Source: Patescibacteria group bacterium (GTDB lineage Bacteria; Patescibacteriota; Minisyncoccia; Phycocordibacterales; PALSA-1337). Taken from it: a stretch of 64,000 nucleotides of DNA. The translations under genes were made by a program, and so were the position numbers. The DNA lies in NCBI GenBank assembly GCA_040388415.1, contig JAZKBV010000004.1, positions 24,069-88,068 on the forward strand, written 5' to 3'. Within the stretch, counting starts at the first letter, position 1; the number at the start of each line of letters is the position of its first letter. The notes under the pieces were generated by a model. The model had not been told where the DNA came from. It saw only the letters and a list, made by a program, of their open reading frames with translations, and did no database searches. Below are positions 1 to 64,000 of the stretch, piece after piece.

Positions 1-2158
1 CACGGTTGTGGGTAATGAGAATGAGTTGTGAATGCTTTGAAAGATTTTCGATCATATCGCCATATTTTTTACTATTGGCTTCATCGAGGGCGGCGTCGGT
101 CTCGTCAAGGATGATGAATGGAGGCGGATTGACCTGAGAGACAGCAAAGAGAAGCGCAATTGAAGTGAGAGCACGCTCGCCACCTGAAAGCATCATAAGA
201 CCTTTCACTTTCTTGCGAGGCAAACTAACGTTAACCTCGAGACCCTCTGGTCCTTCTTGTGATTCTTCATTCTCCATTCTTCCTTCTTCGTTTTCTACTC
301 CTTCCAGCATGTCACCCAACTCTTCAGTATCTCCTTTCTTCTTTCTCCTTACTTCTCTAATTACAGTAAGCTCTGCATTGCCTCCACCAAACATCAAAGA
401 AAAATAATTCGTAAACTCCTTATTTATCTTTAATATTCCCTGCTTGAACTCTACATCGATGCGTACATCGAGCTCAGCTATGAGCTTATTTAGTTCATCC
501 TTTGCCTTCTCAAGATCAATAAGCTCACGCGCAAGGAAAGCATCGCGCTCCTCAGTTTCTTTATACTCTTTCATCACTTCAGCGCCACCACCCGCACCCA
601 TGTCTTCGAGACGAATTTTCAGTTTATCTATCTGATGCTTGCGTTCTTGTTGCTCTTGTCTTTGCTCTTGCGTTCTTCCTTCTCCTTTCTCTTTACTTCT
701 TTCTTCTTCGTACTGCGTCGCCTCACGCCCTACGATCATTCCCGCTTCACCCAACTCTCTTTTGAATTCCGCATCGGCAAAATCTATCTTCTGAACCTCC
801 GCGGTCAAACTACCGACAATATGTCGTACCTCGTTTTGACGTGCGATAATCCTAAACACTTCTTTTTCAGCGTCGCGGTTCGTATCCTTCTCATGCTCGA
901 TCTTTTGCTTGAGCGCGTTATATTCGCTGACGATCTTCTTTTCAAAATCCCCCAGCTCAGCTCTCTTATGCTCAAAGCTTTTCTTCTCATCAGATAAACG
1001 CGCAATCTCCTTTTCCATCTCAGCGATGAACTGCGAATCATTGGTTGAACGATGACCTTTGATGAAATGCCTGAAGGCGTCGATGACTTCTTTTACTGTT
1101 TGAAAGAGCTCAACCTTACTGATGACTTCTTCAACATCTTTCAAATAGACAGTTTTAAACTCCTCCTGCTTCATTCTCCCTTCTTCTTTCTCCTTCGCGC
1201 GTTTATTGGCATTTATTTCGCCCTCTATACGGCCGAGTTCACGTACAACAGTATCAGTCTCGGTGCGCGTTTCAGCTAGCTTCTTTTCAAGTGAAATCAA
1301 TTCGTCACTGGTCACATCTTTGTTCTTTGACGCTGTTAATATCTCTTTAGCTTTGTTGAGCGCATGCTCAAGGTCAGACAGCTCTTTCTTTGGTCCAGCA
1401 ATCTCTGCATGTAAACGACTCTTTTCAGTGGTGATATAGTGGTCTTCATGAGCAAAATATATTTTATATATTGAAATAAGCTCACGGCGCATCTCTTCGG
1501 CTTTTTCAACTTTCTCAACTTGTTTCTTCAAAAAGCGCAGGTGCGGAGCGATCTCACGACGGAGCGACTCTACTTGCTTCATATTCTCTTCGGTGCGCTC
1601 GAGCTTGCGGATGCTTTCCAATTTCTTCCATTGATATATCTTGAGACCGAGAGCATCCTCGATCATTTCACGACGTTCGCGAATGCTTGCCGAGAGGATG
1701 CGGTCAGCTTCGCCCTGAGAGATGATGTGGTGACCAGTTGCGCCAACATGAGCAGTCGCCAGAAGCTCGATGATATCTTTGAGACGCACTGCGGTGCCAT
1801 TCAATAAATATTCATTGCTATTATCACGATGGACGATGCGTTCAATAGTCACTTCATCAAAATCAATCGATGCAAACATGCGGCTCGAATTATCAAATGT
1901 TAGTTTTGCGCTGGCACGATTTGCTCTGCCCGCAGCAGAAGGACCATCGCCGCCACCATTCCAGATCATATCCTCACCACGTTTGCCGCGAAGAGATTTG
2001 ATAGATTGCTCGCCGAGCACAAAACGAAATGCTTCAGCAGTGTTCGACTTGCCTGAACCGTTCGGACCTACGATACCCGTGATCGATGAGGTGAAATTGA
2101 GCGTTGCCTTTTTGGCAAATGATTTAAAGCCAGATACTTCGAGGGATTTCAGATACAT
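1..2158 (-). CDS. smc: Chromosome segregation protein SMC (C-terminal end runs off the window start)
   Basis: The reverse complement from 2158 reads MYLKSLEVSGFKSFAKKATLNFTSSITGIVGPNGSGKSN (Walker A). Near position 1 it reads LSGGERALTSIALLFA...PFIILDETDAALDE (ABC signature and Walker B). It is not in the ORF track because no stop codon lies in the window. The + strand ORFs at 165-1807 are low-complexity antisense artefacts. Confidence 0.85.
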   Translation of the reverse strand, partial: MYLKSLEVSGFKSFAKKATLNFTSSITGIVGPNGSGKSNTAEAFRFVLGEQSIKSLRGKRGEDMIWNGGGDGPSAAGRANRASAKLTFDNSSRMFASIDFDEVTIERIVHRDNSNEYLLNGTAVRLKDIIELLATAHVGATGHHIISQGEADRILSASIRERREMIEDALGLKIYQWKKLESIRKLERTEENMKQVESLRREIAPHLRFLKKQVEKVEKAEEMRRELISIYKIYFAHEDHYITTEKSRLHAEIAGPKKELSDLEHALNKAKEILTASKNKDVTSDELISLEKKLAETRTETDTVVRELGRIEGEINANKRAKEKEEGRMKQEEFKTVYLKDVEEVISKVELFQTVKEVIDAFRHFIKGHRSTNDSQFIAEMEKEIARLSDEKKSFEHKRAELGDFEKKIVSEYNALKQKIEHEKDTNRDAEKEVFRIIARQNEVRHIVGSLTAEVQKIDFADAEFKRELGEAGMIVGREATQYEEERSKEKGEGRTQEQRQEQQERKHQIDKLKIRLEDMGAGGGAEVMKEYKETEERDAFLARELIDLEKAKDELNKLIAELDVRIDVEFKQGILKINKEFTNYFSLMFGGGNAELTVIREVRRKKKGDTEELGDMLEGVENEEGRMENEESQEGPEGLEVNVSLPRKKVKGLMMLSGGERALTSIALLFAVSQVNPPPFIILDETDAALDEANSKKYGDMIENLSKHSQLILITHNR

Positions 2159-2532
2159 GGCTGATATTTTAGCATAAAAAAGTCCCTCCAGACCAAAAAG
2201 GTGTGGAGGGGTGAAAGAGGCACTGCTATGCAGATAGTGGAAATGGAAAGCGTAGCTGACTCTCCTTGTGTTGATTGAATCCGAGACAAGTCCTTAGATG
2301 CTCAGAATACTTGATCACCGGAAAATCTGACTCACACAACCCGCACGTTTGCATGAGGGCTGTAATATCTACTGCCTTCATTTGAAGAATTGCACTCGAG
2401 GTGCTTGCGACCAGGACACTGTTCGACCCGCCACTTCTACCGAAGTCGAGATGTAATTCGTGCATATAAAAACTAAAGTTCAGAAAGTTCGTAACTATTG
2501 TAACATAGTCAGTGATTTAGCCGCTCTTCAAT

Positions 2533-3249
2533 TTACCACTTCTTAACCACCAAAGCGTTTTCAGCCGCCTTCTGCTCCGCCTCCTGCTTTGACTTCCCTT
2601 CCCCTGTCGCAACCTGCACATCACCGAGAAATACGGCAAGCGTGAACTTCTTGTCATGATCAGGACCTGTTTCTTTGAGCGTCTTATATGATGGCGTGAC
2701 TCCCGCTTTCTCCTGCGCTTTTTCTTGAAACATGCTCTTTGCATCGATCCATGTCTTGTTCTTCACAATCTCATCGATGTCGATAATATTTAAAATATGT
2801 TCAGAAATAAAATTCGCAGATGTATCATAGCCACTATCCATATAAATAGCACCGATAACTGCTTCAACTGCATTGGCGAGGATGATAGCGCGCGCACGAC
2901 CAGTATCCTTTGCCTCACCTTTTGAAAGGAGCATATAGTCGTTGAGACCAACCTTGTCACCAACTTTTGCCAAACTAACCGTATTCACAATGGCTGAACG
3001 AAAGGCGGTGAGCTCTCCCTCAGCCTTCTTTGGAAATTTACGGAAAAGAAAACTGGTCACTACAAGCTCGAGCACGGCATCACCGAGAAATTCGAGGCGC
3101 TCATTGTGCTCCAAACCAGATTCGCGATTCTCATTGATATATGAGCGATGCGTACATGCGGTGCGCAAAAGAGCCATGTCATTGAACGTGACATTGATAT
3201 GCTCTGCCAAATTTTCGAAGTTTATTTTCATAAAAATACGCCTGCCCAA
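2533..3249 (-). CDS. rnc: Ribonuclease III
   Basis: ERLEFLGDAVLELVV signature and a C-terminal dsRBD (GEGKSKQEAEQKAAENAL). The start may be the internal MKINFEN at 3231. Confidence 0.9.
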   Translation of the reverse strand: MGRRIFMKINFENLAEHINVTFNDMALLRTACTHRSYINENRESGLEHNERLEFLGDAVLELVVTSFLFRKFPKKAEGELTAFRSAIVNTVSLAKVGDKVGLNDYMLLSKGEAKDTGRARAIILANAVEAVIGAIYMDSGYDTSANFISEHILNIIDIDEIVKNKTWIDAKSMFQEKAQEKAGVTPSYKTLKETGPDHDKKFTLAVFLGDVQVATGEGKSKQEAEQKAAENALVVKKW

Positions 3250-3250
3250 C

Positions 3251-4150
3251 TTATTTCTCCTCGCTCACAATCGTCACCGCTTTTGCTACTATAGGTAAAA
3301 TATCGTTATAGAAGTTAAGTTCAAGGATAGCGTCGAGCTTGAACCATTTTGCATCAGCGAGTCCCGGTTTCTTAGCGAGAGTGAGCGTCTTGAAATCAGA
3401 CTCGGCGAGATAGTAGTGCACTTGCTTGCGGATCTTGCCGATCTCGGGATCATTGGCGATATATTCATTTTCACCGAGGTCAGCGATGATCTTTACTTCA
3501 AGACCGATCTCTTCCATCACTTTGTTGATAGTACCCTGCTTCGGATCAACTTCCGGTGGAATCTTGCCCTTTGAGAGGGTCCAGTGGCCGAAGACATCAT
3601 AGACGAAGGCCATATAGACATCTGCGCCGTCACGAGCATATACCACTGCACCACCTAAGTGTTGGATTGGCATTTGCTCATAAGGGACTTCAACCTTCTT
3701 TTTCTTTATCGGCTGGGCATCCTTTCCTGGCTCACCGAGCTCTTTGTAAACTGCACCGAGAACGCCGTTGACGAAACGACCGCTTGTCTCACCGCCAAAG
3801 GTCTTTGCAAGCTCGATGGCTTCATTGATAGCTACTTTCGCAGGCACTTCAACGCGATCAGCAAAGAGAAGCTCATAAAGACCGAGACGGAGCACGTTAC
3901 GGTCTATCGGTGAGATCTTGTCGATAGGCCACTCAGGCGCTGCCTTTGAGATGATGTCATCGAGCTCACTATGTTTAGCGAGGATACCCTTCATAAGCTC
4001 ATCCATGAATGAAACATCGGCTACCCCGGGAGCGAACTCTTTTGCATCGCGCTCTATGATAACAGATGAGGTTGCATCTTTTTTGCCACAAAAATCCCAC
4101 TCAAAAAGTGCCTGGAGGACAACTGAGCGAGATAAATGTCTATTTGCCAT
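3251..4150 (-). CDS. nusB: NusB-family antitermination domain fused to a C-terminal Nudix-like domain (degenerate Nudix box)
   Basis: The N-terminus has RSVVLQALFEWDF...DRNVLRLGLYEL...VPAKVAINEAIELAKTFGGETSGRFVNGVLG, which is typical NusB. The C-terminal 150 aa reads GAVVYARDG...GHWTLSKGKIPPEVDPKQGTINKVMEEIGLEV, matching Gx5Ex7REUxEExGU only at the EExGU positions. Confidence 0.75.
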   Translation of the reverse strand: MANRHLSRSVVLQALFEWDFCGKKDATSSVIIERDAKEFAPGVADVSFMDELMKGILAKHSELDDIISKAAPEWPIDKISPIDRNVLRLGLYELLFADRVEVPAKVAINEAIELAKTFGGETSGRFVNGVLGAVYKELGEPGKDAQPIKKKKVEVPYEQMPIQHLGGAVVYARDGADVYMAFVYDVFGHWTLSKGKIPPEVDPKQGTINKVMEEIGLEVKIIADLGENEYIANDPEIGKIRKQVHYYLAESDFKTLTLAKKPGLADAKWFKLDAILELNFYNDILPIVAKAVTIVSEEK

Positions 4151-4264
4151 GAGTTTATTTGAAGAACATTGTTACGATAACCTGATTATAAAATTCCAAA
4201 TTCCAAATATCAATCACCAAACGAGCACATACCCTTTGGAACTTGTATCTTGGAGCTTGGAACT

Positions 4265-4483
4265 TTACTTAGCTGCCTTTGCAACCTTTGCCGCCTTCTT
4301 GGTAGCAGCGATAGTAAGATCAAGGACCTTACGGCCATTGTACCATCCACAGTTCATACAGACTGCATGACTCTTGTGAGCGGCCTTACAATTTTGGCAA
4401 ACAGAAGTACGTGCAGCATCGAGAGCATGATGTGAACGTCTATTGTCGCGATGAGCTCGCGTTGCGCGCATTCGGTTTACCAT
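4265..4483 (-). CDS. rpmF: 50S ribosomal protein L32
   Basis: RRSHHAL...C.NC...H..C.NCG.YNGRKV zinc-ribbon pattern. Confidence 0.85.
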   Translation of the reverse strand: MVNRMRATRAHRDNRRSHHALDAARTSVCQNCKAAHKSHAVCMNCGWYNGRKVLDLTIAATKKAAKVAKAAK

Positions 4484-4650
4484 GTGGAACAGTATTACAT
4501 ACCATCAAAAAAAACTCAAGTGATTTGTCTAATTAATGAAAACCTGTTATGTTATTACCTGAGTAAGTTATGTGAAATCTGGTCAAAAACTTTTCTGCCG
4601 CATACGCAGCATAAAAGTCTTTTGATCCGAATTTCGCAAAACCGAAATTC

Positions 4651-4723
4651 GCGCCCATAGCTCAGCTGGTAGAGCAGATCCCTCTTAAGGATAAGGTCGT
4701 AGGTTCGATCCCTACTGGGCGCA
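4651..4723 (+). tRNA. tRNA-Lys (anticodon CTT)
   Basis: Cloverleaf folded by hand. The acceptor GCGCCCA pairs with TGGGCGC. The anticodon loop is CTCTTAA and the T-loop is GGTTCGATCC. Confidence 0.85.
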
Positions 4724-4870
4724 CAAACCGAGGGCACGCAGGTTTGTGCGAGCCGCAGGCCTGACGAGGCCGAGGCGGGGTCGCGAGATTTTCTAGCAAG
4801 AAAATACTCGTGACCACAAACATCGTGATAAGATGTGAAAATCAAAGTATAATAACAATACAAATAATTT

Positions 4871-4952
4871 GCCGGGGTGGCGAAATTGGTAGACGCACGT
4901 GGCTTAGGACCACGCGGAGCAATCCTTGGAGGTTCGAGTCCTCTCCCCGGCA
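4871..4952 (+). tRNA. tRNA-Leu (anticodon TAG)
   Basis: The acceptor GCCGGGG pairs with CCCCGGC. The D-loop is AAATTGGTAGA, the anticodon loop is CTTAGGA, and there is a long variable arm. Confidence 0.85.
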
Positions 4953-5127
4953 CAATAACGCTATTTTAAGCCCTACATTGCTATATATAGTACCTATTGA
5001 CTTTTAGTGTAATATGTAGTAAGATTATACCAGCGTGCATTCGGAGGTTTTAACCTCAAGAGCACATTGAAAACCACATTAACCCCTTCCGTGAATTTCA
5101 CGGAAACAACACAAGGAGAGACGGATT

Positions 5128-6528
5128 ATGAGTACGAGCAACCCAAGCGACCCCAAGATGGGTCAGGTCACTAAACTGACCTTCAATCGCAAAAACGGTA
5201 ACTTCAGCTACAAGATCCCTGGCACCGGTGCCCGAAACGGCATCCAGTTCTATATCACGCCGACTGGCAACATCAAAGATGCCGTGCTCAGTATGGGCAT
5301 CTCTGGCGATCTTATCAAAATCGCCGCGAAGAACGGTAGCCTCACGCACAACTTGTCAGACTTCGGCCTTGTGTCGGAAAAGACTGTTGTGCGGGCGGGA
5401 GATTACTACCTTGTCCCGATCACCGTAGCGCACAGCACTTCTGGTCAGTCGCCGAGTGACCCGTTCTCGAAACCGGTCACACTCAGTCAAACGTTGGTGA
5501 ACGCTCTCGATGTCGTCTGGATCAAGAACAAGATCAACGTCCTGGAGTTGAATATCAATAAATTGAAAAAGGACGTTAACGGGATTCCGACTGATGCGCA
5601 CATCAAAGACCTCGCGAAAATCGAGGCGGCGACTGCATTCAGCGGCTATCAGGCTGAACTCAATGAACTTCGGGAGCTGCTCGACAAAAAGCAGCCCAAG
5701 GTCATCGTCAAGCGCACCGTCGCTTTGAACCTCGGAATGATCCTGATGAAAGCGCTCAGCAAGTGGACGGAGGCACGGAAGAAGAAAGCTCAAGCGAAAG
5801 CTGCGGCTACCCCTTCTTCTCCTGCCAAACCGGCTCTGAGCCCTCACCGCGCCCAGAAGCATGCGAACTATCGTCTGCGCTGGGCGTTGGCGGGAATCGC
5901 ATTCCTCATCCTCTGTCTCTCTGCGTTGGGGTATTACTTGAACCAAAAGTCCGGTCACCAAGGGGTCACTCCTTTGGCATCGGCTTTGGTCAACACCAAT
6001 GCGGGTGCAAGCAGTAACGCGCCGGCGAGCAGTGTGGCGACGATTGTCACCACGAACAGCCTCGGAACGAATGCGAACTCAGCTGTTTTGACTGCTGCTG
6101 CGACAAATAGCGCTTCAGTCATTCAGCAGATGGTCGTCGGACCTAATTGCAGTAACGTAAGCGGGCCAGTCAACATGAACTTTAGTCTGTTGTCTGTTCC
6201 CCCGCAACCAATCGTTGTGAAAACAATTGTGAAAACAACGGTCATCGTTACGAATCCGGTCGCTGTGAAAAAACCGTTCACGCCAGCCGTAGGGTATCAA
6301 CCGCCCGTGGCACAAAAAACCTTTGTGCCTGCGCAAGCGGTAACGCCCCCACAGGCCTCGGTGATCATCATCAACAATCAGACTGTCAACCGAGGAGGTT
6401 ATGGTCCTGGCACGGTATTGATAAGCGGCTGGCAGTATGACAATCAGCTCAGAGGCGGGAGACAAGTTTGCTACCGGGACAACTACCGGGCAATACGATC
6501 CTTCCCTCCGCCGTGTCGCCATCAATAA
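5128..6528 (+). CDS. Hypothetical protein with a central TM helix and a C-terminal low-complexity V/T/P-rich region, in a higher-GC segment
   Basis: A 466-aa ORF with an AAGGAGAG RBS 8 nt upstream. One TM segment reads WALAGIAFLILCLSALGYYL. Local GC is about 50-55% against about 43% in the core. An intrinsic terminator follows at 6551-6583. Confidence 0.6.
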   Translation: MSTSNPSDPKMGQVTKLTFNRKNGNFSYKIPGTGARNGIQFYITPTGNIKDAVLSMGISGDLIKIAAKNGSLTHNLSDFGLVSEKTVVRAGDYYLVPITVAHSTSGQSPSDPFSKPVTLSQTLVNALDVVWIKNKINVLELNINKLKKDVNGIPTDAHIKDLAKIEAATAFSGYQAELNELRELLDKKQPKVIVKRTVALNLGMILMKALSKWTEARKKKAQAKAAATPSSPAKPALSPHRAQKHANYRLRWALAGIAFLILCLSALGYYLNQKSGHQGVTPLASALVNTNAGASSNAPASSVATIVTTNSLGTNANSAVLTAAATNSASVIQQMVVGPNCSNVSGPVNMNFSLLSVPPQPIVVKTIVKTTVIVTNPVAVKKPFTPAVGYQPPVAQKTFVPAQAVTPPQASVIIINNQTVNRGGYGPGTVLISGWQYDNQLRGGRQVCYRDNYRAIRSFPPPCRHQ

Positions 6529-6550
6529 ATTCGACGCGGAACAAAATCAC

Positions 6551-6583
6551 AAAACCCACAGACTTAATCTGTGGGTTTTTTTT
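6551..6583 (+). terminator. Rho-independent terminator
   Basis: AACCCACAGA cttaa TCTGTGGGTT followed by TTTTTT. Confidence 0.8.
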
Positions 6584-6612
6584 CATATCTGTATTTTTCG
6601 TATGTGCCTACC

Positions 6613-6903
6613 CTATCTACCAGCGATCGTATTTGAAATGAAATAGACAATGCCCCATGCAGATACCATGATCATGATGCCAACGACGCCGGCCAACATA
6701 TGATTGCGTCCTTTCGTGCGCGCGTCGCCATCTTCACCGTTAATCATCATCTGTATGACGCCCCATACAAAAACTATGATGGCAACCGCGAACATGAGCA
6801 TGATCAGTGGATTGACTATGTGCGTGAATATAGGATCAACCACAGAGGCAAAAGCCGCTGTGGGATCCGCTGCTGCATGTACTGTATCGATGAGATAGCT
6901 CAT
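6613..6903 (-). CDS. Pilin-like small membrane protein (TrbC/VirB2-like topology), paralog 1, lacking an N-terminal signal peptide
   Basis: Two hydrophobic helices are separated by a charged loop (NGEDGDARTKGRN). The C-terminal motif SAWGIVYFISNTIAG is shared with four upstream paralogs. Confidence 0.4.
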   Translation of the reverse strand: MSYLIDTVHAAADPTAAFASVVDPIFTHIVNPLIMLMFAVAIIVFVWGVIQMMINGEDGDARTKGRNHMLAGVVGIMIMVSAWGIVYFISNTIAGR

Positions 6904-6908
6904 TCTCT

Positions 6909-7268
6909 TTACGGAATCTGAGGAGGATAGTTCAACTGTGGGAAGTTCTGCGTAGGAGCGTTCGTGTTTGTTCTGAACGTATTTGAGAGAATATTAACGA
7001 GACCCCAGATCGAAAGGATAACAAAGAGACCGACGATGCCCCAGAGCACAGCCATACCAATCGACTTGCGCTTTTCTGGATCCTCAGCGGCCATGATATA
7101 ACGAACAACATTGAAGATGATATAGAGAACCGCAAAAGCGATAAGAATCTCAATAGCGACGTTACCGAGGTTCGTCAGTTTGTTGGTAAGAGAGTTGACG
7201 TCCGTAATAGCCTGAGCGCTCACGATAGCTGGAGCAAAAACGGCGACAAGTGCGATGATTTTTTTCAT
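6909..7268 (-). CDS. Pilin-like secreted/membrane protein (TrbC/VirB2-like), paralog 2
   Basis: Signal peptide MKKIIALVAVFAPAIVSAQA. Two TM helices with loop AAEDPEKRKS. C-terminal motif LSIWGLVNILSNTF. Confidence 0.5.
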   Translation of the reverse strand: MKKIIALVAVFAPAIVSAQAITDVNSLTNKLTNLGNVAIEILIAFAVLYIIFNVVRYIMAAEDPEKRKSIGMAVLWGIVGLFVILSIWGLVNILSNTFRTNTNAPTQNFPQLNYPPQIP

Positions 7269-7377
7269 TTTCTTATAAACTAAATTGGATAATAAAATCT
7301 AATACGATACCTCTAGTATACCCCACATTATTCGCGAGGAGCAACATAACGTGTGGATTAGTCGGTGATGTATTTCA

Positions 7378-7818
7378 CTAGCGTGGGAAGATGTTCGAGA
7401 TCTCTGTCCATGACCCAGGCCCGTAACCTGTATTGCCGAGACCAAATGTATTTTGAAGGATATTGACCAAACCCCACATCGAAAGGATGACGAAGAAGCC
7501 GATGACGCTGTACATGACATATGAACCAGCCTCTTTCTTATCGGCATCAGGCTTAATGAAATAGTTGAATATGTAGTAGACGAATACGACTACCGAAAGA
7601 CCGATCAATAAAAAGAGGATCTGGTTCAAATAACCGATAACACGGTTGATAAGTGTACAAAGCGTCATGGCATTTGAAGTACACTGACTACCCGATGAGG
7701 CGTAATTTCCATATGAGGCGTTACCACCAATGTTGAAAGTAACCGGCGATGTTGCATATGTAGCTATTGGGCTCACGAGCAGAACAAAAGCAAAAAGAGA
7801 AATAAGTGTTTTTTTCAT
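7378..7818 (-). CDS. Pilin-like secreted/membrane protein, paralog 3
   Basis: Start taken at MKKTLISLF (7818), which abuts the stop of paralog 4. Signal peptide present. Two TM helices with loop KPDADKKEAGS. C-terminal motif LSMWGLVNILQNTFG. Confidence 0.5.
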   Translation of the reverse strand: MKKTLISLFAFVLLVSPIATYATSPVTFNIGGNASYGNYASSGSQCTSNAMTLCTLINRVIGYLNQILFLLIGLSVVVFVYYIFNYFIKPDADKKEAGSYVMYSVIGFFVILSMWGLVNILQNTFGLGNTGYGPGSWTEISNIFPR

Positions 7819-7828
7819 AAAATAATAA

Positions 7829-8539
7829 TTACTGGTTATTAATAGCATTCTGCGCATTTTGAATGATCGCTGGATTGACTGTGCCAGTCGCCTGGAGCGT
7901 ATTGATGACGACGCTGATCAATATGCGCGCACCAAGGATGACACCGATGCCAACAACAACCCAGAGGAGCTGGTTGCTGCGGGTCTTAATCGCTTCCGGA
8001 TTTCCCTGCGCCAATACGAACTGGAGACCGACCCACATGAGCATGAGCACACCAAAAATCACTGCGATGTAGCTGACGATCTTCATAAAGGTCAAAATAA
8101 GATCGCTCACCGAATTGACTCCCTTAAGCGGATTGGAGAGTGTCGTCACTGGTGCAGGCGCAGGAGCTTGATCAGAAGCACTCGGTGTTTTTGCTGTAGA
8201 CGTGCGAGCTGCTGGCTGACCGGCAGTCGTTGGAGAACTAACTGTCGTTGGAGATGTAGCGTTATCAACTGCATTTACATTTGATCCTGAATACGGCACT
8301 GGAATAGTCGAGGGAGATGAATCATATGTTGTATCATACGAATTATAATCATAGCTCGAATCAGTGGATGGGTCTGTTGCTGATGGGTCTGTCGAATCTG
8401 CACCGGCACAGCTTTCTGGCGTACCTCCTTCGTTCAAACAATAATCATAATCGCTATTTTGTGCATAGCTGACGAATGGGCTCGCGATAATAACCGCTAA
8501 AGTAAGATATGTGACGTAGATTTTTAGAGTTGTTTTCAT
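7829..8539 (-). CDS. Pilin-like secreted/membrane protein with a long S/T/P/D-rich insert, paralog 4
   Basis: Signal peptide MKTTLKIYVTYLTLAVIIASPFVSYAQ. An approximately 110-aa low-complexity S/T/P/D-rich region. The C-terminal two-TM core ends in ARILISVVINTLQATG. Confidence 0.5.
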   Translation of the reverse strand: MKTTLKIYVTYLTLAVIIASPFVSYAQNSDYDYCLNEGGTPESCAGADSTDPSATDPSTDSSYDYNSYDTTYDSSPSTIPVPYSGSNVNAVDNATSPTTVSSPTTAGQPAARTSTAKTPSASDQAPAPAPVTTLSNPLKGVNSVSDLILTFMKIVSYIAVIFGVLMLMWVGLQFVLAQGNPEAIKTRSNQLLWVVVGIGVILGARILISVVINTLQATGTVNPAIIQNAQNAINNQ

Positions 8540-8573
8540 GAAAAAAAGATCAAATTAATAATTGAGTCAGTAA

Positions 8574-9095
8574 TTATGGACTACCGAGCAACTTGGTAAA
8601 CGCACCATTTCCCGTCAGCCAATTGAGGATCTGATAAACGATGAACCATGCTGACAGCATGATGATCAAACCAATGAATATCTTTGGAAAAATATCCTTG
8701 GCATGACTACGGTCACTATCCTTACCTGTCATAAGTAAATATCCTGCATAGGTAAAGAGAACAATGGCGGCGAGGACACCGAGCACCATGGCAATGTTGA
8801 TGAGATGCTGGACCTGTATCATCATGCCATTAAAATTGCAGGGCACATATGGCTGCGCATGTCCGAATTTTTTCATAAATGCGGTCTCACCTGAAGGCGA
8901 TAATATCTCTCTCGTCTTCGTATCGAGATTAGCTGGCAGCTCTGGGCCATCGCACGCAACGATCCTGAATGACGACTGAGTAGGATCCTCACTTGCGCTA
9001 GGAGACGTTAATGTTTGAGTATTCTGTGCAAAGACTGAAGACGTAGCAAGGAGGCTAACGCTGAGAAGTATGAGAGAAAGGGTAATTTTTTTCAT
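8574..9095 (-). CDS. Pilin-like secreted/membrane protein, paralog 5
   Basis: Signal peptide MKKITLSLILLSVSLLATSSVFAQ. Two TM helices with loop MTGKDSDRSHAKD. C-terminal motif LSAWFIVYQILNWLTGNG. Confidence 0.5.
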   Translation of the reverse strand: MKKITLSLILLSVSLLATSSVFAQNTQTLTSPSASEDPTQSSFRIVACDGPELPANLDTKTREILSPSGETAFMKKFGHAQPYVPCNFNGMMIQVQHLINIAMVLGVLAAIVLFTYAGYLLMTGKDSDRSHAKDIFPKIFIGLIIMLSAWFIVYQILNWLTGNGAFTKLLGSP

Positions 9096-9099
9096 GGTA

Positions 9100-10398
9100 T
9101 TACTGCGTTGTCGCTTGTCTGATCAAAGAGTCATATCGTATGCCCGTATCTTCGATCGCTTGGAAAGACGACCTCTGCCCTGTCGTGATTGATTCTATCA
9201 TATTGCCGAGTAATTGGGCTGACTGAACTGGGTCTGGATCGAGCCATGCTTTGCTGACAAGTGCTGCCTCGCCGAATACTGAAAGATATGGATCACTCGA
9301 GCCTTGAGCGATAAGATCGGTGCGCACGGGAGGCAGATACATCGTCTTTGCGAGCGAAGCGAGATAGGTTGGTTGAGTCAGTATAGAGAGAACTTGATAT
9401 GTGCCGTTGGCATTTGCACTTGAACGAACGATGGAGAAACCGTACATGCGTCCATAGGTCGCCTTGACGCCTCCCTTGCGTATCTGCGGAAGCGGTGCAG
9501 CGTCAAAATTGAGATTCTGGTTTTTTTCACGGATACTCGAAAGCTCTGAAGCAAATCCAAAATACGTAGCAAGATCGCCCGCAAGGAAAGCAGTGCGAGA
9601 ATCTGACATGCCGCGGTTCCAAGAATAATTCGGGTTGGTGGCGTCGACAAATTGTGAGAAGAAATCAAGTACGAGCTTTGGATTCACTTGCGCCGATAGA
9701 CGCAATGTCGACTGAAGCGTTCCTTGAGCATTGTATGCAGTGACAGGGTTACCCATTTGCATCAGGAGTGAGCCGAGGATCTCACGAGCACTCAAGACAT
9801 TGGTGAAATCGCCAAGAGCGATGGCCGATTTTCTGACGTTGCCGTTTGAATCTTTGACGGTGAGCTTTGGGATGATAGTGGTGAACTCGTCCCAGTAATG
9901 GGGATAAGTTGCTATGCCTGCAGTATTGAACATGTCGCGATTCCAATACATGATCAATGGATCAATAGTGAAAGGCAGTGCGAGTATGCCTGTATCCGTC
10001 GTATACATCTGAGCCTCCTGGATATACGTATCTCTATATGTGCGTGCAGAAAGCGCAGAGTACGGTATGAGCGCAATCTTGTCCTCATGTGGCAAGATTG
10101 TGTCTGCCGGGATGAGGATAGCGTCAGGGCCTATACCGCGTGCGAGAGCTGCGATGAACTGCTGTGAGAAAGCTGATGGATCTATCTGCTTGTAGGTAAC
10201 TGAAATCGGCGATGACGAGTTGTTATTTATATTTGAAACATAATCGTTGAATATGCCTGAAGAAAATGTGCCCCATATGGTGATAGCGGGCAATTGTGTG
10301 CTGCTGCTCGTATTCCCTTTGTACATAGCAAATGAAACTACACCCACAATGATGAAAAGTACGAATACGCCGAGAAGGATAATTTGAAATTTGGTCAT
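9100..10398 (-). CDS. Membrane-anchored extracellular solute-binding-protein-like protein (SBP family 1-like), orphan
   Basis: N-terminal TM anchor. SBP-like motifs: LPAITIWGTF, GIGPDAILIPADTI, YWNRDMFNTAGI. No adjacent permease or ATPase genes. Confidence 0.45.
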   Translation of the reverse strand: MTKFQIILLGVFVLFIIVGVVSFAMYKGNTSSSTQLPAITIWGTFSSGIFNDYVSNINNNSSSPISVTYKQIDPSAFSQQFIAALARGIGPDAILIPADTILPHEDKIALIPYSALSARTYRDTYIQEAQMYTTDTGILALPFTIDPLIMYWNRDMFNTAGIATYPHYWDEFTTIIPKLTVKDSNGNVRKSAIALGDFTNVLSAREILGSLLMQMGNPVTAYNAQGTLQSTLRLSAQVNPKLVLDFFSQFVDATNPNYSWNRGMSDSRTAFLAGDLATYFGFASELSSIREKNQNLNFDAAPLPQIRKGGVKATYGRMYGFSIVRSSANANGTYQVLSILTQPTYLASLAKTMYLPPVRTDLIAQGSSDPYLSVFGEAALVSKAWLDPDPVQSAQLLGNMIESITTGQRSSFQAIEDTGIRYDSLIRQATTQ

Positions 10399-10408
10399 AA
10401 ATAAGTGT

Positions 10409-10927
10409 CTATAATCTCGTTAATACCAAACCGTAGTGGTGATCTCCGGCGCCAAATGACTGATCGAGCTTGAAACCACTTTTTTCAAAGAGCATTTGGG
10501 CACGGGCAGATGAAAACAATGTCTTTGGACTGAGCGGGCTACCACCATTCCAATCGATGACCATGACTTTGCCCCCTGGTTTAAGTACTCGCTTTATCTC
10601 CAATGCGAACTCTTCCGGCTTCTCTATTTGAAAGAGCACATTTGAAACGATCACACGGTCAGCGATATTTTCACGGAGCTTTGTGCCGCCGATCTTCTCG
10701 ATATTTGCCCAGATGACTTCTATATTATTCAAATGCTGGCTTGTGCCTGCTACGCGGATGCGCTCAAGGATGTCTTTTTGGATATCGATAGCATATACGC
10801 GACCGCCAGGACCGACGCGACGGGCTGATTCGATAGAATAAAAACCTGAACCAGCGCCGAGATCGACGACTTTCATACCGAGTGCAAGTCCGAGTTTAGA
10901 CAAGTTGGCATTTGGGTCTGAGAACAT
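10409..10927 (-). CDS. Class I SAM-dependent methyltransferase
   Basis: VVDLGAGSGFYS glycine-rich SAM motif. Start taken at MFSDPN (10927), downstream of the gyrA stop. Confidence 0.7.
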   Translation of the reverse strand: MFSDPNANLSKLGLALGMKVVDLGAGSGFYSIESARRVGPGGRVYAIDIQKDILERIRVAGTSQHLNNIEVIWANIEKIGGTKLRENIADRVIVSNVLFQIEKPEEFALEIKRVLKPGGKVMVIDWNGGSPLSPKTLFSSARAQMLFEKSGFKLDQSFGAGDHHYGLVLTRL

Positions 10928-10983
10928 GGCTATAGTATAGCAAAGGAGTAGGAAGAATGGAGAAAGGAGTATGGGGACAAATA

Positions 10984-13482
10984 CTAGAGGCACACCAAAC
11001 TGGCCAACTCATCTCCTTCACGAAGCTTCATGATGCGTACACCTTGAGTTGCACGACTGAGCGCAGGGATCTCTTTGATATCAACACGGATAACCTGACT
11101 GTTTTTTGACATAGCGATAATCTCTTCATCATCATCAGTGACTACCTTTGCAGCCATGAGAGCACCAGTCTTTGGAGTGACATTCATTGTGAGGATACCT
11201 GAACCACCACGACCTTGGACCTTATATTCGCTCAGGTCAGTCTTCTTACCATAACCATTGCCGCCCATGACAAAGAGAGCGGGATTCTTTGCATCTTTTG
11301 AAATGATATCAGCAGAGATAACCGCATCAGCCTCGATCTTTTTCTTTGGATCTGCATCAGCAAGCTTCATGACGCGTACGCCAGCGGCGTTTCTTCCCAT
11401 TTCACGTACATCACTTTCTTTGAAGCGAATCGACTGACCCTCCTTGGTTGCAATCATGACATCTTGTCCCTTTGAGACAAACGAAGCTGAGATGAGCACG
11501 TCGCCAGCATCGAGCGTGATAGCGATGAGTCCTGAACGACGCACATCTTTGAACTGCTGAGCTGATGTCTTCTTGCCTGTTCCATTACGGGTAACCATCA
11601 TGAGTGAAAGACCTTCTGCGGCTCTCTTGTCTTTTGGCATTGGCAAAATAGAAGTGATGCGCTCGCCATCAGCCAGAGAAATAAAGTTCATAATCGACTT
11701 GCCACGTGTAGCGCGCTTACCCTCTGGAATCTCAAACATCTTGATCTGATATGCCTTTCCACGATCACTGAAGAACAAGAGGTCGTTGTGCGTTGAAGCA
11801 TACACAAGGTGCGTGATGAAATCTTCCTCCTTTGTATCGAGATCGACAACGCCAACGCCACCGCGCTTCTGTTTGCGGTATTCACCTGGATCAGTACGCT
11901 TGATATAACCACCCTTGGTGAGAACGAGTACTGACTCTTGATCTGGGATGAGGTCTTCAGCCACAAACTCCTTTACCCCGTGCTTGACGAGCTTGGTACG
12001 ACGTTCATTGCCATAACGAGCCTTGATCTCAGTGAGTTCGTTCTTGATGATAGAACGAATCTTTTTGTCACTGCCGAGAATGCCCTTGAGCTCTTCGATG
12101 AGCGCTTGGACTTCTGCCAACTCATCGAGGACCTTTTTACGCTCGAGACCAGCGAGTTTGACGAGACGCATATCAAGGATGGCTTGTGCTTGAAGATCAC
12201 TGAACTTGAATTTCTTTATAAGAGCTGCCTTTGCTTCGACGGCGTCCTTTGAAGCACGGATAAGAGAAATGATCTCGTCGATATGGTCGAGAGCTTTCTT
12301 GAGACCGAGGAGGATATGCTCGCGCGCTTCAGCAGCATTGAGATCGAACTGAGTGCGACGACGAATGACTTCGATACGATGTTTAACGAACTCTTGAAGG
12401 ATAGTCTTGAGGCCAAGTGTATGAGGCACACCATCGACGAGCGCCACCATGTTGACGTGGAACGACTCTTCGAGCTGAGTGTGCTTGTAAATGAGGTTGA
12501 GGACCTTTTCTGGGAATGAACCGGACTTGAGATCAATGACGATGCGGATATCTTTGTCTGACTCATCACGGAGACCACGTACACCCTCAAGAATCTTTTC
12601 GCGGACGAGATCTGCGATCTTGATGATGAGCTCGTTCTTGTTCACGCGGAACGGGATCGAGGTGATAATGATCTGATACTGACCTTTTTTATCTTCAGTT
12701 ATCTCAGCTTCACCACGCACGACGATGCCACCACGGCCAGTTGCGTAGGCATGATGAATGTCTTTTTCGCCATACATGACTGCACCGAGTGGAAAGTCGG
12801 GGCCTTTGATGAATGTGAGCATATCCTCAGTCGTTGCTTGGGGGTTTTCGATGAGATGTACTGTGGCGTCGACTATCTCTCCCAAGTTATGTGGAGGAAT
12901 GTTCGTCGCCATACCGACAGCGATGCCGAGAGTGCCGTTTAAAAGAAGGTTCGGGACAGCGGTCGGCATGACGCTCGGCTCTTTCTTTGTACCATCGTAG
13001 TTTGGATGAAAATTGACTGTGTCTTTGTCGATATCGCGGAGGAGCTCGGCTGACATGCGTGACATGCGCGCTTCGGTATAACGCATAGCAGCAGCTGGGT
13101 CACCGTCGACAGTACCAAAGTTACCTTGTCCTTGGACCAGCGGATAACGCATAGTGAAATCCTGAGCCATCTTGACCATAGAATCGTACACAGCAACATC
13201 GCCGTGTGGGTGATAGTTACCGAGCACATCACCCACAACCACGGCAGACTTACGGAACTTGGCAGAAGCAGTCAGGCCTTTTTCATGCATAGCAAAAAGG
13301 ATACGGCGGTGCACTGGCTTGAGACCGTCACGGACATCAGGCAATGCGCGGTCAGTAATAACTGACATAGCATAGTCGAGGAACGAGTTGCGCATCTCAA
13401 CCGTGATTGATCGTGCGCGGATACCATCTGCTTCAGGACGCTTCTCAACAGGGATTTCAGGCTGTTCTGATTTTTTTGCCAT
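10984..13482 (-). CDS. gyrA: DNA gyrase subunit A
   Basis: [10 protein letters not shown] and [10 protein letters not shown] motifs, the active-site region, and C-terminal beta-pinwheel repeats. 832 aa. Confidence 0.95.
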
Positions 13483-13598
13483 GGGAATTACAAAATAATA
13501 GGAAAATTAATGATAGGAATGTCTATATATTATAGCATTTTTTCATACATCAAACACATTGACATGATGTAGATTTACTGTAGTTATTTAACTCTGTT

Positions 13599-13895
13599 CT
13601 ACTTCCCTGGCGCAACTTGAATATCAGTATAGGTAACGACACGAGGTTTGAATATGAGATCTTTGATATCGCCAAAAAAACCTCCAACACTGGCAGTTAA
13701 CGACTGAGCTGGCGTACCAGCCTGCTCCACTGCATGAGCAACTGCTTGCTGGGTGTTCTTGCCAACGCTCGTAAATGAAGCGATCCAAAAAGTGAAAATA
13801 ACAAGCGTAATGCCGAATGCTGACCAAAAAGCGATCTGCTTTCTCACATGCTCAGGTTTTGATCGTAAATTTTCTATATGTGTTTGGATGCTCAT
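13599..13895 (-). CDS. Hypothetical small membrane protein
   Basis: 98 aa with one TM helix (FWSAFGITLVIFTFWIASF). Confidence 0.4.
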   Translation of the reverse strand: MSIQTHIENLRSKPEHVRKQIAFWSAFGITLVIFTFWIASFTSVGKNTQQAVAHAVEQAGTPAQSLTASVGGFFGDIKDLIFKPRVVTYTDIQVAPGK

Positions 13896-13936
13896 GTGTA
13901 TTTAGTTTAGCATTCGTACCTCGAGGCGCAAGTGTA

Positions 13937-14569
13937 TTATTCTTGCTCCAAAACGATAACCTCCGCATCCTTGCCTTCAAGATCTTTTTTCTTGAGAGTG
14001 AGCTTCGGTTCTGGCTTTGGATTCTCACCGGCTTCTTTGAGGAATATCTTGAGCGAATCTTTGTTACCAATATCACCATAGTGCATAGGAATAATGATCT
14101 TTGGCTCAAGAGCGACAGCGAGCTTATATGCTTTTGAAGCATCGAGAACGCCTTCACCACCGATCGGTACAAAGAGAATATCGATACCATCGACGCCTTC
14201 GTCCGCATCTTTTGGAAGCGCTTCCTGATCAATCGCACCAAGGAAACAGATATTCATGCCTTCGAGAGCAACAGAATAAATCGTATTGATGCGCTTTTCG
14301 CCATCATAATTCGACTCTGAGCCAAAGCCTTTGATGAAGACACCTTTGACTTCATATTCGCCAGGACCACTAATAGCAAACGGCTTCTTTTCACCGAAAC
14401 CGACCTGATCGATACCATTCATGTCAGGATGATTGAGCGTCGAAAGGACCACATCAGCACCAAACTTGCTCGTTTTGAGCTTTGAATCTTTTGAAATAGG
14501 GTTAAATGCAAGCGTTGTATCACCAAATGAAACTTTGAATGACTCGCCACCAAGGTATGTAATAATCAT
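13937..14569 (-). CDS. MBL-fold metal-dependent hydrolase
   Basis: A family resemblance to beta-lactamase-fold hydrolases of this size. The canonical HxHxDH motif was not explicitly located. Confidence 0.6.
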   Translation of the reverse strand: MIITYLGGESFKVSFGDTTLAFNPISKDSKLKTSKFGADVVLSTLNHPDMNGIDQVGFGEKKPFAISGPGEYEVKGVFIKGFGSESNYDGEKRINTIYSVALEGMNICFLGAIDQEALPKDADEGVDGIDILFVPIGGEGVLDASKAYKLAVALEPKIIIPMHYGDIGNKDSLKIFLKEAGENPKPEPKLTLKKKDLEGKDAEVIVLEQE

Positions 14570-14690
14570 AGTTTTTTGATTGTATCATATCAATATTTGC
14601 GGCACTAGGGCTTTATTGACTTTATCTGTAAAGAGTGCTAGAGTGCTCAATCGCTGTTCTTAGGCGAAAGCCATTCCTACACGTGTAGAA

Positions 14691-15203
14691 ATGGCTCACA
14701 AACCAACTGAAAACCAAATACCGTTACACATGTCATTAAGCACACATAAGCAACCGAAGCATCTCTTACTCTTCACGGGTGACAATACCGTCAACCTCGA
14801 GGATTACTCCGATACTCTCGGAGACAATTACTACCTGCGCTCATGCGGTTGTCTGACCCTCGGTCGGATGGTCTTGCGTGAAGCCCGGGGACACAAGCTC
14901 GATCTGGTCGTCATCATGTGGGAACACATCGACCTCAAGACGGCTTCTGATATCGCCAAAGCAGTCAGAAGCGAGTTTCCTGATATGCCCATCGTCGTCA
15001 TTGCGCATCCGCGCGTGCACGAGTCCGAAATCAAGAAAATTGACCCTAAGGACGAGATGCATGTGATCCGGCTCAGCAAGGGCAAAGACCACATTCGGCT
15101 CTTTGCCAGCATCGTGCCCAACCTCGTCGGGGATCATGAGGACCACTGTCATCGTGACTCTCATGCGCACGAAACAACTGAAGTTCAACTGGCAACCGCC
15201 TGA
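14691..15203 (+). CDS. Hypothetical protein, possibly a degenerate receiver (CheY-like) domain, in a higher-GC segment
   Basis: KLDLVVIMWEHIDLKTASDIAKAVRSEFPDMPIVVIAHP resembles a response-regulator receiver. A palindrome overlaps the start codon. A terminator follows at 15226-15258. Confidence 0.45.
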   Translation: MAHKPTENQIPLHMSLSTHKQPKHLLLFTGDNTVNLEDYSDTLGDNYYLRSCGCLTLGRMVLREARGHKLDLVVIMWEHIDLKTASDIAKAVRSEFPDMPIVVIAHPRVHESEIKKIDPKDEMHVIRLSKGKDHIRLFASIVPNLVGDHEDHCHRDSHAHETTEVQLATA

Positions 15204-15225
15204 ATCTGTTAGTATTTGAAACACA

Positions 15226-15258
15226 CCACCGCCCAGAAGCAATTCGGGCGGTTTTTTA
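15226..15258 (+). terminator. Rho-independent terminator
   Basis: CCGCCCagaagcaattcGGGCGG followed by TTTTTT. Confidence 0.8.
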
Positions 15259-15418
15259 TTGGACAAATGAGACGTTTTAAGTTATTCTCTTCCATACGGC
15301 TGTAGAGCCATTTTTAGTCCGGTTATCAGTTCGTTTTAATAACTTCGTGTTATCCCGCACTTATCAAACCGCCATGGGGCGTTTATCAAATTAAAAAGCG
15401 GAGCGCGAAAAAATAAAT

Positions 15419-16633
15419 ATGTTCAAAAAAATAAAAGATTCGTTCGCAGGTAAGAGTGATTCGAAAGAAGTAAAGGGTGCAAAAACTCAGACAGAGATGA
15501 CAGACGATGAGTCTCGTGAGGCCAGTATCATTGCCAAGAAAAATGAGGCGATGATCATGACCGACGCTCAAAAGTCTACCGTCATGGGCAAAATGGTCGG
15601 TTCAATGAAGAACCCTCCACAGATCGGCGACCTCGTCGAAGGTCCAGTTCTCGCTATCGAGAAGTCATCTATATACGTTGACCTTGCTCCATTTGGAACA
15701 GGTATCATTTATGGACGTGAATTCATCATAGCTCGCGACGTTATCAAGAAGATCAACATCGGCGACACTATCGCCGCAAAGATTGTTGATAACACTCATC
15801 CAGAAGGCTATTACGAGCTCTCTCTCAAGGAAGCTCGTCAGGCACTCATTTGGAGCGAAGCTGAAGTCGCTATCAAAGAAAAGAAAGTTCTCGAAATCCT
15901 CGTCAAAGAGGCAAACAAGGGTGGTCTTCTCATGGAATGGCAAGGTATCGTTGGTTTCCTTCCAGCTTCACAGTTGAAGGGCGAGCACTATCCAAAGGTT
16001 GGTGATGGTGACAAGGATAAGATCCTCGAAGAGCTCAAAAAGCTCGTAGGTACACGTCTCTCAGTCTCTATCATCACTGCAGATCCAAAGGAAGGTAAGC
16101 TCATCTTCTCAGAAAAGGGTCCTGAATCTAAAGAAAAGGAAAAGATTGTCAGTAAGTACGAAGTCGGCGATGAAGTCGACGGTACAGTCACTGGCGTCGT
16201 TGATTTCGGTGTCTTCGTCAAGCTTGAAGAAGGTCTCGAAGGTCTCGTCCATATCTCTGAGATCGACTGGGGCCTCGTCGAGGATCCGAAGACCTTCGTT
16301 AAGGTTGGCTCAAAGATCCGCGTCAAGATCATCGAAGTTAAAGAAGGCAAGATTTCCCTCTCTATCAAACAGCTCCGTCCAAACCCATGGACAGAGGCTA
16401 GTAAGAAGTACAAAAAGGACATGCCTGTCACTGGCGTTATCATCAAGTTCAACAAGCATGGTGCCCTCGCTTCTATCGAAGAAGGCGTCGCTGGCTTGGT
16501 CCATGTATCAGAGTTCGGTTCAGAGGAGAAGTTGCGCAAGGCTCTCGAGCTCGGCAAGACCTATCCTTTCAAGATAACCGTCTTCGATCCAAAGGAACAG
16601 AAGATGGCTCTCGCGTATACAGGAACGAAATAG
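15419..16633 (+). CDS. rpsA: 30S ribosomal protein S1 (short form, four S1 domains)
   Basis: Repeated S1-domain signatures: GDLVEGPVLAIEKSSIYVDL; VGDEVDGTVTGVVDFGVFVKL...GLVHISEI; MPVTGVIIKFNKHGALASI...GLVHVSE. Confidence 0.8.
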   Translation: MFKKIKDSFAGKSDSKEVKGAKTQTEMTDDESREASIIAKKNEAMIMTDAQKSTVMGKMVGSMKNPPQIGDLVEGPVLAIEKSSIYVDLAPFGTGIIYGREFIIARDVIKKINIGDTIAAKIVDNTHPEGYYELSLKEARQALIWSEAEVAIKEKKVLEILVKEANKGGLLMEWQGIVGFLPASQLKGEHYPKVGDGDKDKILEELKKLVGTRLSVSIITADPKEGKLIFSEKGPESKEKEKIVSKYEVGDEVDGTVTGVVDFGVFVKLEEGLEGLVHISEIDWGLVEDPKTFVKVGSKIRVKIIEVKEGKISLSIKQLRPNPWTEASKKYKKDMPVTGVIIKFNKHGALASIEEGVAGLVHVSEFGSEEKLRKALELGKTYPFKITVFDPKEQKMALAYTGTK

Positions 16634-16726
16634 GGAGAAAGAGAATCATAAAGAAAAGGCCGCCAGAGATGGTGGCTTTTTCTATTGATTATGCTAATTT
16701 ATGCTCTGAAAGGTACAAAGAACACA

Positions 16727-17005
16727 ATGAAAATAAAAACAAAACTGGAACCGGCACCGACAAAAGCGGCAAAGCTACTGGCAGCCATGGCGAAACTGGC
16801 CCGGGAATATCCTGGACTGTTCCTCCTCATGGAGCGCAAAACATTCAAATTGCTCGGCATCAACCCCAAACTAAAACGTTTTTTTGAACCGGGCGAGGAA
16901 ATGAAAAGCTTGCGCGAATACCAGAAGACGCTTCCTGGATCGGTTAGCACGATCATTTTCGGTTCGACACCGGATGGTCAGCTCCTCGCGGGAAACTTCG
17001 GGTGA
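16727..17005 (+). CDS. Hypothetical small protein
   Basis: Start taken at MKIKTKLEP. No recognisable domain. A bidirectional terminator hairpin follows at 17026-17058. Confidence 0.35.
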   Translation: MKIKTKLEPAPTKAAKLLAAMAKLAREYPGLFLLMERKTFKLLGINPKLKRFFEPGEEMKSLREYQKTLPGSVSTIIFGSTPDGQLLAGNFG

Positions 17006-17025
17006 TCACTGTTCGGTGCTCATAT

Positions 17026-17058
17026 AAAAATCGGCAGGTATTTTATCTGCCGATTTTC
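17026..17058. terminator. Bidirectional intrinsic terminator between the small ORF and pth
   Basis: AAAAATCGGCAG gtattttat CTGCCGATTTT, with A/T runs on both sides. Confidence 0.7.
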
Positions 17059-17079
17059 ATTACCACTTTTTTAGTTTTA

Positions 17080-17715
17080 TTATTCCGTATTCGCCAGATT
17101 TGTCGCTCGTTCCCTACCATCCTTGATCCAGACTTGAACAACTTCAATCGCTTTCTTTGCCATCTTCTTGAGTTCCTTCATCTCTTCTTCTTTGAACTTG
17201 CCGAGAATGAACTTTTCAATCACATCTTCACCGTGTGGAACTTTAGCATCACCACTCTTTTTTGCCACAGCTGTACCGATACGGAGACGAGGAAAGGCTT
17301 CGGTCTTAACTGACTTGATAACAGACTCGAGACCGTTGTGCCCACCAGAACTTTTATTATAAGAAATTTTCATACGACCGATCGGCAACTGAAAATCATC
17401 ATAGATAACGAGGAGATCATCGGCAGCTTTGATTGACACCTTCTTTTCACCAACAAGCATCTTTATTGACTTCGTCTTCACAATTGATGCAAGAGACTTA
17501 CCGGAGTTATTCATAAAATTATCCGGCGCAACAAGCAACACTTTCTCTTTACCAACTTTTACTTCAGCAGTAAGAGCATTCAACTTTTTATTTATTTCAA
17601 ATTCACTGCCCGAATATTCTTTTCTAATGGCATCCAAAATAATACGTCCTGCGTTGTGACGAGTATTTTCATATTCTGCTCCTGGATTACCGAGACCAGC
17701 AATGATGTATGACAT
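17080..17715 (-). CDS. pth: Peptidyl-tRNA hydrolase
   Basis: MSYIIAGLGNPGAEYENTRHNAG N-terminal signature. Confidence 0.9.
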   Translation of the reverse strand: MSYIIAGLGNPGAEYENTRHNAGRIILDAIRKEYSGSEFEINKKLNALTAEVKVGKEKVLLVAPDNFMNNSGKSLASIVKTKSIKMLVGEKKVSIKAADDLLVIYDDFQLPIGRMKISYNKSSGGHNGLESVIKSVKTEAFPRLRIGTAVAKKSGDAKVPHGEDVIEKFILGKFKEEEMKELKKMAKKAIEVVQVWIKDGRERATNLANTE

Positions 17716-17770
17716 AACAACCAGTAAAACACGCCTTCCTCTCTTGTGTCAAACCCATTTTGGTACTACA

Positions 17771-18397
17771 ATGTATGTCATTATGGAGAACGAAAACAAT
17801 TTTCAGTTGAACGCAAATCAACCAGCTTCTCCCCTCCGCGAAAATGAGGACACGCTTTGGGACTCTATCAAAGAATGGGTCCAGGTCATCATTGTTGCAC
17901 TCATCATCGCCCTCCCTATCCGCTGGTATGTAGCCGAGCCATTCATCGTCAATGGCGCATCGATGGATCCTACCTTTGCTACGGGACAATTTCTCGTTGT
18001 TGACCGCCTCACCTATCATTTCGAAAATCCAAATCGTGGGGATGTTATCGTTTTTGAATATCCAAATGACCCAAGCACATACTATATCAAGCGCATCATC
18101 GGTCTTCCTGGCGAAACTGTCGATATAAAAGATGGTGAGATTACGATCATCAACAAAAAATACCCTGACGGCATCAAGCTCAACGAACCATATCTGGCTA
18201 ACGAGCATCTTTCGCATGACACTTCAACAAAGACATTGGGCCAGACAGAATATTTTGTCCTTGGCGACAACCGCGCACAAAGTTCAGATTCCCGTTTCTG
18301 GGGACCGCTCGACAAGCATTTCATCATCGGCCGTCCTATCGTACGATTGATGCCTATAACAAAACTCTCGCTCTGGCCTGGCCAAGAGAGTCAGTAG
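17771..18397 (+). CDS. lepB: Signal peptidase I
   Basis: GASMDPTF (Ser box), YIKRIIGLPGETV (Lys box) and GDNRAQSSDSRFWGP. Start moved to MYVIMENEN to avoid overlapping the divergent pth start. Confidence 0.85.
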   Translation: MYVIMENENNFQLNANQPASPLRENEDTLWDSIKEWVQVIIVALIIALPIRWYVAEPFIVNGASMDPTFATGQFLVVDRLTYHFENPNRGDVIVFEYPNDPSTYYIKRIIGLPGETVDIKDGEITIINKKYPDGIKLNEPYLANEHLSHDTSTKTLGQTEYFVLGDNRAQSSDSRFWGPLDKHFIIGRPIVRLMPITKLSLWPGQESQ

Positions 18398-18425
18398 AAG
18401 TCATCCTGAGATCGCTTATCACTGA

Positions 18426-19676
18426 TTGAATAAAAATACACGTATGAATACTAAGAATAAAAAGCCTCAAGATAGTAAATTTATTCCCTACGACCATCTC
18501 GACAAGATCGGTGAGACAAGCATCTATTACGGTTTTACGCCGACAAAGAGCCCCGTCATCACCAAAGCTGACCTTGATGCCGCAAAAGACATCATGGAGG
18601 GCGATCATATCGATGATGAATCTGAAAAGCATGGACGTCTCCCTCTCCATGCAGAGGAAAAGATAGCGATCATCCGTTCATATCATGAAGCGGGCTGGCA
18701 CGCTCAGCCTCAGCCAGTCATGTTGTATTTCAAAGACCCTTTCCGTGGTTCAATCAAAAAGAACGGCTATCATCGCTACGCCGATCTCGAAATCATCGGT
18801 TCATCTGGTTCTATTGCGGAAGCAACACTCATACAGACGACTCGCGCAATGCTCGCTGAAGAAGGCTATGTTGAAACTGCTGTTGAGATCAACTCGATCG
18901 GTGATCGTGATTCGATAGCCCGTTTTGCGCGCGAACTGACTGCGTATTACCGCAAACATATCAATGAAATGACTCCTGAGGCGCGTCAGATCCTCAAACG
19001 TGACCCATTTGAGCTCCTCTCATGGCACGATGAATCATGCACTGAGCTCAACGCCAAAGCGCCTCGTTCAATGGATTTCTTATCTGAAAGTAGCCGTCGT
19101 CACCTTGAGGAGATACTCGAATACTGTGAGACGCTCGGTATCCCCTACACCGTGAACAATAGTTTGATCGGAAATCGTAAATACTGCACAGAAACGATCA
19201 TCGCAATAGTCAACACTTCTACCAACAAAAAAGACCAGCGTTTGCTCGCAATCGGCGTTCGCTATAACGGTCTTGCAAAGCGCCTCAATATGAAGCGCGA
19301 TGTGCCAGGAGTAGGCATGTCCATGCTCGTCAAAGAGAGCAGTCCAGCGCTCCGAAAGTCTGTATCAAAGATGAAGCGCCCTATCGCATCGTTTGTTCAG
19401 CTTGGTATGGAATCAAAACTTGTCGCACTCAATGTTGTTGAACAGCTTCGCCAAGCAAAGATCCCGCTGTATCTCTGTCTCGCCAAAGATCGTCTCACCG
19501 CGCAAGTTTCTGCAAACGAAAAATTCCATATGCCCTACACAATAGTCATGGGAAAAAAGGAGGCGGTCGAGAAAACTGCTATCGTCCGAAATACTGATAC
19601 GCATGCCCAGAGCATCATCCCTCTCGATGAATTGTCGAAATATATGAAGAAGACCGAGGCTGACTATTGGGGGTAG
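18426..19676 (+). CDS. hisS: Histidyl-tRNA synthetase-like protein (divergent class II core plus HisRS-type anticodon-binding domain)
   Basis: FRGSIKKNGYHRYADLEIIGS is motif-2-like. The C-terminal anticodon-binding domain reads PIASFVQLGMESKLVALNVVEQLRQAKIPLY...MPYTIVMGKKE. Catalytic motifs are degenerate, so a HisZ-like paralog is not excluded. Confidence 0.6.
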   Translation: MNKNTRMNTKNKKPQDSKFIPYDHLDKIGETSIYYGFTPTKSPVITKADLDAAKDIMEGDHIDDESEKHGRLPLHAEEKIAIIRSYHEAGWHAQPQPVMLYFKDPFRGSIKKNGYHRYADLEIIGSSGSIAEATLIQTTRAMLAEEGYVETAVEINSIGDRDSIARFARELTAYYRKHINEMTPEARQILKRDPFELLSWHDESCTELNAKAPRSMDFLSESSRRHLEEILEYCETLGIPYTVNNSLIGNRKYCTETIIAIVNTSTNKKDQRLLAIGVRYNGLAKRLNMKRDVPGVGMSMLVKESSPALRKSVSKMKRPIASFVQLGMESKLVALNVVEQLRQAKIPLYLCLAKDRLTAQVSANEKFHMPYTIVMGKKEAVEKTAIVRNTDTHAQSIIPLDELSKYMKKTEADYWG

Positions 19677-19724
19677 GCGCATCTATTGCACCCAAATAAA
19701 ACCTGTGTTATCCTAGTAGCCTAT

Positions 19725-19973
19725 ATGATAAACGTAGAAATAACCCGCAACCCAAACGAGAACGCCCTTGGTGTCCTCCGCCGTTTTAGCAGAAAAGTCC
19801 AGAGTTCTGGCGTCATCAACCGCAAGCGTTCGCTTCGTTATGCTACGCGCACTCAGTCTCCTTACAAGATCAAGCAAAAGACTCTCAAGTCTATTGTCCG
19901 CAAAGCCGCTCTCGCTGAGCTCGTCAAACAAGGCAAGGCTCCAGTCAAACCAGAACGCCCAGGACGCAAATAA
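19725..19973 (+). CDS. rpsU: 30S ribosomal protein S21
   Basis: VEITRNPNENALGVLRRFSRKVQSSGV...RKRSLRYATR matches the S21 pattern. Start taken at MINVEI. Confidence 0.75.
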   Translation: MINVEITRNPNENALGVLRRFSRKVQSSGVINRKRSLRYATRTQSPYKIKQKTLKSIVRKAALAELVKQGKAPVKPERPGRK

Positions 19974-19979
19974 GAGTAG

Positions 19980-20354
19980 ATGTTCACTCTCATCAACGAA
20001 ACAAAAGAAAAGATACCTCGTGTCGAATTTGAGGCTATTAAAGACGAGATTCTTGGTGCAGATTATGTCTTGAATGTTATCATCACCACTTCGGAGAACA
20101 TAAAGAAATTAAATACTATTTATCGAAACAAGGAGCATGCTACAGATATCTTGAGTTTTCCTCTATCAGACACTGAAGGAGAGATCTACATCTCAACCAA
20201 AGAGACCAAAGAAGAGGCGAAGAAATTCGATCGTCCTTACGAGAACTTTTTTCCTTTTCTATTCATTCACGGTTGTACACATTTGAAAGGACACGACCAT
20301 GGGGCTATAATGGAGGGTATAGAAGTCAAAGCACGCGAAAAATTCGGTATATAG
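19980..20354 (+). CDS. ybeY: rRNA maturation RNase YbeY
   Basis: HGCTHLKGHDHG zinc-binding motif (H..H.....H). Confidence 0.85.
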   Translation: MFTLINETKEKIPRVEFEAIKDEILGADYVLNVIITTSENIKKLNTIYRNKEHATDILSFPLSDTEGEIYISTKETKEEAKKFDRPYENFFPFLFIHGCTHLKGHDHGAIMEGIEVKAREKFGI

Positions 20355-20376
20355 CTTTGTCTTTTGACCTAACTCC

Positions 20377-21564
20377 ATGTCCAGAAACATCATCACAGGC
20401 ATCGACGTCGGAACATACCATGTAAAGGTCGTGATCGCTGATTCGCGTGAAAAAAATGAAAAAGGCCTCCCCAAAATCATTGGCGCGGGCATGGCCGATA
20501 GTCACGGCCTCCGTCATGGCTATGTCACAAATGTAAAAGATGTCGCTGAAAGCATCAAGCGCGCTCTTGCACAAGCAGAAGAAAAAGCTGGCATCAAAGT
20601 CAAAAAGGCTTTTGTTGGCGTGAGTGGTATTGGTTTGTCGGGCGTAACTATCACCAGCTCGATCATGACGTCACGTGCTGATGCTGAGATCACCGACATC
20701 GACCTTACAAAGCTTCAGGAGCAGTGCGAAAAGGATATCCCTCGCTCCTCTATCGCTAATAGGCGCATCGTACATAGTATCCCCGTTCAATACACTATCG
20801 ACGGCACTCCCGCTCTCGGCAATCCAAAAGGGCTCACGGGCAACAAAATAGAACTTACGACCCTTTTCATCACTTCGCTTGATCATCATGTCGCTGACCT
20901 TATCCAAGCAGTCAATGAAGCCGGTCTCCAAGTCGAGGATATCATGGCATCACCTATCGTTGCTGGATTCGTTACGCTTTCAAAGTCGCAAAAGATCGCC
21001 GGCTGCGTCCTCGCCAACATTGGTGCCGAAACGGTCTCAATCGCCGTATTTGAAAATAATATCCCTACCTCACTCGAAGTCTTTCCGATCGGTTCAACTG
21101 ACATCACCAATGATATCGCTCTCGGCCTCAAAGTTCCTCTGGAGGAAGCAGAGCAGATCAAGATCGGTGCCATCACTGGCAGCTCATATCCTCGTAAAAA
21201 GCTTGAGGAAATCATTAGTGCGCGTGTATCTGATATGTTCGAGCTCATAGAAGCACACCTCAAAAAAATCGGCCGTAACGGTCTCCTTCCAGCCGGCATC
21301 ATCATTACCGGTGGCGGTTCCGGCATGCATTCTATCGACGATATGGCACGTATATCACTTCGTCTACCTTCACGCATCGGCTCAATCACTGATACGACAA
21401 ATGGCGCAAAGACTTCATTCAAAGATGGCACATGGGCGGTTGCATACGGATTGTGCATCTGGGGACTTCATGCTGATGAAGGACCAGAAATTGATGGCAC
21501 AAAGATATTTTTCACTCACCTCTGGAAAGCTGCCACACGTTGGATTAAGCAGTTTTTACCTTAA
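20377..21564 (+). CDS. ftsA: Cell division protein FtsA
   Basis: Actin-fold N-terminus ITGIDVGTYHVKVVIA. Size and synteny upstream of ftsZ. Confidence 0.9.
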   Translation: MSRNIITGIDVGTYHVKVVIADSREKNEKGLPKIIGAGMADSHGLRHGYVTNVKDVAESIKRALAQAEEKAGIKVKKAFVGVSGIGLSGVTITSSIMTSRADAEITDIDLTKLQEQCEKDIPRSSIANRRIVHSIPVQYTIDGTPALGNPKGLTGNKIELTTLFITSLDHHVADLIQAVNEAGLQVEDIMASPIVAGFVTLSKSQKIAGCVLANIGAETVSIAVFENNIPTSLEVFPIGSTDITNDIALGLKVPLEEAEQIKIGAITGSSYPRKKLEEIISARVSDMFELIEAHLKKIGRNGLLPAGIIITGGGSGMHSIDDMARISLRLPSRIGSITDTTNGAKTSFKDGTWAVAYGLCIWGLHADEGPEIDGTKIFFTHLWKAATRWIKQFLP

Positions 21565-21573
21565 TACATATAC

Positions 21574-21948
21574 ATGAGAACGTACCTCTCAGCATTGGTT
21601 GCCCTAGTTGTTTTATTTATTGCCCACATACTAGGTAATTCATTTGATTTCTACACGCGCATCACTGGATATGACATACCCATGCATATTCTTGGTGGTA
21701 TCGGCATTGGATTTTCTATCGTCGCAGTACTTCGCTCATGCACATTTAAAATTGATAGTCGCTATTGGGTGGCTATCATATTTGTTTTTATCGGCGGATT
21801 CTTGTGGGAATTATTCGAGGCGTACTATGGCATAGCCGGAGCACCAGTAGGAACTAAGGCGTACTACATCGATACTATAAAAGATCTATTCGATGACACG
21901 CTCGGCGGACTTCTCGTTGTCTACATAGAGAAGCACAGAAAAAAATAA
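21574..21948 (+). CDS. Hypothetical membrane protein between ftsA and ftsZ
   Basis: 124 aa with 3-4 hydrophobic helices. No recognisable family. Confidence 0.45.
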   Translation: MRTYLSALVALVVLFIAHILGNSFDFYTRITGYDIPMHILGGIGIGFSIVAVLRSCTFKIDSRYWVAIIFVFIGGFLWELFEAYYGIAGAPVGTKAYYIDTIKDLFDDTLGGLLVVYIEKHRKK

Positions 21949-22113
21949 TCTGTCAATGATAGCGACGCCTTGCACACAAGCTATAACTTGATATGATACT
22001 AGGCATATTCAGCTGTTTAGAGACTGCTTGCCCCCAACGCCACTAATCAAGATTGGCGTACGGATTGTGCTGTCTTCACTTTTACTTTTAACCTTAAACC
22101 TTAAACTACCTTC

Positions 22114-23343
22114 ATGCCCCACATCACTCCCGACATCGAGACATTCGCACGCATCAAAGTCCTTGGCGTGGGCGGTTCAGGTCGCAATGCGGTCAATCAC
22201 ATGATCACCGCAAAGGTTAAAGGCGTAGATTTTATCGTCGTCAACACTGATGCGCAAGATTTGCACGGTTCGCTCGCAAAAAAGAAGATCCATATCGGTA
22301 AAAATCTCACTCGTGGTCTTGGTACAGGCATGAATCCAGACCTTGGTCGCCGCGCAGCAGAAGAGACTCGTGATGAAGTTCAAGACGCTATCAAAGGCGC
22401 AGATATGGTTTTTGTCACCTGTGGTATGGGTGGTGGCACTGGTAGTGGCGCATCTCCGATGGTTGCCCGTATCGCCAAAGAGCTCGGCTGTCTCACAGTC
22501 GGCGTCGTCACCAAGCCATTCTTCTTTGAAGGACGCCAGCGCACTCGTATCGCAGATACAGCGCTTGAAGAGCTCAAAAAAGAAGTTGATGCTATCATCG
22601 TCGTACCGAACGACCGCCTTCTCTCTACGGTTGGTAAAGACACAACAGTAAAGAACGCGTTCGGCATGTGCGATGAGATACTCCGTCATGCTGTCGAAGG
22701 TATTTCAGACCTCATCACTACACCTGGTTTGATCAATATCGACTTTGCTGACATCAGAACAATCATGGAGAACGCTGGCTCAGCGCTCATGGGCATAGGC
22801 TCTGCTACCGGTGAAAATCGCGCTATAGAAGCAGCCAAGGCCGCTATCAACAGTCCACTCCTCGATGTGTCGATCACTGGCGCAAAGGGCGTACTCTTTT
22901 CGATCGCTGGCGGTGAAGACCTTACCATGTTTGAAATCCAAGATGCCGCAAAGGTCATCACAGAATCTATCGACCCTGAAGCCAAGATCATATTCGGTAC
23001 TGTTCGTGATGATAAGCTCAAAAAGAACGAGGTCCGCGTCACTGTTATCGCTACCGGTTTCCCTGAAACAAATACTTCGAAGACCACTACAAATACTCCT
23101 GCTCAGGAATCCCCTATCAGTGCTCTTTCAAAAGGATCTGACAGACCTGTGAACAAGGGTGGCATCGTCAATTCAGCTGGCAAGATATTCAATACACTTT
23201 CTGCCTCTGACAGCCGTAAGGAAACACCTTTACCGATAAAATCCGCCGACTCAGTCATTCGAAAAGAAGTGAAGCCCGAGACGAACGATGATGACGATTG
23301 GGGTGCAGTGCCCGCATTCTTGAGGAGATCACGATTGAAATAA
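22114..23343 (+). CDS. ftsZ: Cell division protein FtsZ
   Basis: GVGGSGRNAV, the GGGTGSGASP tubulin signature, and a C-terminal disordered tail. Confidence 0.95.
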   Translation: MPHITPDIETFARIKVLGVGGSGRNAVNHMITAKVKGVDFIVVNTDAQDLHGSLAKKKIHIGKNLTRGLGTGMNPDLGRRAAEETRDEVQDAIKGADMVFVTCGMGGGTGSGASPMVARIAKELGCLTVGVVTKPFFFEGRQRTRIADTALEELKKEVDAIIVVPNDRLLSTVGKDTTVKNAFGMCDEILRHAVEGISDLITTPGLINIDFADIRTIMENAGSALMGIGSATGENRAIEAAKAAINSPLLDVSITGAKGVLFSIAGGEDLTMFEIQDAAKVITESIDPEAKIIFGTVRDDKLKKNEVRVTVIATGFPETNTSKTTTNTPAQESPISALSKGSDRPVNKGGIVNSAGKIFNTLSASDSRKETPLPIKSADSVIRKEVKPETNDDDDWGAVPAFLRRSRLK

Positions 23344-23391
23344 GCTCAAAAAAACCGGATAAATTCCGGTTTTTTATTTGATGTAAAATAT

Positions 23392-24963
23392 TTAGTCAAT
23401 CAAGGGTAACATGATCATAAACGTCGTTCCCTTGCCTTCCCCACCTGATTCAACGGTTATTTTGCCACGATGACGCTCGATGATATGTTTTGAAAGATAC
23501 AAGCCGATACCCATGCCTTCAGTATCTGCCTTTCTTCCATTTTCCGCACGATAAAACTTAGTGAATATATATTTTATCTCCTCTTTTGGAATACCAATGC
23601 CCGTATCGCTGATGCGTATCGTCAGTCTATTTCCTTTAAATCTGCCACTACTGCTTTCTACAGCGACCGTAACTTTCCCGCCAGCGGGAGTGTAGCTCAA
23701 CGCATTATCCATGAGCGTCTGAAAGACGAATTTTATCTTTTGTTCATCACCAAAAACATAGAAAGGCAGCTGCTGTTTATATACGATATCGATATTCTTC
23801 GCGGAAGACTTTTTTATTGTTTCTTCCACGCATTTATTGAGCAACAAGCCAACATCAATATTTGTAAATATATATTCATAACTCTTATCATCTGAACCGG
23901 ATAGATTTGAGAGCAGCGTCGTAAGCTCAACGAGACGTTCATTTGCTACTTCGATGTCCTGCAGATCATCTTTAATATTTTCGGGAGCTATTTCCTTGAG
24001 ATTCTCTGTTATCCACTTGATAGACGTGAGTGGCGTGCGGAATTTATGTGTCACCACATTCATGAACTCATACTTGAGCACATCTGCTTCACGTGCCTTA
24101 TTCCAGATCAATGAAACTGCCAAAGCAGTGAGACATGCCAAGATAATTGACGCAACCCAGTTAGGAAAATTTGGGTACATGGCTATCATGACTGTATTGA
24201 AATAATTCAGTCCGCTCAACATGAGACCAATGAACGCTGCTACAACCGCGTATACCAGAGCTTTTTTTGCCACCACAGATATGCTCATCAGTTCGTACTG
24301 CAAAGCCGCGTAGGTATACGGGATGACCGAAAGCGGAACGAAGAGAAAACCGATGAGTGGATCAATCGGAATATCATATATCAATAAGAAATCGATCGAA
24401 CCAATGGTATAGCCGAAAAAGAGAGCAAGAAAGAAGTACTTTATTCTGTTTTTCTCGATGCCGTTTGAGATGGCATACACCCCCCTCATCCATACCAAGA
24501 AATACACTGTAAGGAGGAAAAAGAATAGGAGCATGACCCAGTAGTAAGGTCCGGGAACATAATAATTTGGGAAATAGAGCTTGGGCATTGACGTGAGCAG
24601 AAACAAACTTGGCTTGATGATAAATATCGTAGCCATAGCAATAGCGATGCTATAGCACACGATGAGGACTTTTCTCTGGCTACGATTTTTTTCAAGGAGC
24701 GCGAATACAGAATGAGCGCTGAACAACGGTAAAAAGATGTCCACAAGATTGAACATCAGTATCTTGCGAGACAATTCACCATCCTGAACCATGACACCGA
24801 GAGCATGCGACACAACAAAGATGATGACACATACCCACGTCATGATGAGCGTGTATTTTGAAGCGCCTGGCTTTGCTTTGAAAGCAATCAGGCCTATGAG
24901 AAATACTACAAGGAGCACATCGATCGAGTACGCGACAGTGTGAAGCAAGAGATGAATATTCAT
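23392..24963 (-). CDS. Multi-TM sensor histidine kinase (orphan, no adjacent response regulator)
   Basis: About 8 N-terminal TM helices. HisKA H-box THKFRTPLTSIKW. HATPase_c boxes include ISDTGIGIP and GMGIGLYLSK. Confidence 0.8.
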   Translation of the reverse strand: MNIHLLLHTVAYSIDVLLVVFLIGLIAFKAKPGASKYTLIMTWVCVIIFVVSHALGVMVQDGELSRKILMFNLVDIFLPLFSAHSVFALLEKNRSQRKVLIVCYSIAIAMATIFIIKPSLFLLTSMPKLYFPNYYVPGPYYWVMLLFFFLLTVYFLVWMRGVYAISNGIEKNRIKYFFLALFFGYTIGSIDFLLIYDIPIDPLIGFLFVPLSVIPYTYAALQYELMSISVVAKKALVYAVVAAFIGLMLSGLNYFNTVMIAMYPNFPNWVASIILACLTALAVSLIWNKAREADVLKYEFMNVVTHKFRTPLTSIKWITENLKEIAPENIKDDLQDIEVANERLVELTTLLSNLSGSDDKSYEYIFTNIDVGLLLNKCVEETIKKSSAKNIDIVYKQQLPFYVFGDEQKIKFVFQTLMDNALSYTPAGGKVTVAVESSSGRFKGNRLTIRISDTGIGIPKEEIKYIFTKFYRAENGRKADTEGMGIGLYLSKHIIERHRGKITVESGGEGKGTTFMIMLPLID

Positions 24964-25030
24964 TTACACTATTATACCATCAATTTGAGATTCTACTGAA
25001 TCGAACCTGTGATATACTATTTCCACTATT

Positions 25031-25969
25031 ATGATATACGACCTCGCAATCATCGGTGGTGGACCTGCAGGTGCAGCTGGAGCAGTCTATGCGGCACGCA
25101 AGCGTCTCAAAACCGTCGTCATTACAAAAGACTGGCTCGGCCAGAGCAACGTTTCTGAAAAGATAGAAAACTGGGTGGGTACTGTGGCTATCTCTGGATT
25201 TGAATTGTCACAAAGCCTTGAAAAACATGCAAAAGCATATGGCACTGACGTGCTTGAGTTCGTCGAGGGACAATATGTAACAAAAGTTACAAGTAACAAG
25301 GGACAAGGCCAAAGCAAAACTACGTTTACTGTTACAACAGAAAAGGGTTCGTACGAGGCTCGTGCTGTCCTTGTAACTGCTGGCAGCCGTCGACGCAAGC
25401 TCGATGTTCCTGGTGCTGATATCTTTGAGCACAAAGGTCTTACGTACTGCGCTACCTGCGACGGACCGCTCTATGGTGACCAAGACGTCATCGTCGTTGG
25501 TGGAGGCAATGCGGGCTTCGAGAGCGCATCTCAGCTCCTCGCCTACTGCAAGAGCGTTACCCTTTTGAGCAGAAGTGAGTTCAAAGCTGATCCAGGCACC
25601 GTAGAAGCTGTTTCAAAGAATCCTAAGTTCAAAGGTATCGAGTTCGCTGTGCCAACAGAGGTCAAAGGCGACAAATTCCTCACATCACTCGTATATCGTG
25701 ATACCAAAGCAAACATAGACGTTGAACTCAAAGTCACGGGCGTATTCGCTGAGATAGGCTCTGTACCTAATACCGATTTTATCAAAGATGTCGCTGTACT
25801 CGACCAGTATAACCACGTCACTGTAGACGCAAAAAACCAGCGCGCTTCAACAGAAGGTGTCTGGGCGGCTGGTGATTGCACTGATGGTCTCTATCATCAA
25901 AACAACATCGCTGCTGGTGATGCAGTTAAGGCAATAGAAGACATCTATATTTGGTTACAAAAGAATTAA
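25031..25969 (+). CDS. trxB: Thioredoxin reductase
   Basis: GGGPAGAAGAVYAAR FAD motif. CATCDG redox-active site. VVGGGNAG NADPH motif. Confidence 0.9.
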   Translation: MIYDLAIIGGGPAGAAGAVYAARKRLKTVVITKDWLGQSNVSEKIENWVGTVAISGFELSQSLEKHAKAYGTDVLEFVEGQYVTKVTSNKGQGQSKTTFTVTTEKGSYEARAVLVTAGSRRRKLDVPGADIFEHKGLTYCATCDGPLYGDQDVIVVGGGNAGFESASQLLAYCKSVTLLSRSEFKADPGTVEAVSKNPKFKGIEFAVPTEVKGDKFLTSLVYRDTKANIDVELKVTGVFAEIGSVPNTDFIKDVAVLDQYNHVTVDAKNQRASTEGVWAAGDCTDGLYHQNNIAAGDAVKAIEDIYIWLQKN

Positions 25970-25974
25970 GCTAT

Positions 25975-26553
25975 TTATTCTTTACAACTTCCCCACAACC
26001 CCTTCCCTGATTTCCTTGCTGTTAACTCATCTTCTTTGAAGATTTTTTGATACTGATACGGGTTTTTCACGTTGAAGGTATATTCTCTTCCGTACCCTTC
26101 TCTAATCAGATAATTATTCACAAAGAGCGTATCTACCCACACATACGCAAGCAGGCGACCGAACTTATCTGTGCGCTCATAATTTTTGTTTATAGCCACA
26201 AAAACATTCTTTCCAGTTAATAGCTTCTTCGACTCTTCTGATGCCTCTGTACCGAAACATTCGACTGGTTTGCGTGGATCAATAACTTCAGGTGTATTCA
26301 CACCGAGCAAACGAGTTGTGATGTCATGCCCTGCAATATGGATTTTAAGCGTATCTCCATCAACTACTTCAGCTACCGGATAGAGCATATGTGGATCAAT
26401 AGGCACCGTAAGCGCCCATGAAGCGGATTTTTTCTTACCATTTCCTATAACGCTCTTTTTATATTCATTCCCAAACATCATTGCCACGCTCGCACTGATC
26501 AAACCTACGCACAAAACAACGATCACCATGATCTTTTTATACTTTCTAAACAT
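25975..26553 (-). CDS. Membrane-anchored thermonuclease (SNase-like) homolog
   Basis: VVDGDTLKI...TRLLGVNTPE...GTEASE...GRLLAYVW, the staphylococcal-nuclease pattern. N-terminal TM anchor. Confidence 0.7.
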   Translation of the reverse strand: MFRKYKKIMVIVVLCVGLISASVAMMFGNEYKKSVIGNGKKKSASWALTVPIDPHMLYPVAEVVDGDTLKIHIAGHDITTRLLGVNTPEVIDPRKPVECFGTEASEESKKLLTGKNVFVAINKNYERTDKFGRLLAYVWVDTLFVNNYLIREGYGREYTFNVKNPYQYQKIFKEDELTARKSGKGLWGSCKE

Positions 26554-26604
26554 ATGTAGTTGTACATCACCACCAATGCACGCTCTTCACCTAACTCTAA
26601 ATTG

Positions 26605-26691
26605 CGGAGAGGGAGGGATTTGAACCCTCGAGGAGCTTACGCCCCTGCTGGTTTTCGAAACCAGTGCCTTCAACCACTCAGCCACCTCTCC
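26605..26691 (-). tRNA. tRNA-Ser (anticodon CGA)
   Basis: The reverse complement folds with acceptor GGAGAGG/CCTCTCC, anticodon loop TTCGAAA, and a long variable arm. Confidence 0.8.
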
Positions 26692-26732
26692 AGCAGTTAC
26701 CCGAGGATATTACCTTACCATTTTTTGGAGTT

Positions 26733-26767
26733 TTGTAAATTAACATAAATATGATAGTATCTTTTTT
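26733..26767 (+). promoter_or_regulatory. Sigma70-like promoter for tRNA-Glu
   Basis: TTGTAA, a 16-nt spacer, then TAGTAT, ending about 5 nt before the tRNA 5' end. Coordinates are approximate. Confidence 0.55.
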
Positions 26768-26770
26768 ATT

Positions 26771-26842
26771 GGCCCTATCGTCTAACGGTTAGGACACCGC
26801 CTTTTCAAGGCAGTAATCGGGGTTCGATTCCCCGTAGGGCTA
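26771..26842 (+). tRNA. tRNA-Glu (anticodon TTC)
   Basis: GGCCCTATCGTCTAACGGTTAGGACACCGCCTTTTCAAGGCAG...GGTTCGATTCC. Matches the bacterial tRNA-Glu consensus. Confidence 0.85.
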
Positions 26843-27069
26843 CACGAACAAAGTGAGTGGAGACCGTAAGCTCGTGCCTGCGCACGAGCGTCGGGGAATC
26901 GAAAAGGCTCTCCCATATTTTCGAGGAGCTTTGCTCTGAGAAAATGGGAAGCCTGCACTGCGCCTGTAAGGCGAGATTCCTAGCAAGCCGAGACCTGTGA
27001 CTGATTCTACAAATAAAAACCACGCGCAGTCAGAAGACATACGCGCGGGTGATTGAGTGGGTGAGTTAT

Positions 27070-27180
27070 TCAGCTCCGGTTACGTTTGAGCACCGAGGCT
27101 ACAATGCAAGCAAGACCGATGATGAGAACTCCAACAACCAAAACTCCTGGCAAGGTGACATGGAGGGACATAATGTGCAT
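27070..27180 (-). CDS. Candidate 36-aa single-TM small membrane peptide
   Basis: Reads MHIMSLHVTLPGVLVVGVLIIGLACIVASVLKRNRS. An AAAGGAAA RBS-like sequence sits 5 nt upstream. An intrinsic terminator (CCACGCGC...GCGCGTGG plus T-run, 27012-27050) follows on the same strand. It is not in the ORF track because it is under 60 aa. Confidence 0.3.
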   Translation of the reverse strand: MHIMSLHVTLPGVLVVGVLIIGLACIVASVLKRNRS

Positions 27181-27376
27181 AAATTTCCTTTCGTTGGTTT
27201 TTCGACCTACAGCCAATTATAACATAGTATAATAAGCATGTAAATAGGCATTCTGTGGACAATTTGTTCCAGATACCATATATCCTAGCTATTTTCTCTG
27301 TACCATGCTATTATCATAAACCTAGTGGAAATAGCTCTCTAACGTCGAATTTCTTCAAATTAAAGCAAACAATAAC

Positions 27377-27574
27377 ATGACAGGAACAATCAAGACTCTC
27401 ACAGACAAAGGATTCGGTTTCATTGCTCGCGAAGGCGAAGCAAAGGACCTCTTCTTTCACTCAAACGATCTTTCAGGCGTTACTTTCAACGAACTCCAGG
27501 TTGGTGATACACTCAACTTCGAAGTAGTTGATGGCCAGAAAGGCCCTAGTGCAAAGAACGTAACACGCGTTTAG
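27377..27574 (+). CDS. cspA: Cold-shock protein (CspA family)
   Basis: GTIKTLTDKGFGFIAREGEAKDLFFH RNP motifs. 65 aa. Terminator at 27598-27627 (AACCGCC cttgt GGCGGTT TTTTT). Confidence 0.9.
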   Translation: MTGTIKTLTDKGFGFIAREGEAKDLFFHSNDLSGVTFNELQVGDTLNFEVVDGQKGPSAKNVTRV

Positions 27575-27650
27575 TTACGCGGGCTATGCCCTTTAACAAA
27601 AAACCGCCCTTGTGGCGGTTTTTTGTTTGCACATATATACCTTGTTCTAA

Positions 27651-28040
27651 CTAATCATTCCAACCCAAGAGATTTGCATACCCGCGTGATGAAAAATCAT
27701 TAAAGAGAGCGACCTTTGTTACTGGGCCATAATATCCTACTGCTGGCGTAACATTGAGTCTAGCCTGATAGTTAACAACTGCGTTCTTTGTCATTGATCC
27801 GTAGTAGCCCAATGGAATGCCTGCTGGTACATTGAGATATCCCATCTCAGACAAAAGCGCCTGAAGCGTGACAACACTAGCCCCCGCCATGCCGACAGTA
27901 AGATTCTCACTTACGGTGATATTCTGAGTTTCAGCATGAGCTTGTGGAGCAAGGATAATGGCACCCATAACAAACGCGAGTGCAAATGCACTGCCTACTA
28001 CTACGCGAGATGAAGTGACTAATTGTATGATTTTATTCAT
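27651..28040 (-). CDS. Secreted peptidoglycan-binding-domain protein
   Basis: Signal peptide. PG_binding_1-like repeat VVTLQALLSEMGYL...GYYGSMTKNAVVNYQARLNV...GYYGPVTKVAL. Confidence 0.55.
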   Translation of the reverse strand: MNKIIQLVTSSRVVVGSAFALAFVMGAIILAPQAHAETQNITVSENLTVGMAGASVVTLQALLSEMGYLNVPAGIPLGYYGSMTKNAVVNYQARLNVTPAVGYYGPVTKVALFNDFSSRGYANLLGWND

Positions 28041-28263
28041 ATATTTATTATTGTTAGATTTATTAAAGTGAACTTTCAGCTATGATGTCGGTGGTAACGT
28101 AATATGATTACAGTGTCATGTCGTGCGCACCCTATCTATAATCCAAATACTGTGATACACTGTTAATTGACAACTATCTATTTGTTTAGCACAATATATA
28201 TACCTGTAATAACCCTCTCACTTCTACGGCATCGTACTGTCTTCATCACGATACTATCTCTTT

Positions 28264-28776
28264 ATGAATACCAAAGAAAAAACAGCGATGAACCTCGTTC
28301 TCTCGGACGCGCATTTTGATTTTCAAAAAGGTTTAAACGCGCGGGCATTTTTCAAGATAAGCGACCATGAGATGGGCCAGGATCTTGTACAGGAAACATT
28401 TTTGAAAACATGGAAGCACCTCGTGAGCGGTGGCAAGATCCATATGATGAAAGCTTTTTTATATCATATTTTGAATCACCTTATCATTGATGAATATAGA
28501 AAGCGTAAAACGAGCTCCTTGGACGATCTATTGGAAAAAGGCTTTGAAGTTGGCACTGATGATACTGAACATCTTTTCAATACGCTTGATGGCAAGATCC
28601 TTATTCTTCTCATAAAAAGCTTGCCGGAAAAATATAAAGAAGTTATACATCTGCGATTCATCAAAGATTTATCGCTCAAAGAAATATCGCTTATAACAGG
28701 AAAAACAAAAAACAGTGTAGCTGTTCAGATACACCGTGGATTGATACAACTCAAGCTACTGTATAAGCATGCTTAG
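28264..28776 (+). CDS. ECF-type RNA polymerase sigma factor (sigma-70 family, regions 2 and 4)
   Basis: Region 2: QETFLKTWKHL. Region 4 HTH: LPEKYKEVIHLRFIKDLSLKEISLITGKTKNSVAVQIHRGLIQLK. No adjacent anti-sigma factor. Confidence 0.75.
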   Translation: MNTKEKTAMNLVLSDAHFDFQKGLNARAFFKISDHEMGQDLVQETFLKTWKHLVSGGKIHMMKAFLYHILNHLIIDEYRKRKTSSLDDLLEKGFEVGTDDTEHLFNTLDGKILILLIKSLPEKYKEVIHLRFIKDLSLKEISLITGKTKNSVAVQIHRGLIQLKLLYKHA

Positions 28777-28777
28777 A

Positions 28778-30775
28778 CTACGCTACTAGAACATAATCTA
28801 ATGTCTTCTTATCAAGATCAGCTGCGATAGCTTTGAACTTGACCTTATCACCAAGAGTAAATACCTTCCCTGTCTTTTCACCAATGATCGAATATGACTT
28901 TTCATTAAATACATAGAAGTCAGTGCCGAGACTGCGCATGCCGATCATACCTTCTGACTTGCTCTCATTTTCTTCAACATACATACCCCACTTGGTCACA
29001 CCAGTGATCGTACCTTCAAAGACGATACCAAGGCGGGTGCTCATATACTCAACCTGCTTGAGCTTCTTTGACTCGCGCTCGGCTTCAGAAGCACTGATCT
29101 CACGTCGTGTTGAGCTATCAGCGATATGTTGGAATGCGATGATATCCTTGTCTCCAAACGGCTCATTATGCAGATGCTTTGCCAAGACACGATGAACAAG
29201 CAGATCAGGGTAACGACGAATCGGCGAGGTGAAGTGTGTATAGAATTCAAAAGCCAACCCGAAGTGACCAACATTTTTTGTCGAATAGACAGCCTTCTGC
29301 ATTGAACGAAGGATAGCGGTGCGGATAAGATTTTCCTGAGGCTTGCCGTCGATCTGCTCCAGAAGATCATTCAAACCGTGGGCAGTGACAACACCATCTT
29401 TGTCAGCACGAAGGTCGAAACCGAGCGCTTTGACGAAAAGAGCGAGATTCTTGATCTTATCTTTGTCCGGCGCATCGTGGATACGATATATGGCACCCGT
29501 ATCACGCTTTCCCTTTGTCTTGATCTGATCAAAGACGAACTTAGCTACTTCGCGATTGGCAAGCAGCATAAACTCTTCGACGAGCTTGTGGGTATCAATA
29601 CGCTCATATGCATATACGCCGATCGGTTTGCCGTCTTTATCGAGTCTGAACTTGATCTCTTGTGTCTCAAACTCTATAGCTCCACGAGAAAACTTCTCTT
29701 TTTGCAGGATCTTTGCGATGTTATTTAAGGTAATGAGCTGCTCGCGATATGGCATGCCTGCATCGACTGAAGATGCGACTTGTATGCCCTTTGAATATTT
29801 TTCGACATTTGCGGGTACACCATCGATGACTGCCTGAGCAGTCTCATACGTAAAACGATGTGTTGAATTCATTACTGTTCTGCCGAACCAACGCTCATGA
29901 ATATGGCCATTATCATCTATGACAAATATCGCTGAGAAACTGAGCTTGTCTTCATGCGGATTGAGACTACAGACGTCATTTGAAAGCACCTCGGGAAGCA
30001 TAGGAATGGTGCGATCGACGAGATAGACGGAACAACCACGCTTTACGGCTTCTGCATCGAGAGCTCCGCCTTCACGGACATAATGTGACACATCGGCAAT
30101 ATGCACGCCAACTTCATATTTTCCGTCACTCAATTTCTTGAATGAGATAGCATCATCAAAGTCTTTGGCATCAAACGGGTCAATAGTGAATGTTTCCGTG
30201 CCGCGCATATCACGACGCTTAGCGATTTCTTCAGCGCTGATGATACGTTCATTTTTTTCTATCTCTTCAGCTTCTTTTTCGACCGCTTTTGGAAAACCGA
30301 CTTCAAAGCCTTTTTCAAGAACAATGGATTCCATTTCTACATTGTTCACGCCTTTCTTTCCGAGAGTTTTGACGAGAGTTGCTTTTGGCTTTTCTTTTTG
30401 ATCAGTCCACGAGAGAAACTTGATATAGACTTTATCGTCTTTTTCTAAACTTTTGAGACCGTCACCTGTCAAGACAAAAGAAGTATAGGCTTTCTTATCA
30501 TCTAGCATAACGATGTATTCACCATTGACGATAACGACGATTCCCACAAAATACTCTTTGGCACGCTCGACGACCTTGAGGATCTGGCCAACAGGCGTTT
30601 TGACGCCTCGAATCATTTTGGAAGCGACTTTAACCTCGACCAAATCACCGTTCATGGCGGTGTTGAGGGTATTTTCTTCTATATATATCGAATCCTTAAG
30701 TGGATCTGGGTCGTCTATATAACCAGCGCCTTTGCGGGTAGTGGCTATGCGACCAGTGATGATAGAGTCTTTCAT
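28778..30775 (-). CDS. rnr: Ribonuclease R / exoribonuclease II family
   Basis: RNB catalytic region HFGLAFEFYTHFTSPIRRYPDLLVHR. N-terminal cold-shock domains. C-terminal S1 domain. Confidence 0.9.
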   Translation of the reverse strand: MKDSIITGRIATTRKGAGYIDDPDPLKDSIYIEENTLNTAMNGDLVEVKVASKMIRGVKTPVGQILKVVERAKEYFVGIVVIVNGEYIVMLDDKKAYTSFVLTGDGLKSLEKDDKVYIKFLSWTDQKEKPKATLVKTLGKKGVNNVEMESIVLEKGFEVGFPKAVEKEAEEIEKNERIISAEEIAKRRDMRGTETFTIDPFDAKDFDDAISFKKLSDGKYEVGVHIADVSHYVREGGALDAEAVKRGCSVYLVDRTIPMLPEVLSNDVCSLNPHEDKLSFSAIFVIDDNGHIHERWFGRTVMNSTHRFTYETAQAVIDGVPANVEKYSKGIQVASSVDAGMPYREQLITLNNIAKILQKEKFSRGAIEFETQEIKFRLDKDGKPIGVYAYERIDTHKLVEEFMLLANREVAKFVFDQIKTKGKRDTGAIYRIHDAPDKDKIKNLALFVKALGFDLRADKDGVVTAHGLNDLLEQIDGKPQENLIRTAILRSMQKAVYSTKNVGHFGLAFEFYTHFTSPIRRYPDLLVHRVLAKHLHNEPFGDKDIIAFQHIADSSTRREISASEAERESKKLKQVEYMSTRLGIVFEGTITGVTKWGMYVEENESKSEGMIGMRSLGTDFYVFNEKSYSIIGEKTGKVFTLGDKVKFKAIAADLDKKTLDYVLVA

Positions 30776-30910
30776 TACCGAGAAAGTCTAGCATTTTTCA
30801 CTAATTTCTGCTATTTTAGGTAAGTTCGTTAGTGGCGGTTCTGGTCGAAAACTTTTTTCGGGCTTTGCCCAAAAAAAGTCTTTCGATCCGAATTTTGAAG
30901 TGCAAAATTC

Positions 30911-30983
30911 GCGCGGTTAGCTCAGTTGGTAGAGCGACCCCTTGACGTGGGGTAGGTCACAGGTTCGAATCCTGTATCGCGCA
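30911..30983 (+). tRNA. tRNA-Val (anticodon GAC)
   Basis: GCGCGGTTAGCTCAGTTGGTAGAGCGACCCCTTGACGTGGGGTAGGTCACAGGTTCGAATCCTGTATCGCGCA. Confidence 0.85.
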
Positions 30984-30993
30984 CACATTAAAT

Positions 30994-32211
30994 ATGATCA
31001 TTCTCGGCATCGAAACATCATGCGATGAGACCGCTCTGGCCCTTATCGAAACACGCGAAATCAAAAACTCGGGCGGCATGACGCATACGGAATACCGCAT
31101 CATCCAGTCGCTCGTCCACTCTCAGGCAGAGCTTCATAGTGCATACGGTGGCGTCTTCCCTACGCTGGCAAAACGAGAGCATAGCAAAAACCTTGTCCCA
31201 CTTCTCGACAAGATTCTCAAAGATTTACCTCCGGATACTCACAAAAAACACCCGAACTTTAAAGAAACGCTCGAATCGTTCAAAAAAGCCTACGGCGAGC
31301 AAAACGCTGACTTGCTCGAATCGTTCACTCATGCCCATTTCCTCGAACATATTCCTCAGATCGATCGTATAGCGGTCACAGAAGGCCCCGGCCTCGAACC
31401 CGCTCTCTGGGTCGGCATCATGTTCGCGCGCATGCTGGGTGAACTCTGGGGCGTTCCTGTGATACCTGTCAACCATATGGAAGGCCATGTGGTCGGCTCG
31501 TTGCTTGATAATGATAAGCCGTCCGGTGCATGGCAACAGTTAAAGAAATTGGAATTGCCAGCTATCGCTCTACTCATTAGCGGAGGACATACTGAACTCG
31601 TAAAAGTTGAAGGAAAAAATAACTCGGCCGGCTTTACGTATTCTCTCCTCGGTCAAACACGCGACGATGCCGTGGGCGAAGCATTCGACAAGACCGCTCG
31701 CTTACTCGGTCTGCAATACCCTGGTGGACCGCACATATCACGACTTGCACATGAAGCATGGGAACAAAAAATCACCTCATCAGTGAAGCTTCCTCGCCCG
31801 ATGATCAACAGTAAAGATCTTAATTTTTCATTTTCTGGATTAAAAACTGCAGTTTTATATGCAGTTCAAGATGCACAAAAAAATAACACATTCGATGACA
31901 CTTTCAAAAAGGGCCTTGCGTATGAATTTGAGCAATCTGTAACTGAAGTACTTGTAGCTAAGCTTCAAAAAGCCATTGAAGATATCGGCGCCCAGTCTAT
32001 CATCATCGGTGGAGGCGTAAGTGCAAATCATGTGCTACGCGCGCAGTTCACAAAACTGGCTGAAAAATATGCTATTCCTCTCTTCTTACCATCGATGCAC
32101 CTTTCTGGAGACAATGCCCTCATGATCGCTCTTGTCGGTTCAATGAAATCAGAAACCTCGCTTCAATCAACACCTATCCACGCCCAAGGTACAAAAAAGA
32201 TAACCGAGTAA
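30994..32211 (+). CDS. tsaD: tRNA N6-adenosine threonylcarbamoyltransferase TsaD (Kae1/YgjD family) with an approximately 35-aa insertion
   Basis: GIETSCDET at the N-terminus, HMEGH, and the GGVSAN C-terminal motif. There is an insertion between the REHSK and AVTEGPG regions relative to E. coli TsaD. Confidence 0.9.
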   Translation: MIILGIETSCDETALALIETREIKNSGGMTHTEYRIIQSLVHSQAELHSAYGGVFPTLAKREHSKNLVPLLDKILKDLPPDTHKKHPNFKETLESFKKAYGEQNADLLESFTHAHFLEHIPQIDRIAVTEGPGLEPALWVGIMFARMLGELWGVPVIPVNHMEGHVVGSLLDNDKPSGAWQQLKKLELPAIALLISGGHTELVKVEGKNNSAGFTYSLLGQTRDDAVGEAFDKTARLLGLQYPGGPHISRLAHEAWEQKITSSVKLPRPMINSKDLNFSFSGLKTAVLYAVQDAQKNNTFDDTFKKGLAYEFEQSVTEVLVAKLQKAIEDIGAQSIIIGGGVSANHVLRAQFTKLAEKYAIPLFLPSMHLSGDNALMIALVGSMKSETSLQSTPIHAQGTKKITE

Positions 32212-32230
32212 TGTTATACTAGAGGCATAT

Positions 32231-32923
32231 ATGGTTTCCTTATATCCGTTCTTATACGCTTTCATCGCTGGTATACTCCCTTCGCTCTTGTGGCTCTTTT
32301 TTTTCACTCGTGAAGATGCCTCCCACAAACGCCCTCGTGGCATCATATTCGGTTGTTTTCTGGGCGGAGCTATTGCCGTGATCATTGCCATCTTTGCGGA
32401 AAAAGTCATTGCCGACATTGTACCTGACCCAACTATGCGCTACACCCTCTGGGCCGCATTTGAAGAAACGGTAAAATTCATGGTGGCTGGAATGATCATA
32501 TTTAGCTCGCGCGCAACTGAAGACCCTGTGGATACTATGGTCTACTGCGCCAGTGTTGCACTCGGCTTTGCAGCTATCGAAAATACACTATTCATTCTCG
32601 GACCGCTCTCTCATGGCAGTCTCGTGCAGGCCATCATCACAACCAATATGCGCTTTATCGGAGCCACACTTGTACACGTAGTCAGTTCAGCACTTGTCGG
32701 CTTTATGATTGGCTATGTTTTTTACCATGGCCGTCTTGTAAAGATTGCCGCTGCGCTCGTAGGACTTGCAGGCGCGATCGCATTGCATGCAACATTTAAT
32801 TTGTCTATAATTAACGCAAGTTCCCTTGATACGCTCAAAGCATTCGGATGGATATGGGGTGCAGTAGTAATACTGATCATCCTCTTTGAAGAAGTGAAGG
32901 CTGTTCACCCGAAATATATTTGA
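32231..32923 (+). CDS. PrsW-family intramembrane protease-like protein
   Basis: Multi-TM protein with FEETVKF (EExxK), FAAIEN and HATFN motifs characteristic of PrsW. Confidence 0.6.
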   Translation: MVSLYPFLYAFIAGILPSLLWLFFFTREDASHKRPRGIIFGCFLGGAIAVIIAIFAEKVIADIVPDPTMRYTLWAAFEETVKFMVAGMIIFSSRATEDPVDTMVYCASVALGFAAIENTLFILGPLSHGSLVQAIITTNMRFIGATLVHVVSSALVGFMIGYVFYHGRLVKIAAALVGLAGAIALHATFNLSIINASSLDTLKAFGWIWGAVVILIILFEEVKAVHPKYI

Positions 32924-32956
32924 GCATTTATACATACATAATTAACATACATCACT

Positions 32957-33433
32957 ATGGCAAAAGACACTCGATCATTCTTTGAACGTCTCACGGGCAC
33001 CGTCCGCATGGACGAAGATGCTGACGTGGAGGTGGCAAAAAAGCCCGCCTCTTCAAAAAATGATCCTCTTGCCAGTGTATGGAATGATGAAGAGTCAGAG
33101 GAGGAAGGCGAATTGACTATTGATGTGTATCAAACTCCCGATGCTATTATTATAAAGAGCATGATCGCCGGCGTTCGCCCTGAGGATCTCGATGTTTCTA
33201 TTACTCGTGACACGGTCTCTATCCGTGGGCATCGCGAAGAAGAGAAGATAGCGAAAGAAGACGATTATTTTGCCCGCGAGCTCTACTGGGGTTCATTCGC
33301 TCGCACCATCCAGCTCCCAGAAGAGATCGACGTCGATGAAGCTGAAGCCGTTGAGAAACATGGTTTGCTTATTTTGAAGCTTCCAAAGCTCGACAAGAAG
33401 AGACATTCGAAGTTGAAAGTGAAGACGGCATAA
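32957..33433 (+). CDS. Hsp20/alpha-crystallin small heat-shock protein
   Basis: LTIDVYQTPDAIIIKSMIAGVRPEDLDVSI...GLLILKLPK alpha-crystallin domain. Terminator at 33444-33470 (AAAAATCCCC ttct GGGGATTTTT). Confidence 0.8.
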   Translation: MAKDTRSFFERLTGTVRMDEDADVEVAKKPASSKNDPLASVWNDEESEEEGELTIDVYQTPDAIIIKSMIAGVRPEDLDVSITRDTVSIRGHREEEKIAKEDDYFARELYWGSFARTIQLPEEIDVDEAEAVEKHGLLILKLPKLDKKRHSKLKVKTA

Positions 33434-33496
33434 CAATGCAAACTAAAAATCCCCTTCTGGGGATTTTTATTAGCAAAACTATTCCGAGCAAATAAA

Positions 33497-35641
33497 CTAA
33501 ATGTCGAGTGTCGCCAGCTTTGCATTCGACTGGATAAATGACTTGCGAGCAGGCACATCATCTCCCATAAGCATGTCGAACACCTTGTCTGCATCTGCAG
33601 CATCTTCGACATTGACCTGGATGAGGATACGCTTCTGTGAATCCATAGTTGTCTCACGGAGTTCATCAGCATTCATTTCACCGAGACCCTTATAGCGCTG
33701 GATAGAAATCTTTGCTGACTTTACAGGCGCTACAGCTTCACCTTTCTCTTTGCCCTTTTTGATCGGTTCATCAGTACCACCAGCTGCTTCGAGCAAACGT
33801 TCCTTGTCTTCTTCCAAGCCCTCTTCGCTTTGTTCGCCTTCTGCGCTCAACAACTGGCTCTCATCGAAATCCTTTCCGAGGAACTTGACCTTTTCTTCTT
33901 CAGAATAGAAATAGAACAACTCCTTGCCCTTCTTGACCTTGTACAATGGCGGCTGAGCGATATAGACATGACCATTGTCGATCAGTGGGCGGAAATAACG
34001 ATACAAGAGCGTCAGGATAAGCGTACGGATATGGGCACCGTCAACGTCGGCATCGGTTGCGAGGATAATCTTGTGATAACGAAGCTTGCTGATATCGAAC
34101 GTATCACCGATAGCAGTACCAAATGCCAAAACGAGGTTCTTGATCTGCTCTGAGCCAAGCATGCGATCAAGGCGGGCTCGCTCAATGTTCAAGATCTTTC
34201 CACGGAGTGGCAGGATAGCTTGGGTACGGCGATCACGGCCCTGCTTTGCAGTACCTCCCGCAGAGTCACCCTCCACGATGAAGAGCTCAGACTCAGCAGG
34301 ATCGCTCGACTGACAGTCAGCGAGCTTACCTGGCAATGTCATACCCTCGAGTGCTCCTTTACGCAATACGGAGTCCTTAGCAGCCTTTGCAGCCTTGCGA
34401 GCCTTCATGGCAAGGATGACCTTGTTAATCATGGCACGACCGTCTTCTGGGTTCTCTTCGAGGAAAGCAGCGAATGCCTCACCGAAAACTGTTGCGGTAG
34501 CACCCTGCGCCTCCATAGAACCGAGCTTAGCCTTGGTCTGGCCTTCGAACTGAATCTCACGGAGTTTCACTGACACAACAGCTGTCAAACCTTCGAGGAT
34601 ATCGTCACCAGTGAATGTTTCTTCGCCTTTAGAGAAGTTATTATTCTTTGCATACGTATTGAGCGTGCGAGTAAGAGCAGTTTTGAAACCAGTCACATGT
34701 GTACCACCTTCTGGTGTATGGATGTTGTTTGCGAATGCGAGGATATGTGAAGCGACATCATCTGAATACTGAAGCGCAACTTCGATCGATTCGACACCTT
34801 CAACCTTCTTTTCAACGTAGAAAATGTTCTTGTGGATAGGCTTGAGGAGCTGATTGGTGAATTTTACGAGAGAGACAAGTCCACCTTCGAAATAGAAAGT
34901 AAATGAAGGGGCATCGACGCCGGTATCACGAATATAGAAAAGTTCATTATCGAGACCGAATGTCGGCATTTGCTCGCGTGCATCGATAACGGAGATACGG
35001 AGACCTCGGACGAGATATGCCTGCTGGCGCATATGACTAACCACGCGGTTGAAATCAAAAATGACGCCTTCTTTGAAGATGGTCGGGTCAGGCTGGAATG
35101 TGACGATGGTGCCATGGAGCTTGGATGAACCGATCTTCTTGACCTGAGCCTTCGGCTTACCGATGCCGTATTCCTGTACATGAATACCTCCTTCGCTATG
35201 AACGAGCACCTTCGCATACGTCGAGAGTGCATTGACCACAGATGCACCTACACCGTGGAGACCACCAGAAACCTTATAACCACTATCTTCACCGCCGAAC
35301 TTGCCACCGGCATGGAGAACGGTCATAACCATTTCCAAAGCTGATTTCTTGGTCTGTTTGTGGATGCCAACAGGGATACCGCGACCGTTATCGGCTACAC
35401 GGACTTTGTTCTCAGGAAGGAGGACGATCTCTATATCATTGGCAAAACCACCCATGGCTTCATCGCGGGAGTTGTCGAAGATTTCTGTGATGAGGTGGTG
35501 GAGACCGTCGGGACCAGTGGTACCGATATACATACCCGGACGCTTACGGACTGGTTCGAGACCTTCGAGAACCTGAATGGAAGAGGCATCGTATCCGCCT
35601 TCTGTTTTTTTAGCCTTTGTTTCCTTGGTTTTTTCAGACAT
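33497..35641 (-). CDS. gyrB: DNA gyrase subunit B
   Basis: GHKL ATPase, a TOPRIM region (EGDSAGG) and the C-terminal tail. Start taken at MSEKTKE (35641). Confidence 0.95.
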   Translation of the reverse strand: MSEKTKETKAKKTEGGYDASSIQVLEGLEPVRKRPGMYIGTTGPDGLHHLITEIFDNSRDEAMGGFANDIEIVLLPENKVRVADNGRGIPVGIHKQTKKSALEMVMTVLHAGGKFGGEDSGYKVSGGLHGVGASVVNALSTYAKVLVHSEGGIHVQEYGIGKPKAQVKKIGSSKLHGTIVTFQPDPTIFKEGVIFDFNRVVSHMRQQAYLVRGLRISVIDAREQMPTFGLDNELFYIRDTGVDAPSFTFYFEGGLVSLVKFTNQLLKPIHKNIFYVEKKVEGVESIEVALQYSDDVASHILAFANNIHTPEGGTHVTGFKTALTRTLNTYAKNNNFSKGEETFTGDDILEGLTAVVSVKLREIQFEGQTKAKLGSMEAQGATATVFGEAFAAFLEENPEDGRAMINKVILAMKARKAAKAAKDSVLRKGALEGMTLPGKLADCQSSDPAESELFIVEGDSAGGTAKQGRDRRTQAILPLRGKILNIERARLDRMLGSEQIKNLVLAFGTAIGDTFDISKLRYHKIILATDADVDGAHIRTLILTLLYRYFRPLIDNGHVYIAQPPLYKVKKGKELFYFYSEEEKVKFLGKDFDESQLLSAEGEQSEEGLEEDKERLLEAAGGTDEPIKKGKEKGEAVAPVKSAKISIQRYKGLGEMNADELRETTMDSQKRILIQVNVEDAADADKVFDMLMGDDVPARKSFIQSNAKLATLDI

Positions 35642-35845
35642 GGGTAGTGATTTAATAAATGAAATTAATGGGTTTTTGTACTCTATATTATAGCAAATTA
35701 CCACTGGTAATGCACATATAAAAAGAGCTCAAAAATGGCTACAGATATGGGGATAAACGGATGATAGTTATGCACTTTTCGGGTTGATTTTATGGCATAT
35801 TAGGAGCAGAATGGGAGTCGGACTGAAAACAACTTTAACAAGGAG

Positions 35846-36205
35846 GTGACCATGGACAACTGTGAGCTAAAAATCGATATTAATTCATTTGTAGGCAAAA
35901 GTGTCCGGATCAAGAGTGCGCCAGGATGCTGGAAAGTGACTGATGCAGATTTTTTCAAAAATGAAAATACAGATCGAGCCCAGAATGTCTTTATATTTAT
36001 TGTTCCAAAACCTGCGCTCAAAACTGAAGGCACGCTAAAAATTGTTACTTTCCTTCAAGCGGAGTTATCTGGGAAAAAATTTCCTAATGGACGTATTATT
36101 GTCTATCTAAACCAGGAACACAGCATCACACTTGAACTTGAAAGATCAAGTAAAAAAACACGTAAGTCCATCGGTTATATGGACTACCCAAGGCATCAAA
36201 AGTAA
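35846..36205 (+). CDS. Hypothetical protein
   Basis: A strong AAGGAGGTGA RBS 5 nt upstream. Terminator at 36212-36240. Confidence 0.5.
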   Translation: MTMDNCELKIDINSFVGKSVRIKSAPGCWKVTDADFFKNENTDRAQNVFIFIVPKPALKTEGTLKIVTFLQAELSGKKFPNGRIIVYLNQEHSITLELERSSKKTRKSIGYMDYPRHQK

Positions 36206-36242
36206 ATTCATACCACCCAATCTTGGGTGGTCTTTTTATTCA

Positions 36243-36280
36243 GTTGTAAAAGTGACAACTTTTCTTGTCACTTTTACAAC
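36243..36280. repeat. Perfect 16-bp inverted repeat GTTGTAAAAGTGACAA / TTGTCACTTTTACAAC with a 6-nt spacer
   Basis: Read directly from the sequence. It sits between the terminator of the upstream + gene and the pheS-like stop codon. It is not followed by a T-run on either strand. Confidence 0.6.
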
Positions 36281-36326
36281 TAGTGGAATTAATAGTCTCC
36301 AGCTCTGCCCGCCACCGATAATTGGA

Positions 36327-37468
36327 TTACCTCAACACCGCCTTGAATTCCCCTGCTGTCCGCTCACGGATCTTCTCATGGATAGCATTGACCTCTTCGT
36401 TGGTCAGCGTACGTTCAAGGGAACGATAAATAATACGGAATGTATAGCTGACCTTATCTGCCCCGAACTTTGCTGCATTTTCAAAGGTATCTACGAGTTT
36501 GAATTCCTCGACGAGGTCACCGGCTATATCACGAACAAGCTCAAAATACGTATTGAGACTAACGCTCTTATCGACGATAAATGAGATATCACGCAACACT
36601 GCAGGATATTTACTAACTTCTTTGTATACAGAATCGATACCAGTGAACTGACTGGTAATTCGAGGATCATCAGACCAGAGGATACGGATATCAGGAATGC
36701 TCATCTTGATCATAGCAAGACGCTCGCCGAAGCCAAATGCCCAGCCATTATAAATCTCTGGATCAAGTCCGAAATTTTTTAAAACGATCGGATTGACCAG
36801 ACCAGCGCCGTTGACTTCGAGCCAGTTGCCATTGAATTTGATGTCCATCTCCAAACTCTCAACCGTATAAGGGAAATTATCCTCCAAAAATTGGTACTCG
36901 ATACCCTTTCCGAATATGCCAGACGCGAGGTCGAGTTGAACTGCCTTGAGATCATCTTGAGTTATTTTTTTCTTTTCTTTCTTGCAGATATATAAACCGT
37001 CAATCTGATGGAATGCAGGGAAATGGTGTCTATCGATTTCATCCTTGCGATAGACGATACCTGGCGCCAAAGCCATGATCTCCCCTTCTTTTTCGAGGCG
37101 CTCGCGAACCGCTGGATCAGTGAGATAGAATGACCAAAATGCCGTCATCTGAGTGCGGAGCATGTGTGCAGGGTCAATATAGTATGTGTCAGTTTCTTTG
37201 CGACTGACATGATCAGCAGGCGTATTGAGAAGATTGAAATTTTGCTCAACTGAGACGATCTTTGGAAATTCGACAAGGTCAAAATCTTTGAAACGAGGCA
37301 AGTTGATGATTTGATCAAAGAGGATTTTGACGGGTGAATTCGCTTTCTTGGTGAGGTCTGGCAATGCCAAATGACGCTTTATACGCAAAGCTGTTGTATC
37401 GGTGCGACCATCAAGGCTAGCAACGAGCTTTGATTCATTCGGATCTGTCATGATGATGTGGTTGCGCA
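36327..37468 (-). CDS. pheS: Single-chain (mitochondrial-type) phenylalanyl-tRNA synthetase: PheS catalytic core fused to a C-terminal FDX-ACB anticodon-binding domain
   Basis: TPADHVSRKETDTYY, motif 2 APGIVYRKDEIDRHHFPAFHQIDGL, and motif 3 GWAFGFGERLAMIKMSIPDIRILW. The C-terminal 100 aa (YKEVSKYPAVLRDISFIV...GDLVEEFKLVDTF...YRIIYRSLERTLTNEEVNAIHEKI) aligns with the human FARS2 and PheT FDX-ACB domain. The start may be at 37450. Confidence 0.8.
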
Positions 37469-37551
37469 TGGGTAACACTATAGCAAAAAGTGGGCAAAAT
37501 AAAAGCCCCACATTGCTGCGAGGCCGAGATTACATTCAATCTCGAAAGTGT

Positions 37552-38292
37552 TCACGAAGGAAGCTTTGGCCGATTGGCATCCTTAATTCGATTCTTAGCC
37601 TCATCGAAAATTTTCTTCTTTGGGCTAATAGACAAATCATAATCTTCGAGAACCTGCCAAAAATCAGAAAATTTCTTTCTTTCAGATTCAAGAGATGCCC
37701 CTTTAGCAATGAGATCACCGACTGTGTAGCGAAGATCTTGTCGCATCACAAGGAATTGTCCTTCAGACTGAACGACTGTTGTAGCTAAAACTATAGCAAC
37801 TTCCATGAAACGTCCGAGCATAAAAGACTCTTTTTGATGACTTTCGAAAGGATTTAGGGACTTAATAAATAACTCAAACTCCTCGAAAACTTTTTCGTAA
37901 TTATCCTGCGCAGGTCGAAGCTTCCGTATTTGACTCCGGGTAGACCATCCAGCAATACCTGCAACAAGTAATCCTGAGCCGAGTAATAAAACAGGAAACG
38001 AGATAGTCGCAATAAAACCGTGAGTCGTATCATTAACCCACTTGATATATCCCGTATGAAAACAAAGATCATACCAAACTGTTGCGGTTAGTATTGCACC
38101 CAGAACTGATGCAATTAGAAAGCGAATAACTGCCGACTCGGTTTTTGTGTTATTTTTTTCGTAGTTCGCGATGCACTGACTCACTGATTTCCCTTTCAGA
38201 AAACCATTTAGGTGTTTCTTTTCGAAAAATCCTGTAACTATAGGACCACAGAGATCAATCAGATCCCTGGTTTTATTTGTGTTCGTATTCAT
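37552..38292 (-). CDS. Hypothetical membrane protein (2 TM), low GC
   Basis: 246-aa ORF with no recognisable domain. Confidence 0.45.
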   Translation of the reverse strand: MNTNTNKTRDLIDLCGPIVTGFFEKKHLNGFLKGKSVSQCIANYEKNNTKTESAVIRFLIASVLGAILTATVWYDLCFHTGYIKWVNDTTHGFIATISFPVLLLGSGLLVAGIAGWSTRSQIRKLRPAQDNYEKVFEEFELFIKSLNPFESHQKESFMLGRFMEVAIVLATTVVQSEGQFLVMRQDLRYTVGDLIAKGASLESERKKFSDFWQVLEDYDLSISPKKKIFDEAKNRIKDANRPKLPS

Positions 38293-38452
38293 TTTTCAAT
38301 GCCTATTGTAGGATCTCTCGATCCGAGACCAAGGGGTTTCAGCCCATCTTCACAAGCTTACGACTCATGAAGATACTTCTTGTAATCCAAATAGTTCGGC
38401 AGCTATTCTCCTCACTTTATACTACTCAAAGTAGGTAAATGTCAATACAACC

Positions 38453-40153
38453 TTATTTGAGGTACTCCGGCGTATTCACATGCATCCAGTCGAGTTCCTC
38501 GCGCATGACCGCAGCCGCACCAATGAGATTTTCCACAGCACCATGATCCATCACTACCGCAAAAGCGTACTTTGGATTTTCATAGGGCCAAAAGCCGGTG
38601 ACCCATGAGTTGACGTTCGCCTTTGATACACCGAGCTCAGCGGTACCAGTCTTTGCAGCGACATTTACATATGGAACACCAAGAGCCTTTGCCACACCGA
38701 TCTGTGCCGATAGGCGCATACCTTCATGGACTACATCAAAATCAGATTTTGCCAGAGGTACAATACCCTCTACATGAGGCGCGCTATCTTTGAGTATAGA
38801 AGGTGTGAGGAGTGTACCTTCATTTGCCATTGAACCAACTGCACGGATAACCTGGGCAGGAGTCACTTGGAAGCCATACTGACCGATAGCAGTATGATAC
38901 GTATCACCGAGATACCAGTCTTCGCCGAATGTTTTTTGTTTCCATGCGGGCGTTGGAATAAGTCCTGCGGGTCCAGTGAAGAATGACGGTGCTATTTTCG
39001 TACCAAAACCGAACATACTAAAATATTTATCGAGACGCGTGATACCTAACCCAGGTTGATCTTTATATCCGCCACCTACTGTATAAAAATAGACGTCAGA
39101 TGACATAGCTATACCATGACGCAAGTCGAGGTCACCCAAAGCCTTCCAGTCGCGAAATATGCTCACTTGTGCAGGATTATATGGGTTTGTCACTGAAATA
39201 GAACCTGTATCGTGGATGATCTTGTACGGATCAATAACTTTTTCAGTCAACACGCCCATAGCCACATACGGCTTCACAATAGAACCCGGCGTATAGAGAC
39301 CATCAGTGATGCGGTCGAGGAATGGCTGATTTTTATCAGTCAAAAAACCACGGATAGCATCTGAGTCAACCTTATCTGACATCACTTCTGAACTATATTC
39401 GGGATAGCTCGTCATAGCCAAAACTTCCCCCGTATGCACATCCATGATGATGCCGGCGCCTCCTTTGAAATTGACGCGAGTGGCTACATCCTTGATGCTA
39501 TTGAATAACGCAGACTGAACACGGCTATCTATAGAAAGAGTGACGCTATTTCCCGCTTGTGCTGGACGAACAACATTTTCTGAAACGACTTTGCCGCGCG
39601 CATTTACTTCTATGAGTCGTGAACCATTCACCCCTTGCAAGATGCTATCGTAATATTTTTCAACACCAGCGACACCATTGAAATCTTCTTGATAATAAAA
39701 GCCATTTGAATCTTTTGACGGATACTGCACATAGCCGAGCACATGCGATAAACCAGTTGATGTCGCATAATTGCGCTGAGCAATGACATTATTTACATCT
39801 GCGGTCGTTGTTGCCGTTGGATCAACATCTGCGGGCGCATTCCATGCGAGCGGTATACCATTGCGGTCATATATGATGCCTCGCGCAGCGAATATCGGCA
39901 CTGGACGAAGGAGATTTGCTTGACTGCGAGCGCTGTATTCTGAACCATGCACTATTTGAAGATTAGCTGTTTGAAATATATATGCGGATGCGACAAGAAT
40001 GAAAAAACCGAGCACAGAATAAAGCACTGTCTTGGAAATCGGCCGTTCCATGCGACCTTCGAACTGATCACGATCGAACTGCGAGATATTGTGCGCATCC
40101 ATCAGCACTTCATCAGGATCTATTTCATATGATTTTCTTCTGCGTAGCGGCAT
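38453..40153 (-). CDS. mrdA: Penicillin-binding protein 2 (elongasome transpeptidase)
   Basis: SIVKP (SxxK), the SSD region, and the KTGTAE transpeptidase motif. N-terminal TM helix. Synteny after mreBCD. Confidence 0.85.
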   Translation of the reverse strand: MPLRRRKSYEIDPDEVLMDAHNISQFDRDQFEGRMERPISKTVLYSVLGFFILVASAYIFQTANLQIVHGSEYSARSQANLLRPVPIFAARGIIYDRNGIPLAWNAPADVDPTATTTADVNNVIAQRNYATSTGLSHVLGYVQYPSKDSNGFYYQEDFNGVAGVEKYYDSILQGVNGSRLIEVNARGKVVSENVVRPAQAGNSVTLSIDSRVQSALFNSIKDVATRVNFKGGAGIIMDVHTGEVLAMTSYPEYSSEVMSDKVDSDAIRGFLTDKNQPFLDRITDGLYTPGSIVKPYVAMGVLTEKVIDPYKIIHDTGSISVTNPYNPAQVSIFRDWKALGDLDLRHGIAMSSDVYFYTVGGGYKDQPGLGITRLDKYFSMFGFGTKIAPSFFTGPAGLIPTPAWKQKTFGEDWYLGDTYHTAIGQYGFQVTPAQVIRAVGSMANEGTLLTPSILKDSAPHVEGIVPLAKSDFDVVHEGMRLSAQIGVAKALGVPYVNVAAKTGTAELGVSKANVNSWVTGFWPYENPKYAFAVVMDHGAVENLIGAAAVMREELDWMHVNTPEYLK

Positions 40154-40171
40154 CTTTATATCGTATCACAA

Positions 40172-40435
40172 TTACCTCACTATTTTTTTCAAAAAATAAA
40201 AAACTACCAATATGATGCACGCGGTTATCGTACCTGCATACCCCCAGATGCCCGCTGCCGGTATCATGCCAAAAAGCGCATCATACATGATACCCGCAAC
40301 AATAATTTCAACGACGAAATACAAACGCCATATGCCGATGAGTACGAGCGGGAACGCTATGAACCACCATCCGTTGATGATAGAGATGAACAACGCTATA
40401 TCAATAAGTATACGAAATATAATTGATCGATTCAT
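40172..40435 (-). CDS. mreD: Rod shape-determining protein MreD (probable)
   Basis: 87-aa polytopic membrane protein positioned between mreC and PBP2. Confidence 0.5.
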   Translation of the reverse strand: MNRSIIFRILIDIALFISIINGWWFIAFPLVLIGIWRLYFVVEIIVAGIMYDALFGMIPAAGIWGYAGTITACIILVVFYFLKKIVR

Positions 40436-40439
40436 GAAA

Positions 40440-41366
40440 TTATTTTTTTGCTTTTGTCGAAGTTGATGTGATATTCGGATTGATCAGTACCCAACGAAGC
40501 TGATACACGCTCACCCCTGGAGAGAAGAGTACTGTTTCAAATGGATCCGCGGGATTATTGATGACAGCAGTGACCGTACCAAACGCCCCATCATCGAGAG
40601 ACGTATCAAGGATAATGTCTCCCTCAGCGATCTTTGTTGCTTGAGGAACCTGAGCCTCGTACTGGCCACCACCGCGACCGACAGCGGTTGCAGGTATATG
40701 ATTTGAGCCAATCAACACAGGATATGTTTGCCCTGGTGAAGACAGTAAAGTTATTTTTGAGGTCTGTCCGAACACATCAGTCGTAGTGCCAATAAGTATA
40801 TTTCCTGGAGCATATACTTTTGTGCCAAGCGCTACACCTTGATTGAGCCCTGCATCGACGATCAGTTCGTCATATCCAGTCAGTGGTGGACGAACAAGCA
40901 CTGCGGCAAGGATTCGCCCATTGACCGAACTGAGTGATGCAAATGTTTTGCTGATATTCGACACTGATGTGGATGATGCGGATGTAGATGAACCAAAATC
41001 TTCAGCCTCACTGCCTGTTGTGTTAAAAGAAGTTATATTGAGATCAGGGCGGCCAAGGACAGAGAGGAGGTCTGCATTCTGCGTGCGCACCAGATCAGCA
41101 GCGGCGTCTTGTATTGACACTTCTTGAAGGCGCACCTTGAGAGCTTCATTCACAGCCAAAAGCTCGGTAGGAGATCTGAGCGAACCGCTTTGTATAGAAA
41201 ATTCTACGCGCCAAAATGGACGAGCAATAGTGGTAAAAAGAGCCGGTAAAAAATGCGGTATGAGGAACTGAAAGACGGCCACAACAACAATCAGAACACC
41301 GATAATGAGTCCTGCAATTCGAGTGCGACGTTCTGATGGCCTGCTACTTGTTCGGATATACATCAT
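40440..41366 (-). CDS. mreC: Rod shape-determining protein MreC
   Basis: N-terminal TM helix, coiled-coil, then a beta-rich domain. The start ATGATG at 41366/41363 overlaps the mreB 3' end. Confidence 0.75.
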   Translation of the reverse strand: MMYIRTSSRPSERRTRIAGLIIGVLIVVVAVFQFLIPHFLPALFTTIARPFWRVEFSIQSGSLRSPTELLAVNEALKVRLQEVSIQDAAADLVRTQNADLLSVLGRPDLNITSFNTTGSEAEDFGSSTSASSTSVSNISKTFASLSSVNGRILAAVLVRPPLTGYDELIVDAGLNQGVALGTKVYAPGNILIGTTTDVFGQTSKITLLSSPGQTYPVLIGSNHIPATAVGRGGGQYEAQVPQATKIAEGDIILDTSLDDGAFGTVTAVINNPADPFETVLFSPGVSVYQLRWVLINPNITSTSTKAKK

Positions 41367-42414
41367 CGTCGCTGTCCAACAGGACCGCCTTATACTTATC
41401 CAAATCTTCCAAGATGATACCTGCACCGCGTGCAATAGCGGTCAACGGATCTTCAGCTATCGTTACAGGAATATTGAGCGTCTCACGGAGCAGTTCATCC
41501 AATCCTTTGATGAGAGCACCACCACCGACCAAGTGGATGCCACGCTTCATGATGTCAGCAAGAATCTCAGGGGGAGTTGTTTCAAGGGCTTCTCGTGCGG
41601 ACTCGACGATACTATTGATCGACTGGTTCATCGCTTCACGGATATCTGAGTCAGTGATGATCACTTCACGTGGGAGACCTGTGATGAGATCGCGTCCACG
41701 GATAGTAGTCTCGACAGCCTCTCCTGGCATAACGATACCGACACTGATCTTTACTTGCTCAGCCGTTGTCTCACCGATCAAGATTTTAAATTCATTGCGG
41801 ATATATGAAATGATATCGTTATTGAGCTTATCGCCAGCGATCTTGAGATTTTTTGAGCGCACAATACCGCCAAGTGAAATAATAGCGATGTCTGTCGTTC
41901 CTCCGCCAATATCGATGACCATAGAGCCAACGGGGTCATGTACAGGGAGACGAATACCAATCGCGCCTGCCATCGGTTGTTCTACGATGTAGACTTCTCT
42001 CGCACCAGCATTTTTTGCTGCATCACGAACTGCGCGGACTTCAACGTTCGTTACGCCAGATGGTACGCCGATCACGACGCGCGGACCAAGAAACTTTTTG
42101 GGGAGATACTCGTGTGCGCGCTTCATGAGGTATGCAAGCATTTCTTCAGTCACTTCAAAATCAGAGATGACTCCATCGACGAGCGGACGCACCGCAGTGA
42201 TATGAGTTGGCGTACGTCCCAACATTTCTTTTGCAGCAGTACCTACAGCGACAACTTGTCCTGTTTTTTGATTGACTGCGACCACCGAAGGTTCGTTGAC
42301 CACGATACCCTTTCCACGCACATACACGAGCGTATTGGCAGTACCAAGGTCAATGCCGATATCGTTAGAAAAACGGCTGAGTAGCTTGTCTTTTTTCTCC
42401 TTGAAAGACGTCAT
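41344..42414 (-). CDS. mreB: Rod shape-determining protein MreB
   Basis: IGIDLGTANTLVYV actin-fold phosphate 1 motif. 356 aa. Confidence 0.9.
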   Translation of the reverse strand: MTSFKEKKDKLLSRFSNDIGIDLGTANTLVYVRGKGIVVNEPSVVAVNQKTGQVVAVGTAAKEMLGRTPTHITAVRPLVDGVISDFEVTEEMLAYLMKRAHEYLPKKFLGPRVVIGVPSGVTNVEVRAVRDAAKNAGAREVYIVEQPMAGAIGIRLPVHDPVGSMVIDIGGGTTDIAIISLGGIVRSKNLKIAGDKLNNDIISYIRNEFKILIGETTAEQVKISVGIVMPGEAVETTIRGRDLITGLPREVIITDSDIREAMNQSINSIVESAREALETTPPEILADIMKRGIHLVGGGALIKGLDELLRETLNIPVTIAEDPLTAIARGAGIILEDLDKYKAVLLDSDDDVYPNK

Positions 42415-42470
42415 AGGGTCAACTCTACCATAAATCCAAAAAGGAAGTAGTTGACAGGTATTATTTTCTT

Positions 42471-43709
42471 TTACATAACATCAGAAAGCTTCACCATCTC
42501 CACTTTCCCAGTCAATCTATCTTTCTTTTCAACTGAATCCTCTGCGATAGTTTTTGCACTGATCGTATAGCGAGTTGGAATACCGATCAGATCTGAGTCA
42601 CCAAATTTTTCACCTGCTGTAGTATCACGATCATCATAGAGAACTTCAACTCCCTTTGCTTTCATTTTTTCATATAATTCATCTGCGACTGGTTTTACCT
42701 TTCCTTCTTTATCGAAAAGCGCGACGAGATGCACTGCGAATGGTGCGACCGCAACTGGCCAGACAAGACCCTTGTCATCACCGTACGTTTCAACGATCGT
42801 ACCCATGAGACGCCCAGGACCAATGCCGTAACTACCCATGACGACAGGAACTGACTTACCTGCTTCATTGGCATATACGAGTCCAAGCGCATCAGAAAAA
42901 CGCGTACCCAACGAAAAGATATTACCTACCTCTACCGCTTTCTTTTCAATGAGTTCTTCTCGCTTCACACCAAGGTCAGCGAGCACTTCATCATTCAACA
43001 CTTCTTTGTTGATAGCGATTTTTTTGCCTTCGTGAATGTAAATCAAATCTTCGCCCGCATCAGTGATAGTTTGGAATTCGTGGGAATACTTTGAGAATGA
43101 TCCTCCGCTCGCAAATGTGACATATGTCTGTGAACCCAGACCTACACGATCAAATATTCGTACGTATGCCTCCTTGGCCTTCTCATAAAAATCCGCATGG
43201 GCATGTTCGTCGACATTGAATGAATAGAGATCTTTCATCAAGAATTCACGGCCGCGCATGATGCCGGATTTGGCGCGCGCTTCATTACGGAACTTAGTTT
43301 GAAATTGATATGCGGACACAGGTAAATCACGGAATGAACGAATATAGTTGCGCATGAGGACAGTCAACGGCTCTTCATGAGTAAAACCGAGGCCAAGCTC
43401 TGTGCCATTTTTGAGCTGTGTCTTGAACCAATTATCAACCAGCTTGTCATCCCATCGTCCAGATGTTTCCCACGGAGTTTTGTCCTGAAGCGCGGTGAGC
43501 GAGACTTCCTGTCCGCCGATTGTATTCATCTCTTCGCGGATGATACCCACAATCTTGTTGAGCACACGTAAACCTAGTGGGAGATACGAGTAGACTCCTG
43601 CCATCTCCTTGTTGATATAGCCTGCACGGATGAGCAACTGAGCATTCTTGGCAACTTCATCTTTTGGAGCCTCGCGACGCGTCTTGGTAAATAGGTGTGT
43701 TTGTTTCAT
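42471..43709 (-). CDS. proS: Prolyl-tRNA synthetase, short bacterial form without an editing domain
   Basis: Class II motifs FRNEARAKSGIMRGREF and GSYGIGPGR, plus a C-terminal anticodon-binding domain. Start taken at MKQTHLF (43709). Confidence 0.85.
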   Translation of the reverse strand: MKQTHLFTKTRREAPKDEVAKNAQLLIRAGYINKEMAGVYSYLPLGLRVLNKIVGIIREEMNTIGGQEVSLTALQDKTPWETSGRWDDKLVDNWFKTQLKNGTELGLGFTHEEPLTVLMRNYIRSFRDLPVSAYQFQTKFRNEARAKSGIMRGREFLMKDLYSFNVDEHAHADFYEKAKEAYVRIFDRVGLGSQTYVTFASGGSFSKYSHEFQTITDAGEDLIYIHEGKKIAINKEVLNDEVLADLGVKREELIEKKAVEVGNIFSLGTRFSDALGLVYANEAGKSVPVVMGSYGIGPGRLMGTIVETYGDDKGLVWPVAVAPFAVHLVALFDKEGKVKPVADELYEKMKAKGVEVLYDDRDTTAGEKFGDSDLIGIPTRYTISAKTIAEDSVEKKDRLTGKVEMVKLSDVM

Positions 43710-43823
43710 GGGGATAATGATACCCAATAATGAAGATATTTGCACGGCATTGACGTGCGCACACATGAAAGATAAAGTAGTGACAGTCTTAGATCGGTAT
43801 GGCATGAAGCTATACCTTTTACA

Positions 43824-44381
43824 ATGAAAGGAATTATGTCAAACACTTCATTATTACATGTCGGCAACATTTGCTGGATAGCAGTGGGTGCGATACTTCT
43901 GTATCTCATCATCTTGTTCATCAGATCAGCTATTGCCAGAGCTGTTGAATTGAAGAAAAACAAGGAATACTATACGAAAGTGTGGCGCGAACAGATTGTT
44001 CCGGGATTTCGTGATCACACTCACAAAAATCCTCATGAAGTTTTCTTGCGGGCTGAAGAATACTTATTCGAAGGCTTCTTCACTGAGGTACAGATCGGTA
44101 TTTCGTTGGACGAGCTTCTCAAGCACGCACTTACCTGCCAAAAAAAACTCATTGTGGAGGCGCAACACGGCCTGCATCTTGAAGAACTGCGACTTGAAGA
44201 TCAACGCTTGGATGTCGGTTTATCACCCAGACTATGGGAAGAAACTCTTCGCAGCACACTTTCAGGTATTACCGGCTGGAGAAATATGATTGCTACTGGC
44301 GAAAAAAGGTATGCGGAACTCGAGGCTCGCTGGAAAAAAATAGTTACTGACCAACCCCAGCTCGTTTTAAAACTTGCTTAA
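43824..44381 (+). CDS. Hypothetical protein with an N-terminal TM helix
   Basis: 185 aa with a hydrophobic N-terminus (ICWIAVGAILLYLIILFI). No recognisable domain. Confidence 0.45.
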   Translation: MKGIMSNTSLLHVGNICWIAVGAILLYLIILFIRSAIARAVELKKNKEYYTKVWREQIVPGFRDHTHKNPHEVFLRAEEYLFEGFFTEVQIGISLDELLKHALTCQKKLIVEAQHGLHLEELRLEDQRLDVGLSPRLWEETLRSTLSGITGWRNMIATGEKRYAELEARWKKIVTDQPQLVLKLA

Positions 44382-44428
44382 TCTTATCCGCAAAACACAA
44401 ACCGCCAGAGGTATCTCGGACGGTTTTT

Positions 44429-44752
44429 TTATTTATCCACTGTCGTTTTCTTCTCATAAAGCAGATCCGACACTTTGTTGAGAGCGTCGTCACTATCGCC
44501 ATGCATATATTCATCTAAAAATTCAGGATGCTCTTTGATTATTTCGGCAAACTTCTTTGAGTCTTTCATTATCCAATCCATAAATACGCTGTCATCACGA
44601 AAACCATAATAACGTCCCGCAAGATCTACTTGCATTTGTTTTCGACAAAGGTTGATATAGTCGGGGGTCTCGATTTTTCTCTCGAAATCCTGTGCATATA
44701 GCACATCTTCAGCTTCATTATTTGATTGTTCTTGTATTCCTTCAAAACTCAT
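44429..44752 (-). CDS. Hypothetical protein
   Basis: 107-aa acidic protein with no recognisable domain. Confidence 0.4.
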   Translation of the reverse strand: MSFEGIQEQSNNEAEDVLYAQDFERKIETPDYINLCRKQMQVDLAGRYYGFRDDSVFMDWIMKDSKKFAEIIKEHPEFLDEYMHGDSDDALNKVSDLLYEKKTTVDK

Positions 44753-44784
44753 ACATGTAATCTTACCAAACCCACCAAGAAAAA

Positions 44785-45882
44785 CTACTTGAACAACTTC
44801 ACCACATCCTTGTATGTCACCACCACCATAAGGAGCATAAGGAGGCTAAAACCAACCAGATTGACCATATTGGTGAACTTCGCTGGGATAGGACGGCGAA
44901 TGATCGACTCGATGATAACAAAGAATATACGCCCTCCATCAAGCGCTGGGAAAGGAATGAGGTTGATGATGGCGAGATTGATAGATATGAGCGCGGTGAT
45001 CATGAGGAGGTAGGTGATGCCAAGACGGGCAGCATCTCCAACAACACCGGCGATGCCGACTGGGCCAGAGATCTCAGAGAAATTAGCTTTACCGTGAAAT
45101 ATTTGCGCTACAAAACCATACAAACCAGTAACAGTTTCTTTGAGCATGACACCTGTATAATGTGCACCTTCCCATACTGCAACAAAGAACGGCAACTTCA
45201 TATCGACCACATCGCTCATAGCAATGCCGATAGCGTATTTTTCAGGAACAATCTCTTGTTTTGGAGCTATTTCAGCATCAACCGTCTTTCCATTTCTCTC
45301 ATAACGAATCGGGATAACCGCGCCCTTACTTGATGAAATGGTGTTTTGAATTTGAACAATACTCTGAGTGCCGACAAGGACATCGCCCGATCTGAGTCCA
45401 GCTTTATCAGCAGGCGAGTCTTTGAGTACATCAGTGATCATGATGCGTTGATTGCTGAAATAATCTGCATATTTTGAAAAGCCATCTGCTGTCGCAGTCA
45501 CACCATGACTGAACAATCCCACGTACAACAACCATGCAAATAAAACATTAAACAATACGCCACCAGCCAACACGAGTACCTGTTGCCATTTAGATTTGTG
45601 GACTAAACTACGCTTCGAATCAACCCCAACACATGACTCAGCATCTGGCGTCTCACCAAAAATCTTCACATATCCGCCGAATGGGATGAGATTTACGCCA
45701 TACTCGGTCTCACCTTTTTTGCCATCTTTACCTTTTGGCGTCCACGCAAAAATCTTTGGTCCAAAACCAATCTTGAAAGCATCGACACGGATACCGCACA
45801 AGCGCGCGAACAAAAAATGCCCGAGCTCATGAACGAATATGAGTATAGCGAGAACAACTAAGAATATGATTACTGTAAGCAT
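44785..45882 (-). CDS. rseP: RseP/RasP-type site-2 protease (M50 zinc metalloprotease with PDZ)
   Basis: HELGHF zinc motif within TM1. A PDZ region. The start at 45882 lies 3 nt after the frr stop. Confidence 0.8.
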   Translation of the reverse strand: MLTVIIFLVVLAILIFVHELGHFLFARLCGIRVDAFKIGFGPKIFAWTPKGKDGKKGETEYGVNLIPFGGYVKIFGETPDAESCVGVDSKRSLVHKSKWQQVLVLAGGVLFNVLFAWLLYVGLFSHGVTATADGFSKYADYFSNQRIMITDVLKDSPADKAGLRSGDVLVGTQSIVQIQNTISSSKGAVIPIRYERNGKTVDAEIAPKQEIVPEKYAIGIAMSDVVDMKLPFFVAVWEGAHYTGVMLKETVTGLYGFVAQIFHGKANFSEISGPVGIAGVVGDAARLGITYLLMITALISINLAIINLIPFPALDGGRIFFVIIESIIRRPIPAKFTNMVNLVGFSLLMLLMVVVTYKDVVKLFK

Positions 45883-45884
45883 GA

Positions 45885-46436
45885 TTATCCGATGAGTTCT
45901 TTCTCTTTCTTTGCGAACTCTCCTTCCATCTTTTTGTTGCAATCATCGACGAGCTTTTGTGCGTCTTTCTTGCCACGGAAAACATCATCCTTACCCATAG
46001 CGCCTGACTTCTCTTTTGCGTCAAGGTCTTTGATGACAACATCACGATGTGAGCGAAGCTGTTTCTTTCCCTCTTCGAGCTTTTCTTTTGCTATTTTGAC
46101 GATCTCAGCACGACGATCAGAGGTGAGCTCAGGGAAATTGACGCGGAGGCCTTGGTCATCAACGATAACTGAAAGGCCGAGATTTGCGAGGGTAATACCC
46201 TTTTCTATATCTTTGATTTGGCCCTTGTCCCAAGGAGAAACACGCAAGGTGCGAGCACCTTCGATCATGACACTTGCGACTTCCTTGAGCGCCATCGGCG
46301 CGCCGTAGACCTCAACTTTAACCCCATCAAGAATAGACGGAGACGCCTGTCCCGTACGAATCTGCTGAAACTCCTTTTTGAGCCACTCTTCTGTCGAAGT
46401 TATTTGTTTTTTGAAAGGATTAAAATCGTAGGCCAT
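45885..46436 (-). CDS. frr: Ribosome recycling factor
   Basis: 183 aa with typical Frr composition and a coiled-coil C-terminus (LRSHRDVVIKDLD...). Confidence 0.85.
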   Translation of the reverse strand: MAYDFNPFKKQITSTEEWLKKEFQQIRTGQASPSILDGVKVEVYGAPMALKEVASVMIEGARTLRVSPWDKGQIKDIEKGITLANLGLSVIVDDQGLRVNFPELTSDRRAEIVKIAKEKLEEGKKQLRSHRDVVIKDLDAKEKSGAMGKDDVFRGKKDAQKLVDDCNKKMEGEFAKKEKELIG

Positions 46437-46465
46437 GGAATTAAGTTAAATAGGTAATATATTCA

Positions 46466-47191
46466 TTATACATTAAGTGCCACGTATTCCAAGAGCATCT
46501 TCACTGATGGCGCGCGATCATTCAAATAATTTCGTGCCACCTCAATCGCTTCGAGTGCTAACTTTCCTTCTTTCACACTTTTCTCTTTATAAACAAGCCC
46601 CTGTACCGCATTCAAAAAATCAATCGCGTCCTGCTTTGTCTTTTTTTCTTTTGAAATAGCGTCAACAAGTGTTTTTACGATATCTAGTCTTTTTGACTGA
46701 TTGGCTTTGATGAAAGCTTCTGCATCCTTGATCAAGTCAGCGTCAGTTTCTTTTGAAGAACTCGCCTCGCCAATCAAAGAAAGGCGCGACTTCACCGTTG
46801 GCAGTAATAAATGTGCTGAAGGAATGATCAAAAAGAAACGTGCGTACTCTGCAGGCTCTTCGAGAAGTTTGAGGAGCGCATTCTGAGCTTCTATGGTGAT
46901 GCCGTTCATCGTAAGCACAAATATTTTCTTGCCTGCGCCATTATTTCCTTTTATCGAACCCTCGTCGGTTAGTGGTCGACTGCTATGTAATGATTTGATC
47001 TCACGCGCATCATCAATAGTGAATGTTTCGTAATTGCGAATATAAAAATCAGGATTGCCCTGTGCGGTTATTGTATGTTTCTTTTCAAGTATAGAAATGA
47101 GTTCGTCACGCGTTTCGGTGGTACCGACGAGGCCATATGCGTGGTGAGAAAGACTGCTGAGCTGATCAAAATGTTCGTTACTAGATTTCAT
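46466..47191 (-). CDS. holB: DNA polymerase III delta-prime-like subunit (degenerate P-loop)
   Basis: NALLKLLEEPAEYARFFLI...LLPTVKSRL matches the delta' sensor and box motifs. No intact Walker A. Confidence 0.6.
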   Translation of the reverse strand: MKSSNEHFDQLSSLSHHAYGLVGTTETRDELISILEKKHTITAQGNPDFYIRNYETFTIDDAREIKSLHSSRPLTDEGSIKGNNGAGKKIFVLTMNGITIEAQNALLKLLEEPAEYARFFLIIPSAHLLLPTVKSRLSLIGEASSSKETDADLIKDAEAFIKANQSKRLDIVKTLVDAISKEKKTKQDAIDFLNAVQGLVYKEKSVKEGKLALEAIEVARNYLNDRAPSVKMLLEYVALNV

Positions 47192-47269
47192 GCGGTTATT
47201 CTAGCATTTTTGAAAGGGTCGACCTACTATCCCCAGTTTTTTGTTAGATCCGACCTAGGAATTGTTGAT

Positions 47270-47308
47270 AAATAAAAAAGCGCTCGCCGACAGCTTGTCG
47301 ACGAGCGC
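47270..47308 (-). terminator. Intrinsic terminator on the minus strand upstream of holB
   Basis: On the minus strand, GCGCTCGTCGACAAGCTGTCGGCGAGCGC is followed by TTTTTTATTT. Confidence 0.75.
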
Positions 47309-47780
47309 ATGTGGGTGAATGTGTCATCCCCGGTTCGAAACATGTTCGTATACCGTCATAGACGACACTGGATTACGATTGAATGTTCTGCAGGAGCACT
47401 CTTTCAATTTAATCCTCTCTATATTTCAATTCTTGCTGTGAGTGAATTTCTGTCGCGCAACAGATTTCCAAGCAAGAACCATGGACAGAGTTGTCCGAAC
47501 CATGGCCGAGTTGGCGAATGGACTAACATTGATTTTCAAAGCACCTTCATCAATGATTCGTTTTGTACGCGGTCAATACGACGCGGAGTGCACGGGGACT
47601 TCCCACCGTTCATCATGCACTATCCAGCATCGCGACCGCGAGATTCGCGCAAAAGAAGCCGGCAATGATACTAACACTTCTCTTTAAGGCCGGCAAACAT
47701 TTGCGCTTTTTCAATGAACTAATGAACCTCGGAACTTTCGTACTTTGGATCAATCGACGATACTTACCGTCGTACCTGAG
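47309..47780 (-). ncRNA. Candidate structured ncRNA or long regulatory leader (about 480-500 nt), identity unknown
   Basis: Minus-strand promoter TTGACA (47810-47805), 16-nt spacer, TATGAT (47788-47783). The region is GC-enriched with multiple hairpins (e.g. GCGCAAAtgtttGCCGGCC...GCCGGCttcTTTTGCGC). It ends in the terminator at 47308-47270. Only short or implausible ORFs are present. Confidence 0.45.
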
Positions 47781-47782
47781 TA

Positions 47783-47810
47783 TCATAGCACCCCATACAA
47801 TATTTGTCAA
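47783..47810 (-). promoter_or_regulatory. Near-consensus sigma70 promoter TTGACA-N16-TATGAT (minus strand)
   Basis: Read directly from the reverse complement of 47783-47810. Confidence 0.65.
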
Positions 47811-47904
47811 GTACTATAAAATATTGCAAAATTGGCACTAAAAAACCTTATTTTCAGGGTTTTTTCTCCTCTCTAGATTCTCCTTACTTCTTTCTTCCTG
47901 TAAT

Positions 47905-48918
47905 TTATCTCTTCGCCACAATCGCCTTCTTATATACACCCAAATGCTCGAGAGCGATACCAGTTCCCTTTGCTACACAGAGGAGCGGTTCTTCGGCTAG
48001 CTGTGCCTTAACGCCAGTGCGACGGAATACAAGCTCAGGAAGGTTACGGAGCAGTGACGAACCACCAGTGAGCATGATGCCCTGATCGATGATATCAGCA
48101 GCGAGCTCAGGCGGTGTCTCTTGGAGAACGTCTTTGATCGCTTTGATCATATCGCGGAGCTCGGCAGTGATCGCTTTGACGATCTCATTTGTCTTGATCT
48201 CAGTTGAGCGTGGGAGACCGGTGATGAAGTCGCGACCCTTAACCTGCATCGAGAGCTCCTGATCGAGCGGAATAGCTGAGCCAATATTCATTTTGATATT
48301 TTCTGCCATATGATCACCGATAGCGAGGTTAAATGTTTTCTTTACATAATCAGTGATAGCATTGTCGATTTTATTTCCTGCGCACTTCACCGACGTCGAT
48401 GAAACGATACCGCCGAGAGAAATAACTGCGACGTCAGTTGTACCGCCACCGATATCTACCACCATATGACCTTTTGCTTCATGAATAGGAATGCCTGCAC
48501 CGATTGCAGCGAGAATAGGCTCTTTGACAACATATGCATTCTTGGCACCAGCACGAATAGCAGCTTCGATGACCGCACGACGCTCGGTAGATGTAACACC
48601 TGCGGGAACAGAGACCATGACATCAGGTTTGAAAAGATTGAAACGACCGAGTGCTTTGTCGATGAAATAGCGGAGCATTGCTTCGGTCACACGATAGTCA
48701 GCGATAACCCCATCTTTCATAGGACGATAGGCGACAATCGTATCTGGCGTACGACCGACCATTTCTTTTGCCTCGACGCCAACAGCAAGAACTTTCTTAT
48801 CGACTTCAGAGATAGCGACGACGGTTGGTTCATTGAGAACGATTCCCTTTCCAGGCACAAAAACAAGAGTATTTGCCGTACCCAAATCAATGCCGAGTTT
48901 TGGAGAAAACATGTTCAT
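47905..48918 (-). CDS. mbl: Second MreB/Mbl-like actin homolog
   Basis: LGIDLGTANTLVFV. 337 aa and colinear with MreB at 41344-42414. Confidence 0.85.
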   Translation of the reverse strand: MNMFSPKLGIDLGTANTLVFVPGKGIVLNEPTVVAISEVDKKVLAVGVEAKEMVGRTPDTIVAYRPMKDGVIADYRVTEAMLRYFIDKALGRFNLFKPDVMVSVPAGVTSTERRAVIEAAIRAGAKNAYVVKEPILAAIGAGIPIHEAKGHMVVDIGGGTTDVAVISLGGIVSSTSVKCAGNKIDNAITDYVKKTFNLAIGDHMAENIKMNIGSAIPLDQELSMQVKGRDFITGLPRSTEIKTNEIVKAITAELRDMIKAIKDVLQETPPELAADIIDQGIMLTGGSSLLRNLPELVFRRTGVKAQLAEEPLLCVAKGTGIALEHLGVYKKAIVAKR

Positions 48919-48938
48919 TCGTACTGGCGACTATAGCA

Positions 48939-50267
48939 CTAGTTCTCCTTCCTTTCAATCTTTGCTCCCAGCATTTGCAAGCGGTATTCCAACTTCTCAT
49001 ACCCCCTATCTATAAGATGAATGTTGGTGATAGTGAACTGACCTTTACCCGCAAGCGCTGCCATAACCACCGCAAATCCGGCACGGATATCGCGCGCCTC
49101 AAGAGTAGATCCTTCTGGCTGTGCTTTGAATGCTGTTGGGCCATTGATGCTGATCTCGCGCGGATTGAGGAATGAGATGCCTGCACCGATCGTATTTAGA
49201 TCTTCCACATACTTGTAGCGTCCCTCATAAATAGTTTCAAAAACTTTACTCTTGCCATTTGTCTGCGTGAGATATGTTACGAGTGGCGCTTGCAAATCGG
49301 TTGGAAAACCGGGGTACTCATGCGTGCGAATATCGGCGACAGAACTAAGCAGAGATGTTGGCGCAACATTATTTACGATTTTAATTGTGGTTGGCTCAAT
49401 AACAAGTGGCACGCCAGAATCGCGGAGTAGATTGATGAGCGACTCAACATGCTTTGGTTCACAGTCAGTGATAGACATATCTTGCGCGCACAATGCCCCG
49501 AGCAACAGATAACTACCCGTTTCGATACGATCCGGAATGGTCACATACGGATGCTTCTTCGCTGAGAGGAGTTTGCCCCCAGTGCCCGTGATCTCGATCG
49601 TCGGTGTACCAACGCCACGAATATCTGCACCACAAGCATTGAGCCACTCGGCAACATTGACGATCTCTGGTTCCATAGCACAATTTTTGAGGATAGTCGT
49701 ACCGCTACTGAGCACCGCTGCCATCATAAGCGTTTCGGTGCCGCCGACGGTTTGTTTATTAAAAAATATCTCTGTCTCATGAAGCTTGTTCGGTGCAGTT
49801 ATATAATATGAGTTCTTATCTTCATCAATCTTGGCGCCCATCTTTTTGTAACCATCGATGAAAAGGTCGATCGGGCGTGCGCCGATGACGCAACCTCCTG
49901 GTGTTGGGAATGAGACTTTGTTGTAACGCGCAAGCAAAGGACCCGTGAGCACAACTGATGCGCGCATACTGCCAGCGAGGTTTGGATCGATATCTGTCGA
50001 GGCAATACGAGCCACCTCTATCTTGAGTGATAGTTCGCCGTCAGTGAATATGCGCTCAACTGTTGCACCAAGCTTAGTGAGTATCGTGCCCATGGTCAGT
50101 ACATCAGCATTATCAGGGATATTTTCGAGCATGACAGGACCGTCAAAGAGGATCGCTGCTGCCATAGCTTTGAGCGCGGCATTCTTTGCCCCTTGGATAG
50201 AGACTGAACCTGTGAGCATCTTTTCGCCAGCAAGACCGGTGATGTGGAAGGATTGTTTTGGATTCAT
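48939..50267 (-). CDS. murA: UDP-N-acetylglucosamine 1-carboxyvinyltransferase
   Basis: MNPKQSFHITG...GAKNAALK and the EPSP-synthase-fold repeats. 442 aa. Confidence 0.9.
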   Translation of the reverse strand: MNPKQSFHITGLAGEKMLTGSVSIQGAKNAALKAMAAAILFDGPVMLENIPDNADVLTMGTILTKLGATVERIFTDGELSLKIEVARIASTDIDPNLAGSMRASVVLTGPLLARYNKVSFPTPGGCVIGARPIDLFIDGYKKMGAKIDEDKNSYYITAPNKLHETEIFFNKQTVGGTETLMMAAVLSSGTTILKNCAMEPEIVNVAEWLNACGADIRGVGTPTIEITGTGGKLLSAKKHPYVTIPDRIETGSYLLLGALCAQDMSITDCEPKHVESLINLLRDSGVPLVIEPTTIKIVNNVAPTSLLSSVADIRTHEYPGFPTDLQAPLVTYLTQTNGKSKVFETIYEGRYKYVEDLNTIGAGISFLNPREISINGPTAFKAQPEGSTLEARDIRAGFAVVMAALAGKGQFTITNIHLIDRGYEKLEYRLQMLGAKIERKEN

Positions 50268-50291
50268 GGAAAGTATTAATATCGAGCGTCC

Positions 50292-50837
50292 CTACATTCT
50301 AGACGAAATTGTAAGTCTTGGGAAATAACGGTCGCCGAAAAAGTTTGACAAAATTCTTTGGTTTTCTATACTATAAGTACGTGAAGAGGTTCTTATCTTC
50401 ACGACATTGGCTTCGGCCTCCAAGGACCCCACAATTGTGGGGTCTGTTACATTTATGAGAAGGCTACAGACACAACCAACAACAGTATTAAAATCAGTGA
50501 CAGACATTACCCCGATCTTTTTACCGAGACGACGACTATCGAAAGATCTCACGTGAAGCAGTAGTAGGTCCGTTTTTCTTCCCCTTAGAACATAATGAAA
50601 CCTGAATTGTTCCTCGCTGATCGTCGTAGTGAATGGTACCCCTAAAAATATCGTCTGAGTGAATTTCTTGAGGACTAAGATTGGCCTGCTAAAATCACCT
50701 GAATAAGAATCCTGTTCTGATCCGATATTTACACCTATTTTGCACCACCAAATCTCACGTTCATGAAAATTAACCGGACGACGTTCGTTGTTGATGATCT
50801 TTTTGTATTCATTCCATGTATCAAAATCTTTTGGCAT
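50292..50837 (-). CDS. MazF/PemK-family endoribonuclease toxin-like protein with N- and C-terminal extensions, no adjacent antitoxin gene
   Basis: REIWWCKIGVNIGSEQDSYSGDFSRPILVL...GVPFTTT...HVRSFDSRRLGKKIGVMSVTDFNTVVGCVCSLLI aligns with MazF (GDLIWVDFDPTKGSEQ...RPAVVLS...VPCTT...IRS.D.R...). A TTGTAA-N16-TAAAAT promoter ends 6 nt before the ATG, so the mRNA looks leaderless. Confidence 0.6.
   Translation of the reverse strand: MPKDFDTWNEYKKIINNERRPVNFHEREIWWCKIGVNIGSEQDSYSGDFSRPILVLKKFTQTIFLGVPFTTTISEEQFRFHYVLRGRKTDLLLLHVRSFDSRRLGKKIGVMSVTDFNTVVGCVCSLLINVTDPTIVGSLEAEANVVKIRTSSRTYSIENQRILSNFFGDRYFPRLTISSRM
50344..50443 (+). promoter_or_regulatory. Convergent sigma70 promoter (TTGACA-N16-TATACT) plus three consecutive hairpins, antisense to the 3' part of the mazF-like ORF
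   Basis: -35 at 50344-50349 and -10 at 50366-50371. Hairpins: GTGAAGAggttcttATCTTCAC (50380-50402), GGCttcgGCC (50408-50417), and the perfect palindrome GACCCCACAATTGTGGGGTC (50424-50443). Confidence 0.5.
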
Positions 50838-50871
50838 CCAGATATTTTATTCTTCTGGGAGGAAATTTACA

Positions 50872-50913
50872 AATAAAAAAACAGTCCGCGTCTCAACATG
50901 AGAAACGGACTGT
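50872..50913 (-). terminator. Intrinsic terminator after the 157-aa gene (minus strand)
   Basis: On the minus strand, ACAGTCCGTTTCTCATGTTGAGACGCGGACTGT is followed by TTTTTTTATTT. Confidence 0.75.
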
Positions 50914-50932
50914 TGTGATTGAAGACCACTGA

Positions 50933-51406
50933 TCAATGTTTTGATTTACTGTGGACCCACACATTGTCACCAAAGAAAACTTGTAGTGGAGTTCCATTGC
51001 TTGATCCACTCATCGCTAAAAAGTTTACTGAAACATGAAAGAATGGGACCCTGGGTGATTTTTTCGAGAAGAAATTCACACTTAAGCGAAGAGTTCTCGA
51101 TTGCACACCCGGAAATTCCACACTACTTTCAAAAACCATTGACTGTTCAAGTCTGCAGGCTTTTTGTGCTGCCTCACGGAATTCATAGTATGAGGTTTCA
51201 TCGCCCTTTTTATCTGGGACCCAATCGTTACAAAGAATTTGATCAATCTCAAACTTGGTAAAAATAAATGAGCAGGCATTTGTTCTTGATGAAACATGTT
51301 CTGCGTGAACGCAAAATTTATTTCCAACTTCTTTGGCTGATAACCAAACTGCATGATCATCAGCAGACGTGACTGATGGATTGAACCGCGTTATTTTTCG
51401 TATCAT
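50933..51406 (-). CDS. Hypothetical protein
   Basis: An AAAAGGAGAA RBS 7 nt upstream of the ATG. 157 aa with no recognisable domain. Confidence 0.5.
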   Translation of the reverse strand: MIRKITRFNPSVTSADDHAVWLSAKEVGNKFCVHAEHVSSRTNACSFIFTKFEIDQILCNDWVPDKKGDETSYYEFREAAQKACRLEQSMVFESSVEFPGVQSRTLRLSVNFFSKKSPRVPFFHVSVNFLAMSGSSNGTPLQVFFGDNVWVHSKSKH

Positions 51407-51569
51407 AATGATTCTCCTTTTGGGAATGGCTCATGTGTAGGGCCATATGGTTTTATTTCAACACGGCTTCCATAAAATGGGGCCGATAACTACTCGGGTA
51501 CAATTATACCACCATAAATACCATTCTGTCAATCCTCCCTCAACCCTTAAAATAAGCTATATTCAAGCC

Positions 51570-53555
51570 ATGAACCTGATAACCGTCATTCCGCTCACCC
51601 GTCAGAAAGTGGCTCCAACACTTTCGTATTTTACCTCGTCGGTTGTACCGGTTGGCGCTATCGTGACCGTCCCCCTCCGTTCAAAGACGATCAGTGCTAT
51701 CGTCTCAGACTCGCGTCCTGTGGCAGACGTCAAAGCAGACGTGAAAAGCGCGCCGTTCGAAATACGCAAGTTGGGCGCCGTCAAAGCCATCGCCTTCTTC
51801 CCTCCTTCATTCATCGAAGCATGTCGTTCGCTCGCCCTTCACTATGCCACTACTACAGGCAGCATCATCGACGCAATCATTCCTGACATCTTGATGGAAA
51901 ATGCACACAAGATCACTCCCCCCAACTCCGCACTCCCAACTTCTATCTCCAATGCGATACCTAACGAAGTCTACGTAGTCCAAGGCGACGATGCTGACCG
52001 CTTTAGCACGTGGCGCAGTCTGATCCGTCAGGAGTTCGCACGAAAAAAATCGGTTGTCTTTCATACGCCTACAATCGAAGATGCAAAGAACATGTTCAAA
52101 CTCCTCGAAAAAGGCATTGAGGGATATATTTTTATTCTTCATAACAAGCTCGCCAAAAAAGAAATCATCGAAACATGGGAGCTGATCGCAAAAACAGATC
52201 ATGCAGTGGCTATTATTACTGCCGGCATATTCCCCCTTCTTCCTCGCAACGATATCTCATCGGTCGTCATTGAGAGAGAAAACGGCCGTGGCTGGATATC
52301 ACCAAAGATGCCATACATGGACTTGCGCAAAGCGTTCGAGATCATCAACAAGCTCGCGCCCGGCAGAAATATATATCTTGCTGATAGTCTGCTCCGTAAC
52401 GAGACACTTCATCGTCTCGATCGTAACGAAATCTCACAGGGTTCACCATTCAAGTGGCGCTCCATCTCTACCGCCATTGATACACTCATCAATATGGTGC
52501 CGGAGAGGTCACAAGAGATAAGAGATAAGAGCTTGGAGGTAAGAAAAGACACAGAAACTATAGATGCTGACTCTAAGCTCCTAGCTCCTAGCTCCAATCT
52601 CTCTTTTCGTATCCTCTCTCCAGAGCTCGAGCGTTTGATCACCACAAATCGGGATGAGAATAGTCACCTCTTCATCTATGCGGTACGTAGAGGCCTCGCC
52701 ACCATGACAGTCTGTAGCGACTGTGAGACCATCGTAACGTGTGCCTCATGCTCATCACCGGTGGTCCTGCATGCATCAAAAGAAACGGGCAGAAACTTCT
52801 TCATGTGCCACGTCTGCGGTATTCGTCGCAGTGCCGATGAGGTCTGTCGCGTATGCGGAGGCTGGAGACTAACCGCGCTCGGCATCGGCCTCGATCGCGT
52901 CGAACAAGAGATCAAAGCAAAGTACCCGAACATCGACGTATACAAGATAGACGCCGATATCACCAAGACAGACAAACAGATCGCTGCAACGCTCGATAAG
53001 TTCCGTTCAAAACCGGGCAGTATATTACTTGGTACAGAAATCGCATCTTTGCACTTACATGAAACTGTTGATCATTGCGCTATCGTATCACTAGATTCAT
53101 TATTTGCTCTCCCTGACTTCCGCATACCGGAAAAGATAATGTATACGCTCATCCGCCTGCGCACGCTTGCCAGCCGTTCGATACTCGTACAGACGCGCCG
53201 TATAGAAGAAAAAGTATTCGAGTATGGCCTCAAAGGAAACTTGAGCGACTTTCATCGTGAGACTATCAGTGAGCGTCGCCGTTTTGGATATCCGCCATTT
53301 ATGACGCTCATCAAGATTAGTATTGAGGGTAAAAAGGATTCTATTGCAGAACAGATGGCTGACATTCAGAAAATCATTGAGCCTTATGAAATAGACATAT
53401 TTCCTGCATTCACTGGCGCTGCGCGAGGCAACTCCATCATCCACGGGCTCCTCAAATTACCACCTGAAATGTGGCCGAACATTGAGCTTGCCGAAAAGCT
53501 TCGCAATCTTCCTCAAAATGTCAGCGTGAAAGTCGATCCGGAGAGCTTGTTGTAG
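51570..53555 (+). CDS. priA: Primosomal protein N' (PriA)-like, helicase Walker A motif absent
   Basis: N-terminal 3'-DNA-binding-like region (VIPLTRQKV...VPVGAIVTVPL). A C-terminal Cys-rich zinc-binding region (CSDCETIVTCASCSSPVV...CHVCGIRRSADEVCRVCGG). A GSGKT/S P-loop was not found where expected (YVVQGDDADRFSTW). Confidence 0.7.
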   Translation: MNLITVIPLTRQKVAPTLSYFTSSVVPVGAIVTVPLRSKTISAIVSDSRPVADVKADVKSAPFEIRKLGAVKAIAFFPPSFIEACRSLALHYATTTGSIIDAIIPDILMENAHKITPPNSALPTSISNAIPNEVYVVQGDDADRFSTWRSLIRQEFARKKSVVFHTPTIEDAKNMFKLLEKGIEGYIFILHNKLAKKEIIETWELIAKTDHAVAIITAGIFPLLPRNDISSVVIERENGRGWISPKMPYMDLRKAFEIINKLAPGRNIYLADSLLRNETLHRLDRNEISQGSPFKWRSISTAIDTLINMVPERSQEIRDKSLEVRKDTETIDADSKLLAPSSNLSFRILSPELERLITTNRDENSHLFIYAVRRGLATMTVCSDCETIVTCASCSSPVVLHASKETGRNFFMCHVCGIRRSADEVCRVCGGWRLTALGIGLDRVEQEIKAKYPNIDVYKIDADITKTDKQIAATLDKFRSKPGSILLGTEIASLHLHETVDHCAIVSLDSLFALPDFRIPEKIMYTLIRLRTLASRSILVQTRRIEEKVFEYGLKGNLSDFHRETISERRRFGYPPFMTLIKISIEGKKDSIAEQMADIQKIIEPYEIDIFPAFTGAARGNSIIHGLLKLPPEMWPNIELAEKLRNLPQNVSVKVDPESLL

Positions 53556-53589
53556 TAACATTGCCAAAACTCCACAAAATAGGTATTAT

Positions 53590-54126
53590 TTGCCCATGCT
53601 CGAAATCGTCCAACAAAAGGACCCCGTCCTCAGAAAAAAGGCTAAACCCGTCCCTTCATCGATGATCGGAACACCTGAACTGACCAAAGTGCTCAATGAT
53701 ATGCGCAGAGCTATGGCAACCCAAAAAGATGGCGTGGCAATCGCTGCCCCACAAATCGGCGCATCACTGCAAATCTTCATGGTCTCTGGCGCAGTGTTGA
53801 GCAAAGCCGACCAAGACTATGCTGGCGATACCACTGATCTCGTCTTCATAAATCCTACCATCACCAAACTTTCAAAAGATAAAAAACTCGTTGAAGAAGG
53901 GTGCCTCTCAGTCCGTTGGCTCTACGGCACTATCAAGCGCTCTACCCGCGCATCGATCACTGCCCTCAATGAGAAAGGAGAAAAAGTAGAACGTGGTGCA
54001 TCTGGTTTGCTCGCACAAATATTCCAACATGAGACAGATCACCTCAAAGGAACACTGTTTATTGATGGCGCAGAAGAAGTATGGGAAATGAGCGAGGAAG
54101 AGATTGCGCAAGCTCAGGGAAAGTAA
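53590..54126 (+). CDS. def: Peptide deformylase
   Basis: GVAIAAPQIG (motif 1), EGCLSV (motif 2) and QHETDHL (motif 3). Confidence 0.9.
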   Translation: MPMLEIVQQKDPVLRKKAKPVPSSMIGTPELTKVLNDMRRAMATQKDGVAIAAPQIGASLQIFMVSGAVLSKADQDYAGDTTDLVFINPTITKLSKDKKLVEEGCLSVRWLYGTIKRSTRASITALNEKGEKVERGASGLLAQIFQHETDHLKGTLFIDGAEEVWEMSEEEIAQAQGK

Positions 54127-54167
54127 GAGGTAACACGAATCAACGAATGAACACACGAATACCACAA

Positions 54168-55079
54168 ATGTCCGACCTATCGCCTATTCCCTTTGTGTAT
54201 TTTGGTAGTTCACGCCTGTCAGTTATTGTCTTGGACGAGTTGCTCAGACTTGGCTATAAGCCTACACTGATTGTCACTACTACCGATAAGCCTCAAGGAA
54301 GAAAATTGATTGTCACGCCTAATGTCGTTAAGACATGGGCAGTCGAGCACAATATTCAAGTACTCAGTCCTGCAAAACTCGATAGTGAATTCATTGCGCC
54401 ATTGGTTATTGGAAATTGGTCATTATTTATTGTTGCCTCGTATGGAAAAATTATCCCCACGAGCATAATTGAATTACCTAAGTTCAAAACCCTAAATATT
54501 CACCCTTCTCTCTTACCACAGTATCGCGGTGCATCACCACTCCCTACTGCCATCCTTGAAGATACAAAGAAGACCGGTGTATCAATCATGCAACTCGATG
54601 CGGAGATGGATCATGGACCAGTTATCGTTCAGAAAGAAATCAATATTGCTGATCATTTCAAAGAGTGGCCAACATACGAAGATTTTGAAGAATTCATGGC
54701 TAAACAAGGTGCACTGCTATTGGCAGATGTTCTACCAGACTGGGTAGCAGGAAAAATTACCCCGCACGAACAAGATCATTCAAAAGCGACCTATACAAAA
54801 AAAATCACCAAAGAAGATGGTTTGATTGATTTTAACGTTGAAGAATTAAAAAATCTCACAAAGATTTCACCTGATCGCGCATATAGACTATTTCGCAAGA
54901 TTCAAGCTTTCCATGAGTGGCCTCAAGCATATTTCTTCATTGAAAAAGATGACGCAAAAATACGCATCAAAATAACCAATGCTTCATTTGAACATAATAA
55001 ATTAACCATCGATACAGTTATCCCAGAAGGAAAAAAAGAGATGAGCTATAACGACTTTATTCGAGGCTATATACAGTAA
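54168..55079 (+). CDS. fmt: Methionyl-tRNA formyltransferase
   Basis: Formyl-transferase N-terminal domain (FGSSRLSVIVLDELL...NIHPSLLPQYRGASP) plus a C-terminal domain. Synteny after def. Confidence 0.85.
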   Translation: MSDLSPIPFVYFGSSRLSVIVLDELLRLGYKPTLIVTTTDKPQGRKLIVTPNVVKTWAVEHNIQVLSPAKLDSEFIAPLVIGNWSLFIVASYGKIIPTSIIELPKFKTLNIHPSLLPQYRGASPLPTAILEDTKKTGVSIMQLDAEMDHGPVIVQKEINIADHFKEWPTYEDFEEFMAKQGALLLADVLPDWVAGKITPHEQDHSKATYTKKITKEDGLIDFNVEELKNLTKISPDRAYRLFRKIQAFHEWPQAYFFIEKDDAKIRIKITNASFEHNKLTIDTVIPEGKKEMSYNDFIRGYIQ

Positions 55080-55293
55080 AACTACCTGAAGCTTATTTCG
55101 CTTGAAGCTCCTGAGTGATTTGTGCGTTGCTAGTCGCGATAGTAGAGAGTTGATCTTTGATGTAATACACAACCACCCAAATGGTCCATGAAACCATGAG
55201 ACCAATGCACAACCATTGATTAATCGGTTGTCTTATCGAGAGGCTGAAAAAGTTTTGGTTGAGCATACGCTCTAGTATACTATATTTCCCTTT

Positions 55294-55659
55294 TTAAAAT
55301 GGCCATATACCTTTCATCATCGCCTTTACTTGAGCGCCACCGCGTCTCATGAATGAAAGTTGCTTGCCTTTGCTTGCTTTGACTTCACGTATGACTTCAT
55401 CGCGCATCGCATCGATAGCTGCGTAAAGGTCACTGTCTTCAGCACTGGCATAGAGATCCTTGCCTTTGCCTACGATATGTATTTCCGCACGGAAAATATC
55501 ACCATTTTTGTGATGGGCAGTTGTTTTTGCCAGTTCCACGTCGCATATAAAAGAAGGGTCGCCACCAATTATTTTTGTTATTTTAAGCAATCGCTTGTCA
55601 GCATATTCTGAGATTGCAGGAGTAAGAGTTATACCAGTTGTTTTTATTTTGATATTCAT
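55294..55659 (-). CDS. hpf: Ribosome hibernation promoting factor / RaiA family
   Basis: MNIKIKTTGITLTPAISEYADKRL...IHIVGKGKDLYASAEDSDLYAAIDA matches the sigma-54 modulation protein family. Confidence 0.8.
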   Translation of the reverse strand: MNIKIKTTGITLTPAISEYADKRLLKITKIIGGDPSFICDVELAKTTAHHKNGDIFRAEIHIVGKGKDLYASAEDSDLYAAIDAMRDEVIREVKASKGKQLSFMRRGGAQVKAMMKGIWPF

Positions 55660-55807
55660 GTTATTGAAAATATCTAGCGAGCTGATAATGGAGACTCTGC
55701 ACCTATTATAGCGCATGCAAGTGGAGACGAACAAGATTGCTTTTTATTACTGAGTCTATGCCTTTACTACTACGCGCAAAATAAAACTGGTGCACAAAAA
55801 GTGTGGT

Positions 55808-56032
55808 CTAATTATTTTTATCGCTGATTTCTATGAGCTTACTCGGCGAATGGTGTCCGTTCACGATTTTCACTGCCCTGTTCGGGTACATTGAACACAT
55901 GATCTCAAGGATTCGCTTGTTGGCGAGACCACGTTCTGGTGGTTGACGGAGATACATCTCTATATGATCATCCTCTATTTTCTGGATGACTTCTTTTGGG
56001 GCACCTGTTATGACTCGGACTTTGATATACAT
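55808..56032 (-). CDS. DUF167/YggU-family protein
   Basis: IKVRVITGAPKEVI...LRQPPERGLANKRILEIM matches the YggU pattern (APP..G.AN..L...L). Confidence 0.55.
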   Translation of the reverse strand: MYIKVRVITGAPKEVIQKIEDDHIEMYLRQPPERGLANKRILEIMCSMYPNRAVKIVNGHHSPSKLIEISDKNN

Positions 56033-56128
56033 ATTTTGATTTCGGATACGATATATGGTACATTTTCACATACCTCTTATTGGAGAGGATACCATATTAC
56101 TGGTACTTCGTTTGAAAAGTAAATACAT

Positions 56129-56201
56129 TCCTCGGTAGCTCAGCTGGTAGAGCAGCTCGCTGTTAACGAGTTGGTCGTAGGTTCGAATCCTACCCGAGGA
56201 G
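56129..56201 (+). tRNA. tRNA-Asn (anticodon GTT); its 3' end is overlapped by the recombinase gene (integration site)
   Basis: TCCTCGGTAGCTCAGCTGGTAGAGCAGCTCGCTGTTAACGAGTTGGTCGTAGGTTCGAATCCTACCCGAGGAG. Confidence 0.85.
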
Positions 56202-57743
56202 CATTGTAGGACGAGAGGGCACAAAAGTGCTCTCTTTTCTTTTTATGGAGCCATTATTTTCTGGTTCGAAAGTGTTATTAAGTAAAGGCACCCATTTAGC
56301 AAGAAATTCAAAGGCTAAAGTGTATTGTGGGGCTATAACATTAGCTTTCATTGAGATGTTCGAAAATATCTGACTTAAAAGCAATCTCTTTTGCTCAACA
56401 GTCGTCTTTGGACCCAAATATATATCTTTTGCCTTCATAGCTAGCTCATGAATTGAATACCCTGCTTCGTAATATCTCTGACGGTCCTCAGAAAGTTTTT
56501 TTAATGAATCCAACAGGACTTCATTTTCTCTTTTTGTATCTTCAAAGACCTTTGTGTACATCTCTCCAGTAATGGCACCATCCAGTTTATCCATATAAAC
56601 TTTCTCCATTCTGTTGTCATTACGCTTAATGAGCCTAGATATCTCTTCTTTCCTGAGACCATGTTCTTGAATCTCATCTGCATGACTTTCTTTTAATGCT
56701 TTTTCTAACCACGCAATAACCCTAGGATTTTTAGGGGCTATCTTGTCGAAATAAGCAAAAAGCTCTTTTTCAACCTCTTCCTGTCGAATCCATTTAGCCT
56801 TTGGACAGCCTTTATAATAATTACAGTGCCCATACCAATGCCCTTTTTGAGTCTCCCATGTAATCACACCTTTACATACCTCACAGTTAAGCTTCGCTTT
56901 GAATACTGGAGTGTGTTTTCTATATGAAGGAGACTGATTTTTACGGTTTAATTTATCTTGAACAAGATTAAATAATTCTTGTGAAATCAATGGCTCATGC
57001 TTTCCTTGATAAATCTCATTGTTCCACCTTATCTTTCCGTAGTAGAAAGGGTCACTCAAAAAATCATGCATTCTCGTCTTACCTACTCTGGTTCCAAAAT
57101 TATTTCTAAATCCCTCCTTATACAAAACATTACTCAGTTCTTGGACCGAATAGTTGCCAGTTGAATACAGGTCAAACATCCGCTTTATATACTGAGCCTT
57201 TTCAGGATTAATTACATGTATCTTATGACCCTTTTCTCCTTGTGATTTATAACCTAATGGTGCCCTAACAGGTGCCCAGCCTTGAGAAAGCTTCTCTTTC
57301 TGCCCTTTGCGGACCTCTTCAGACAAATTTGATATATACTTCTTAGCCAAAACTATTTCAATGTCCCATCTAAACCTTTCATCAGATTTTGCATTTCTGT
57401 GTATCACTAAATTTTGCTTCACAAAGTGAATCTTGCGATTTACATCAGCATCAATCCAATCGTTCGCCACGACTGCTTCCTTGAGGTTTCTAGTTAGTCG
57501 GTCAACCTTTTCGCACAACAGATTATTAACCCCATTCTTAGTCATGTAATCAATCATGTCTGAAAACACCTTTCTTTGCTTTGCACCACTTGCAGATTCA
57601 GCAACAGAAAAAGTTTTTACTACCTTCATATCCTTTCTTTGCGCATGTTCCTCTAGCAACTTCTCTTGTGCTGGCAAAGAATAGCCAGTTTCCTCCTGTT
57701 CTTTTGAACTCACTCGGGCATATATAACAGCTTTTTCTTTCAT
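56190..57743 (-). CDS. Large serine recombinase (serine integrase)
   Basis: N-terminal resolvase catalytic domain (AVIYARVSSKEQ, catalytic Ser). Recombinase domain. Zinc-ribbon and coiled-coil region (CEVCKGVITWETQKGHWYGHCNYYKGCP). 517 aa. Confidence 0.85.
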   Translation of the reverse strand: MKEKAVIYARVSSKEQEETGYSLPAQEKLLEEHAQRKDMKVVKTFSVAESASGAKQRKVFSDMIDYMTKNGVNNLLCEKVDRLTRNLKEAVVANDWIDADVNRKIHFVKQNLVIHRNAKSDERFRWDIEIVLAKKYISNLSEEVRKGQKEKLSQGWAPVRAPLGYKSQGEKGHKIHVINPEKAQYIKRMFDLYSTGNYSVQELSNVLYKEGFRNNFGTRVGKTRMHDFLSDPFYYGKIRWNNEIYQGKHEPLISQELFNLVQDKLNRKNQSPSYRKHTPVFKAKLNCEVCKGVITWETQKGHWYGHCNYYKGCPKAKWIRQEEVEKELFAYFDKIAPKNPRVIAWLEKALKESHADEIQEHGLRKEEISRLIKRNDNRMEKVYMDKLDGAITGEMYTKVFEDTKRENEVLLDSLKKLSEDRQRYYEAGYSIHELAMKAKDIYLGPKTTVEQKRLLLSQIFSNISMKANVIAPQYTLAFEFLAKWVPLLNNTFEPENNGSIKRKESTFVPSRPTMLLG

Positions 57744-58178
57744 GTATTATGTTAATTATACTGCTAAATTGTTTTTTTAAATACAACCAACTTTTACCTT
57801 TAATGAGAGGTAATTAGCTATATCTAATATGTTACCCAATACTGTAATCTAACGATGGTACTACCTTTTGAATAATATTCTTATGAAGCAAACTTATTCG
57901 ACATTAGCCCATCAAAGATTTGAGATACTTCGATACTTTTTAAACGGCTGGGCGAGAAGTTGTCACTCGTTTTCCCAGCATTCTCAAAAATACCTAAATA
58001 TCCCTTTATTGTTTGTTACATGCAACGCTTCAGTGGCATATAATTTTATAAGATTCCAAGTTGTTTTGGTGTAGTAGTTTAGTCTTATGACTACTCTGTA
58101 TTGTGGTTTTTAACAAACGGGTACATTTAATCAAATACCCTTATCTATCTCATTATCTAATGGGACACACAAGGAAAT

Positions 58179-58364
58179 TCAATTCTGTTGATGATTAATC
58201 AATGCAAGTAAATCAAAGTAGCCCGTAAGGTCACGAGCCAATTCAGATACTTTCTCTGGGACAAGCTGAATGCCATATTCCTCGAAAATTATCTGACCCA
58301 ATTCTTTGATTGTTTCTGCTTTTAAATTCATTATGATTTTCGTTTCTAACACTTTATATTTCAC
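58179..58364 (-). CDS. Hypothetical small protein (island cargo)
   Basis: 61-aa ORF with low GC. No domain recognised. Confidence 0.3.
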   Translation of the reverse strand: MKYKVLETKIIMNLKAETIKELGQIIFEEYGIQLVPEKVSELARDLTGYFDLLALINHQQN

Positions 58365-58425
58365 TAAACGTAATCTATATCAACTTTGCTATTTACTAAC
58401 CCTATAAGTGAAATTCAGTCCATTT

Positions 58426-58647
58426 TTATGCGTCCTCAGGGGTATTTGCGAGCTTCTCAAGACTATTAATTAAGCTGAACTTGTCTTTGTTATTAAATTC
58501 ATCTTTAGGAACGAGTAACTCGAATGCCTTATTAAGAGCTGAACGCTTAAAACTTTGACCTCGAACAGCTCTCATTAAAGCTGTGTAAGCAGATAGTCCG
58601 GAATCGGACTGCATAGTATTGACAAATCGTTTTTTGATACTTCTCAT
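58426..58647 (-). CDS. Hypothetical small protein (island cargo)
   Basis: 73-aa ORF. No domain recognised. Confidence 0.3.
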   Translation of the reverse strand: MRSIKKRFVNTMQSDSGLSAYTALMRAVRGQSFKRSALNKAFELLVPKDEFNNKDKFSLINSLEKLANTPEDA

Positions 58648-58811
58648 GTAATTTAATTTTGGTAAATAAAAAAAGCCCGTTTGGGGGCTGTGCTCCCATT
58701 ATAACATTTTTCAAACATTCATTATAGACCTCCTAGTAAATTTGTGTTATAAAAATGTGGCTCAAATAAGCCACTAAACTTATCCACATTAAAAATAGTT
58801 TGGAGGACCCA

Positions 58812-59489
58812 TTAATTAACTGCTTCAAGTACATATTTGTCGTTAATCGCATATGTGCCCTGAGAAATCTTAATTATTAACGGTTCAGTCATATTACAAC
58901 GCTTTTTTAATTGGGAATTAATTCTTTTACATTGCAGGTAGATATTACTTCTGTCCTCATATTTAGTAATTGCCTGAATTTCACTACCTAATAGTATTTC
59001 TTTACTTAAAAAAGCAGAAACAAGTAGAAAACTTTTTTTACTTTTACCTGAGGATTTAAGTCTATAGTATTCTTCTCGTTTACCCTGAACATATAATCCA
59101 TAATTCGATTCCAAACATATTTTTACTCTGTCTCCACCGTTTGTATCTATAAAATTTATCAGGTATGCCTTCAGTTTTTCCATATCAGCATCAAAATACA
59201 AATACAACACTCTGTTTTGAGTATCTTGAGAAGCTATTTGTTGTTTTTCCCCTCTTTTATAACTACTAACCTGTGTATTTGTTATCAAATTCTCCTTATT
59301 TAACATATCGATAAAATCGGTCCAACCAATAAAATTCTGAATAACGATTGATTCCGAAGGTGAAAATCCGCTTTTAAAATCCAATTTACTAATCTCTTTA
59401 AGTAAGAGATTGGCAATGTTTATAGCACTTAAACCGTATGTATCCCTGTGACTGGTCATGCAACCTAGATTAGCACAATGGAAAACCAT
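58812..59489 (-). CDS. Hypothetical protein (island cargo)
   Basis: 225-aa ORF. No domain recognised. Confidence 0.4.
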   Translation of the reverse strand: MVFHCANLGCMTSHRDTYGLSAINIANLLLKEISKLDFKSGFSPSESIVIQNFIGWTDFIDMLNKENLITNTQVSSYKRGEKQQIASQDTQNRVLYLYFDADMEKLKAYLINFIDTNGGDRVKICLESNYGLYVQGKREEYYRLKSSGKSKKSFLLVSAFLSKEILLGSEIQAITKYEDRSNIYLQCKRINSQLKKRCNMTEPLIIKISQGTYAINDKYVLEAVN

Positions 59490-59495
59490 TAAAAA

Positions 59496-59891
59496 CTAGT
59501 TACTCAGACAAGCTGAGTATGCCTGTTGATACTGAGCTTGATAGTAAACATTTTTTGCATTATCTGTATTCTTATTTAATTCTGACATGAGCCCATTAGC
59601 GCAAGCTAAACTACCAGCCTCGCACACTATCTTTGCTTGTTCAACAATCTTCTGTACCTCAGCATTTGCAATCGTTGGAGTGGCTAACTGTAATTGCTGT
59701 TTAGCGAGAATATCTGAAGATATTTTACACTTCTCAATCTTTATCTGCGGGCCATTGTTTACTTTAGGGACAGTGGTTATTGGCATTGGTACTGCCTGTT
59801 TGATATTTACAATGATGAGCGTTGAAACTAACAATAAAAGCACTGCGACAATACTCAACTTAAACCAATTTTCTTTTAAAAAACTATTCAT
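59496..59891 (-). CDS. Hypothetical membrane-anchored protein (island cargo)
   Basis: N-terminal TM helix (LSIVAVLLLLVSTLIIV). Cys-containing extracytoplasmic domain. Start chosen at MNSFLKE to abut the upstream gene. It could instead be 59933. Confidence 0.4.
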   Translation of the reverse strand: MNSFLKENWFKLSIVAVLLLLVSTLIIVNIKQAVPMPITTVPKVNNGPQIKIEKCKISSDILAKQQLQLATPTIANAEVQKIVEQAKIVCEAGSLACANGLMSELNKNTDNAKNVYYQAQYQQAYSACLSN

Positions 59892-59892
59892 A

Positions 59893-60651
59893 TCATTTAA
59901 ATCCACAAAGATGGGACCGGAGTTTCGTTTCAAGTTCTTCCTTATTTAACTGCACCGAATCAATGGTTTTTTGCAACAATGCTTTTTGTGCCTGAAGTGA
60001 CTTAAATTCTTCTTGTTTGTTAGTAGTGGTTGATTGAGGTGAATCTTGTTGTATAAGAACATATATTTCTTTTTGCAACGACTGAAGCCCTTGTTGCTTC
60101 ACCGTTAGTATCGATTTTATGTCATCAAACTGACTTGCATATGTTAAACAAAGATTGGTGTCTGCAACTGGCACTACTATTGCAAAAGGTTCTCCACCAC
60201 ACTTTGAGGCGTAATTCCCATATTTTTCTTTTAATGAGAGCAGGATAGCCTTATACAAAGGTTGTGCCTCATACGAGAGTTGTTTAGGTATGTAACCTGT
60301 CTTTAATAAATAAAGTGTACGGGCATAAAATTTATTGACGGTAGAAACATCACCCCAATTCTCGGTCCCACTTGTTAGTGGCACATCCTTTTCTAACTCA
60401 GAACACATCACTTGTAACTTTAATGAGTTATTGTTAATTTCAACCTCATTTATTCGATTACTTAATGTAACCTGTTCAGTCTCAATTGAAGATACCTTAC
60501 CAAAAATAGTGTTTATCTGAGAAACTATCGAAGACATCGCTTCAGTAGGCGTTTTGCCACCGAGAACAGAAATTGCAAACGTACCTGCAAATGTAATTAC
60601 AGGGAAAGCAATAATGACTCCGAGTACTATAAAAATTATGTGTTTTCTCAT
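59893..60651 (-). CDS. Hypothetical secreted/membrane-anchored protein with a coiled-coil C-terminus (island cargo)
   Basis: Start taken at MRKHIIFIVLGVIIAFPVITFAG (60651). The upstream region carries GTTACTGG repeats and a CACGTG hairpin. Confidence 0.45.
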   Translation of the reverse strand: MRKHIIFIVLGVIIAFPVITFAGTFAISVLGGKTPTEAMSSIVSQINTIFGKVSSIETEQVTLSNRINEVEINNNSLKLQVMCSELEKDVPLTSGTENWGDVSTVNKFYARTLYLLKTGYIPKQLSYEAQPLYKAILLSLKEKYGNYASKCGGEPFAIVVPVADTNLCLTYASQFDDIKSILTVKQQGLQSLQKEIYVLIQQDSPQSTTTNKQEEFKSLQAQKALLQKTIDSVQLNKEELETKLRSHLCGFK

Positions 60652-60948
60652 TTTGTTACTGGTTTTAGGTAGCATAAAGCCCACCACGTGGGCGACGGCT
60701 TGCGCCATCCATACCAGTTTCCCGATATGACCAGTAACGATAGCCCCACATGATGGGTTTTCTACTCGTTACTGGTTTTTTCACCATGTCAGTATTTCTA
60801 CTGATTTAGGCTACTCGTATAAAATATTGAATTGTGTTCCCATTAAACCATAAAATACTCTCGTTTAAAAGTGACATTGGGGCATTTGTTGATAAGTTTA
60901 ATATCAATCTAGTGTATAATATTGATATCAGTTTTTGATATTTGAACA

Positions 60949-61548
60949 ATGCTCTCAATCAATAAAAATCAGCACACTAGCGATTTAAAGATTAGACATA
61001 ATCTAATTAAATACATTGGGAAACAGTACAATAATCACCCAGCAAAAATAATCGAGGAATTTTCTGTTTGTGACGGGGCTGCACGAGTAGATTTAGCGGC
61101 AGTGAATGGAATAATGCACGGATTTGAAATTAAAAGTGATATTGATTCATTAAATAGACTTCCGCACCAAATTGAACTCTACGGCTCAGTATTTGATAGG
61201 GTTACCTTGGTTGTGGGGGCAACTCATTTGTATGAGGCTTTTAATATGATTCCAGAATGGTGGGGTGTCTTAGTGGCTAGAATAAATAAAAATGGGACAG
61301 TTTCTTTTAACGAAATCAGAAGCCCAAAAAAGAACAGGAACGTAAAAATTCATTCTGTTGTAAAACTCTTGTGGAAGGAGGAGGCAATCAGTGTTCTTGA
61401 AGGAATAGGTTTTGCTCGTGGGTATAAGTCGAAAAATAGAGAACAAATCTGCAGAAAAATTACCGAGGAACTTGATTTAAAAACAATTTCTACGAAAGTT
61501 AGGGAATCAATTTTATTTAACCGACAAGGTTGGAAAGTTGGTGTATAA
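60949..61548 (+). CDS. Candidate PD-(D/E)xK-fold nuclease-like protein (possibly sce7726-like family)
   Basis: VCDGAARVDLAAVNGIMHGFEIKSDID fits a D...D/E-x-K catalytic pattern. An extended -10 promoter (TGTATAAT, 60913-60920) is flanked by the inverted repeat TAATATCAAT/ATTGATATCA (60899-60930). The 3' end overlaps the convergent 387-aa gene by 32 nt. Confidence 0.5.
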   Translation: MLSINKNQHTSDLKIRHNLIKYIGKQYNNHPAKIIEEFSVCDGAARVDLAAVNGIMHGFEIKSDIDSLNRLPHQIELYGSVFDRVTLVVGATHLYEAFNMIPEWWGVLVARINKNGTVSFNEIRSPKKNRNVKIHSVVKLLWKEEAISVLEGIGFARGYKSKNREQICRKITEELDLKTISTKVRESILFNRQGWKVGV

Positions 61549-62680
61549 CCACTGCAGTGTGGTGACTGATTCCATATGCAATCCAGTCCCATGTACGCCC
61601 CGTGCCCTTTACACTATTATCTTTTGCATAAACTTTAAAGTGTTCAGCTTTTTCACATATCTTTTTATCTCCCCAACTAAATTTTTCTCCCATACCGTAA
61701 GTCGCACTTTTAAATTCTGGCTGAAGAACAAGCAAAGAGGCGTTCGTCAGATACAGATGCAACGCTCTTTTTTTACCTTTCATAATCATCCATTGTGGTC
61801 CGAGAGTGTATTTGAGTGTCGACGTTGATTCAATAAATTGCAACGAATCATTGTACATGGGATGTCGAATACTGTAATCACTGTAGGTTGGGATTCGATT
61901 AACACCGTTTTTTAATACATTACTTTCCCAGCTGGTCCAATCTGTTCTTGGTAGATATGTAGATTCATCGATTGGACACTCTGACATATCGACTGGAAAT
62001 GCCCCACTCGCAAAGATAAATTCCTTAAATTGCTTCAAACCAGTTATTTTCTGTGCTTTATCAAATAATAGCCCGTACGTTTCAGGTGAGTGGTCTAAGT
62101 ACTTTAAATCAATCAATAAATGGGTGTCCTCCTTTGACACCTTAAGTACATTTACGAGTAAATCAGATATTTTTTTGTCTAAAATATCTATATCCCTCAA
62201 ATTTGATGGGGTTACCCTTAAACACACCTCATTGATTAATTTTTTAGAAATTAATTGACCAATGTTATTTACGATTGAATGTTCATCTGCAACATTAAAT
62301 ACCGGCACTATTTCAATCCCTTTTATCCTTCCTTCTTCAACTAGCTTGTTCAATGTTTCTATTTTTAACTCACTAGTTTTATGTCTATCATGAAGCAACG
62401 TAACATCAACATAAATTTTATCTACACCCCAAAATTCCTTAATTTCCTCTGGTATTTCACCTAATCGACTTGAAAGCATCTTTTCAACCATTTCTGCATG
62501 AATTTCATCATCAGTTTTTTTTATCGTCCTTTCTTTATCTTTATGTGTATTAACGCTTGGAAGCACTAGTTCAATCAGAGGTACGACATGTTTCTTGTCT
62601 ATAGAAGAGATGTTGCTGAGAGCTGCCATTTCTCCAGCTTTCCATTTTAATATGGGTACGTATTTAATGTTTTTGGTCAT
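61517..62680 (-). CDS. Hypothetical 387-aa protein, co-transcribed with the HTH-ImmA gene (possibly sce7725/beta-protein-like; candidate effector)
   Basis: The ORF starts 4 nt after the upstream gene's stop. No motif recognised by eye. Confidence 0.5.
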   Translation of the reverse strand: MTKNIKYVPILKWKAGEMAALSNISSIDKKHVVPLIELVLPSVNTHKDKERTIKKTDDEIHAEMVEKMLSSRLGEIPEEIKEFWGVDKIYVDVTLLHDRHKTSELKIETLNKLVEEGRIKGIEIVPVFNVADEHSIVNNIGQLISKKLINEVCLRVTPSNLRDIDILDKKISDLLVNVLKVSKEDTHLLIDLKYLDHSPETYGLLFDKAQKITGLKQFKEFIFASGAFPVDMSECPIDESTYLPRTDWTSWESNVLKNGVNRIPTYSDYSIRHPMYNDSLQFIESTSTLKYTLGPQWMIMKGKKRALHLYLTNASLLVLQPEFKSATYGMGEKFSWGDKKICEKAEHFKVYAKDNSVKGTGRTWDWIAYGISHHTAVVIHQLSNLVG

Positions 62681-62684
62681 AAAT

Positions 62685-63887
62685 TTATTTAATCCACATC
62701 ACTTCAGGAAAATAATCCCGTACCGCTGATTCAGTAATTATTTTTGTTAATTTGTTCCAACTATTCATTTCGTATCTAATTTTTCCGGCAACAATAGCCA
62801 TATGTACACCAATTTCACTAGCCAAAGCACTAGCGGCTAGTTTGGAAGGTATAAGTTTTGCCGCACTGACTTCCCACTTATCTGAAGGAACCAGAGCTTC
62901 ACTAGCCAATGTATCTGCCTCTTTTTCAATTTTACTAATTTCTACACCAGATACATTTTCTAATTCATCGTAGAAAATATGATTTTCATGTTCACTGTGA
63001 AGTGCAATGTGTGCAAGTTCATGCATTAGCGTAAACCAAAAACTATCAAGACGGTCAAATCTTAAGGTTAAAGCAATAATCGGGTTGTTTTTATCTACGA
63101 AAATTGCCGCTCCATCAAGACGTGTACCTTTAAAATGAGGCTCAATAACTAATATAATCCCATTTTCCAAAAGAAAATTTTGAATCTTTTTTGGGGCATT
63201 TTCTAAAATACTCATTTGCGCCACTTTACGCATAAATTGCAAATTAACAGTGCCCTTTTTATATAAGCAATTAATTTTAGCCGCTTCCGCACGCTTAAGC
63301 ACACATCCAAACCAAGCCGCTAAAGCATTCTTATCCGTTAATGGTGATGTTCTGTAGTTAGACTGACGAAGTAATCCTGCAAATTGAACTTCTTGATTTC
63401 TGAACTGGAACAGTTTACTTAAATCCACACCATTGATACGTGTAGTAATTTCTGATACCAACTTTGTGCTCCAATTTAAAATATTTTTAGTATCACGACT
63501 TTCTGTTTCTTGAATCAATACCTTAAAAGGAATATCAAGCCCGCTTTCAAGTGCTCGAATCATTTTTATGGTTAAAGGTCTCTTACCCGATAAAATCTCT
63601 GACGCTTTACTGCGACTACCGATATAAGGTTCGAGGTCAACAGGCTTCAAATTTTGTTGTTCCATTCTGAAACGTATAGCCTCAATAGGACTTGGAAGAC
63701 TGGAAGAAAAGTTGTTTCTTTCGTAATCCTCAATAAGAGTAGCGAGCAGTTGAAGTTGGTCCGCCTCTTTAGAGCCAGATTTGGGGTTAACAATCATCAG
63801 CTCTTCAAGTGCTGACAGAGCTTCTTCGTGGTCTTTTTGAGTTTTTATTACTTTAATATTTATCATGGTTTTTATTTGATATTCCAC
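62685..63887 (-). CDS. XRE-family HTH domain fused to an ImmA/IrrE-family zinc metallopeptidase
   Basis: HTH region: IEAIRFRMEQQNLKPVDLEPYIGSRSKASEILSGKRPLTIKMIRAL. C-terminal HEXXH: FTLMHELAHIALHSEH. Confidence 0.75.
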   Translation of the reverse strand: MEYQIKTMINIKVIKTQKDHEEALSALEELMIVNPKSGSKEADQLQLLATLIEDYERNNFSSSLPSPIEAIRFRMEQQNLKPVDLEPYIGSRSKASEILSGKRPLTIKMIRALESGLDIPFKVLIQETESRDTKNILNWSTKLVSEITTRINGVDLSKLFQFRNQEVQFAGLLRQSNYRTSPLTDKNALAAWFGCVLKRAEAAKINCLYKKGTVNLQFMRKVAQMSILENAPKKIQNFLLENGIILVIEPHFKGTRLDGAAIFVDKNNPIIALTLRFDRLDSFWFTLMHELAHIALHSEHENHIFYDELENVSGVEISKIEKEADTLASEALVPSDKWEVSAAKLIPSKLAASALASEIGVHMAIVAGKIRYEMNSWNKLTKIITESAVRDYFPEVMWIK

Positions 63888-64000
63888 TTTTCGTACTCCT
63901 CATGTGTTCCTACCGCTTTAATATTTACTATCTGATGTTCATAGCTAATTTGTACCCATATCCTATACTTATTGCCACATATATTGAAAACCGTATTTAA

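What the first reader, a model, noticed from the sequence alone, without database searches (positions are those of the whole stretch)
36327..37468. Monomeric, mitochondrial-type PheRS (PheS core + FDX-ACB anticodon-binding domain) in a bacterial chromosome
The protein has PheS catalytic motifs but lacks the long bacterial N-terminal coiled coil. It ends with about 100 aa that align position-for-position with the FDX-ACB anticodon-binding domain of human mitochondrial FARS2 (YKEVSKYPAVLRDISF...GDLVEEFKLVDTF...YRIIYRSLERTLTNEEVNAIHEKI). In canonical bacteria that domain belongs to PheT. No pheT lies adjacent, breaking the near-universal pheS-pheT operon. A single-chain PheRS would fit the streamlined aaRS set seen here (short ProRS, divergent HisRS).
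Basis: partly seen in the sequence, partly recalled or inferred. Interest (0 to 1): 0.6.

Follow-up and report, generated by a model that had tools for sequence, protein, structure and literature searches.

The report
Single-chain PheRS in a CPR bacterium
This ultra-small (Patescibacteria/CPR) bacterium encodes a phenylalanyl-tRNA synthetase built as one 380-residue chain, a design otherwise described only for mitochondria, and the same gene is conserved across a large group of CPR bacteria but appears to be undescribed in the literature I could search.

Summary
It has a PheS-type class II catalytic core (PF01409, E 7.5e-50) and a full-length FDX-ACB anticodon-binding domain (PF03147, E 2.5e-25). 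It has no alpha-subunit coiled coil.

An AlphaFold model (pLDDT 95) superposes on human mitochondrial PheRS over its whole length (TM 0.8). The PheRS active-site residues are kept, and so are all four contacts to anticodon base G34. All of these are conserved in 166 family members.

The family occurs in at least 46 Patescibacteria species in GTDB and often sits next to gyrB. It forms its own clade. It is not inside the eukaryotic mitochondrial/huge-phage clade, and it is not the 'SrmL mystery ligase', which has lost these residues. It falls just under every NCBIfam cut-off, so NCBI calls it 'hypothetical protein'.

A PheT profile found no PheT core in the window or in 0.86 Mb of fetched comparison loci, most of it flanks of the CPR gene. 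I could not test whether pheT is absent from the whole genome.

The most likely reading is an editing-free, single-chain housekeeping PheRS. It is a new bacterial variant of a known architecture.

The parts
36327..37469 (-). Complete CDS (380 aa plus stop codon) of the single-chain PheRS
   Evidence: ORF list. The same 380-aa gene call appears on a public contig. Almost all of the 120 closest homologues are 374-384 aa, at 71-96% identity.
37359..37469 (-). Short N-terminal helical extension (aa 1-37). It replaces the roughly 100-aa coiled coil of canonical PheS.
   Evidence: No PF02912 hit. The E. coli PheS match starts at E. coli residue 108. The AF2 model shows a short strand and two helices at pLDDT above 90.
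36645..37358 (-). Class II PheS-type catalytic core (aa 38-275). It carries H87, S89, R90, R141, Q155, D157, F199, Y201, T202, A244, G246 and R250.
   Evidence: PF01409, E 7.5e-50. Residue mapping to E. coli T251/A294 and to the human enzyme. Conservation in 166 family members.
36330..36614 (-). FDX-ACB (PheT-B8-like) anticodon-binding domain (aa 286-380) with the G34 contacts D327, F329, S341 and R380
   Evidence: PF03147, profile 1-94 of 94, E 2.5e-25. It matches PheT profile positions 700-800. Residues equivalent to human D364/F366/S375/R414 are conserved.
37504..37525 (-). Terminator-like hairpin between the upstream 246-aa gene and the PheRS start. It suggests the PheRS gene is its own transcription unit.
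   Evidence: Consensus scan only: 9-bp stem followed by a T-run. This is weak evidence.

Best explanation
The gene encodes the organism's housekeeping phenylalanyl-tRNA synthetase in a single-chain form. A class II PheS-type catalytic core activates phenylalanine and transfers it to tRNA-Phe. The fused C-terminal FDX-ACB domain, which in ordinary bacteria is the last domain of the beta subunit PheT, reads anticodon base G34. The inferred contacts are stacking on F329 and hydrogen bonds from D327, S341 and R380, as in human mitochondrial PheRS. The enzyme has no alpha coiled coil and no B3/4 editing domain, so it would charge tRNA-Phe without post-transfer proofreading.

What is shown: the domain architecture, the fold, conservation of the catalytic and anticodon-contact residues, wide conservation in Patescibacteria, housekeeping gene neighbourhoods, and the absence of a PheT core in all the DNA I could read.

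What is inferred: activity on tRNA-Phe, the monomeric state, and its being the only PheRS in the genome.
For: - Architecture: PF01409 plus a full-length PF03147.
- Sequence relatives: the best solved relative is human mtPheRS (E 5e-57), against 1e-36 for bacterial PheS.
- Fold: the AF2 model has pLDDT 95 and pTM 0.90. Foldseek's top PDB hits are 3cmq/5mgw, human mtPheRS in the closed state, with TMq 0.79-0.81 over 390-406 columns.
- Active site: H87, S89, R90, R141, Q155, F199, T202 (= E. coli T251), A244 (= E. coli A294), G246 and R250 are present.
- Anticodon contacts: the window protein has D327, F329, S341 and R380 where human mtPheRS has the four G34 contacts D364, F366, S375 and R414 (mature numbering; PMC7540514).
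- Conservation: across 166 family members all of these are invariant, apart from S89 (4 Ala), F/Y swaps at 201 and 329, and R380 (two sequences have a gap).
- Distribution: more than 4600 homologues; the 120 closest are 71-96% identical. 46 GTDB species carry it, all Patescibacteria MAGs.
- Divergence: PheRS identities (about 72-77%) are similar to those of the adjacent gyrB (66-82%). gyrB lies near the gene in 20 of the 46 loci, directly downstream in most.
- No pheT nearby: a PheT profile HMM run on six-frame ORFs of the window plus 53 loci (928 kb) hits only the B8 part inside these genes and an N-terminal tRNA-binding part in 7 small upstream ORFs. Nothing matches the B3/4-B5-B6/7 core.
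- Same trend elsewhere in the genome: this organism's ProRS also lacks its editing insertion.
- One CPR genome with canonical pheS and pheT shows only one pheS and one pheT in its stored annotation table. That is compatible with the two systems being alternatives.
Against: - Genome-wide absence of pheS/pheT was not tested. With only 17-21 kb read per relative, an unlinked pheT would be expected to show up only about once by chance, so the negative result is weak.
- The protein misses the trusted cut-off of every NCBIfam PheRS model: pheS_mito 244.1 against 258.35, pheS 147.9 against 237.45.
- Three local departures from canonical PheRS lie near the active site: Glu to Asp at 157, Phe to Tyr at 201, and a 1-residue deletion in motif 3 (150 of 166 members).
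- The nearest homologous family by one HMM score is SrmL, a ligase of unknown function.
- At least one CPR lineage keeps canonical PheST, so replacement is not universal.
- No biochemical data exist.
Confidence: 0.7

Rival explanations
1. It is an accessory PheS-like paralogue. Like the 'PheS-related mystery ligase' SrmL, it would ligate something other than Phe to tRNA-Phe, and it would coexist with a canonical PheS/PheT pair elsewhere in the genome.
For: The SrmL model NF051887 gives the top NCBIfam score (248.8 bits). NJ trees on all columns group the CPR clade with SrmL at 95-96%. A 51%-identical homologue sits in a large-genome 'Oligoflexia' MAG among metabolic genes, where it could be accessory. 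Asp157 and Tyr201 are shared with SrmL.
Against: The score is below the SrmL cut-off of 300, whereas true SrmL proteins score 387-446. SrmL has lost His87, Phe199 and Phe245 and three of the four G34 contacts (329, 341, 380), all of which the window protein keeps. The one SrmL locus I examined lies beside radical SAM, Asn-synthase-like and NUDIX genes. The window gene lies among gyrB, PBP2, mreBC and proS. The CPR+SrmL grouping falls to 51% on the catalytic domain alone.
Confidence: 0.12
2. It is the catalytic chain of a PheRS that still needs a partner, so it is not truly monomeric. The partner could be a small PheT-N-terminal/YtpR-like tRNA-binding protein acting in trans, or the chain could self-associate.
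For: In 7 of 46 related loci a 142-165 aa ORF lies 10-12 nt upstream on the same strand. It matches E. coli PheT residues 1-153 at 41-50% identity. It passes the YtpR cut-off at 136 bits against 100. More than 100 such stand-alone proteins exist in Moranbacteria and Parcubacteria.
Against: No such ORF exists in the 64 kb window or beside the gene in the other 39 loci. The ORF also lies next to tyrS, and NCBIfam has a 'TyrS-associated' relative (TapR), so it may serve TyrRS or act generally. Human mtPheRS works without any such partner; this is established knowledge (Klipcan et al. 2008/2012; PDB 3CMQ, 3TUP).
Confidence: 0.15
3. It is foreign DNA: a huge-phage or eukaryotic organellar gene that was mis-assembled into the contig or recently transferred.
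For: Full-length single-chain PheRS genes occur on 47 IMG/VR contigs (many 200-536 kb, some giant-virus MAGs) and in the 635 kb phage LR745206.1.
Against: The viral copies are only 28-41% identical. The CPR clade is monophyletic at 87-100%. The gene has the same neighbours in independent assemblies at 96-100% identity (L001, L003, L004). GC content around the gene is ordinary for the window.
Confidence: 0.03

Closest known systems
Mitochondrial (organellar) monomeric PheRS: human FARS2 / yeast MSF1; PDB 3CMQ, 3TUP; TIGR00469; 'PheRS-M' of AARS Online (PMC11580382)
   Same: One chain made of a PheS-type class II core plus a C-terminal FDX-ACB anticodon-binding domain. It has no coiled coil, no beta subunit and no editing domain. 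The overall fold and closed-state domain packing match (TM 0.8). The active-site residues and the Asp/aromatic/Ser/Arg G34-recognition set are the same.
   Different: It is a separate, well-supported bacterial clade, not nested among the eukaryotic sequences. It lacks the roughly 35-aa eukaryote-specific insertion after motif 2 and has no transit peptide. It carries an 8-10 aa insertion before motif 2. It keeps the bacterial-length 'DPExY' loop that the mitochondrial/phage clade has shortened. It has Asp for Glu at 157, Tyr for Phe at 201, and a 1-aa deletion in motif 3. It scores 244.1 against the TIGR00469 cut-off of 258.35. It is encoded in a bacterial chromosome among housekeeping genes.
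Canonical bacterial (alpha-beta)2 PheRS: PheS (TIGR00468) plus PheT (TIGR00472)
   Same: The catalytic core is homologous to PheS (36% identity to E. coli residues 108-326). The C-terminal domain is homologous to PheT domain B8 (E. coli residues 698-794; PheT profile 700-800).
   Different: The two pieces are fused in one 380-aa chain. The PheS coiled coil and PheT domains B1-B7, including the editing site, are absent. There is no adjacent pheT. The TIGR00468 score of 147.9 is far below the cut-off of 237.45.
SrmL, 'PheS-related mystery ligase' (NCBIfam NF051887)
   Same: It has the same two-domain architecture and similar length. It shares Asp157 and Tyr201 and an insertion at the same site of the C-terminal domain. 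It is possibly the sister clade.
   Different: SrmL has replaced His87, Phe199 and Phe245 and has lost three of the four G34 contacts (329, 341, 380). The one SrmL locus examined sits beside radical SAM, Asn-synthase-like and NUDIX genes. The window protein scores 248.8 against a cut-off of 300.
Single-chain PheRS genes of huge phages and giant viruses (IMG/VR contigs; LR745206.1)
   Same: They have the same architecture without the eukaryotic insertion and are 340-360 aa long. Several pass the TIGR00469 cut-off.
   Different: They are only 28-41% identical to the window protein. They cluster with the eukaryotic mitochondrial sequences rather than with the CPR clade. They sit on viral contigs among phage-like or unannotated genes.

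Membership tests
Organellar-type single-chain PheRS (PheRS-M / TIGR00469) | PheS-type class II catalytic domain and FDX-ACB anticodon-binding domain on one polypeptide | tested here: met
   PF01409 E 7.5e-50 and PF03147 E 2.5e-25, full-length.
Organellar-type single-chain PheRS (PheRS-M / TIGR00469) | No alpha coiled coil and no B1-B7 / editing module in the chain | tested here: met
   No PF02912, B3_4 or B5 hits. The PheT profile matches only positions 700-800.
Organellar-type single-chain PheRS (PheRS-M / TIGR00469) | Three-dimensional fold and domain arrangement of human mtPheRS | tested here: met
   AF2 pLDDT 95. Foldseek TMq 0.79-0.81 and rmsd 2.9-3.8 A to 3cmq/5mgw. This rests on a predicted model, not a solved structure.
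Organellar-type single-chain PheRS (PheRS-M / TIGR00469) | G34 recognition set (human D364, F366, S375, R414) and the Phe-pocket residues | tested here: met
   D327, F329, S341 and R380 are present. H87, R141, Q155, F199, T202, A244 and R250 are present. There are conservative changes E to D at 157 and F to Y at 201.
Organellar-type single-chain PheRS (PheRS-M / TIGR00469) | Score at or above the curated TIGR00469 cut-off (258.35 bits) | tested here: not met
   244.1 bits. A more distant CPR family member, P0121, does pass at 264.3.
Organellar-type single-chain PheRS (PheRS-M / TIGR00469) | Phylogenetic placement inside the mitochondrial clade | tested here: not met
   The CPR clade is monophyletic at 87-100% and lies outside the eukaryote+phage clade in NJ bootstraps. 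The method is crude and the deep nodes are unresolved.
Organellar-type single-chain PheRS (PheRS-M / TIGR00469) | Active as a monomer, charging tRNA-Phe without a beta subunit | not testable with these tools
   This needs biochemistry.
SrmL (NF051887) | Score at or above the curated cut-off (300 bits) | tested here: not met
   248.8 bits. True members score 387-446.
SrmL (NF051887) | Altered active site and loss of the anticodon-G34 contacts; neighbourhood with a radical SAM enzyme | tested here: not met
   The window keeps all PheRS residues that SrmL has replaced. Its neighbours are gyrB, PBP2, mreBC and proS. The single SrmL locus examined had radical SAM, Asn synthase and NUDIX genes.
Canonical bacterial PheS alpha subunit (TIGR00468) | Score at or above the cut-off of 237.45; N-terminal coiled-coil domain; ends after motif 3 | tested here: not met
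   147.9 bits. There is no N-terminal domain. It carries an extra 95-aa FDX-ACB domain.
Canonical bacterial PheS alpha subunit (TIGR00468) | Partner pheT gene (usually adjacent) in the same genome | tested here: inconclusive
   None was found in the 64 kb window or in the 46 relatives' flanks. The rest of the genome could not be read.

The most novel reading that the evidence does not exclude
A large part of the Patescibacteria (Paceibacteria/Parcubacteria lineages and probably code-25 Gracilibacteria-type lineages) has completely replaced the universal heterotetrameric, proofreading PheRS with an editing-free single-chain enzyme. This bacterial clade, together with its huge-phage relatives, would represent the long-sought prokaryotic stock from which the mitochondrial PheRS, whose origin is not alphaproteobacterial, and the SrmL ligases were derived.
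Probability: 0.2. Interest if true: 0.85.

Novelty: new variant of a known kind. Interest (0 to 1): 0.6.

Why it matters
By the textbook account (my own knowledge), PheRS is an (alpha-beta)2 heterotetramer in all bacteria, archaea and eukaryotic cytosol, and the monomer is an organellar oddity. Here the same solution is a conserved chromosomal gene in many free-standing bacterial lineages. If it is their only PheRS, several things follow.

1. These cells translate Phe codons without the B3/4 editing site. That is testable and bears on how much proofreading a minimal cell needs.
2. It gives a prokaryotic context for the unexplained origin of mitochondrial PheRS, and for phage-borne and 'mystery ligase' relatives.
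3. It has a practical effect on annotation. The protein falls between the cut-offs of all NCBIfam models and is named 'hypothetical protein'. From my own knowledge, pheS and pheT models are among the marker genes used for completeness estimates and phylogenomics, so these genomes would look as if they lack PheRS markers.
4. At 380 aa it would be a compact bacterial PheRS scaffold for engineering.

Tried and rejected
- A single-sequence AF2 run gave a useless model (pLDDT 34). I repeated it with an alignment.
- Literature: eight full-text searches and reading of aaRS-classification and CPR papers found no description of a bacterial single-chain PheRS or of SrmL.
- Supplement searches for pheT/K01890 in five CPR genome papers gave one useful result: a CPR genome with canonical pheS+pheT. 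The other four gave nothing.
- I tried to obtain a CPR PheT for a contig-length 'fingerprint' co-occurrence test. The canonical operon I fetched (L053) turned out to have no close relatives; its nearest named hits, at 30-38% identity, are Lentisphaerae, Omnitrophica and Cloacimonadota. The third homologue search therefore said nothing about CPR.
- infC-rpmI-rplT, the usual pheST neighbours, are not in the window or the loci, so the 'vacated operon site' could not be examined.
- No tRNA-Phe gene lies in the window or in the flanks of the related loci.
The viral structure library had no close match.
- I rejected the reading of the upstream small ORF in relatives as a plain 'pheT relic'. It passes the YtpR family cut-off and also adjoins tyrS.
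- I rejected a firm CPR+SrmL sister relationship. Support collapses to 51% on the catalytic domain alone.

Full report
**What is there.**
The finding sits on a minus-strand ORF at 36327..37511. The functional start is the ATG at 37469, giving 380 aa. Public gene calls use that start, and almost all of the 120 closest homologues are 374-384 aa. A terminator-like hairpin belonging to the upstream gene overlaps the longer GTG-initiated reading frame.

Pfam finds a PheS-type class II core (PF01409, E 7.5e-50). [quoted passage not shown] The match to E. coli PheS begins at E. coli residue 108, so the alpha-subunit coiled coil is missing. The only PheT-like stretch in the whole 64 kb window is this gene's own C-terminus, which matches E. 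coli PheT 698-794.

**Fold and residues.**
Among solved structures the best sequence match is human mitochondrial PheRS (E 5e-57), ahead of bacterial alpha subunits (1e-36). An AlphaFold2 model built on a 57-sequence alignment is confident (pLDDT 95, pTM 0.90). It superposes on the closed-state human mtPheRS structures over the whole chain (TMq 0.79-0.81, rmsd 2.9-3.8 A). Canonical alpha subunits cover only the core.

I aligned the protein with human FARS2, E. coli PheS and representatives of each related group. The alignment places E. coli T251 and A294, the classic specificity residues, on T202 and A244, which validates it. The window protein keeps the following:
- the amino-group and ATP ligands H87, S89, R90, R141, Q155 and R250;
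- the Phe-ring wall F199/Y201;
- G246.

Human mtPheRS reads G34 through D364, F366, S375 and R414 in mature numbering (PMC7540514). The window protein has D327, F329, S341 and R380 at those positions. Across 166 members of the family all of these are invariant, apart from four Ala at S89, Phe/Tyr swaps at 201 and 329, and two sequences with a gap at R380.

There are three departures from canonical PheRS:
- Asp for Glu at 157;
- Tyr for Phe at 201;
- a one-residue deletion in motif 3 (GFG-ERL), present in 150 of 166 members.

**Who has it.**
The window is from a Patescibacteria (CPR) genome. Public contigs that are 96-100% identical over this gene, and share the same neighbours, are labelled Candidatus Paceibacterota or Pacebacteria. 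More than 4600 database proteins match at E of 1e-10 or better. The closest 120 are 71-96% identical and nearly all 374-384 aa long. NCBI names them 'hypothetical protein' and JGI names them 'PheRS alpha chain'.

One genome per species in GTDB gave 46 loci, all from Patescibacteria MAGs: Paceibacterota, Moran-, Staskawicz-, Wolfe- and Portnoybacteria. Some ENA labels, such as 'Bdellovibrionales', are evidently mis-mapped. gyrB lies near the gene in 20 of these 46 loci, directly downstream in most. PheRS identities (about 72-77%) are similar to those of gyrB (66-82%), as expected for a core gene.

More distant members (P0125, P0127) show Trp where Gly is conserved, and one does not translate under table 11. 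That suggests code-25 (Gracilibacteria-type) hosts. One 51%-identical copy lies in an 'Oligoflexia' MAG among metabolic genes.

**The pheT question.**
I built a PheT profile from 120 PheT sequences and ran it on every six-frame ORF of the window plus 53 fetched loci (928 kb). It hit only two things:
- profile positions about 695-800 (domain B8), inside the single-chain genes;
- positions 1-155, in small ORFs just upstream of the gene in 7 loci.

Nothing matched the B3/4-B5-B6/7 core. This confirms 'no adjacent pheT', but it is weak evidence about whole genomes. With roughly 20 kb read per genome, an unlinked pheT would be seen only about once by chance. I could not read the rest of any genome. 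All three deep protein searches are spent, and the one aimed at a CPR PheT landed on a non-CPR lineage.

One CPR genome with a published annotation table (PMX_810_sub) has a canonical pheS (with its N-terminal domain) and a 681-aa pheT. Its stored table mentions no second pheS. CPR is therefore not uniform, and the two systems look like alternatives. Whether this gene is the sole enzyme remains an inference.

**Relation to known families.**
A library-wide HMMER search found only 240 clusters (at 50% identity) with E of 1e-30 or better. They fall into three groups.
1. The CPR family.
2. A FARS2-like group. It contains eukaryotic mitochondrial enzymes from fern, choanoflagellate, chytrid and amphioxus. 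It also contains 340-360 aa forms lacking the eukaryotic insertion, which sit on 160-341 kb contigs full of phage-like or unannotated genes. Forty-seven IMG/VR contigs, many 200-536 kb and some giant-virus MAGs, carry such genes, as does the 635 kb phage LR745206.1.
3. True SrmL proteins, the 'PheS-related mystery ligase' (NF051887), which score 387-446 bits.

The window protein scores below every cut-off:
- SrmL: 248.8 against 300;
- pheS_mito: 244.1 against 258.35;
- pheS: 147.9 against 237.45.

SrmL has replaced His87, Phe199 and Phe245 and three of the four G34 contacts. In the one locus I examined it lies beside radical SAM, Asn-synthase-like and NUDIX genes. The window protein is therefore not SrmL.

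In neighbour-joining bootstraps the CPR family is monophyletic: 87-89% on all columns and 100% on the catalytic domain. It lies outside the eukaryote+phage clade. A CPR+SrmL grouping gets 95-96% on all columns but only 51% on the catalytic domain, so the deep branching is unresolved. The protein works like mitochondrial PheRS, but it is not a member of that orthologous group.

**Mechanism.**
The most likely reading (confidence about 0.7) is a housekeeping single-chain PheRS. The core makes Phe-AMP and transfers Phe to tRNA-Phe. The fused B8-type domain selects the tRNA through G34. There is no editing module, which matches this genome's ProRS: it aligns to bacterial ProRS in two pieces with the INS editing domain missing.

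A variant of this picture holds in Moranbacteria-type relatives. There a 142-165 aa ORF lies between tyrS and the PheRS gene. It is 41-50% identical to PheT residues 1-153 and passes the YtpR tRNA-binding family cut-off. It might assist tRNA binding in trans, but it is absent from the window.

**Novelty.**
The architecture is known from organelles. The sequences are in public databases but poorly named. Neither the full-text library nor the aaRS classification papers I read mention a bacterial single-chain PheRS. I rate it a new bacterial variant of a known kind. Interest is moderate to high, limited mainly by the untested sole-enzyme claim.

Noticed in passing
L011:9561-9989, L012:9484-9981; also L008, L010, L014, L027, L031 just upstream of the PheRS gene: A 142-165 aa stand-alone tRNA-binding ORF lies 10-12 nt upstream of the single-chain PheRS and downstream of tyrS. 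It is 41-50% identical to E. coli PheT residues 1-153 and passes the NCBIfam YtpR cut-off. More than 100 such short proteins exist in Moranbacteria and Parcubacteria. It is absent from the window.
   Followed up: partly
L049 (160 kb contig), L050 (341 kb contig), L056-L102 (IMG/VR), LR745206.1:613869-614882: Huge phages and giant-virus MAGs encode full-length single-chain PheRS (340-360 aa, PheS core plus FDX-ACB). These cluster with eukaryotic mitochondrial PheRS rather than with the CPR clade. 47 IMG/VR contigs carry one, many of them 200-536 kb.
   Followed up: partly
L052:8001-9149: A true SrmL 'mystery ligase' (387 bits) is transcribed divergently from a radical SAM gene. That gene is followed by NUDIX-like, unknown and asparagine-synthase-like genes. 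SrmL has lost the PheRS His and Phe pocket residues and three of the four G34 contacts, so it probably acts on a different substrate.
   Followed up: partly
window 42471-43805 (-): The ProRS is only 444 aa. It aligns to bacterial-type ProRS in two pieces, with the INS editing domain missing. This genome therefore lacks the editing modules of both ProRS and PheRS.
   Followed up: partly
window 18426-19676 (+): In this 416-aa protein only the HGTP anticodon-binding domain is recognised (E 1.7e-9) and the catalytic core is too divergent for Pfam.
   Followed up: no
window ~56000-64000: GC content drops from about 0.45 to 0.34-0.37. A large serine recombinase (56190-57743, -) abuts tRNA-Asn (56129-56202). 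Further along are a 'Beta protein' (PF14350) gene, an M78/IrrE-like peptidase gene and a LOOT RNA (60694-60812, -, 87.5 bits). This looks like an integrated mobile element at tRNA-Asn.
   Followed up: no
P0125, P0127; L055:9463-10833: Distant members of the CPR PheRS family show Trp at conserved Gly positions (for example AFGIWVERIA). One does not translate under table 11. This is consistent with UGA=Gly (code 25) hosts such as Gracilibacteria or Absconditabacteria.
   Followed up: no
L054:10001-11245 (JAIBBV010000034.1): A 51%-identical member of the CPR-type family lies in an 'Oligoflexia' MAG among peptidase, GCS2, enolase-superfamily and beta-lactamase genes. It may reflect horizontal transfer to a non-CPR bacterium, or a binning error.
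   Followed up: no
window 3251-4150 (-): A 299-aa protein combines an N-terminal NusB domain with a C-terminal NUDIX domain, which is an unusual fusion.
   Followed up: no
window 41344-42414 (-) and 47905-48918 (-): There are two MreB-family genes in one small-genome window. One is in the mreBC-PBP2 cluster next to the PheRS gene.
   Followed up: no
L007, L017, L026 (about 9650-9990); also L005, L038: In several relatives a tRNA-Thr(UGU) gene lies within about 30-350 nt upstream of the single-chain PheRS gene.
   Followed up: no

What the first reader, a model, noticed from the sequence alone, without database searches (positions are those of the whole stretch)
47270..47810. About 500-nt promoter-to-terminator unit with no credible ORF between mbl and holB: candidate novel structured ncRNA or regulatory leader
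On the minus strand, a near-consensus sigma70 promoter (TTGACA-N16-TATGAT) is followed by about 480 nt of locally GC-enriched sequence full of stable stems. These include a long stem closed by GCGCAAA/TTTGCGC with internal GCCGGC palindromes, CCATGGTTC direct repeats around a GGACA...TGTCC hairpin, and several CGCG-rich stems. It ends in a canonical intrinsic terminator 78 nt before the holB start. The only ORFs start inside the -10 box or are 25 codons or fewer. I compared it by eye against RNase P RNA (P4 AGGAAAGUCCGGGCUCC and ACAGAACCCGGCUUA motifs; only weak GGGAAGTCCCCG-like resemblance, in the wrong order) and tmRNA (no acceptor or T-arm ends, no ALAA-type tag ORF). Neither fits.
Basis: seen in the sequence. 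Interest (0 to 1): 0.6.

Follow-up and report, generated by a model that had tools for sequence, protein, structure and literature searches.

The report
Orphan structured RNA in variable slot
Between the cell-shape gene mreB and the replication gene holB of an uncultured Patescibacteria bacterium lies what looks like a stand-alone ~500-base gene for a folded, non-coding RNA; it matches no described RNA family and sits at a spot where related bacteria carry very different RNAs, among them an undescribed 490-750-base RNA family with clear base-pair covariation.

Summary
On the minus strand an 11/12 sigma-70 promoter with a TG-extended -10 (47810-47782) is followed by ~470 nt with no conserved ORF, then a 13-bp terminator plus T-run (47308-47270), 78 nt before holB. 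The body folds better than shuffles (z -3.4 without the terminator, -4.8 with it) and better than its antisense. Rfam 15 and ARAGORN find nothing, so it is not RNase P RNA, tmRNA, 6S or a riboswitch. holB has its own conserved TGnTAGAAT-N6-ATG promoter, with or without the upstream unit, so a holB leader is unlikely.

Among 87 distinct relatives the mreB-holB junction is a variable slot: empty in 45, and elsewhere holding one or two promoter-to-terminator RNA units or unrelated protein genes. Seven relatives share a 490-750-nt RNA ("family A"; 44 pairs, 30 with compensatory changes), also absent from Rfam.

The window's RNA shares with them only the promoter, a 5' module (with L092) and the terminator style. 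Profile and covariance models do not recover its body. The body is unrelated even to its nearest relative, although mreB third codon positions are 64% identical.

Verdict: a probable independent structured ncRNA gene and an orphan allele of a fast-turnover RNA locus. Its function is unknown and its transcription untested.

The parts
47840..47866 (-). Weak terminator-like hairpin plus T-run right after the mreB stop (AAAAAACCCTGAAAATAAGGTTTTTT). It separates mreB from the RNA unit.
   Evidence: Read from the sequence. The equivalent, stronger hairpin is conserved in L003, L084, L087, L092 and L122. It fell below the stem threshold of the scan.
47782..47810 (-). Sigma-70-type promoter: -35 TTGACA (47810-47805), 17-nt spacer, TG (47790-47789), -10 TATGAT (47787-47782). 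The predicted start is around 47777-47775.
   Evidence: Scores 11/12 with TG. Unique in the window. Conserved at 80-87% with L001, L003, L082, L084 and L092, where similarity stops at or shortly after the start site.
47707..47773 (-). 5' module: hairpin ACGACGG-UAAGUAU-CGUCG (47773-47755) and GUUCAUUAGUUCAUUGAAAAA (47727-47707).
   Evidence: The only part of the body with significant similarity to another slot RNA. RNA positions 10-33 and 59-75 match L092 positions 9-32 (83%) and 40-56 (94%), in the same order (z 4.6, 0/200 shuffles). CATTGA is the most frequent 6-mer in the first 90 nt of the slot RNAs: 8 of 25 units, against a shuffle maximum of 6.
47647..47706 (-). Long hairpin closed by GCGCAAA/UUUGCGC, with GCCGGC pairing to GCCGGC inside.
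   Evidence: Present in both the MFE and the centroid structures. Coordinates.
47568..47640 (-). Long irregular hairpin closed by CGCGGUC/GACCGCG, with an apical GGG-AAGU-CCC stem-loop (47604-47595).
Evidence: Present in the MFE and centroid structures. Coordinates.
47527..47555 (-). Possible local hairpin CAUUGAU-GAAGGUGCUUUGAAA-AUCAAUG, seen by eye.
   Evidence: Read from the sequence as two complementary 7-mers. The predicted MFE and centroid structures do not form this hairpin; they pair both arms with the 5' region instead.
47430..47505 (-). CCAUGGUUC direct repeats around the GGACA-ACUC-UGUCC hairpin (47496-47483), then the stem UUCUUGCU/AGCAAGAA (47478-47471 with 47437-47430) enclosing the hairpin AAAUCUGU-UGCGCG-ACAGAAAUU (47467-47445).
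   Evidence: This is where the family-A covariance model R2 places its sub-threshold hit (47432-47504, 7.5 bits, E 9.6). The resemblance is not significant.
47336..47415 (-). Three 3' hairpins: GGAUUA...UAAUCC (47415-47370), GUCGUC-UAU-GACGGU (47366-47352) and CGAA-CAUGU-UUCG (47348-47336).
   Evidence: Present in the MFE and centroid structures. Coordinates.
47270..47308 (-). Intrinsic terminator: GCGCUCGUCGAC-AAG-CUGUCGGCGAGCGC plus UUUUUUAUUU.
   Evidence: 13 pairs, 9 of them GC, with a 3-nt loop. Similar G/C-rich GYGCGYGUCGRC-type terminators end the units in L003, L010, L013, L014, L082, L084 and L092.
47189..47206 (-). holB's own promoter and start: TG (47206-47205), -10 TAGAAT (47203-47198), 6-nt spacer, ATG (47191-47189). 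This is a neighbour of the RNA unit, not a part of it.
   Evidence: Read from the sequence. The same TGnTAGAAT-N6-ATG is found in L001-L004, L087, L092 and L122 whether or not the RNA unit is present.

Best explanation
The unit is an independently transcribed, non-coding, highly structured RNA gene of about 500 nt (window ~47776-47270, minus strand). Transcription would start at a strong TG-extended sigma-70 promoter and stop at a strong intrinsic terminator. The product would act in trans through its folded shape, as a protein-binding or self-assembling scaffold, and not as a leader of holB or as an mRNA. It occupies a lineage-specific accessory 'RNA slot' between mreB and holB in Paceibacteria. 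The promoter, a short 5' module and the terminator style are retained there, while the body turns over faster than synonymous sites, so the window carries an orphan allele.

Shown: the anatomy, the lack of a conserved ORF, above-chance strand-specific folding, the absence from Rfam, the variability of the slot, and the covariation of a related RNA family in the same slot.

Inferred: transcription, action in trans, and the scaffold or sponge mode of action.
For: - Promoter and terminator quality and uniqueness.
- Folding: z -4.80 for the whole unit and -3.36 for the body alone, with 0/100 shuffles as good in each case. The sense strand is 18-22 kcal/mol more stable than the antisense.
- All nine slot RNAs tested fold better than shuffles (z -2.5 to -8.5) and better than their reverse complements.
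- No conserved ORF: no Pfam hit; tblastn and tblastx against 126 related loci hit only the promoter DNA; the 119-aa antisense ORF has no homologue among 5.8 billion proteins.
- The promoter is conserved with relatives, while similarity ends at the start site. The 5' module is shared with L092.
- The same slot holds a 490-750-nt RNA family. In its 3' domain 98.6% of cells are paired and 30 of 44 pairs show compensatory changes; 0/500 shuffles reach this, and slid controls pair 35-50%. Two covariance models recover an untrained member, L083 (E 3e-5 and 3.9e-5).
- holB has its own promoter.
- The unit is single-copy and has no terminal inverted repeats or target-site duplication.
Against: - There is no expression data.
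- This exact sequence has no homologue, so no covariation test is possible for it.
- A z-score of about -3.4 for a single sequence is suggestive, not proof of a functional fold.
- The family-A profile HMM and both covariance models fail to detect the window RNA, so the covariation evidence transfers only by shared locus, promoter and 5' module.
- The unit is absent from close relatives (L002, L004), so it is dispensable.
- The hand alignment used was fitted to the proposed structure.
- The trans-acting scaffold function is an analogy, not a result.
Confidence: 0.55

Rival explanations
1. The sequence-specific function lies only in the promoter and terminator. Transcription across the slot might insulate mreB from holB or set local supercoiling, or the unit may be a leftover expression cassette. 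The transcribed body would be essentially unconstrained filler that drifts or is replaced.
For: Bodies of close relatives share no similarity while the promoter and terminator are kept. The unit is dispensable (L002, L004). The slot accepts unrelated cargo, including protein genes.
Against: Filler should not keep excess, strand-specific folding energy in every lineage. Family A shows conserved loops and compensatory changes, so at least those bodies are constrained. The WIN-L001 bodies are less similar than neutral expectation: mreB third codon positions are 64% identical, while body identity equals the shuffled baseline. That argues for replacement or positive selection, not drift.
Confidence: 0.15
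2. It is a cis-acting 5' leader or attenuator whose terminator read-through controls holB-frr-rseP.
For: It is co-oriented with holB and lies directly upstream. The terminator is 78 nt from the holB start.
Against: holB has a conserved TGnTAGAAT -10 element 6 nt before its ATG in genomes with and without the unit. Relatives with the same operon have a 20-50-nt junction. Two complete units occur in tandem in L036, L079 and L083. No riboswitch, T-box or leader family matches. No alternative antiterminator pairing was seen in the predicted folds.
Confidence: 0.07
3. It encodes one or more small proteins: sense-strand ORFs of 26-38 codons, or the 119-codon antisense ORF.
For: Such ORFs exist. Hypervariable small secreted peptides often sit between a strong promoter and a terminator (own knowledge).
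Against: No Pfam hit. No tblastn or tblastx conservation in relatives outside the promoter DNA. No homologue of the 119-aa ORF in 5.8 billion proteins. That ORF starts inside the terminator stem, on the strand opposite the promoter. In family A the apparent reading frames differ between L084 and L087 (read from the sequences).
Confidence: 0.05
4. It is a highly diverged copy of a universal RNA: RNase P RNA, tmRNA, 6S or SRP RNA.
For: GGGAAGUCCCCG (47604-47593) and AACCGGGGAUGA (47335-47324) resemble the two strands of RNase P helix P4, and their 5-nt cores are complementary. 6S RNAs are known for poor sequence conservation (own knowledge).
Against: No Rfam hit to any RNase P, tmRNA, 6S or SRP model, even at E<=10 in an 851-nt search. 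None in 18+5 related loci. No tmRNA by ARAGORN. The 3' strand lacks the conserved CUUA and the geometry for the bulged U. The P4-like 5' strand lies 178 nt from the start and folds locally. The motif is absent from the L001 and L003 bodies, and the whole unit is absent from close relatives. The predicted fold is multi-branched, not a 6S rod.
Confidence: 0.03
5. It is a remnant or cargo of a mobile element or an integration event at a recombination hotspot, with no function for the cell.
For: The junction is a hotspot with varied cargo. There is presence/absence polymorphism among close relatives.
Against: No terminal inverted repeats, target duplications or other copies in the window. No phage similarity. 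No integrase or transposase nearby. The promoter is vertically conserved with relatives that carry different bodies.
Confidence: 0.05

Closest known systems
Large 'ornate' bacterial ncRNAs of unknown or partly known function (OLE, ROOL, GOLLD, raiA, HEARO)
   Same: Size class of 450-750 nt. A stand-alone gene with many hairpins. In family A there are GNRA-like loops, a possible loop-strand pseudoknot and a palindromic (GAUC) loop that could mediate self-association. ROOL, GOLLD and OLE form homo-oligomers (abstract of PMC12286853).
   Different: No sequence or structure match to their Rfam models. A different phylum (Patescibacteria). A fixed chromosomal slot instead of phage or tRNA-associated contexts. 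Much faster turnover of the body. Oligomerisation is untested here.
Protein-sponge sRNAs such as CsrB/RsmY/RsmZ, and 6S RNA (own knowledge)
   Same: An independent promoter-to-terminator gene. The function resides in repeated or overall structure more than in primary sequence. The body evolves fast while the promoter and terminator are conserved. Family A has GGA in the H7 loop and in the single strand before the terminator.
   Different: Only 2-3 GGA sites, not the 9-22 of CsrB. No Rfam hit to CsrB, Rsm or 6S models. Not a 6S-like rod. No partner protein identified.
Bacterial RNase P RNA
   Same: Length class, and a GGGAAGUCC-like string with a complementary CGGGG near the 3' end.
   Different: Fails the covariance models. 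Lacks the other conserved regions. The motif is absent in neighbouring alleles. The unit is dispensable in close relatives.
'Family A' slot RNA of related Paceibacteria
   Same: Same slot, same promoter (TTGACAAAt...GGGGTGCTATGATAC), same terminator style and similar length. The 5' hairpin plus GGUUCAUUGAAAAA module is shared with L092. By eye there are collinear look-alikes of several helices.
   Different: The profile HMM and two covariance models do not recover the window RNA. Pairwise body identity equals the shuffled baseline.
LOOT RNA (RF03000), present in the same window at 60694-60812
   Same: A Patescibacteria-associated structured RNA of unknown function, found by comparative genomics.
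   Different: 121 nt, an unrelated sequence, and a different locus.

Membership tests
RNase P RNA (bacterial type A/B) | Match to the family covariance models (Rfam RNaseP_bact_a, RNaseP_bact_b and related) | tested here: not met
   No hit at gathering score in the window. No hit at E<=10 in 47100-47950.
RNase P RNA (bacterial type A/B) | P4 helix formed by the conserved GGAAAGUCCGG and ACAGAAnCCGGCUUA strands, with a bulged U | tested here: not met
   Only a 5-bp CCCCG/CGGGG complement exists (47604-47593 with 47335-47324). The 3' strand continues AUGA instead of CUUA. The 5' strand folds locally in the MFE structure. Checked by eye against the consensus from own knowledge.
tmRNA | tRNA-like acceptor and T-arm ends, plus a tag-peptide reading frame | tested here: not met
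   ARAGORN finds 6 tRNAs and no tmRNA in the window. No Rfam tmRNA hit.
6S RNA | A rod-like hairpin of about 180-200 nt with a central bubble, and a match to the 6S models | tested here: not met
   No Rfam hit. The RNA is 507 nt and its predicted fold is multi-branched.
Riboswitch, T-box or attenuator leader | A known aptamer or leader fold, with the downstream gene depending on read-through of the terminator | tested here: not met
   No Rfam cis-regulatory hit above noise (the best was SAM-II at 14.9 bits, E 7.9, outside the unit). holB has its own TGnTAGAAT-N6-ATG. The unit is absent in L002 and L004.
OLE / ROOL / GOLLD / HEARO / raiA large ncRNAs | Match to the family covariance model | tested here: not met
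   No hit in the window or in 23 related loci.
   Window 47432-47504 scores 7.5 bits, E 9.6, rank 10 of 11. The precursor model R1 scored the untrained member L083 at 33 bits (E 3e-5); L083 was then added to the alignment used to build R2.
   R3 gives no collinear hit in the window, whereas L083 scores 27.6 bits. nhmmer with the family profile does not hit the window, L001 or L003.
   Two collinear matches to L092 at 83% and 94% identity. Local-alignment z 4.6, 0/200 shuffles.
Protein-coding gene | An ORF conserved at the protein level, or matching a known family | tested here: not met
Mobile element (MITE or IS remnant) | Terminal inverted repeats, a target duplication, or multiple copies | tested here: not met
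   No phage match.

The most novel reading that the evidence does not exclude
The mreB-holB junction of Paceibacteria is a dedicated, fast-turnover locus for large, highly expressed structured RNAs. A conserved promoter, 5' module and terminator frame bodies that are swapped or diversified faster than synonymous sites. These bodies include an undescribed 490-750-nt ornate RNA family with a pseudoknot and a palindromic kissing loop, and the window carries one orphan allele. Such behaviour would point to an RNA under conflict-type or partner-specific selection (phage, host or symbiont interaction) in ultra-small episymbiotic bacteria.
Probability: 0.25. Interest if true: 0.8.

Novelty: new variant of a known kind. 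Interest (0 to 1): 0.6.

Why it matters
Large structured non-coding RNAs (over 400 nt) are rare in bacteria, and each new class has revealed unexpected biology. Patescibacteria have tiny, gene-dense genomes, so 500-750 nt of strongly promoted non-coding DNA kept at one locus in many lineages is unlikely to be idle.

If transcription is confirmed, this gives three things:
- a new large RNA family (family A) with enough covariation to model;
- a natural series of non-homologous or hyper-diverged 'alleles' under one conserved promoter, which is unusual and could make the selective force on such RNAs testable;
- a marker locus for mining uncultured CPR genomes for RNAs that current Rfam-based annotation misses.

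Tried and rejected
- Direct homology search of the window RNA against 80 genome loci (blastn, nhmmer): nothing.
- Rfam at gathering and E-value thresholds on the window and 23 related loci: nothing.
- My by-eye alignment of the window RNA to family-A helices (loop ACUC(C), stem UUCUUGCU/AGCAAGAA, loop UGCGCG against YCGCAA, AGAGAGG against GGAGAG) looked collinear. Two covariance models and a profile HMM did not support it. I therefore do not file the window RNA as a family-A member.
- Scanning viral contigs with the promoter pattern gave over 120 generic hits and no RNA homologues. The pattern is just a strong extended -10 promoter.
- Phage blastn, Pfam on the ORFs, tblastn/tblastx against relatives and a 5.8-billion-protein search with the antisense ORF: all negative.
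- Closer relatives could not be found. The nearest HolB proteins are 89%, 84% and 83% identical. The 83% strain's contigs start 47 nt before holB, and several look-ups returned no DNA.
- A full-length covariance model was not attempted. At 318 columns it is far beyond the sizes the tool documentation quotes calibration times for, and the tool refuses long calibrations.
- Literature searches found no description of this RNA.

Full report
**1. What is in the window**

The window comes from a Patescibacteria (Paceibacterota) metagenome-assembled genome. Its HolB is 100% identical to a protein named as coming from a 'Patescibacteria group bacterium', and its best relatives are Paceibacterota/Parcubacteria MAGs.

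On the minus strand the gene order is murA, mreB (48918-47905), the unit under study, then holB (47191-46466), frr and rseP.

After a weak terminator-like hairpin that closes mreB (47866-47840) comes the promoter. It reads TTGACA, a 17-nt spacer, then TGcTATGAT (47810-47782), and scores 11/12 with an extended -10. It is the only exact match to that pattern in 64 kb; chance expectation is 0.11.

About 470 nt later there is a 13-bp, GC-rich terminator with a T-run (47308-47270). It ends 78 nt before the holB ATG.

Three small corrections apply:
- The spacer is 17 nt, not 16.
- GC enrichment is modest.
- Sense ORFs reach 38 codons and antisense ORFs reach 119 codons.

**2. Coding or not**

- None of the ORFs has a Pfam match.
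- tblastn and tblastx against 126 related loci hit only the conserved promoter DNA.
- The 119-codon antisense ORF starts inside the terminator stem and has no homologue among 5.8 billion clustered proteins.

I conclude that the region does not encode a conserved protein.

**3. Structured or not**

- The 507-nt transcript folds to -176.1 kcal/mol, z -4.80, with 0/100 dinucleotide shuffles as good.
- Without the terminator it is -151.6 kcal/mol, z -3.36, 0/100.
- The antisense strand is 18-22 kcal/mol weaker, with z -3.2 and -2.5. That is the asymmetry expected if G-U pairs matter on the promoter strand.

This is suggestive for a single sequence, but it is not proof.

**4. Known families**

- Rfam 15 (4227 models) gives nothing in the region at gathering scores.
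- At E<=10 on an 851-nt slice it gives only noise.
- ARAGORN finds no tmRNA.
- The RNase P-like strings exist and their cores are complementary: GGGAAGUCCCCG at 47604-47593 and AACCGGGGAUGA at 47335-47324. The rest of the P4 signature and every other conserved region are missing, and the 5' string folds locally.

I reject RNase P RNA, tmRNA, 6S, SRP RNA, T-box, riboswitches, OLE, ROOL, GOLLD, HEARO and raiA.

**5. Relatives: a variable slot**

HolB-anchored scans returned 80 genome loci and 37 metagenome loci, and look-ups added a few more. The mreB-holB synteny is conserved.

Among 87 distinct junctions the gap lengths are:

| Gap length | Junctions |
|---|---|
| <=150 nt | 45 |
| 151-299 nt | 9 |
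| 300-800 nt | 21 |
| >800 nt | 12 |

- Two of the closest relatives, L002 (HolB 84%) and L004, have only about 20-50 nt there.
- Most of the 300-800-nt gaps read contain the same architecture as the window: a cTTGACAAAt...tGCTAtaAT promoter, 130-750 nt without a conserved ORF, and a strong terminator. A few (L038, L039, L047) hold ORFs instead.
- L036, L079 and L083 carry two complete units in tandem.
- Other genomes carry unrelated protein genes in the slot.
- In every case holB is preceded by TGnTAGAAT-N6-ATG. This implies holB has its own, probably leaderless, promoter.
- That, together with the empty junctions and the tandem units, argues against a holB leader or attenuator.

**6. A real RNA family in the slot**

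L082, L083, L084/L085, L087-L089, L092, L122/L123 and L125/L126 share an alignable 490-750-nt RNA, which I call family A. blastn shows 70-73% identity over 126-294 nt, and nhmmer E-values run from 1e-19 to 1e-124.

I hand-aligned the 3' domain of five members, using N in place of gaps so that MAFFT kept the register. Nine helices with 44 pairs were counted on this alignment:
- 98.6% of cells are paired.
- 30 pairs show changes on both sides.
- 0/500 shuffles reach the observed values.
- Slid controls pair 35-50%.

Caveat: the alignment was fitted to the structure.

Independent checks:
- Covariance models of two sub-domains recover L083, which was not used to build them, at E 3e-5 and 3.9e-5.
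- The model-made alignment that includes L083 keeps 98.3% pairing, with 15 of 21 compensatory pairs.

Conserved features, read directly from the sequences:
- GCAA/GCGAA-type loops.
- An invariant GGAGAG that could pair with the CUCC loop of helix H3. In L125 the pair is CCUC with GAGG.
- A palindromic GAUC in the H7 loop.
- GGAAAUUGG before the terminator.

No Rfam family matches these RNAs, and I found no description in the literature.

**7. How the window RNA relates to them**

It shares three things with family A:
- The promoter: 80-87% identity, ending at or just after the start site.
- A 5' module with L092: RNA positions 10-33 and 59-75, at 83% and 94% identity, collinear, z 4.6.
- The terminator style.

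The rest of the body has no significant similarity to any other slot RNA:
- Local-alignment scores fall within the shuffle range.
- Global identity to L001 is 56%, against 57% for shuffled sequence.
- The family profile HMM does not detect it.
- Neither do the two covariance models: 7.5 bits, E 9.6 at 47432-47504, and nothing collinear for the second model.

My by-eye collinear resemblance is therefore a lead, not a result.

The lack of similarity is more than drift would give. WIN and L001 differ at only 36% of mreB third codon positions. L084 and L087 show the same divergence, yet they keep 73% identity over 294 nt of RNA.

L003 and L122 have holB 85% identical at the nucleotide level and also carry unrelated bodies.

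So the bodies are either replaced or evolve faster than synonymous sites, while the promoter and terminator persist. All nine bodies tested still fold better than chance (z -2.5 to -8.5) and better than their antisense.

**8. Other rivals**

- The unit is single-copy in the window and has no terminal repeats or target duplication.
- It has no phage similarity.
- The promoter pattern is common in phage contigs, but none of those loci contains a related RNA.

**9. Verdict**

The best reading (confidence about 0.55) is an independent, non-coding, structured RNA gene. It occupies a lineage-specific, fast-turnover RNA slot and represents an orphan allele. A trans-acting structural role as a scaffold or sponge, possibly self-associating, is inferred by analogy only.

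It belongs to no described family. Its link to the newly defined family A rests on the shared locus, promoter, 5' module and terminator, not on its body.

Transcription, ends, fold and function all remain to be tested. The decisive experiments are listed under next steps.

Noticed in passing
window 60694-60812 (-): A LOOT RNA (Rfam RF03000) at 87.5 bits, E 3.4e-15. It is a second structured RNA of unknown function in the same window.
   Followed up: no
window 47206-47189 (-); also L001 3479-3498, L002 1176-1195, L004 3475-3492: holB is preceded by a conserved TGnTAGAAT -10 element exactly 6 nt before its ATG, with no Shine-Dalgarno spacing. This suggests a leaderless holB mRNA across this clade.
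   Followed up: partly
L083 145-632 and 687-905; L128 2237-2455: L083 carries two tandem promoter-to-terminator RNA units: a family-A RNA, then a ~215-nt 'type B' RNA. Type B is homologous to the single unit of L128, so it is a second undescribed RNA family at the same slot. L036 and L079 also have two tandem units.
   Followed up: partly
L019, L021, L029, L034, L044, L056, L058, L076, L080, L123, L128 (mreB-holB gaps): In other Paceibacteria the same junction holds unrelated protein genes, so it is a general variable hotspot. By eye these look like NUDIX-like, solute-binding-protein-like, AIR-synthase-like, M16-peptidase-like, AI-2E-transporter-like and pilin-like proteins. None was run against family libraries.
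   Followed up: no
L118, L120, L121 (contig starts correspond to window 47238): Three contigs from two metagenome assemblies, representing two strains (HolB 100% and 83%), all begin 47 nt upstream of holB, just downstream of the RNA terminator. The likely cause is an assembly-graph break where co-occurring strains share the holB promoter region but differ upstream.
   Followed up: partly
L047 3017-3501 and L019 2130-2600: The slot holds a ~120-aa ORF, 70% identical at the DNA level between the two loci and flanked by ~40-nt inverted repeats. It looks like a small mobile cassette.
   Followed up: no
L122 versus L123 (1401-1853): Two contigs with identical HolB and an identical RNA unit differ by a 136-aa membrane-protein gene inserted between mreB and the RNA promoter. 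Their mreB genes are only 90% identical, which suggests recombination at this junction.
   Followed up: no

Follow-up and report, generated by a model that had tools for sequence, protein, structure and literature searches.

MazF and PemK are the standard examples of type II toxins, counteracted by a protein of the MazE type, and MazF genes that seem to lack such a partner ('solitary' genes) are a recurring puzzle. The stretch of DNA analysed here (64,000 nucleotides of a Patescibacteria contig, hereafter the window) carries one of these genes. The initial annotation of the locus had offered two readings: either a regulatory antisense RNA, which would place a toxin of a type II family in a type I-like arrangement, or a gene in decay.

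The toxin gene and its neighbours

The toxin gene (50292..50837, minus strand) encodes a 181-aa ORF of the PemK/MazF family and ends in a TAG stop codon at 50292-50294. That the ORF is MazF/PemK-like, as first proposed, was borne out by a match to PF02452 (PemK_toxin) of 34 bits (cut-off 23.1, E = 3.7e-8), which spans residues 27-125 and profile positions 3-107 of 109, and by the core motifs GSEQ, RPILVL, VPFTT and VRSFDSRR. The domain, encoded at 50463..50759 (minus strand), holds R51-P52 and T70, which line up with the catalytic Arg and Thr of MazF (structures 4of1 and 4mzm); the S. aureus MazF counterparts of these motifs are VRPVV and AITG. All 25 homologues in an alignment have R51 and P52, and T70 is kept in at least 90% of them. 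The nearest solved structures are those of S. aureus and B. subtilis MazF (E ~5e-5), and the subfamily profile matches solved MazF/EndoA/PemK chains with E = 5e-5 to 1e-4. A Patescibacteria MAG protein at NCBI has the same sequence (100% identity), and the toxin gave no match in PADLOC or NCBIfam. On these sequence and profile matches the product is predicted to be a MazF/PemK-family endoribonuclease toxin, and its toxicity is presumed from that relationship.

Extensions on both sides of the domain had also been described. The one at the N-terminus (aa 1-26, MPKDFDTWNEYKK..., 50760..50837, minus strand) exists with a length of about 25 residues; it is a feature of the whole subfamily and not of this gene, with K3, F5, W8 and N9 of the motif KDFDxWN at least 90% conserved and with representative-library matches that begin at residues 1-3 and so include it. 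The one at the C-terminus (aa 126-181, 50292..50462, minus strand), delimited from the homologue alignment and the long-form clade to which the window belongs, proved longer than the 36 or so residues first estimated, at about 55. The subfamily is large (~1000 clusters at 50% identity) and spread over Patescibacteria, Rickettsiales, Campylobacterota and other phyla. Most of its members are ~127 aa long, and the ORF tails vary among clades. Read-through fusions are seen occasionally, one with GatC (P0014) and one that forms a 375-aa ORF (L078).

Such variable tails and fusions, and the prevailing length of ~127 aa, could be read as signs that the long ORF is a decaying or mis-called pseudogene with a tail produced by accidental read-through. 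This we regard as barely credible, and we reject decay since the full 181-187-aa ORF and the same end are retained in 11 orthologues that are only 46-77% identical, and since the core is under strong purifying selection (dN/dS ~0.16 in the MazF domain). The catalytic residues are intact, and part of the tail itself is under protein-level selection, as described below.

A MazE/PemI/AbrB/RHH gene upstream of the toxin in an operon was found neither in the window nor in 80 related loci. When every ORF of 40 aa or longer lying no more than 700 nt from one of 81 toxin genes was clustered, no conserved protein partner emerged; the largest neighbour family occurs in 6 of the 81 loci, which is explained by murA/priA synteny. 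Within this range a hidden protein antitoxin was rejected on the same data, in which the recurring ORFs are clade synteny (murA, priA) and shadow ORFs only; one encoded beyond the 64-kb window is conceivable. The ORF directly upstream (157 aa, 50933-51406, minus strand) has no match in Pfam, NCBIfam or PADLOC, in keeping with the earlier view that it is not MazE-type, and is missing from orthologous loci where priA directly flanks the toxin. It too was rejected as an antitoxin, having no family match and being separated from the toxin by its own terminator and by the toxin promoter.

This intrinsic terminator (50873..50914, minus strand; stem at 50880-50914 plus U7) is as strong as had been supposed, folding with -28.5 kcal/mol (z = -4.7, 0/200 shuffles as good). 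The toxin promoter, TTGTAA-17-TAAAAT (50844..50872, minus strand; 9/12 in the promoter scan), follows it, and its -10 box ends 6 nt ahead of the ATG. So short a distance fits a leaderless transcript, as the initial annotation had noted, and the toxin mRNA is probably leaderless. The same arrangement recurs in the loci L001, L002 and L004 and in many others. As a family-wide rule leaderless mRNA was abandoned: a good -10 box lies 4-8 nt before the ATG in 22 of 75 family toxin genes versus 15% of control ORFs, a merely modest enrichment, and the arrangement is clear in the window's clade. Downstream, murA (48939-50267, minus strand) is indeed the next gene, 24 nt past the toxin gene, and the order priA, toxin, murA is kept across the clade.

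A convergent small-RNA gene at the toxin 3' end

On the strand opposite the toxin the window carries a near-consensus promoter, TTGACA-16-TATACT, with a score of 11/12. Its boxes and spacing are those reported originally, and its position is one base off from the 50344-50371 given then, at 50345..50372 (plus strand). The -35 box is the reverse complement of the toxin codons L163-S164-N165, and the promoter is present as TTGACA-16-TA(T/A)ACT in 11/11 long-form orthologues. From this promoter an antisense small RNA of ~77 nt (~50379..50455, plus strand) would be transcribed, as predicted from promoter, fold and covariance model; we place its start 7 nt after the -10 box, and its 3' end after a terminator hairpin and a U-tract that is weak in the window's clade (UGUUACAUUUAU). 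The gene thus placed lies wholly within the 3' part of the toxin ORF in this clade.

Three hairpins, among them a UUCG stem and a 20-nt palindrome, had been described behind the promoter, and the region does fold in this way (-33.5 kcal/mol, z = -4.0, 1/200 shuffles as good). The 5' hairpin (50377..50405, plus strand) is specific to the long-form clade. It is followed by hairpin 1 (GGCUUCGGCC, GGC-UUCG-GCC, 50409..50418, plus strand), the family-wide 'head' of the RNA, which in the window is directly preceded by single-stranded GACAUU. The terminator hairpin (50424..50445, plus strand), called by the terminator scan, includes a perfect palindrome of 20 nt (50425-50444). This sequence is found a single time in the window (0 expected), which disposes of a dispersed repeat, and a tandem array was discarded as well, the RNA being single-copy and 49900-51500 free of tandem repeats. 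A covariance model built on the RNA (R1) has its sole match in the window at 50401-50460 (plus strand; 57.2 bits, E = 5e-13). A permissive search of 49800-51600 with Rfam 15 found no relevant family at E <= 10, nor did a search of eight related loci at E <= 1; the matches in these searches were tRNAs and chance matches only.

The arrangement is not confined to the window. Nearly all of 80 genomes with this MazF subfamily carry a convergent small-RNA gene at the toxin 3' end, in a shared layout of promoter, 5' ACAAAU, short covarying UUCG-type hairpin and terminator. A TTGAC -35 box stands at the same place in ~66 of the 80 loci, and a profile of the promoter and RNA 5' end likewise matches ~66 at E < 0.05; the loci that it does not match hold divergent versions of the RNA, judged by eye. 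Where the profile matches at the toxin 3' end it does so only on the opposite strand, and the end of hairpin 1 falls either within the coding sequence or 7-49 nt past the stop codon; the matches of the covariance model (more than 40 of the 80 loci) are always antisense to the toxin, at its 3' end. The link also holds in reverse: when metagenome contigs were searched with a 23-nt RNA motif alone, 33 of the 38 that carry the motif had a convergent MazF-like ORF. The toxin-RNA pair is conserved over more than 100 loci in varied genomic contexts.

Could the element be only an insulator or terminator between the toxin and the genes downstream, and any RNA a functionless by-product? In most loci the last hairpin makes a good terminator, and the element lies between convergent or tandem transcription units. 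An insulator alone leaves unexplained the conservation of a near-consensus promoter, a fixed start context and a covarying hairpin 1. Moreover, the element accompanies the toxin into unrelated genomic contexts, each copy in tandem toxin duplications has its own RNA gene, and on several metagenome contigs the RNA gene is intact beside a truncated, frameshifted or deleted toxin. This last pattern is the one expected of an antitoxin, and we consider the insulator very improbable. In members with three hairpins a bidirectional terminator was hinted at by eye in one locus (L022); the terminator scan of these members called only a terminator on the RNA strand.

The stems of the RNA are maintained by compensatory change. 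In the alignment 71 cells are changed on both sides of a pair, versus 23 in shuffles, and the observed covariation score was reached by 0/500 shuffles. Both-side changes are seen in 7/8 pairs of the terminator helix, and hairpin 1 occurs in three compensatory variants (GGC/GCC, GCC/GGC and CCC/GGG). The 5' hairpin of the window's clade is present in 11/11 orthologues with differing sequences, with z = -2.9 to -5.8 in ten and -1.2 in the eleventh (L088). The head is conserved in sequence as well as in structure: it begins with ACAAAT in 28/40 loci and ACACAT in 8/40, and the 5' ~20 nt of the RNA, made up of ACAAAU and hairpin 1, keep their sequence from phylum to phylum, including in loci where the toxin coding sequence does not reach them. 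Since the RNA gene is always convergent at the toxin 3' end, its stems covary and no protein partner is conserved, the antisense-RNA reading of the initial annotation is strongly supported by comparison.

Overlapping constraints in the C-terminal extension

Conservation of the extensions in homologs, which the initial annotation had suggested examining, is found for both: the N-terminal one is conserved across the subfamily, and the C-terminal one is kept in the 11 long-form orthologues, all of which hold the frame open over ~55 extra codons. The C-terminal extension reads through the RNA gene and the RNA promoter up to the -10 box of a candidate murA promoter (TTCCCA-17-TAGAAT, 50296..50324, minus strand; 9/12 in the promoter scan). 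The latter stands back-to-back with the antisense RNA promoter, the toxin stop codon falls within its -10 box, and its region, TCTAGAATGTAGG, is conserved in L001 and L002. In the window's clade protein tail, RNA gene, RNA promoter and murA promoter thus share the same DNA in a compact set of overlapping information, each part of which shows a different, measurable kind of selection.

Opposite hairpin 1, the codons GCC GAA GCC are identical at every codon position in 11/11 orthologues, and opposite the 5' hairpin there is no protein-level constraint (dN 0.75, dS 0.87). Between the two divergent promoters lie the FFGDRY codons (aa 166-171, 50325..50342, minus strand), where the p-distances at codon positions 1, 2 and 3 are 0.13, 0.06 and 0.53, dN is 0.11 versus a dS of 0.92, and the Arg codon varies among CGT, CGC, AGA and AGG. 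Within the overlap codons constraint is at the RNA level, and on FFGDRY it is at the protein level.

A selected peptide raises the alternative that in the window's clade the toxin is fused to its own inhibitor: the C-terminal extension, or FFGDRY within it, would fold onto the groove of the MazF dimer like the C-terminal tail of MazE, as antitoxin alone or besides the RNA. The purifying selection on FFGDRY, acting even between two promoters, and the frame kept open in all orthologues would agree with this. Set against it, the extension occurs in one clade and the RNA family-wide, and over most of its length the extension follows the constraints of RNA and promoter rather than those of the protein. 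Modelled with AlphaFold from the 25-sequence alignment, the 181-aa protein reached a pLDDT of 55, a poor value, and its extension showed no confident fold or docking (pLDDT 29-52). Self-inhibition by the tail therefore seems to us improbable.

Proposed mode of action and comparison with known systems

We propose, with moderate confidence, that the locus is a two-gene module in which the small RNA is the antitoxin in place of MazE, most likely as a type I-like cis-antisense RNA. Transcription of the toxin would start at a promoter of its own and probably yield a leaderless mRNA, and the ~77-nt convergent RNA would run from its near-consensus promoter up to its own terminator. The promoter scores (11/12 for the RNA, 9/12 for the toxin) fit the type I paradigm, in which an abundant small RNA pairs with the toxin mRNA; here complementarity is perfect by construction, and pairing would involve the 3' region of the mRNA, in the manner of 3'-overlap systems. 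The duplex might then be cut, for example by RNase III, or might block ribosomes. In the window's clade cleavage would remove the stop codon and the last ~55 codons, and toxin synthesis would be aborted; convergent transcription may contribute interference. In many of the 127-aa members the RNA overlaps the coding sequence by a few nt around the stop codon, so that pairing there would hinge on the unmapped 3' UTR of the toxin. Both neutralisation by the RNA and its molecular route are our reading of sequence patterns.

Besides this small overlap and the weak U-tract of the terminator in the window's clade, one more observation counts against the antisense reading: the conservation of the RNA 5' ~20 nt outside the coding sequence is more than a purely cis-antisense regulator would need. 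It brings up an alternative of type III or mixed type I/III character, in which the RNA binds the toxin protein and its antisense position is secondary. The single-stranded ACA(A/C)AU and the tight hairpin would be held as a pseudo-substrate in the RNA groove of MazF. ACA-containing motifs are the recognition sites of many MazF enzymes, and an enzyme with a MazF-like fold, ToxN, is subject to inhibition by its own RNA. In most family members the RNA begins exactly with ACA(A/C)AU at the predicted +1, directly before the UUCG hairpin, and in the window's clade the ACA-containing stretch is still single-stranded despite the extra 5' hairpin ahead of the head. No part of the module is better conserved than the head, with its invariant GCC GAA GCC, and the head usually lies outside the toxin coding sequence. 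It also has no complementary target in the toxin mRNA beyond chance: predicted pairing with the mRNA 5' end was -14.6 kcal/mol for cognate and -14.7 kcal/mol for non-cognate pairs (p = 0.62), and over the first 115 toxin codons cognate, non-cognate and shuffled heads performed alike. Yet the RNA is single-copy, with no tandem-repeat array upstream of the toxin, the strict convergent 3' overlap in essentially all loci is something that protein binding alone does not need, and the ACA may be there simply because of the sequence context at the transcription start. We hold protein binding as the main route to be unlikely, though worth stating.

The two routes could also be combined, and we suggest tentatively, as a rather doubtful possibility, a hybrid antitoxin that would be new for MazF, one that presents the recognition motif of the enzyme ahead of a rigid UUCG hairpin, inhibits it as an uncleavable pseudo-substrate and destroys the toxin mRNA as an antisense RNA. 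If so, a subfamily of ~1000 clusters across phyla would have swapped MazE for an RNA, and in the window's clade one stretch of 170 bp would encode, on its two strands, the RNA gene with its promoter and a peptide motif under selection.

By either route the RNA probably controls a toxin family that is normally held by a protein. A large, widespread MazF subfamily with a convergent RNA and no conserved protein partner offers a concrete candidate antidote for orphan genes. With it comes a family of small RNAs that Rfam lacks and that is common in Patescibacteria (CPR), where to our knowledge almost no regulatory RNAs are known.

Among type I systems, txpA/RatA and bsrG/SR4 of B. subtilis and par (Fst/RNA II) of E. 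faecalis resemble the window locus in their convergent 3' overlap, in the stronger promoter of the antitoxin and in having no protein antitoxin. As in type I systems generally, an antisense small-RNA gene with its own promoter and terminator overlaps the toxin. The toxins differ: those of the three systems are hydrophobic membrane peptides of <60 aa, the hallmark of type I, whereas here a soluble MazF-fold protein of 127-181 aa is encoded (181 aa in the window). Exceptions to the hydrophobic peptide exist in SymE and RalR. The three families are phylogenetically narrow, in contrast to the present RNA, which keeps its 5' sequence across several phyla. With the type II systems MazEF, PemIK and Kis-Kid the toxin shares its fold and catalytic residues; unlike them, it has no upstream antitoxin gene and no adjacent co-transcribed protein antitoxin, it has its own promoter, and it carries the conserved N-terminal extension of ~25 aa. 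The type III systems ToxIN, CptIN and TenpIN, in which a structured RNA neutralises a MazF/Kid-like RNase, illustrate a possible mechanism. However, their antitoxins are tandem repeats encoded upstream in the orientation of the toxin; a terminator stands between repeats and toxin gene, and the toxin processes the repeats. No such repeats lie in 49900-51500, where the RNA is single and convergent; moreover, the toxin is of the PemK family and not of the ToxN/AbiQ family. The RNA-partnered MazF subfamily thus blurs the classification into types I, II and III.

Another RNA connected with these toxins, the pemK RNA motif RF02913, has been classed as a cis-regulatory element that precedes pemK in Firmicutes, and the pemK genes associated with it lack a pemI partner. 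It was reportedly put forward by Weinberg et al. in 2017 as a structured RNA candidate associated with pemK genes. RF02913 had no match in 49800-51600 of the window at E <= 10 or in the eight related loci at E <= 1.

CjrA/CjpT of the C. jejuni plasmid pVir, reportedly presented as a type I toxin-antitoxin system by Shen et al. in 2016 (Mol Microbiol 101:909), is probably the nearest precedent. On pVir a single toxin is annotated, the PemK/MazF protein WP_011117588, which is of this subfamily and related to the window toxin (tblastn E = 4e-12; 78% of the query aligned at 36% identity, N-terminal extension included). This PemK homologue is presumably CjpT. No antitoxin is annotated next to its gene. 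Immediately downstream, the opposite strand holds a structured region that resembles a terminator, where our RNA 5'-part profile reaches only E = 1.4 (nhmmer), which is no match. CjrA is cited as an antisense RNA antitoxin on pVir (PMC10470494, PMC7826846). The supplements of PMC5737381 and PMC7826846 contain nothing on pemK or cjrA, and in the open-access literature we found no antisense RNA partner of a MazF/PemK toxin outside Campylobacter. CjrA/CjpT is plasmid-borne and belongs to the Campylobacterota, whereas the window locus is chromosomal, sits between priA and murA in a member of the Patescibacteria and, unlike its probable precedent, has the RNA gene embedded in the toxin ORF.

Toxin gene and its C-terminal tail

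In the window, a 157-aa ORF (50933-51406), the 181-aa toxin gene (50292-50837), murA (48939-50267) and mreB all lie on the minus strand, with priA divergent on the plus strand. The Pfam PemK_toxin family covers residues 27-125 of the 181-aa protein, above threshold, and the protein is 100% identical to one from a Patescibacteria MAG at NCBI. With a homologue profile, the nearest solved structures are S. aureus MazF, B. subtilis MazF and B. anthracis PemK (E about 5e-5), and the catalytic Arg and Thr region of MazF aligns with R51-P52 (invariant) and T70 (conserved). The signals that the initial annotation had placed around this gene were recovered: RNA folding returned the strong upstream terminator (z = -4.7) and three hairpins (-33.5 kcal/mol, z = -4.0) downstream of an opposite-strand promoter, and a promoter scan returned that promoter (TTGACA-16-TATACT, 50345-50372) and a leaderless-type toxin promoter whose -10 box ends 6 nt 5' of the ATG. 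The 157-aa ORF matched no family in Pfam, NCBIfam or PADLOC searches. In the orthologous loci L084, L085 and L088 an ORF of this size is missing at that place and priA lies directly beside the toxin, so the ORF looks like a lineage-specific insertion. A perfect 12/12 promoter with an extended TG (TTGACA-18-TATAAT, 51503-51532, minus strand) lies 5' of it.

Ten homologues of 181-187 aa align over the full toxin, and the tail motifs SEAEA and RILSNFFGDRY are conserved better than much of the core. Among representatives of 50%-identity clusters, about 1000 belong to the subfamily (E <= 1e-10), aligned from residue 1. We examined 80 genome loci with toxin relatives, mostly from Patescibacteria and also from Rickettsiales, other Proteobacteria, Deinococcota and Chloroflexota. 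The basic protein in these loci is ~127 aa, and relatives end in differing tails (...KTDPxxxGxSEAEANV, ...KTDPLRGPQVPNGNL or ...ETPPVKAGNLGGRSH), which at the DNA level are a single element read in different ways. Judged from these alignments, what looks like a C-terminal 'extension' is conserved as a nucleotide element. Read on the opposite strand, it runs TTGAC - 17 nt - TAnnnT - 6 nt - ACAAAU, then a short hairpin (GGC-UUCG-GCC or a version with compensating changes), CCGAG, a GC-rich hairpin and a U-tract. The element is a predicted small RNA gene that runs convergently to the toxin gene, in the window about 50379-50455 on the plus strand. The 'K-T' codons of the toxin are the terminator U-tract on the opposite strand, and in many loci the predicted RNA start falls on the stop codon of the toxin.

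Covariation was measured on a model-fitted alignment, with shuffles (n=500) and slid alignments as controls. Changes on both sides were seen in 7/8 pairs of the terminator helix and in 71 cells overall, against 23 in shuffles; none of the 500 shuffles reached the observed score, and the slid controls collapsed. The stem of hairpin 1, the UUCG-type hairpin, occurs as GGC/GCC, GCC/GGC and CCC/GGG, and of 40 loci, 28 begin the RNA with ACAAAT and eight with ACACAT.

Linkage of toxin and RNA

R1, a covariance model built on the two-hairpin form, was run on the 80 toxin loci and the window. Over 40 of the 80 gave matches, and the window matched at a single site (50401-50460, plus strand, 57 bits, E = 5e-13); matches adjoining toxin genes were all antisense and all at the toxin 3' end. 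A profile of the promoter and RNA 5' end located the element in ~66 of the 80 loci, at the 3' end of the toxin gene and again always antisense, with hairpin 1 ending 7-49 nt beyond the toxin stop codon or within the tail of the CDS. The few loci missed carry divergent versions, seen by eye. Extra profile matches mostly belong to second, tandem toxin genes, each with its own RNA; such copies, in L009 (5321-5773), L049 (4602-4985) and L014 (about 1218-1652), pair a toxin gene that has diverged (motifs PREVWWC, RRWVWMC) with an antisense RNA match at its 3' end.

The reverse search, with a 23-nt RNA motif against metagenomes, returned 38 contigs, 33 with a convergent MazF-like ORF, whose stop codon lay no more than 120 nt from the RNA start in 30. 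One of the other five stops 88 nt beyond the RNA, leaving no space for the gene; in the other four an intact RNA gene stands beside a toxin remnant, truncated or with internal deletion, or without any toxin. Within the 33, the toxin genes of L100, L112 and L126 are themselves truncated or frameshifted. Six metagenome loci (L099, L100, L113, L119, L123, L126) retain the promoter, head and terminator of the RNA beside a toxin gene that is truncated, internally deleted, frameshifted or absent; from their sequence, these are putative orphan antitoxin-like remnants.

Among the neighbours of 81 loci, no protein family was common to more than six, and recurring families reflect synteny of murA and priA within the window's own clade. 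Beyond this synteny, the only recurrent neighbours were NYN/LabA-type (PIN-like) RNase look-alikes in five unrelated loci (L009 3417-3797 and 4633-5181; L014 2713-3384; L018 17-547; L074 4837-5124; L077 1603-2103), assigned by visual inspection of motifs (for example FIDGANLY...SGDGDY). Read-through over the RNA gene fuses the toxin ORF to a GNAT acetyltransferase-like part, by eye, in L078 (4001-5011, 375 aa) and to a GatC domain (PF02686) in the homologue P0014 (274 aa). L024 has a second RNA-like element (3939-3996, minus strand, profile E = 0.0025) just 5' of the toxin start and without its own toxin; it sits 3' of a 349-aa ORF ending at 3909, pheS-like by eye.

Overlapping constraints in the window's clade

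The window, L001-L004 and L083-L088 form a clade of 11 orthologues that keep the order priA, toxin, murA. The initial annotation had offered an antisense regulatory RNA or a decaying gene. Decay is rejected, as the long ORF is kept in 11/11 orthologues and its MazF core has a dN/dS of about 0.16 (dN 0.38, dS 2.39), with p-distances of 0.32, 0.22 and 0.62 at codon positions 1, 2 and 3, a protein-level constraint. The tail divides differently by the same analysis. Opposite the RNA terminator and hairpin 1 the constraint is at the RNA level (0.27, 0.28 and 0.35; dN 0.33, dS 0.41), and GCC GAA GCC, opposite hairpin 1, is the same in all 11. Opposite the clade-specific 5' hairpin there is no protein-level constraint (0.51, 0.47 and 0.53; dN 0.75, dS 0.87); this hairpin is predicted in 11/11 RNAs despite diverged sequence (z -2.9 to -5.8 in ten, -1.2 in L088). 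FFGDRY is constrained at the protein level (0.13, 0.06 and 0.53; dN 0.11, dS 0.92), with Arg written as CGT, CGC, AGA or AGG, and by this codon pattern is evidently translated and selected.

FFGDRY lies between the RNA promoter, whose -10 and -35 boxes are the almost invariant AGTATA and TTGTCAA on the other strand, and a candidate murA promoter. The conserved TAGAAT overlapping the last toxin codons is its probable -10 box and contains the toxin stop codon TAG. The two promoters stand back-to-back (50296-50372; RNA promoter on the plus strand, murA on the minus strand), their -35 boxes about 20 bp apart. Given this arrangement, toxin transcripts may run on into murA-mreB, a read-through that the RNA could influence as well. 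AlphaFold, run on a shallow alignment, did not model the tail with confidence. Additional intramolecular control might come from this clade-specific FFGDRY tail.

Mode of action and known systems

Toxin and RNA very probably form a conserved module. Their conserved pairing, the lack of a conserved protein partner, the persistence of the RNA where the toxin decays and an RNA promoter that scans as stronger than the toxin promoter in the window are a signature of an RNA antitoxin, and we consider it reasonably likely that the RNA plays this role. The antisense regulatory RNA is thus supported by a conserved convergent RNA, covarying stems and the missing partner. We rate the locus as a MazF-family toxin in a putative RNA-antitoxin arrangement. 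The small-RNA family is apparently undescribed (an Rfam scan of the window region and related loci gave no match, pemK RF02913 included); an unusual feature of the locus is the dual-coding overlap of toxin ORF and RNA gene.

Type I-like antisense action is the simplest reading, since the toxin transcript carries a perfect complement of the RNA in its 3' part, in the clade the last ~25 sense codons ahead of the promoter-overlap region; that it acts mainly in this way is proposed tentatively, at slightly short of even chances. The RNA would pair with the mRNA, and cleavage of the duplex or ribosome arrest would remove the stop codon and 3' end, possibly with transcriptional interference from convergent transcription. 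A type III-like mode, in which the RNA would bind the toxin protein, may apply instead: the RNA head is conserved in sequence across phyla, also where it lies outside the toxin CDS, and no second pairing site for it was found in the toxin mRNA.

The module is not canonical type II MazEF, as it lacks the antitoxin gene, and its architecture is not type III, in which repeats accompany a ToxN toxin, whereas this locus lacks repeats, has its RNA in convergent orientation and encodes a PemK-family toxin. Type I systems with 3' overlap share the layout, but their toxin is a membrane peptide rather than a member of an RNase family. The closest precedent appears to be C. jejuni pVir, where accounts citing Shen et al. 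2016 (PMC10470494, PMC7826846) report the antisense RNA CjrA to be a type I antitoxin. pVir has a single annotated toxin, which is homologous to the window's subfamily and has a structured convergent region at its 3' side; it may be the toxin of the CjrA system.
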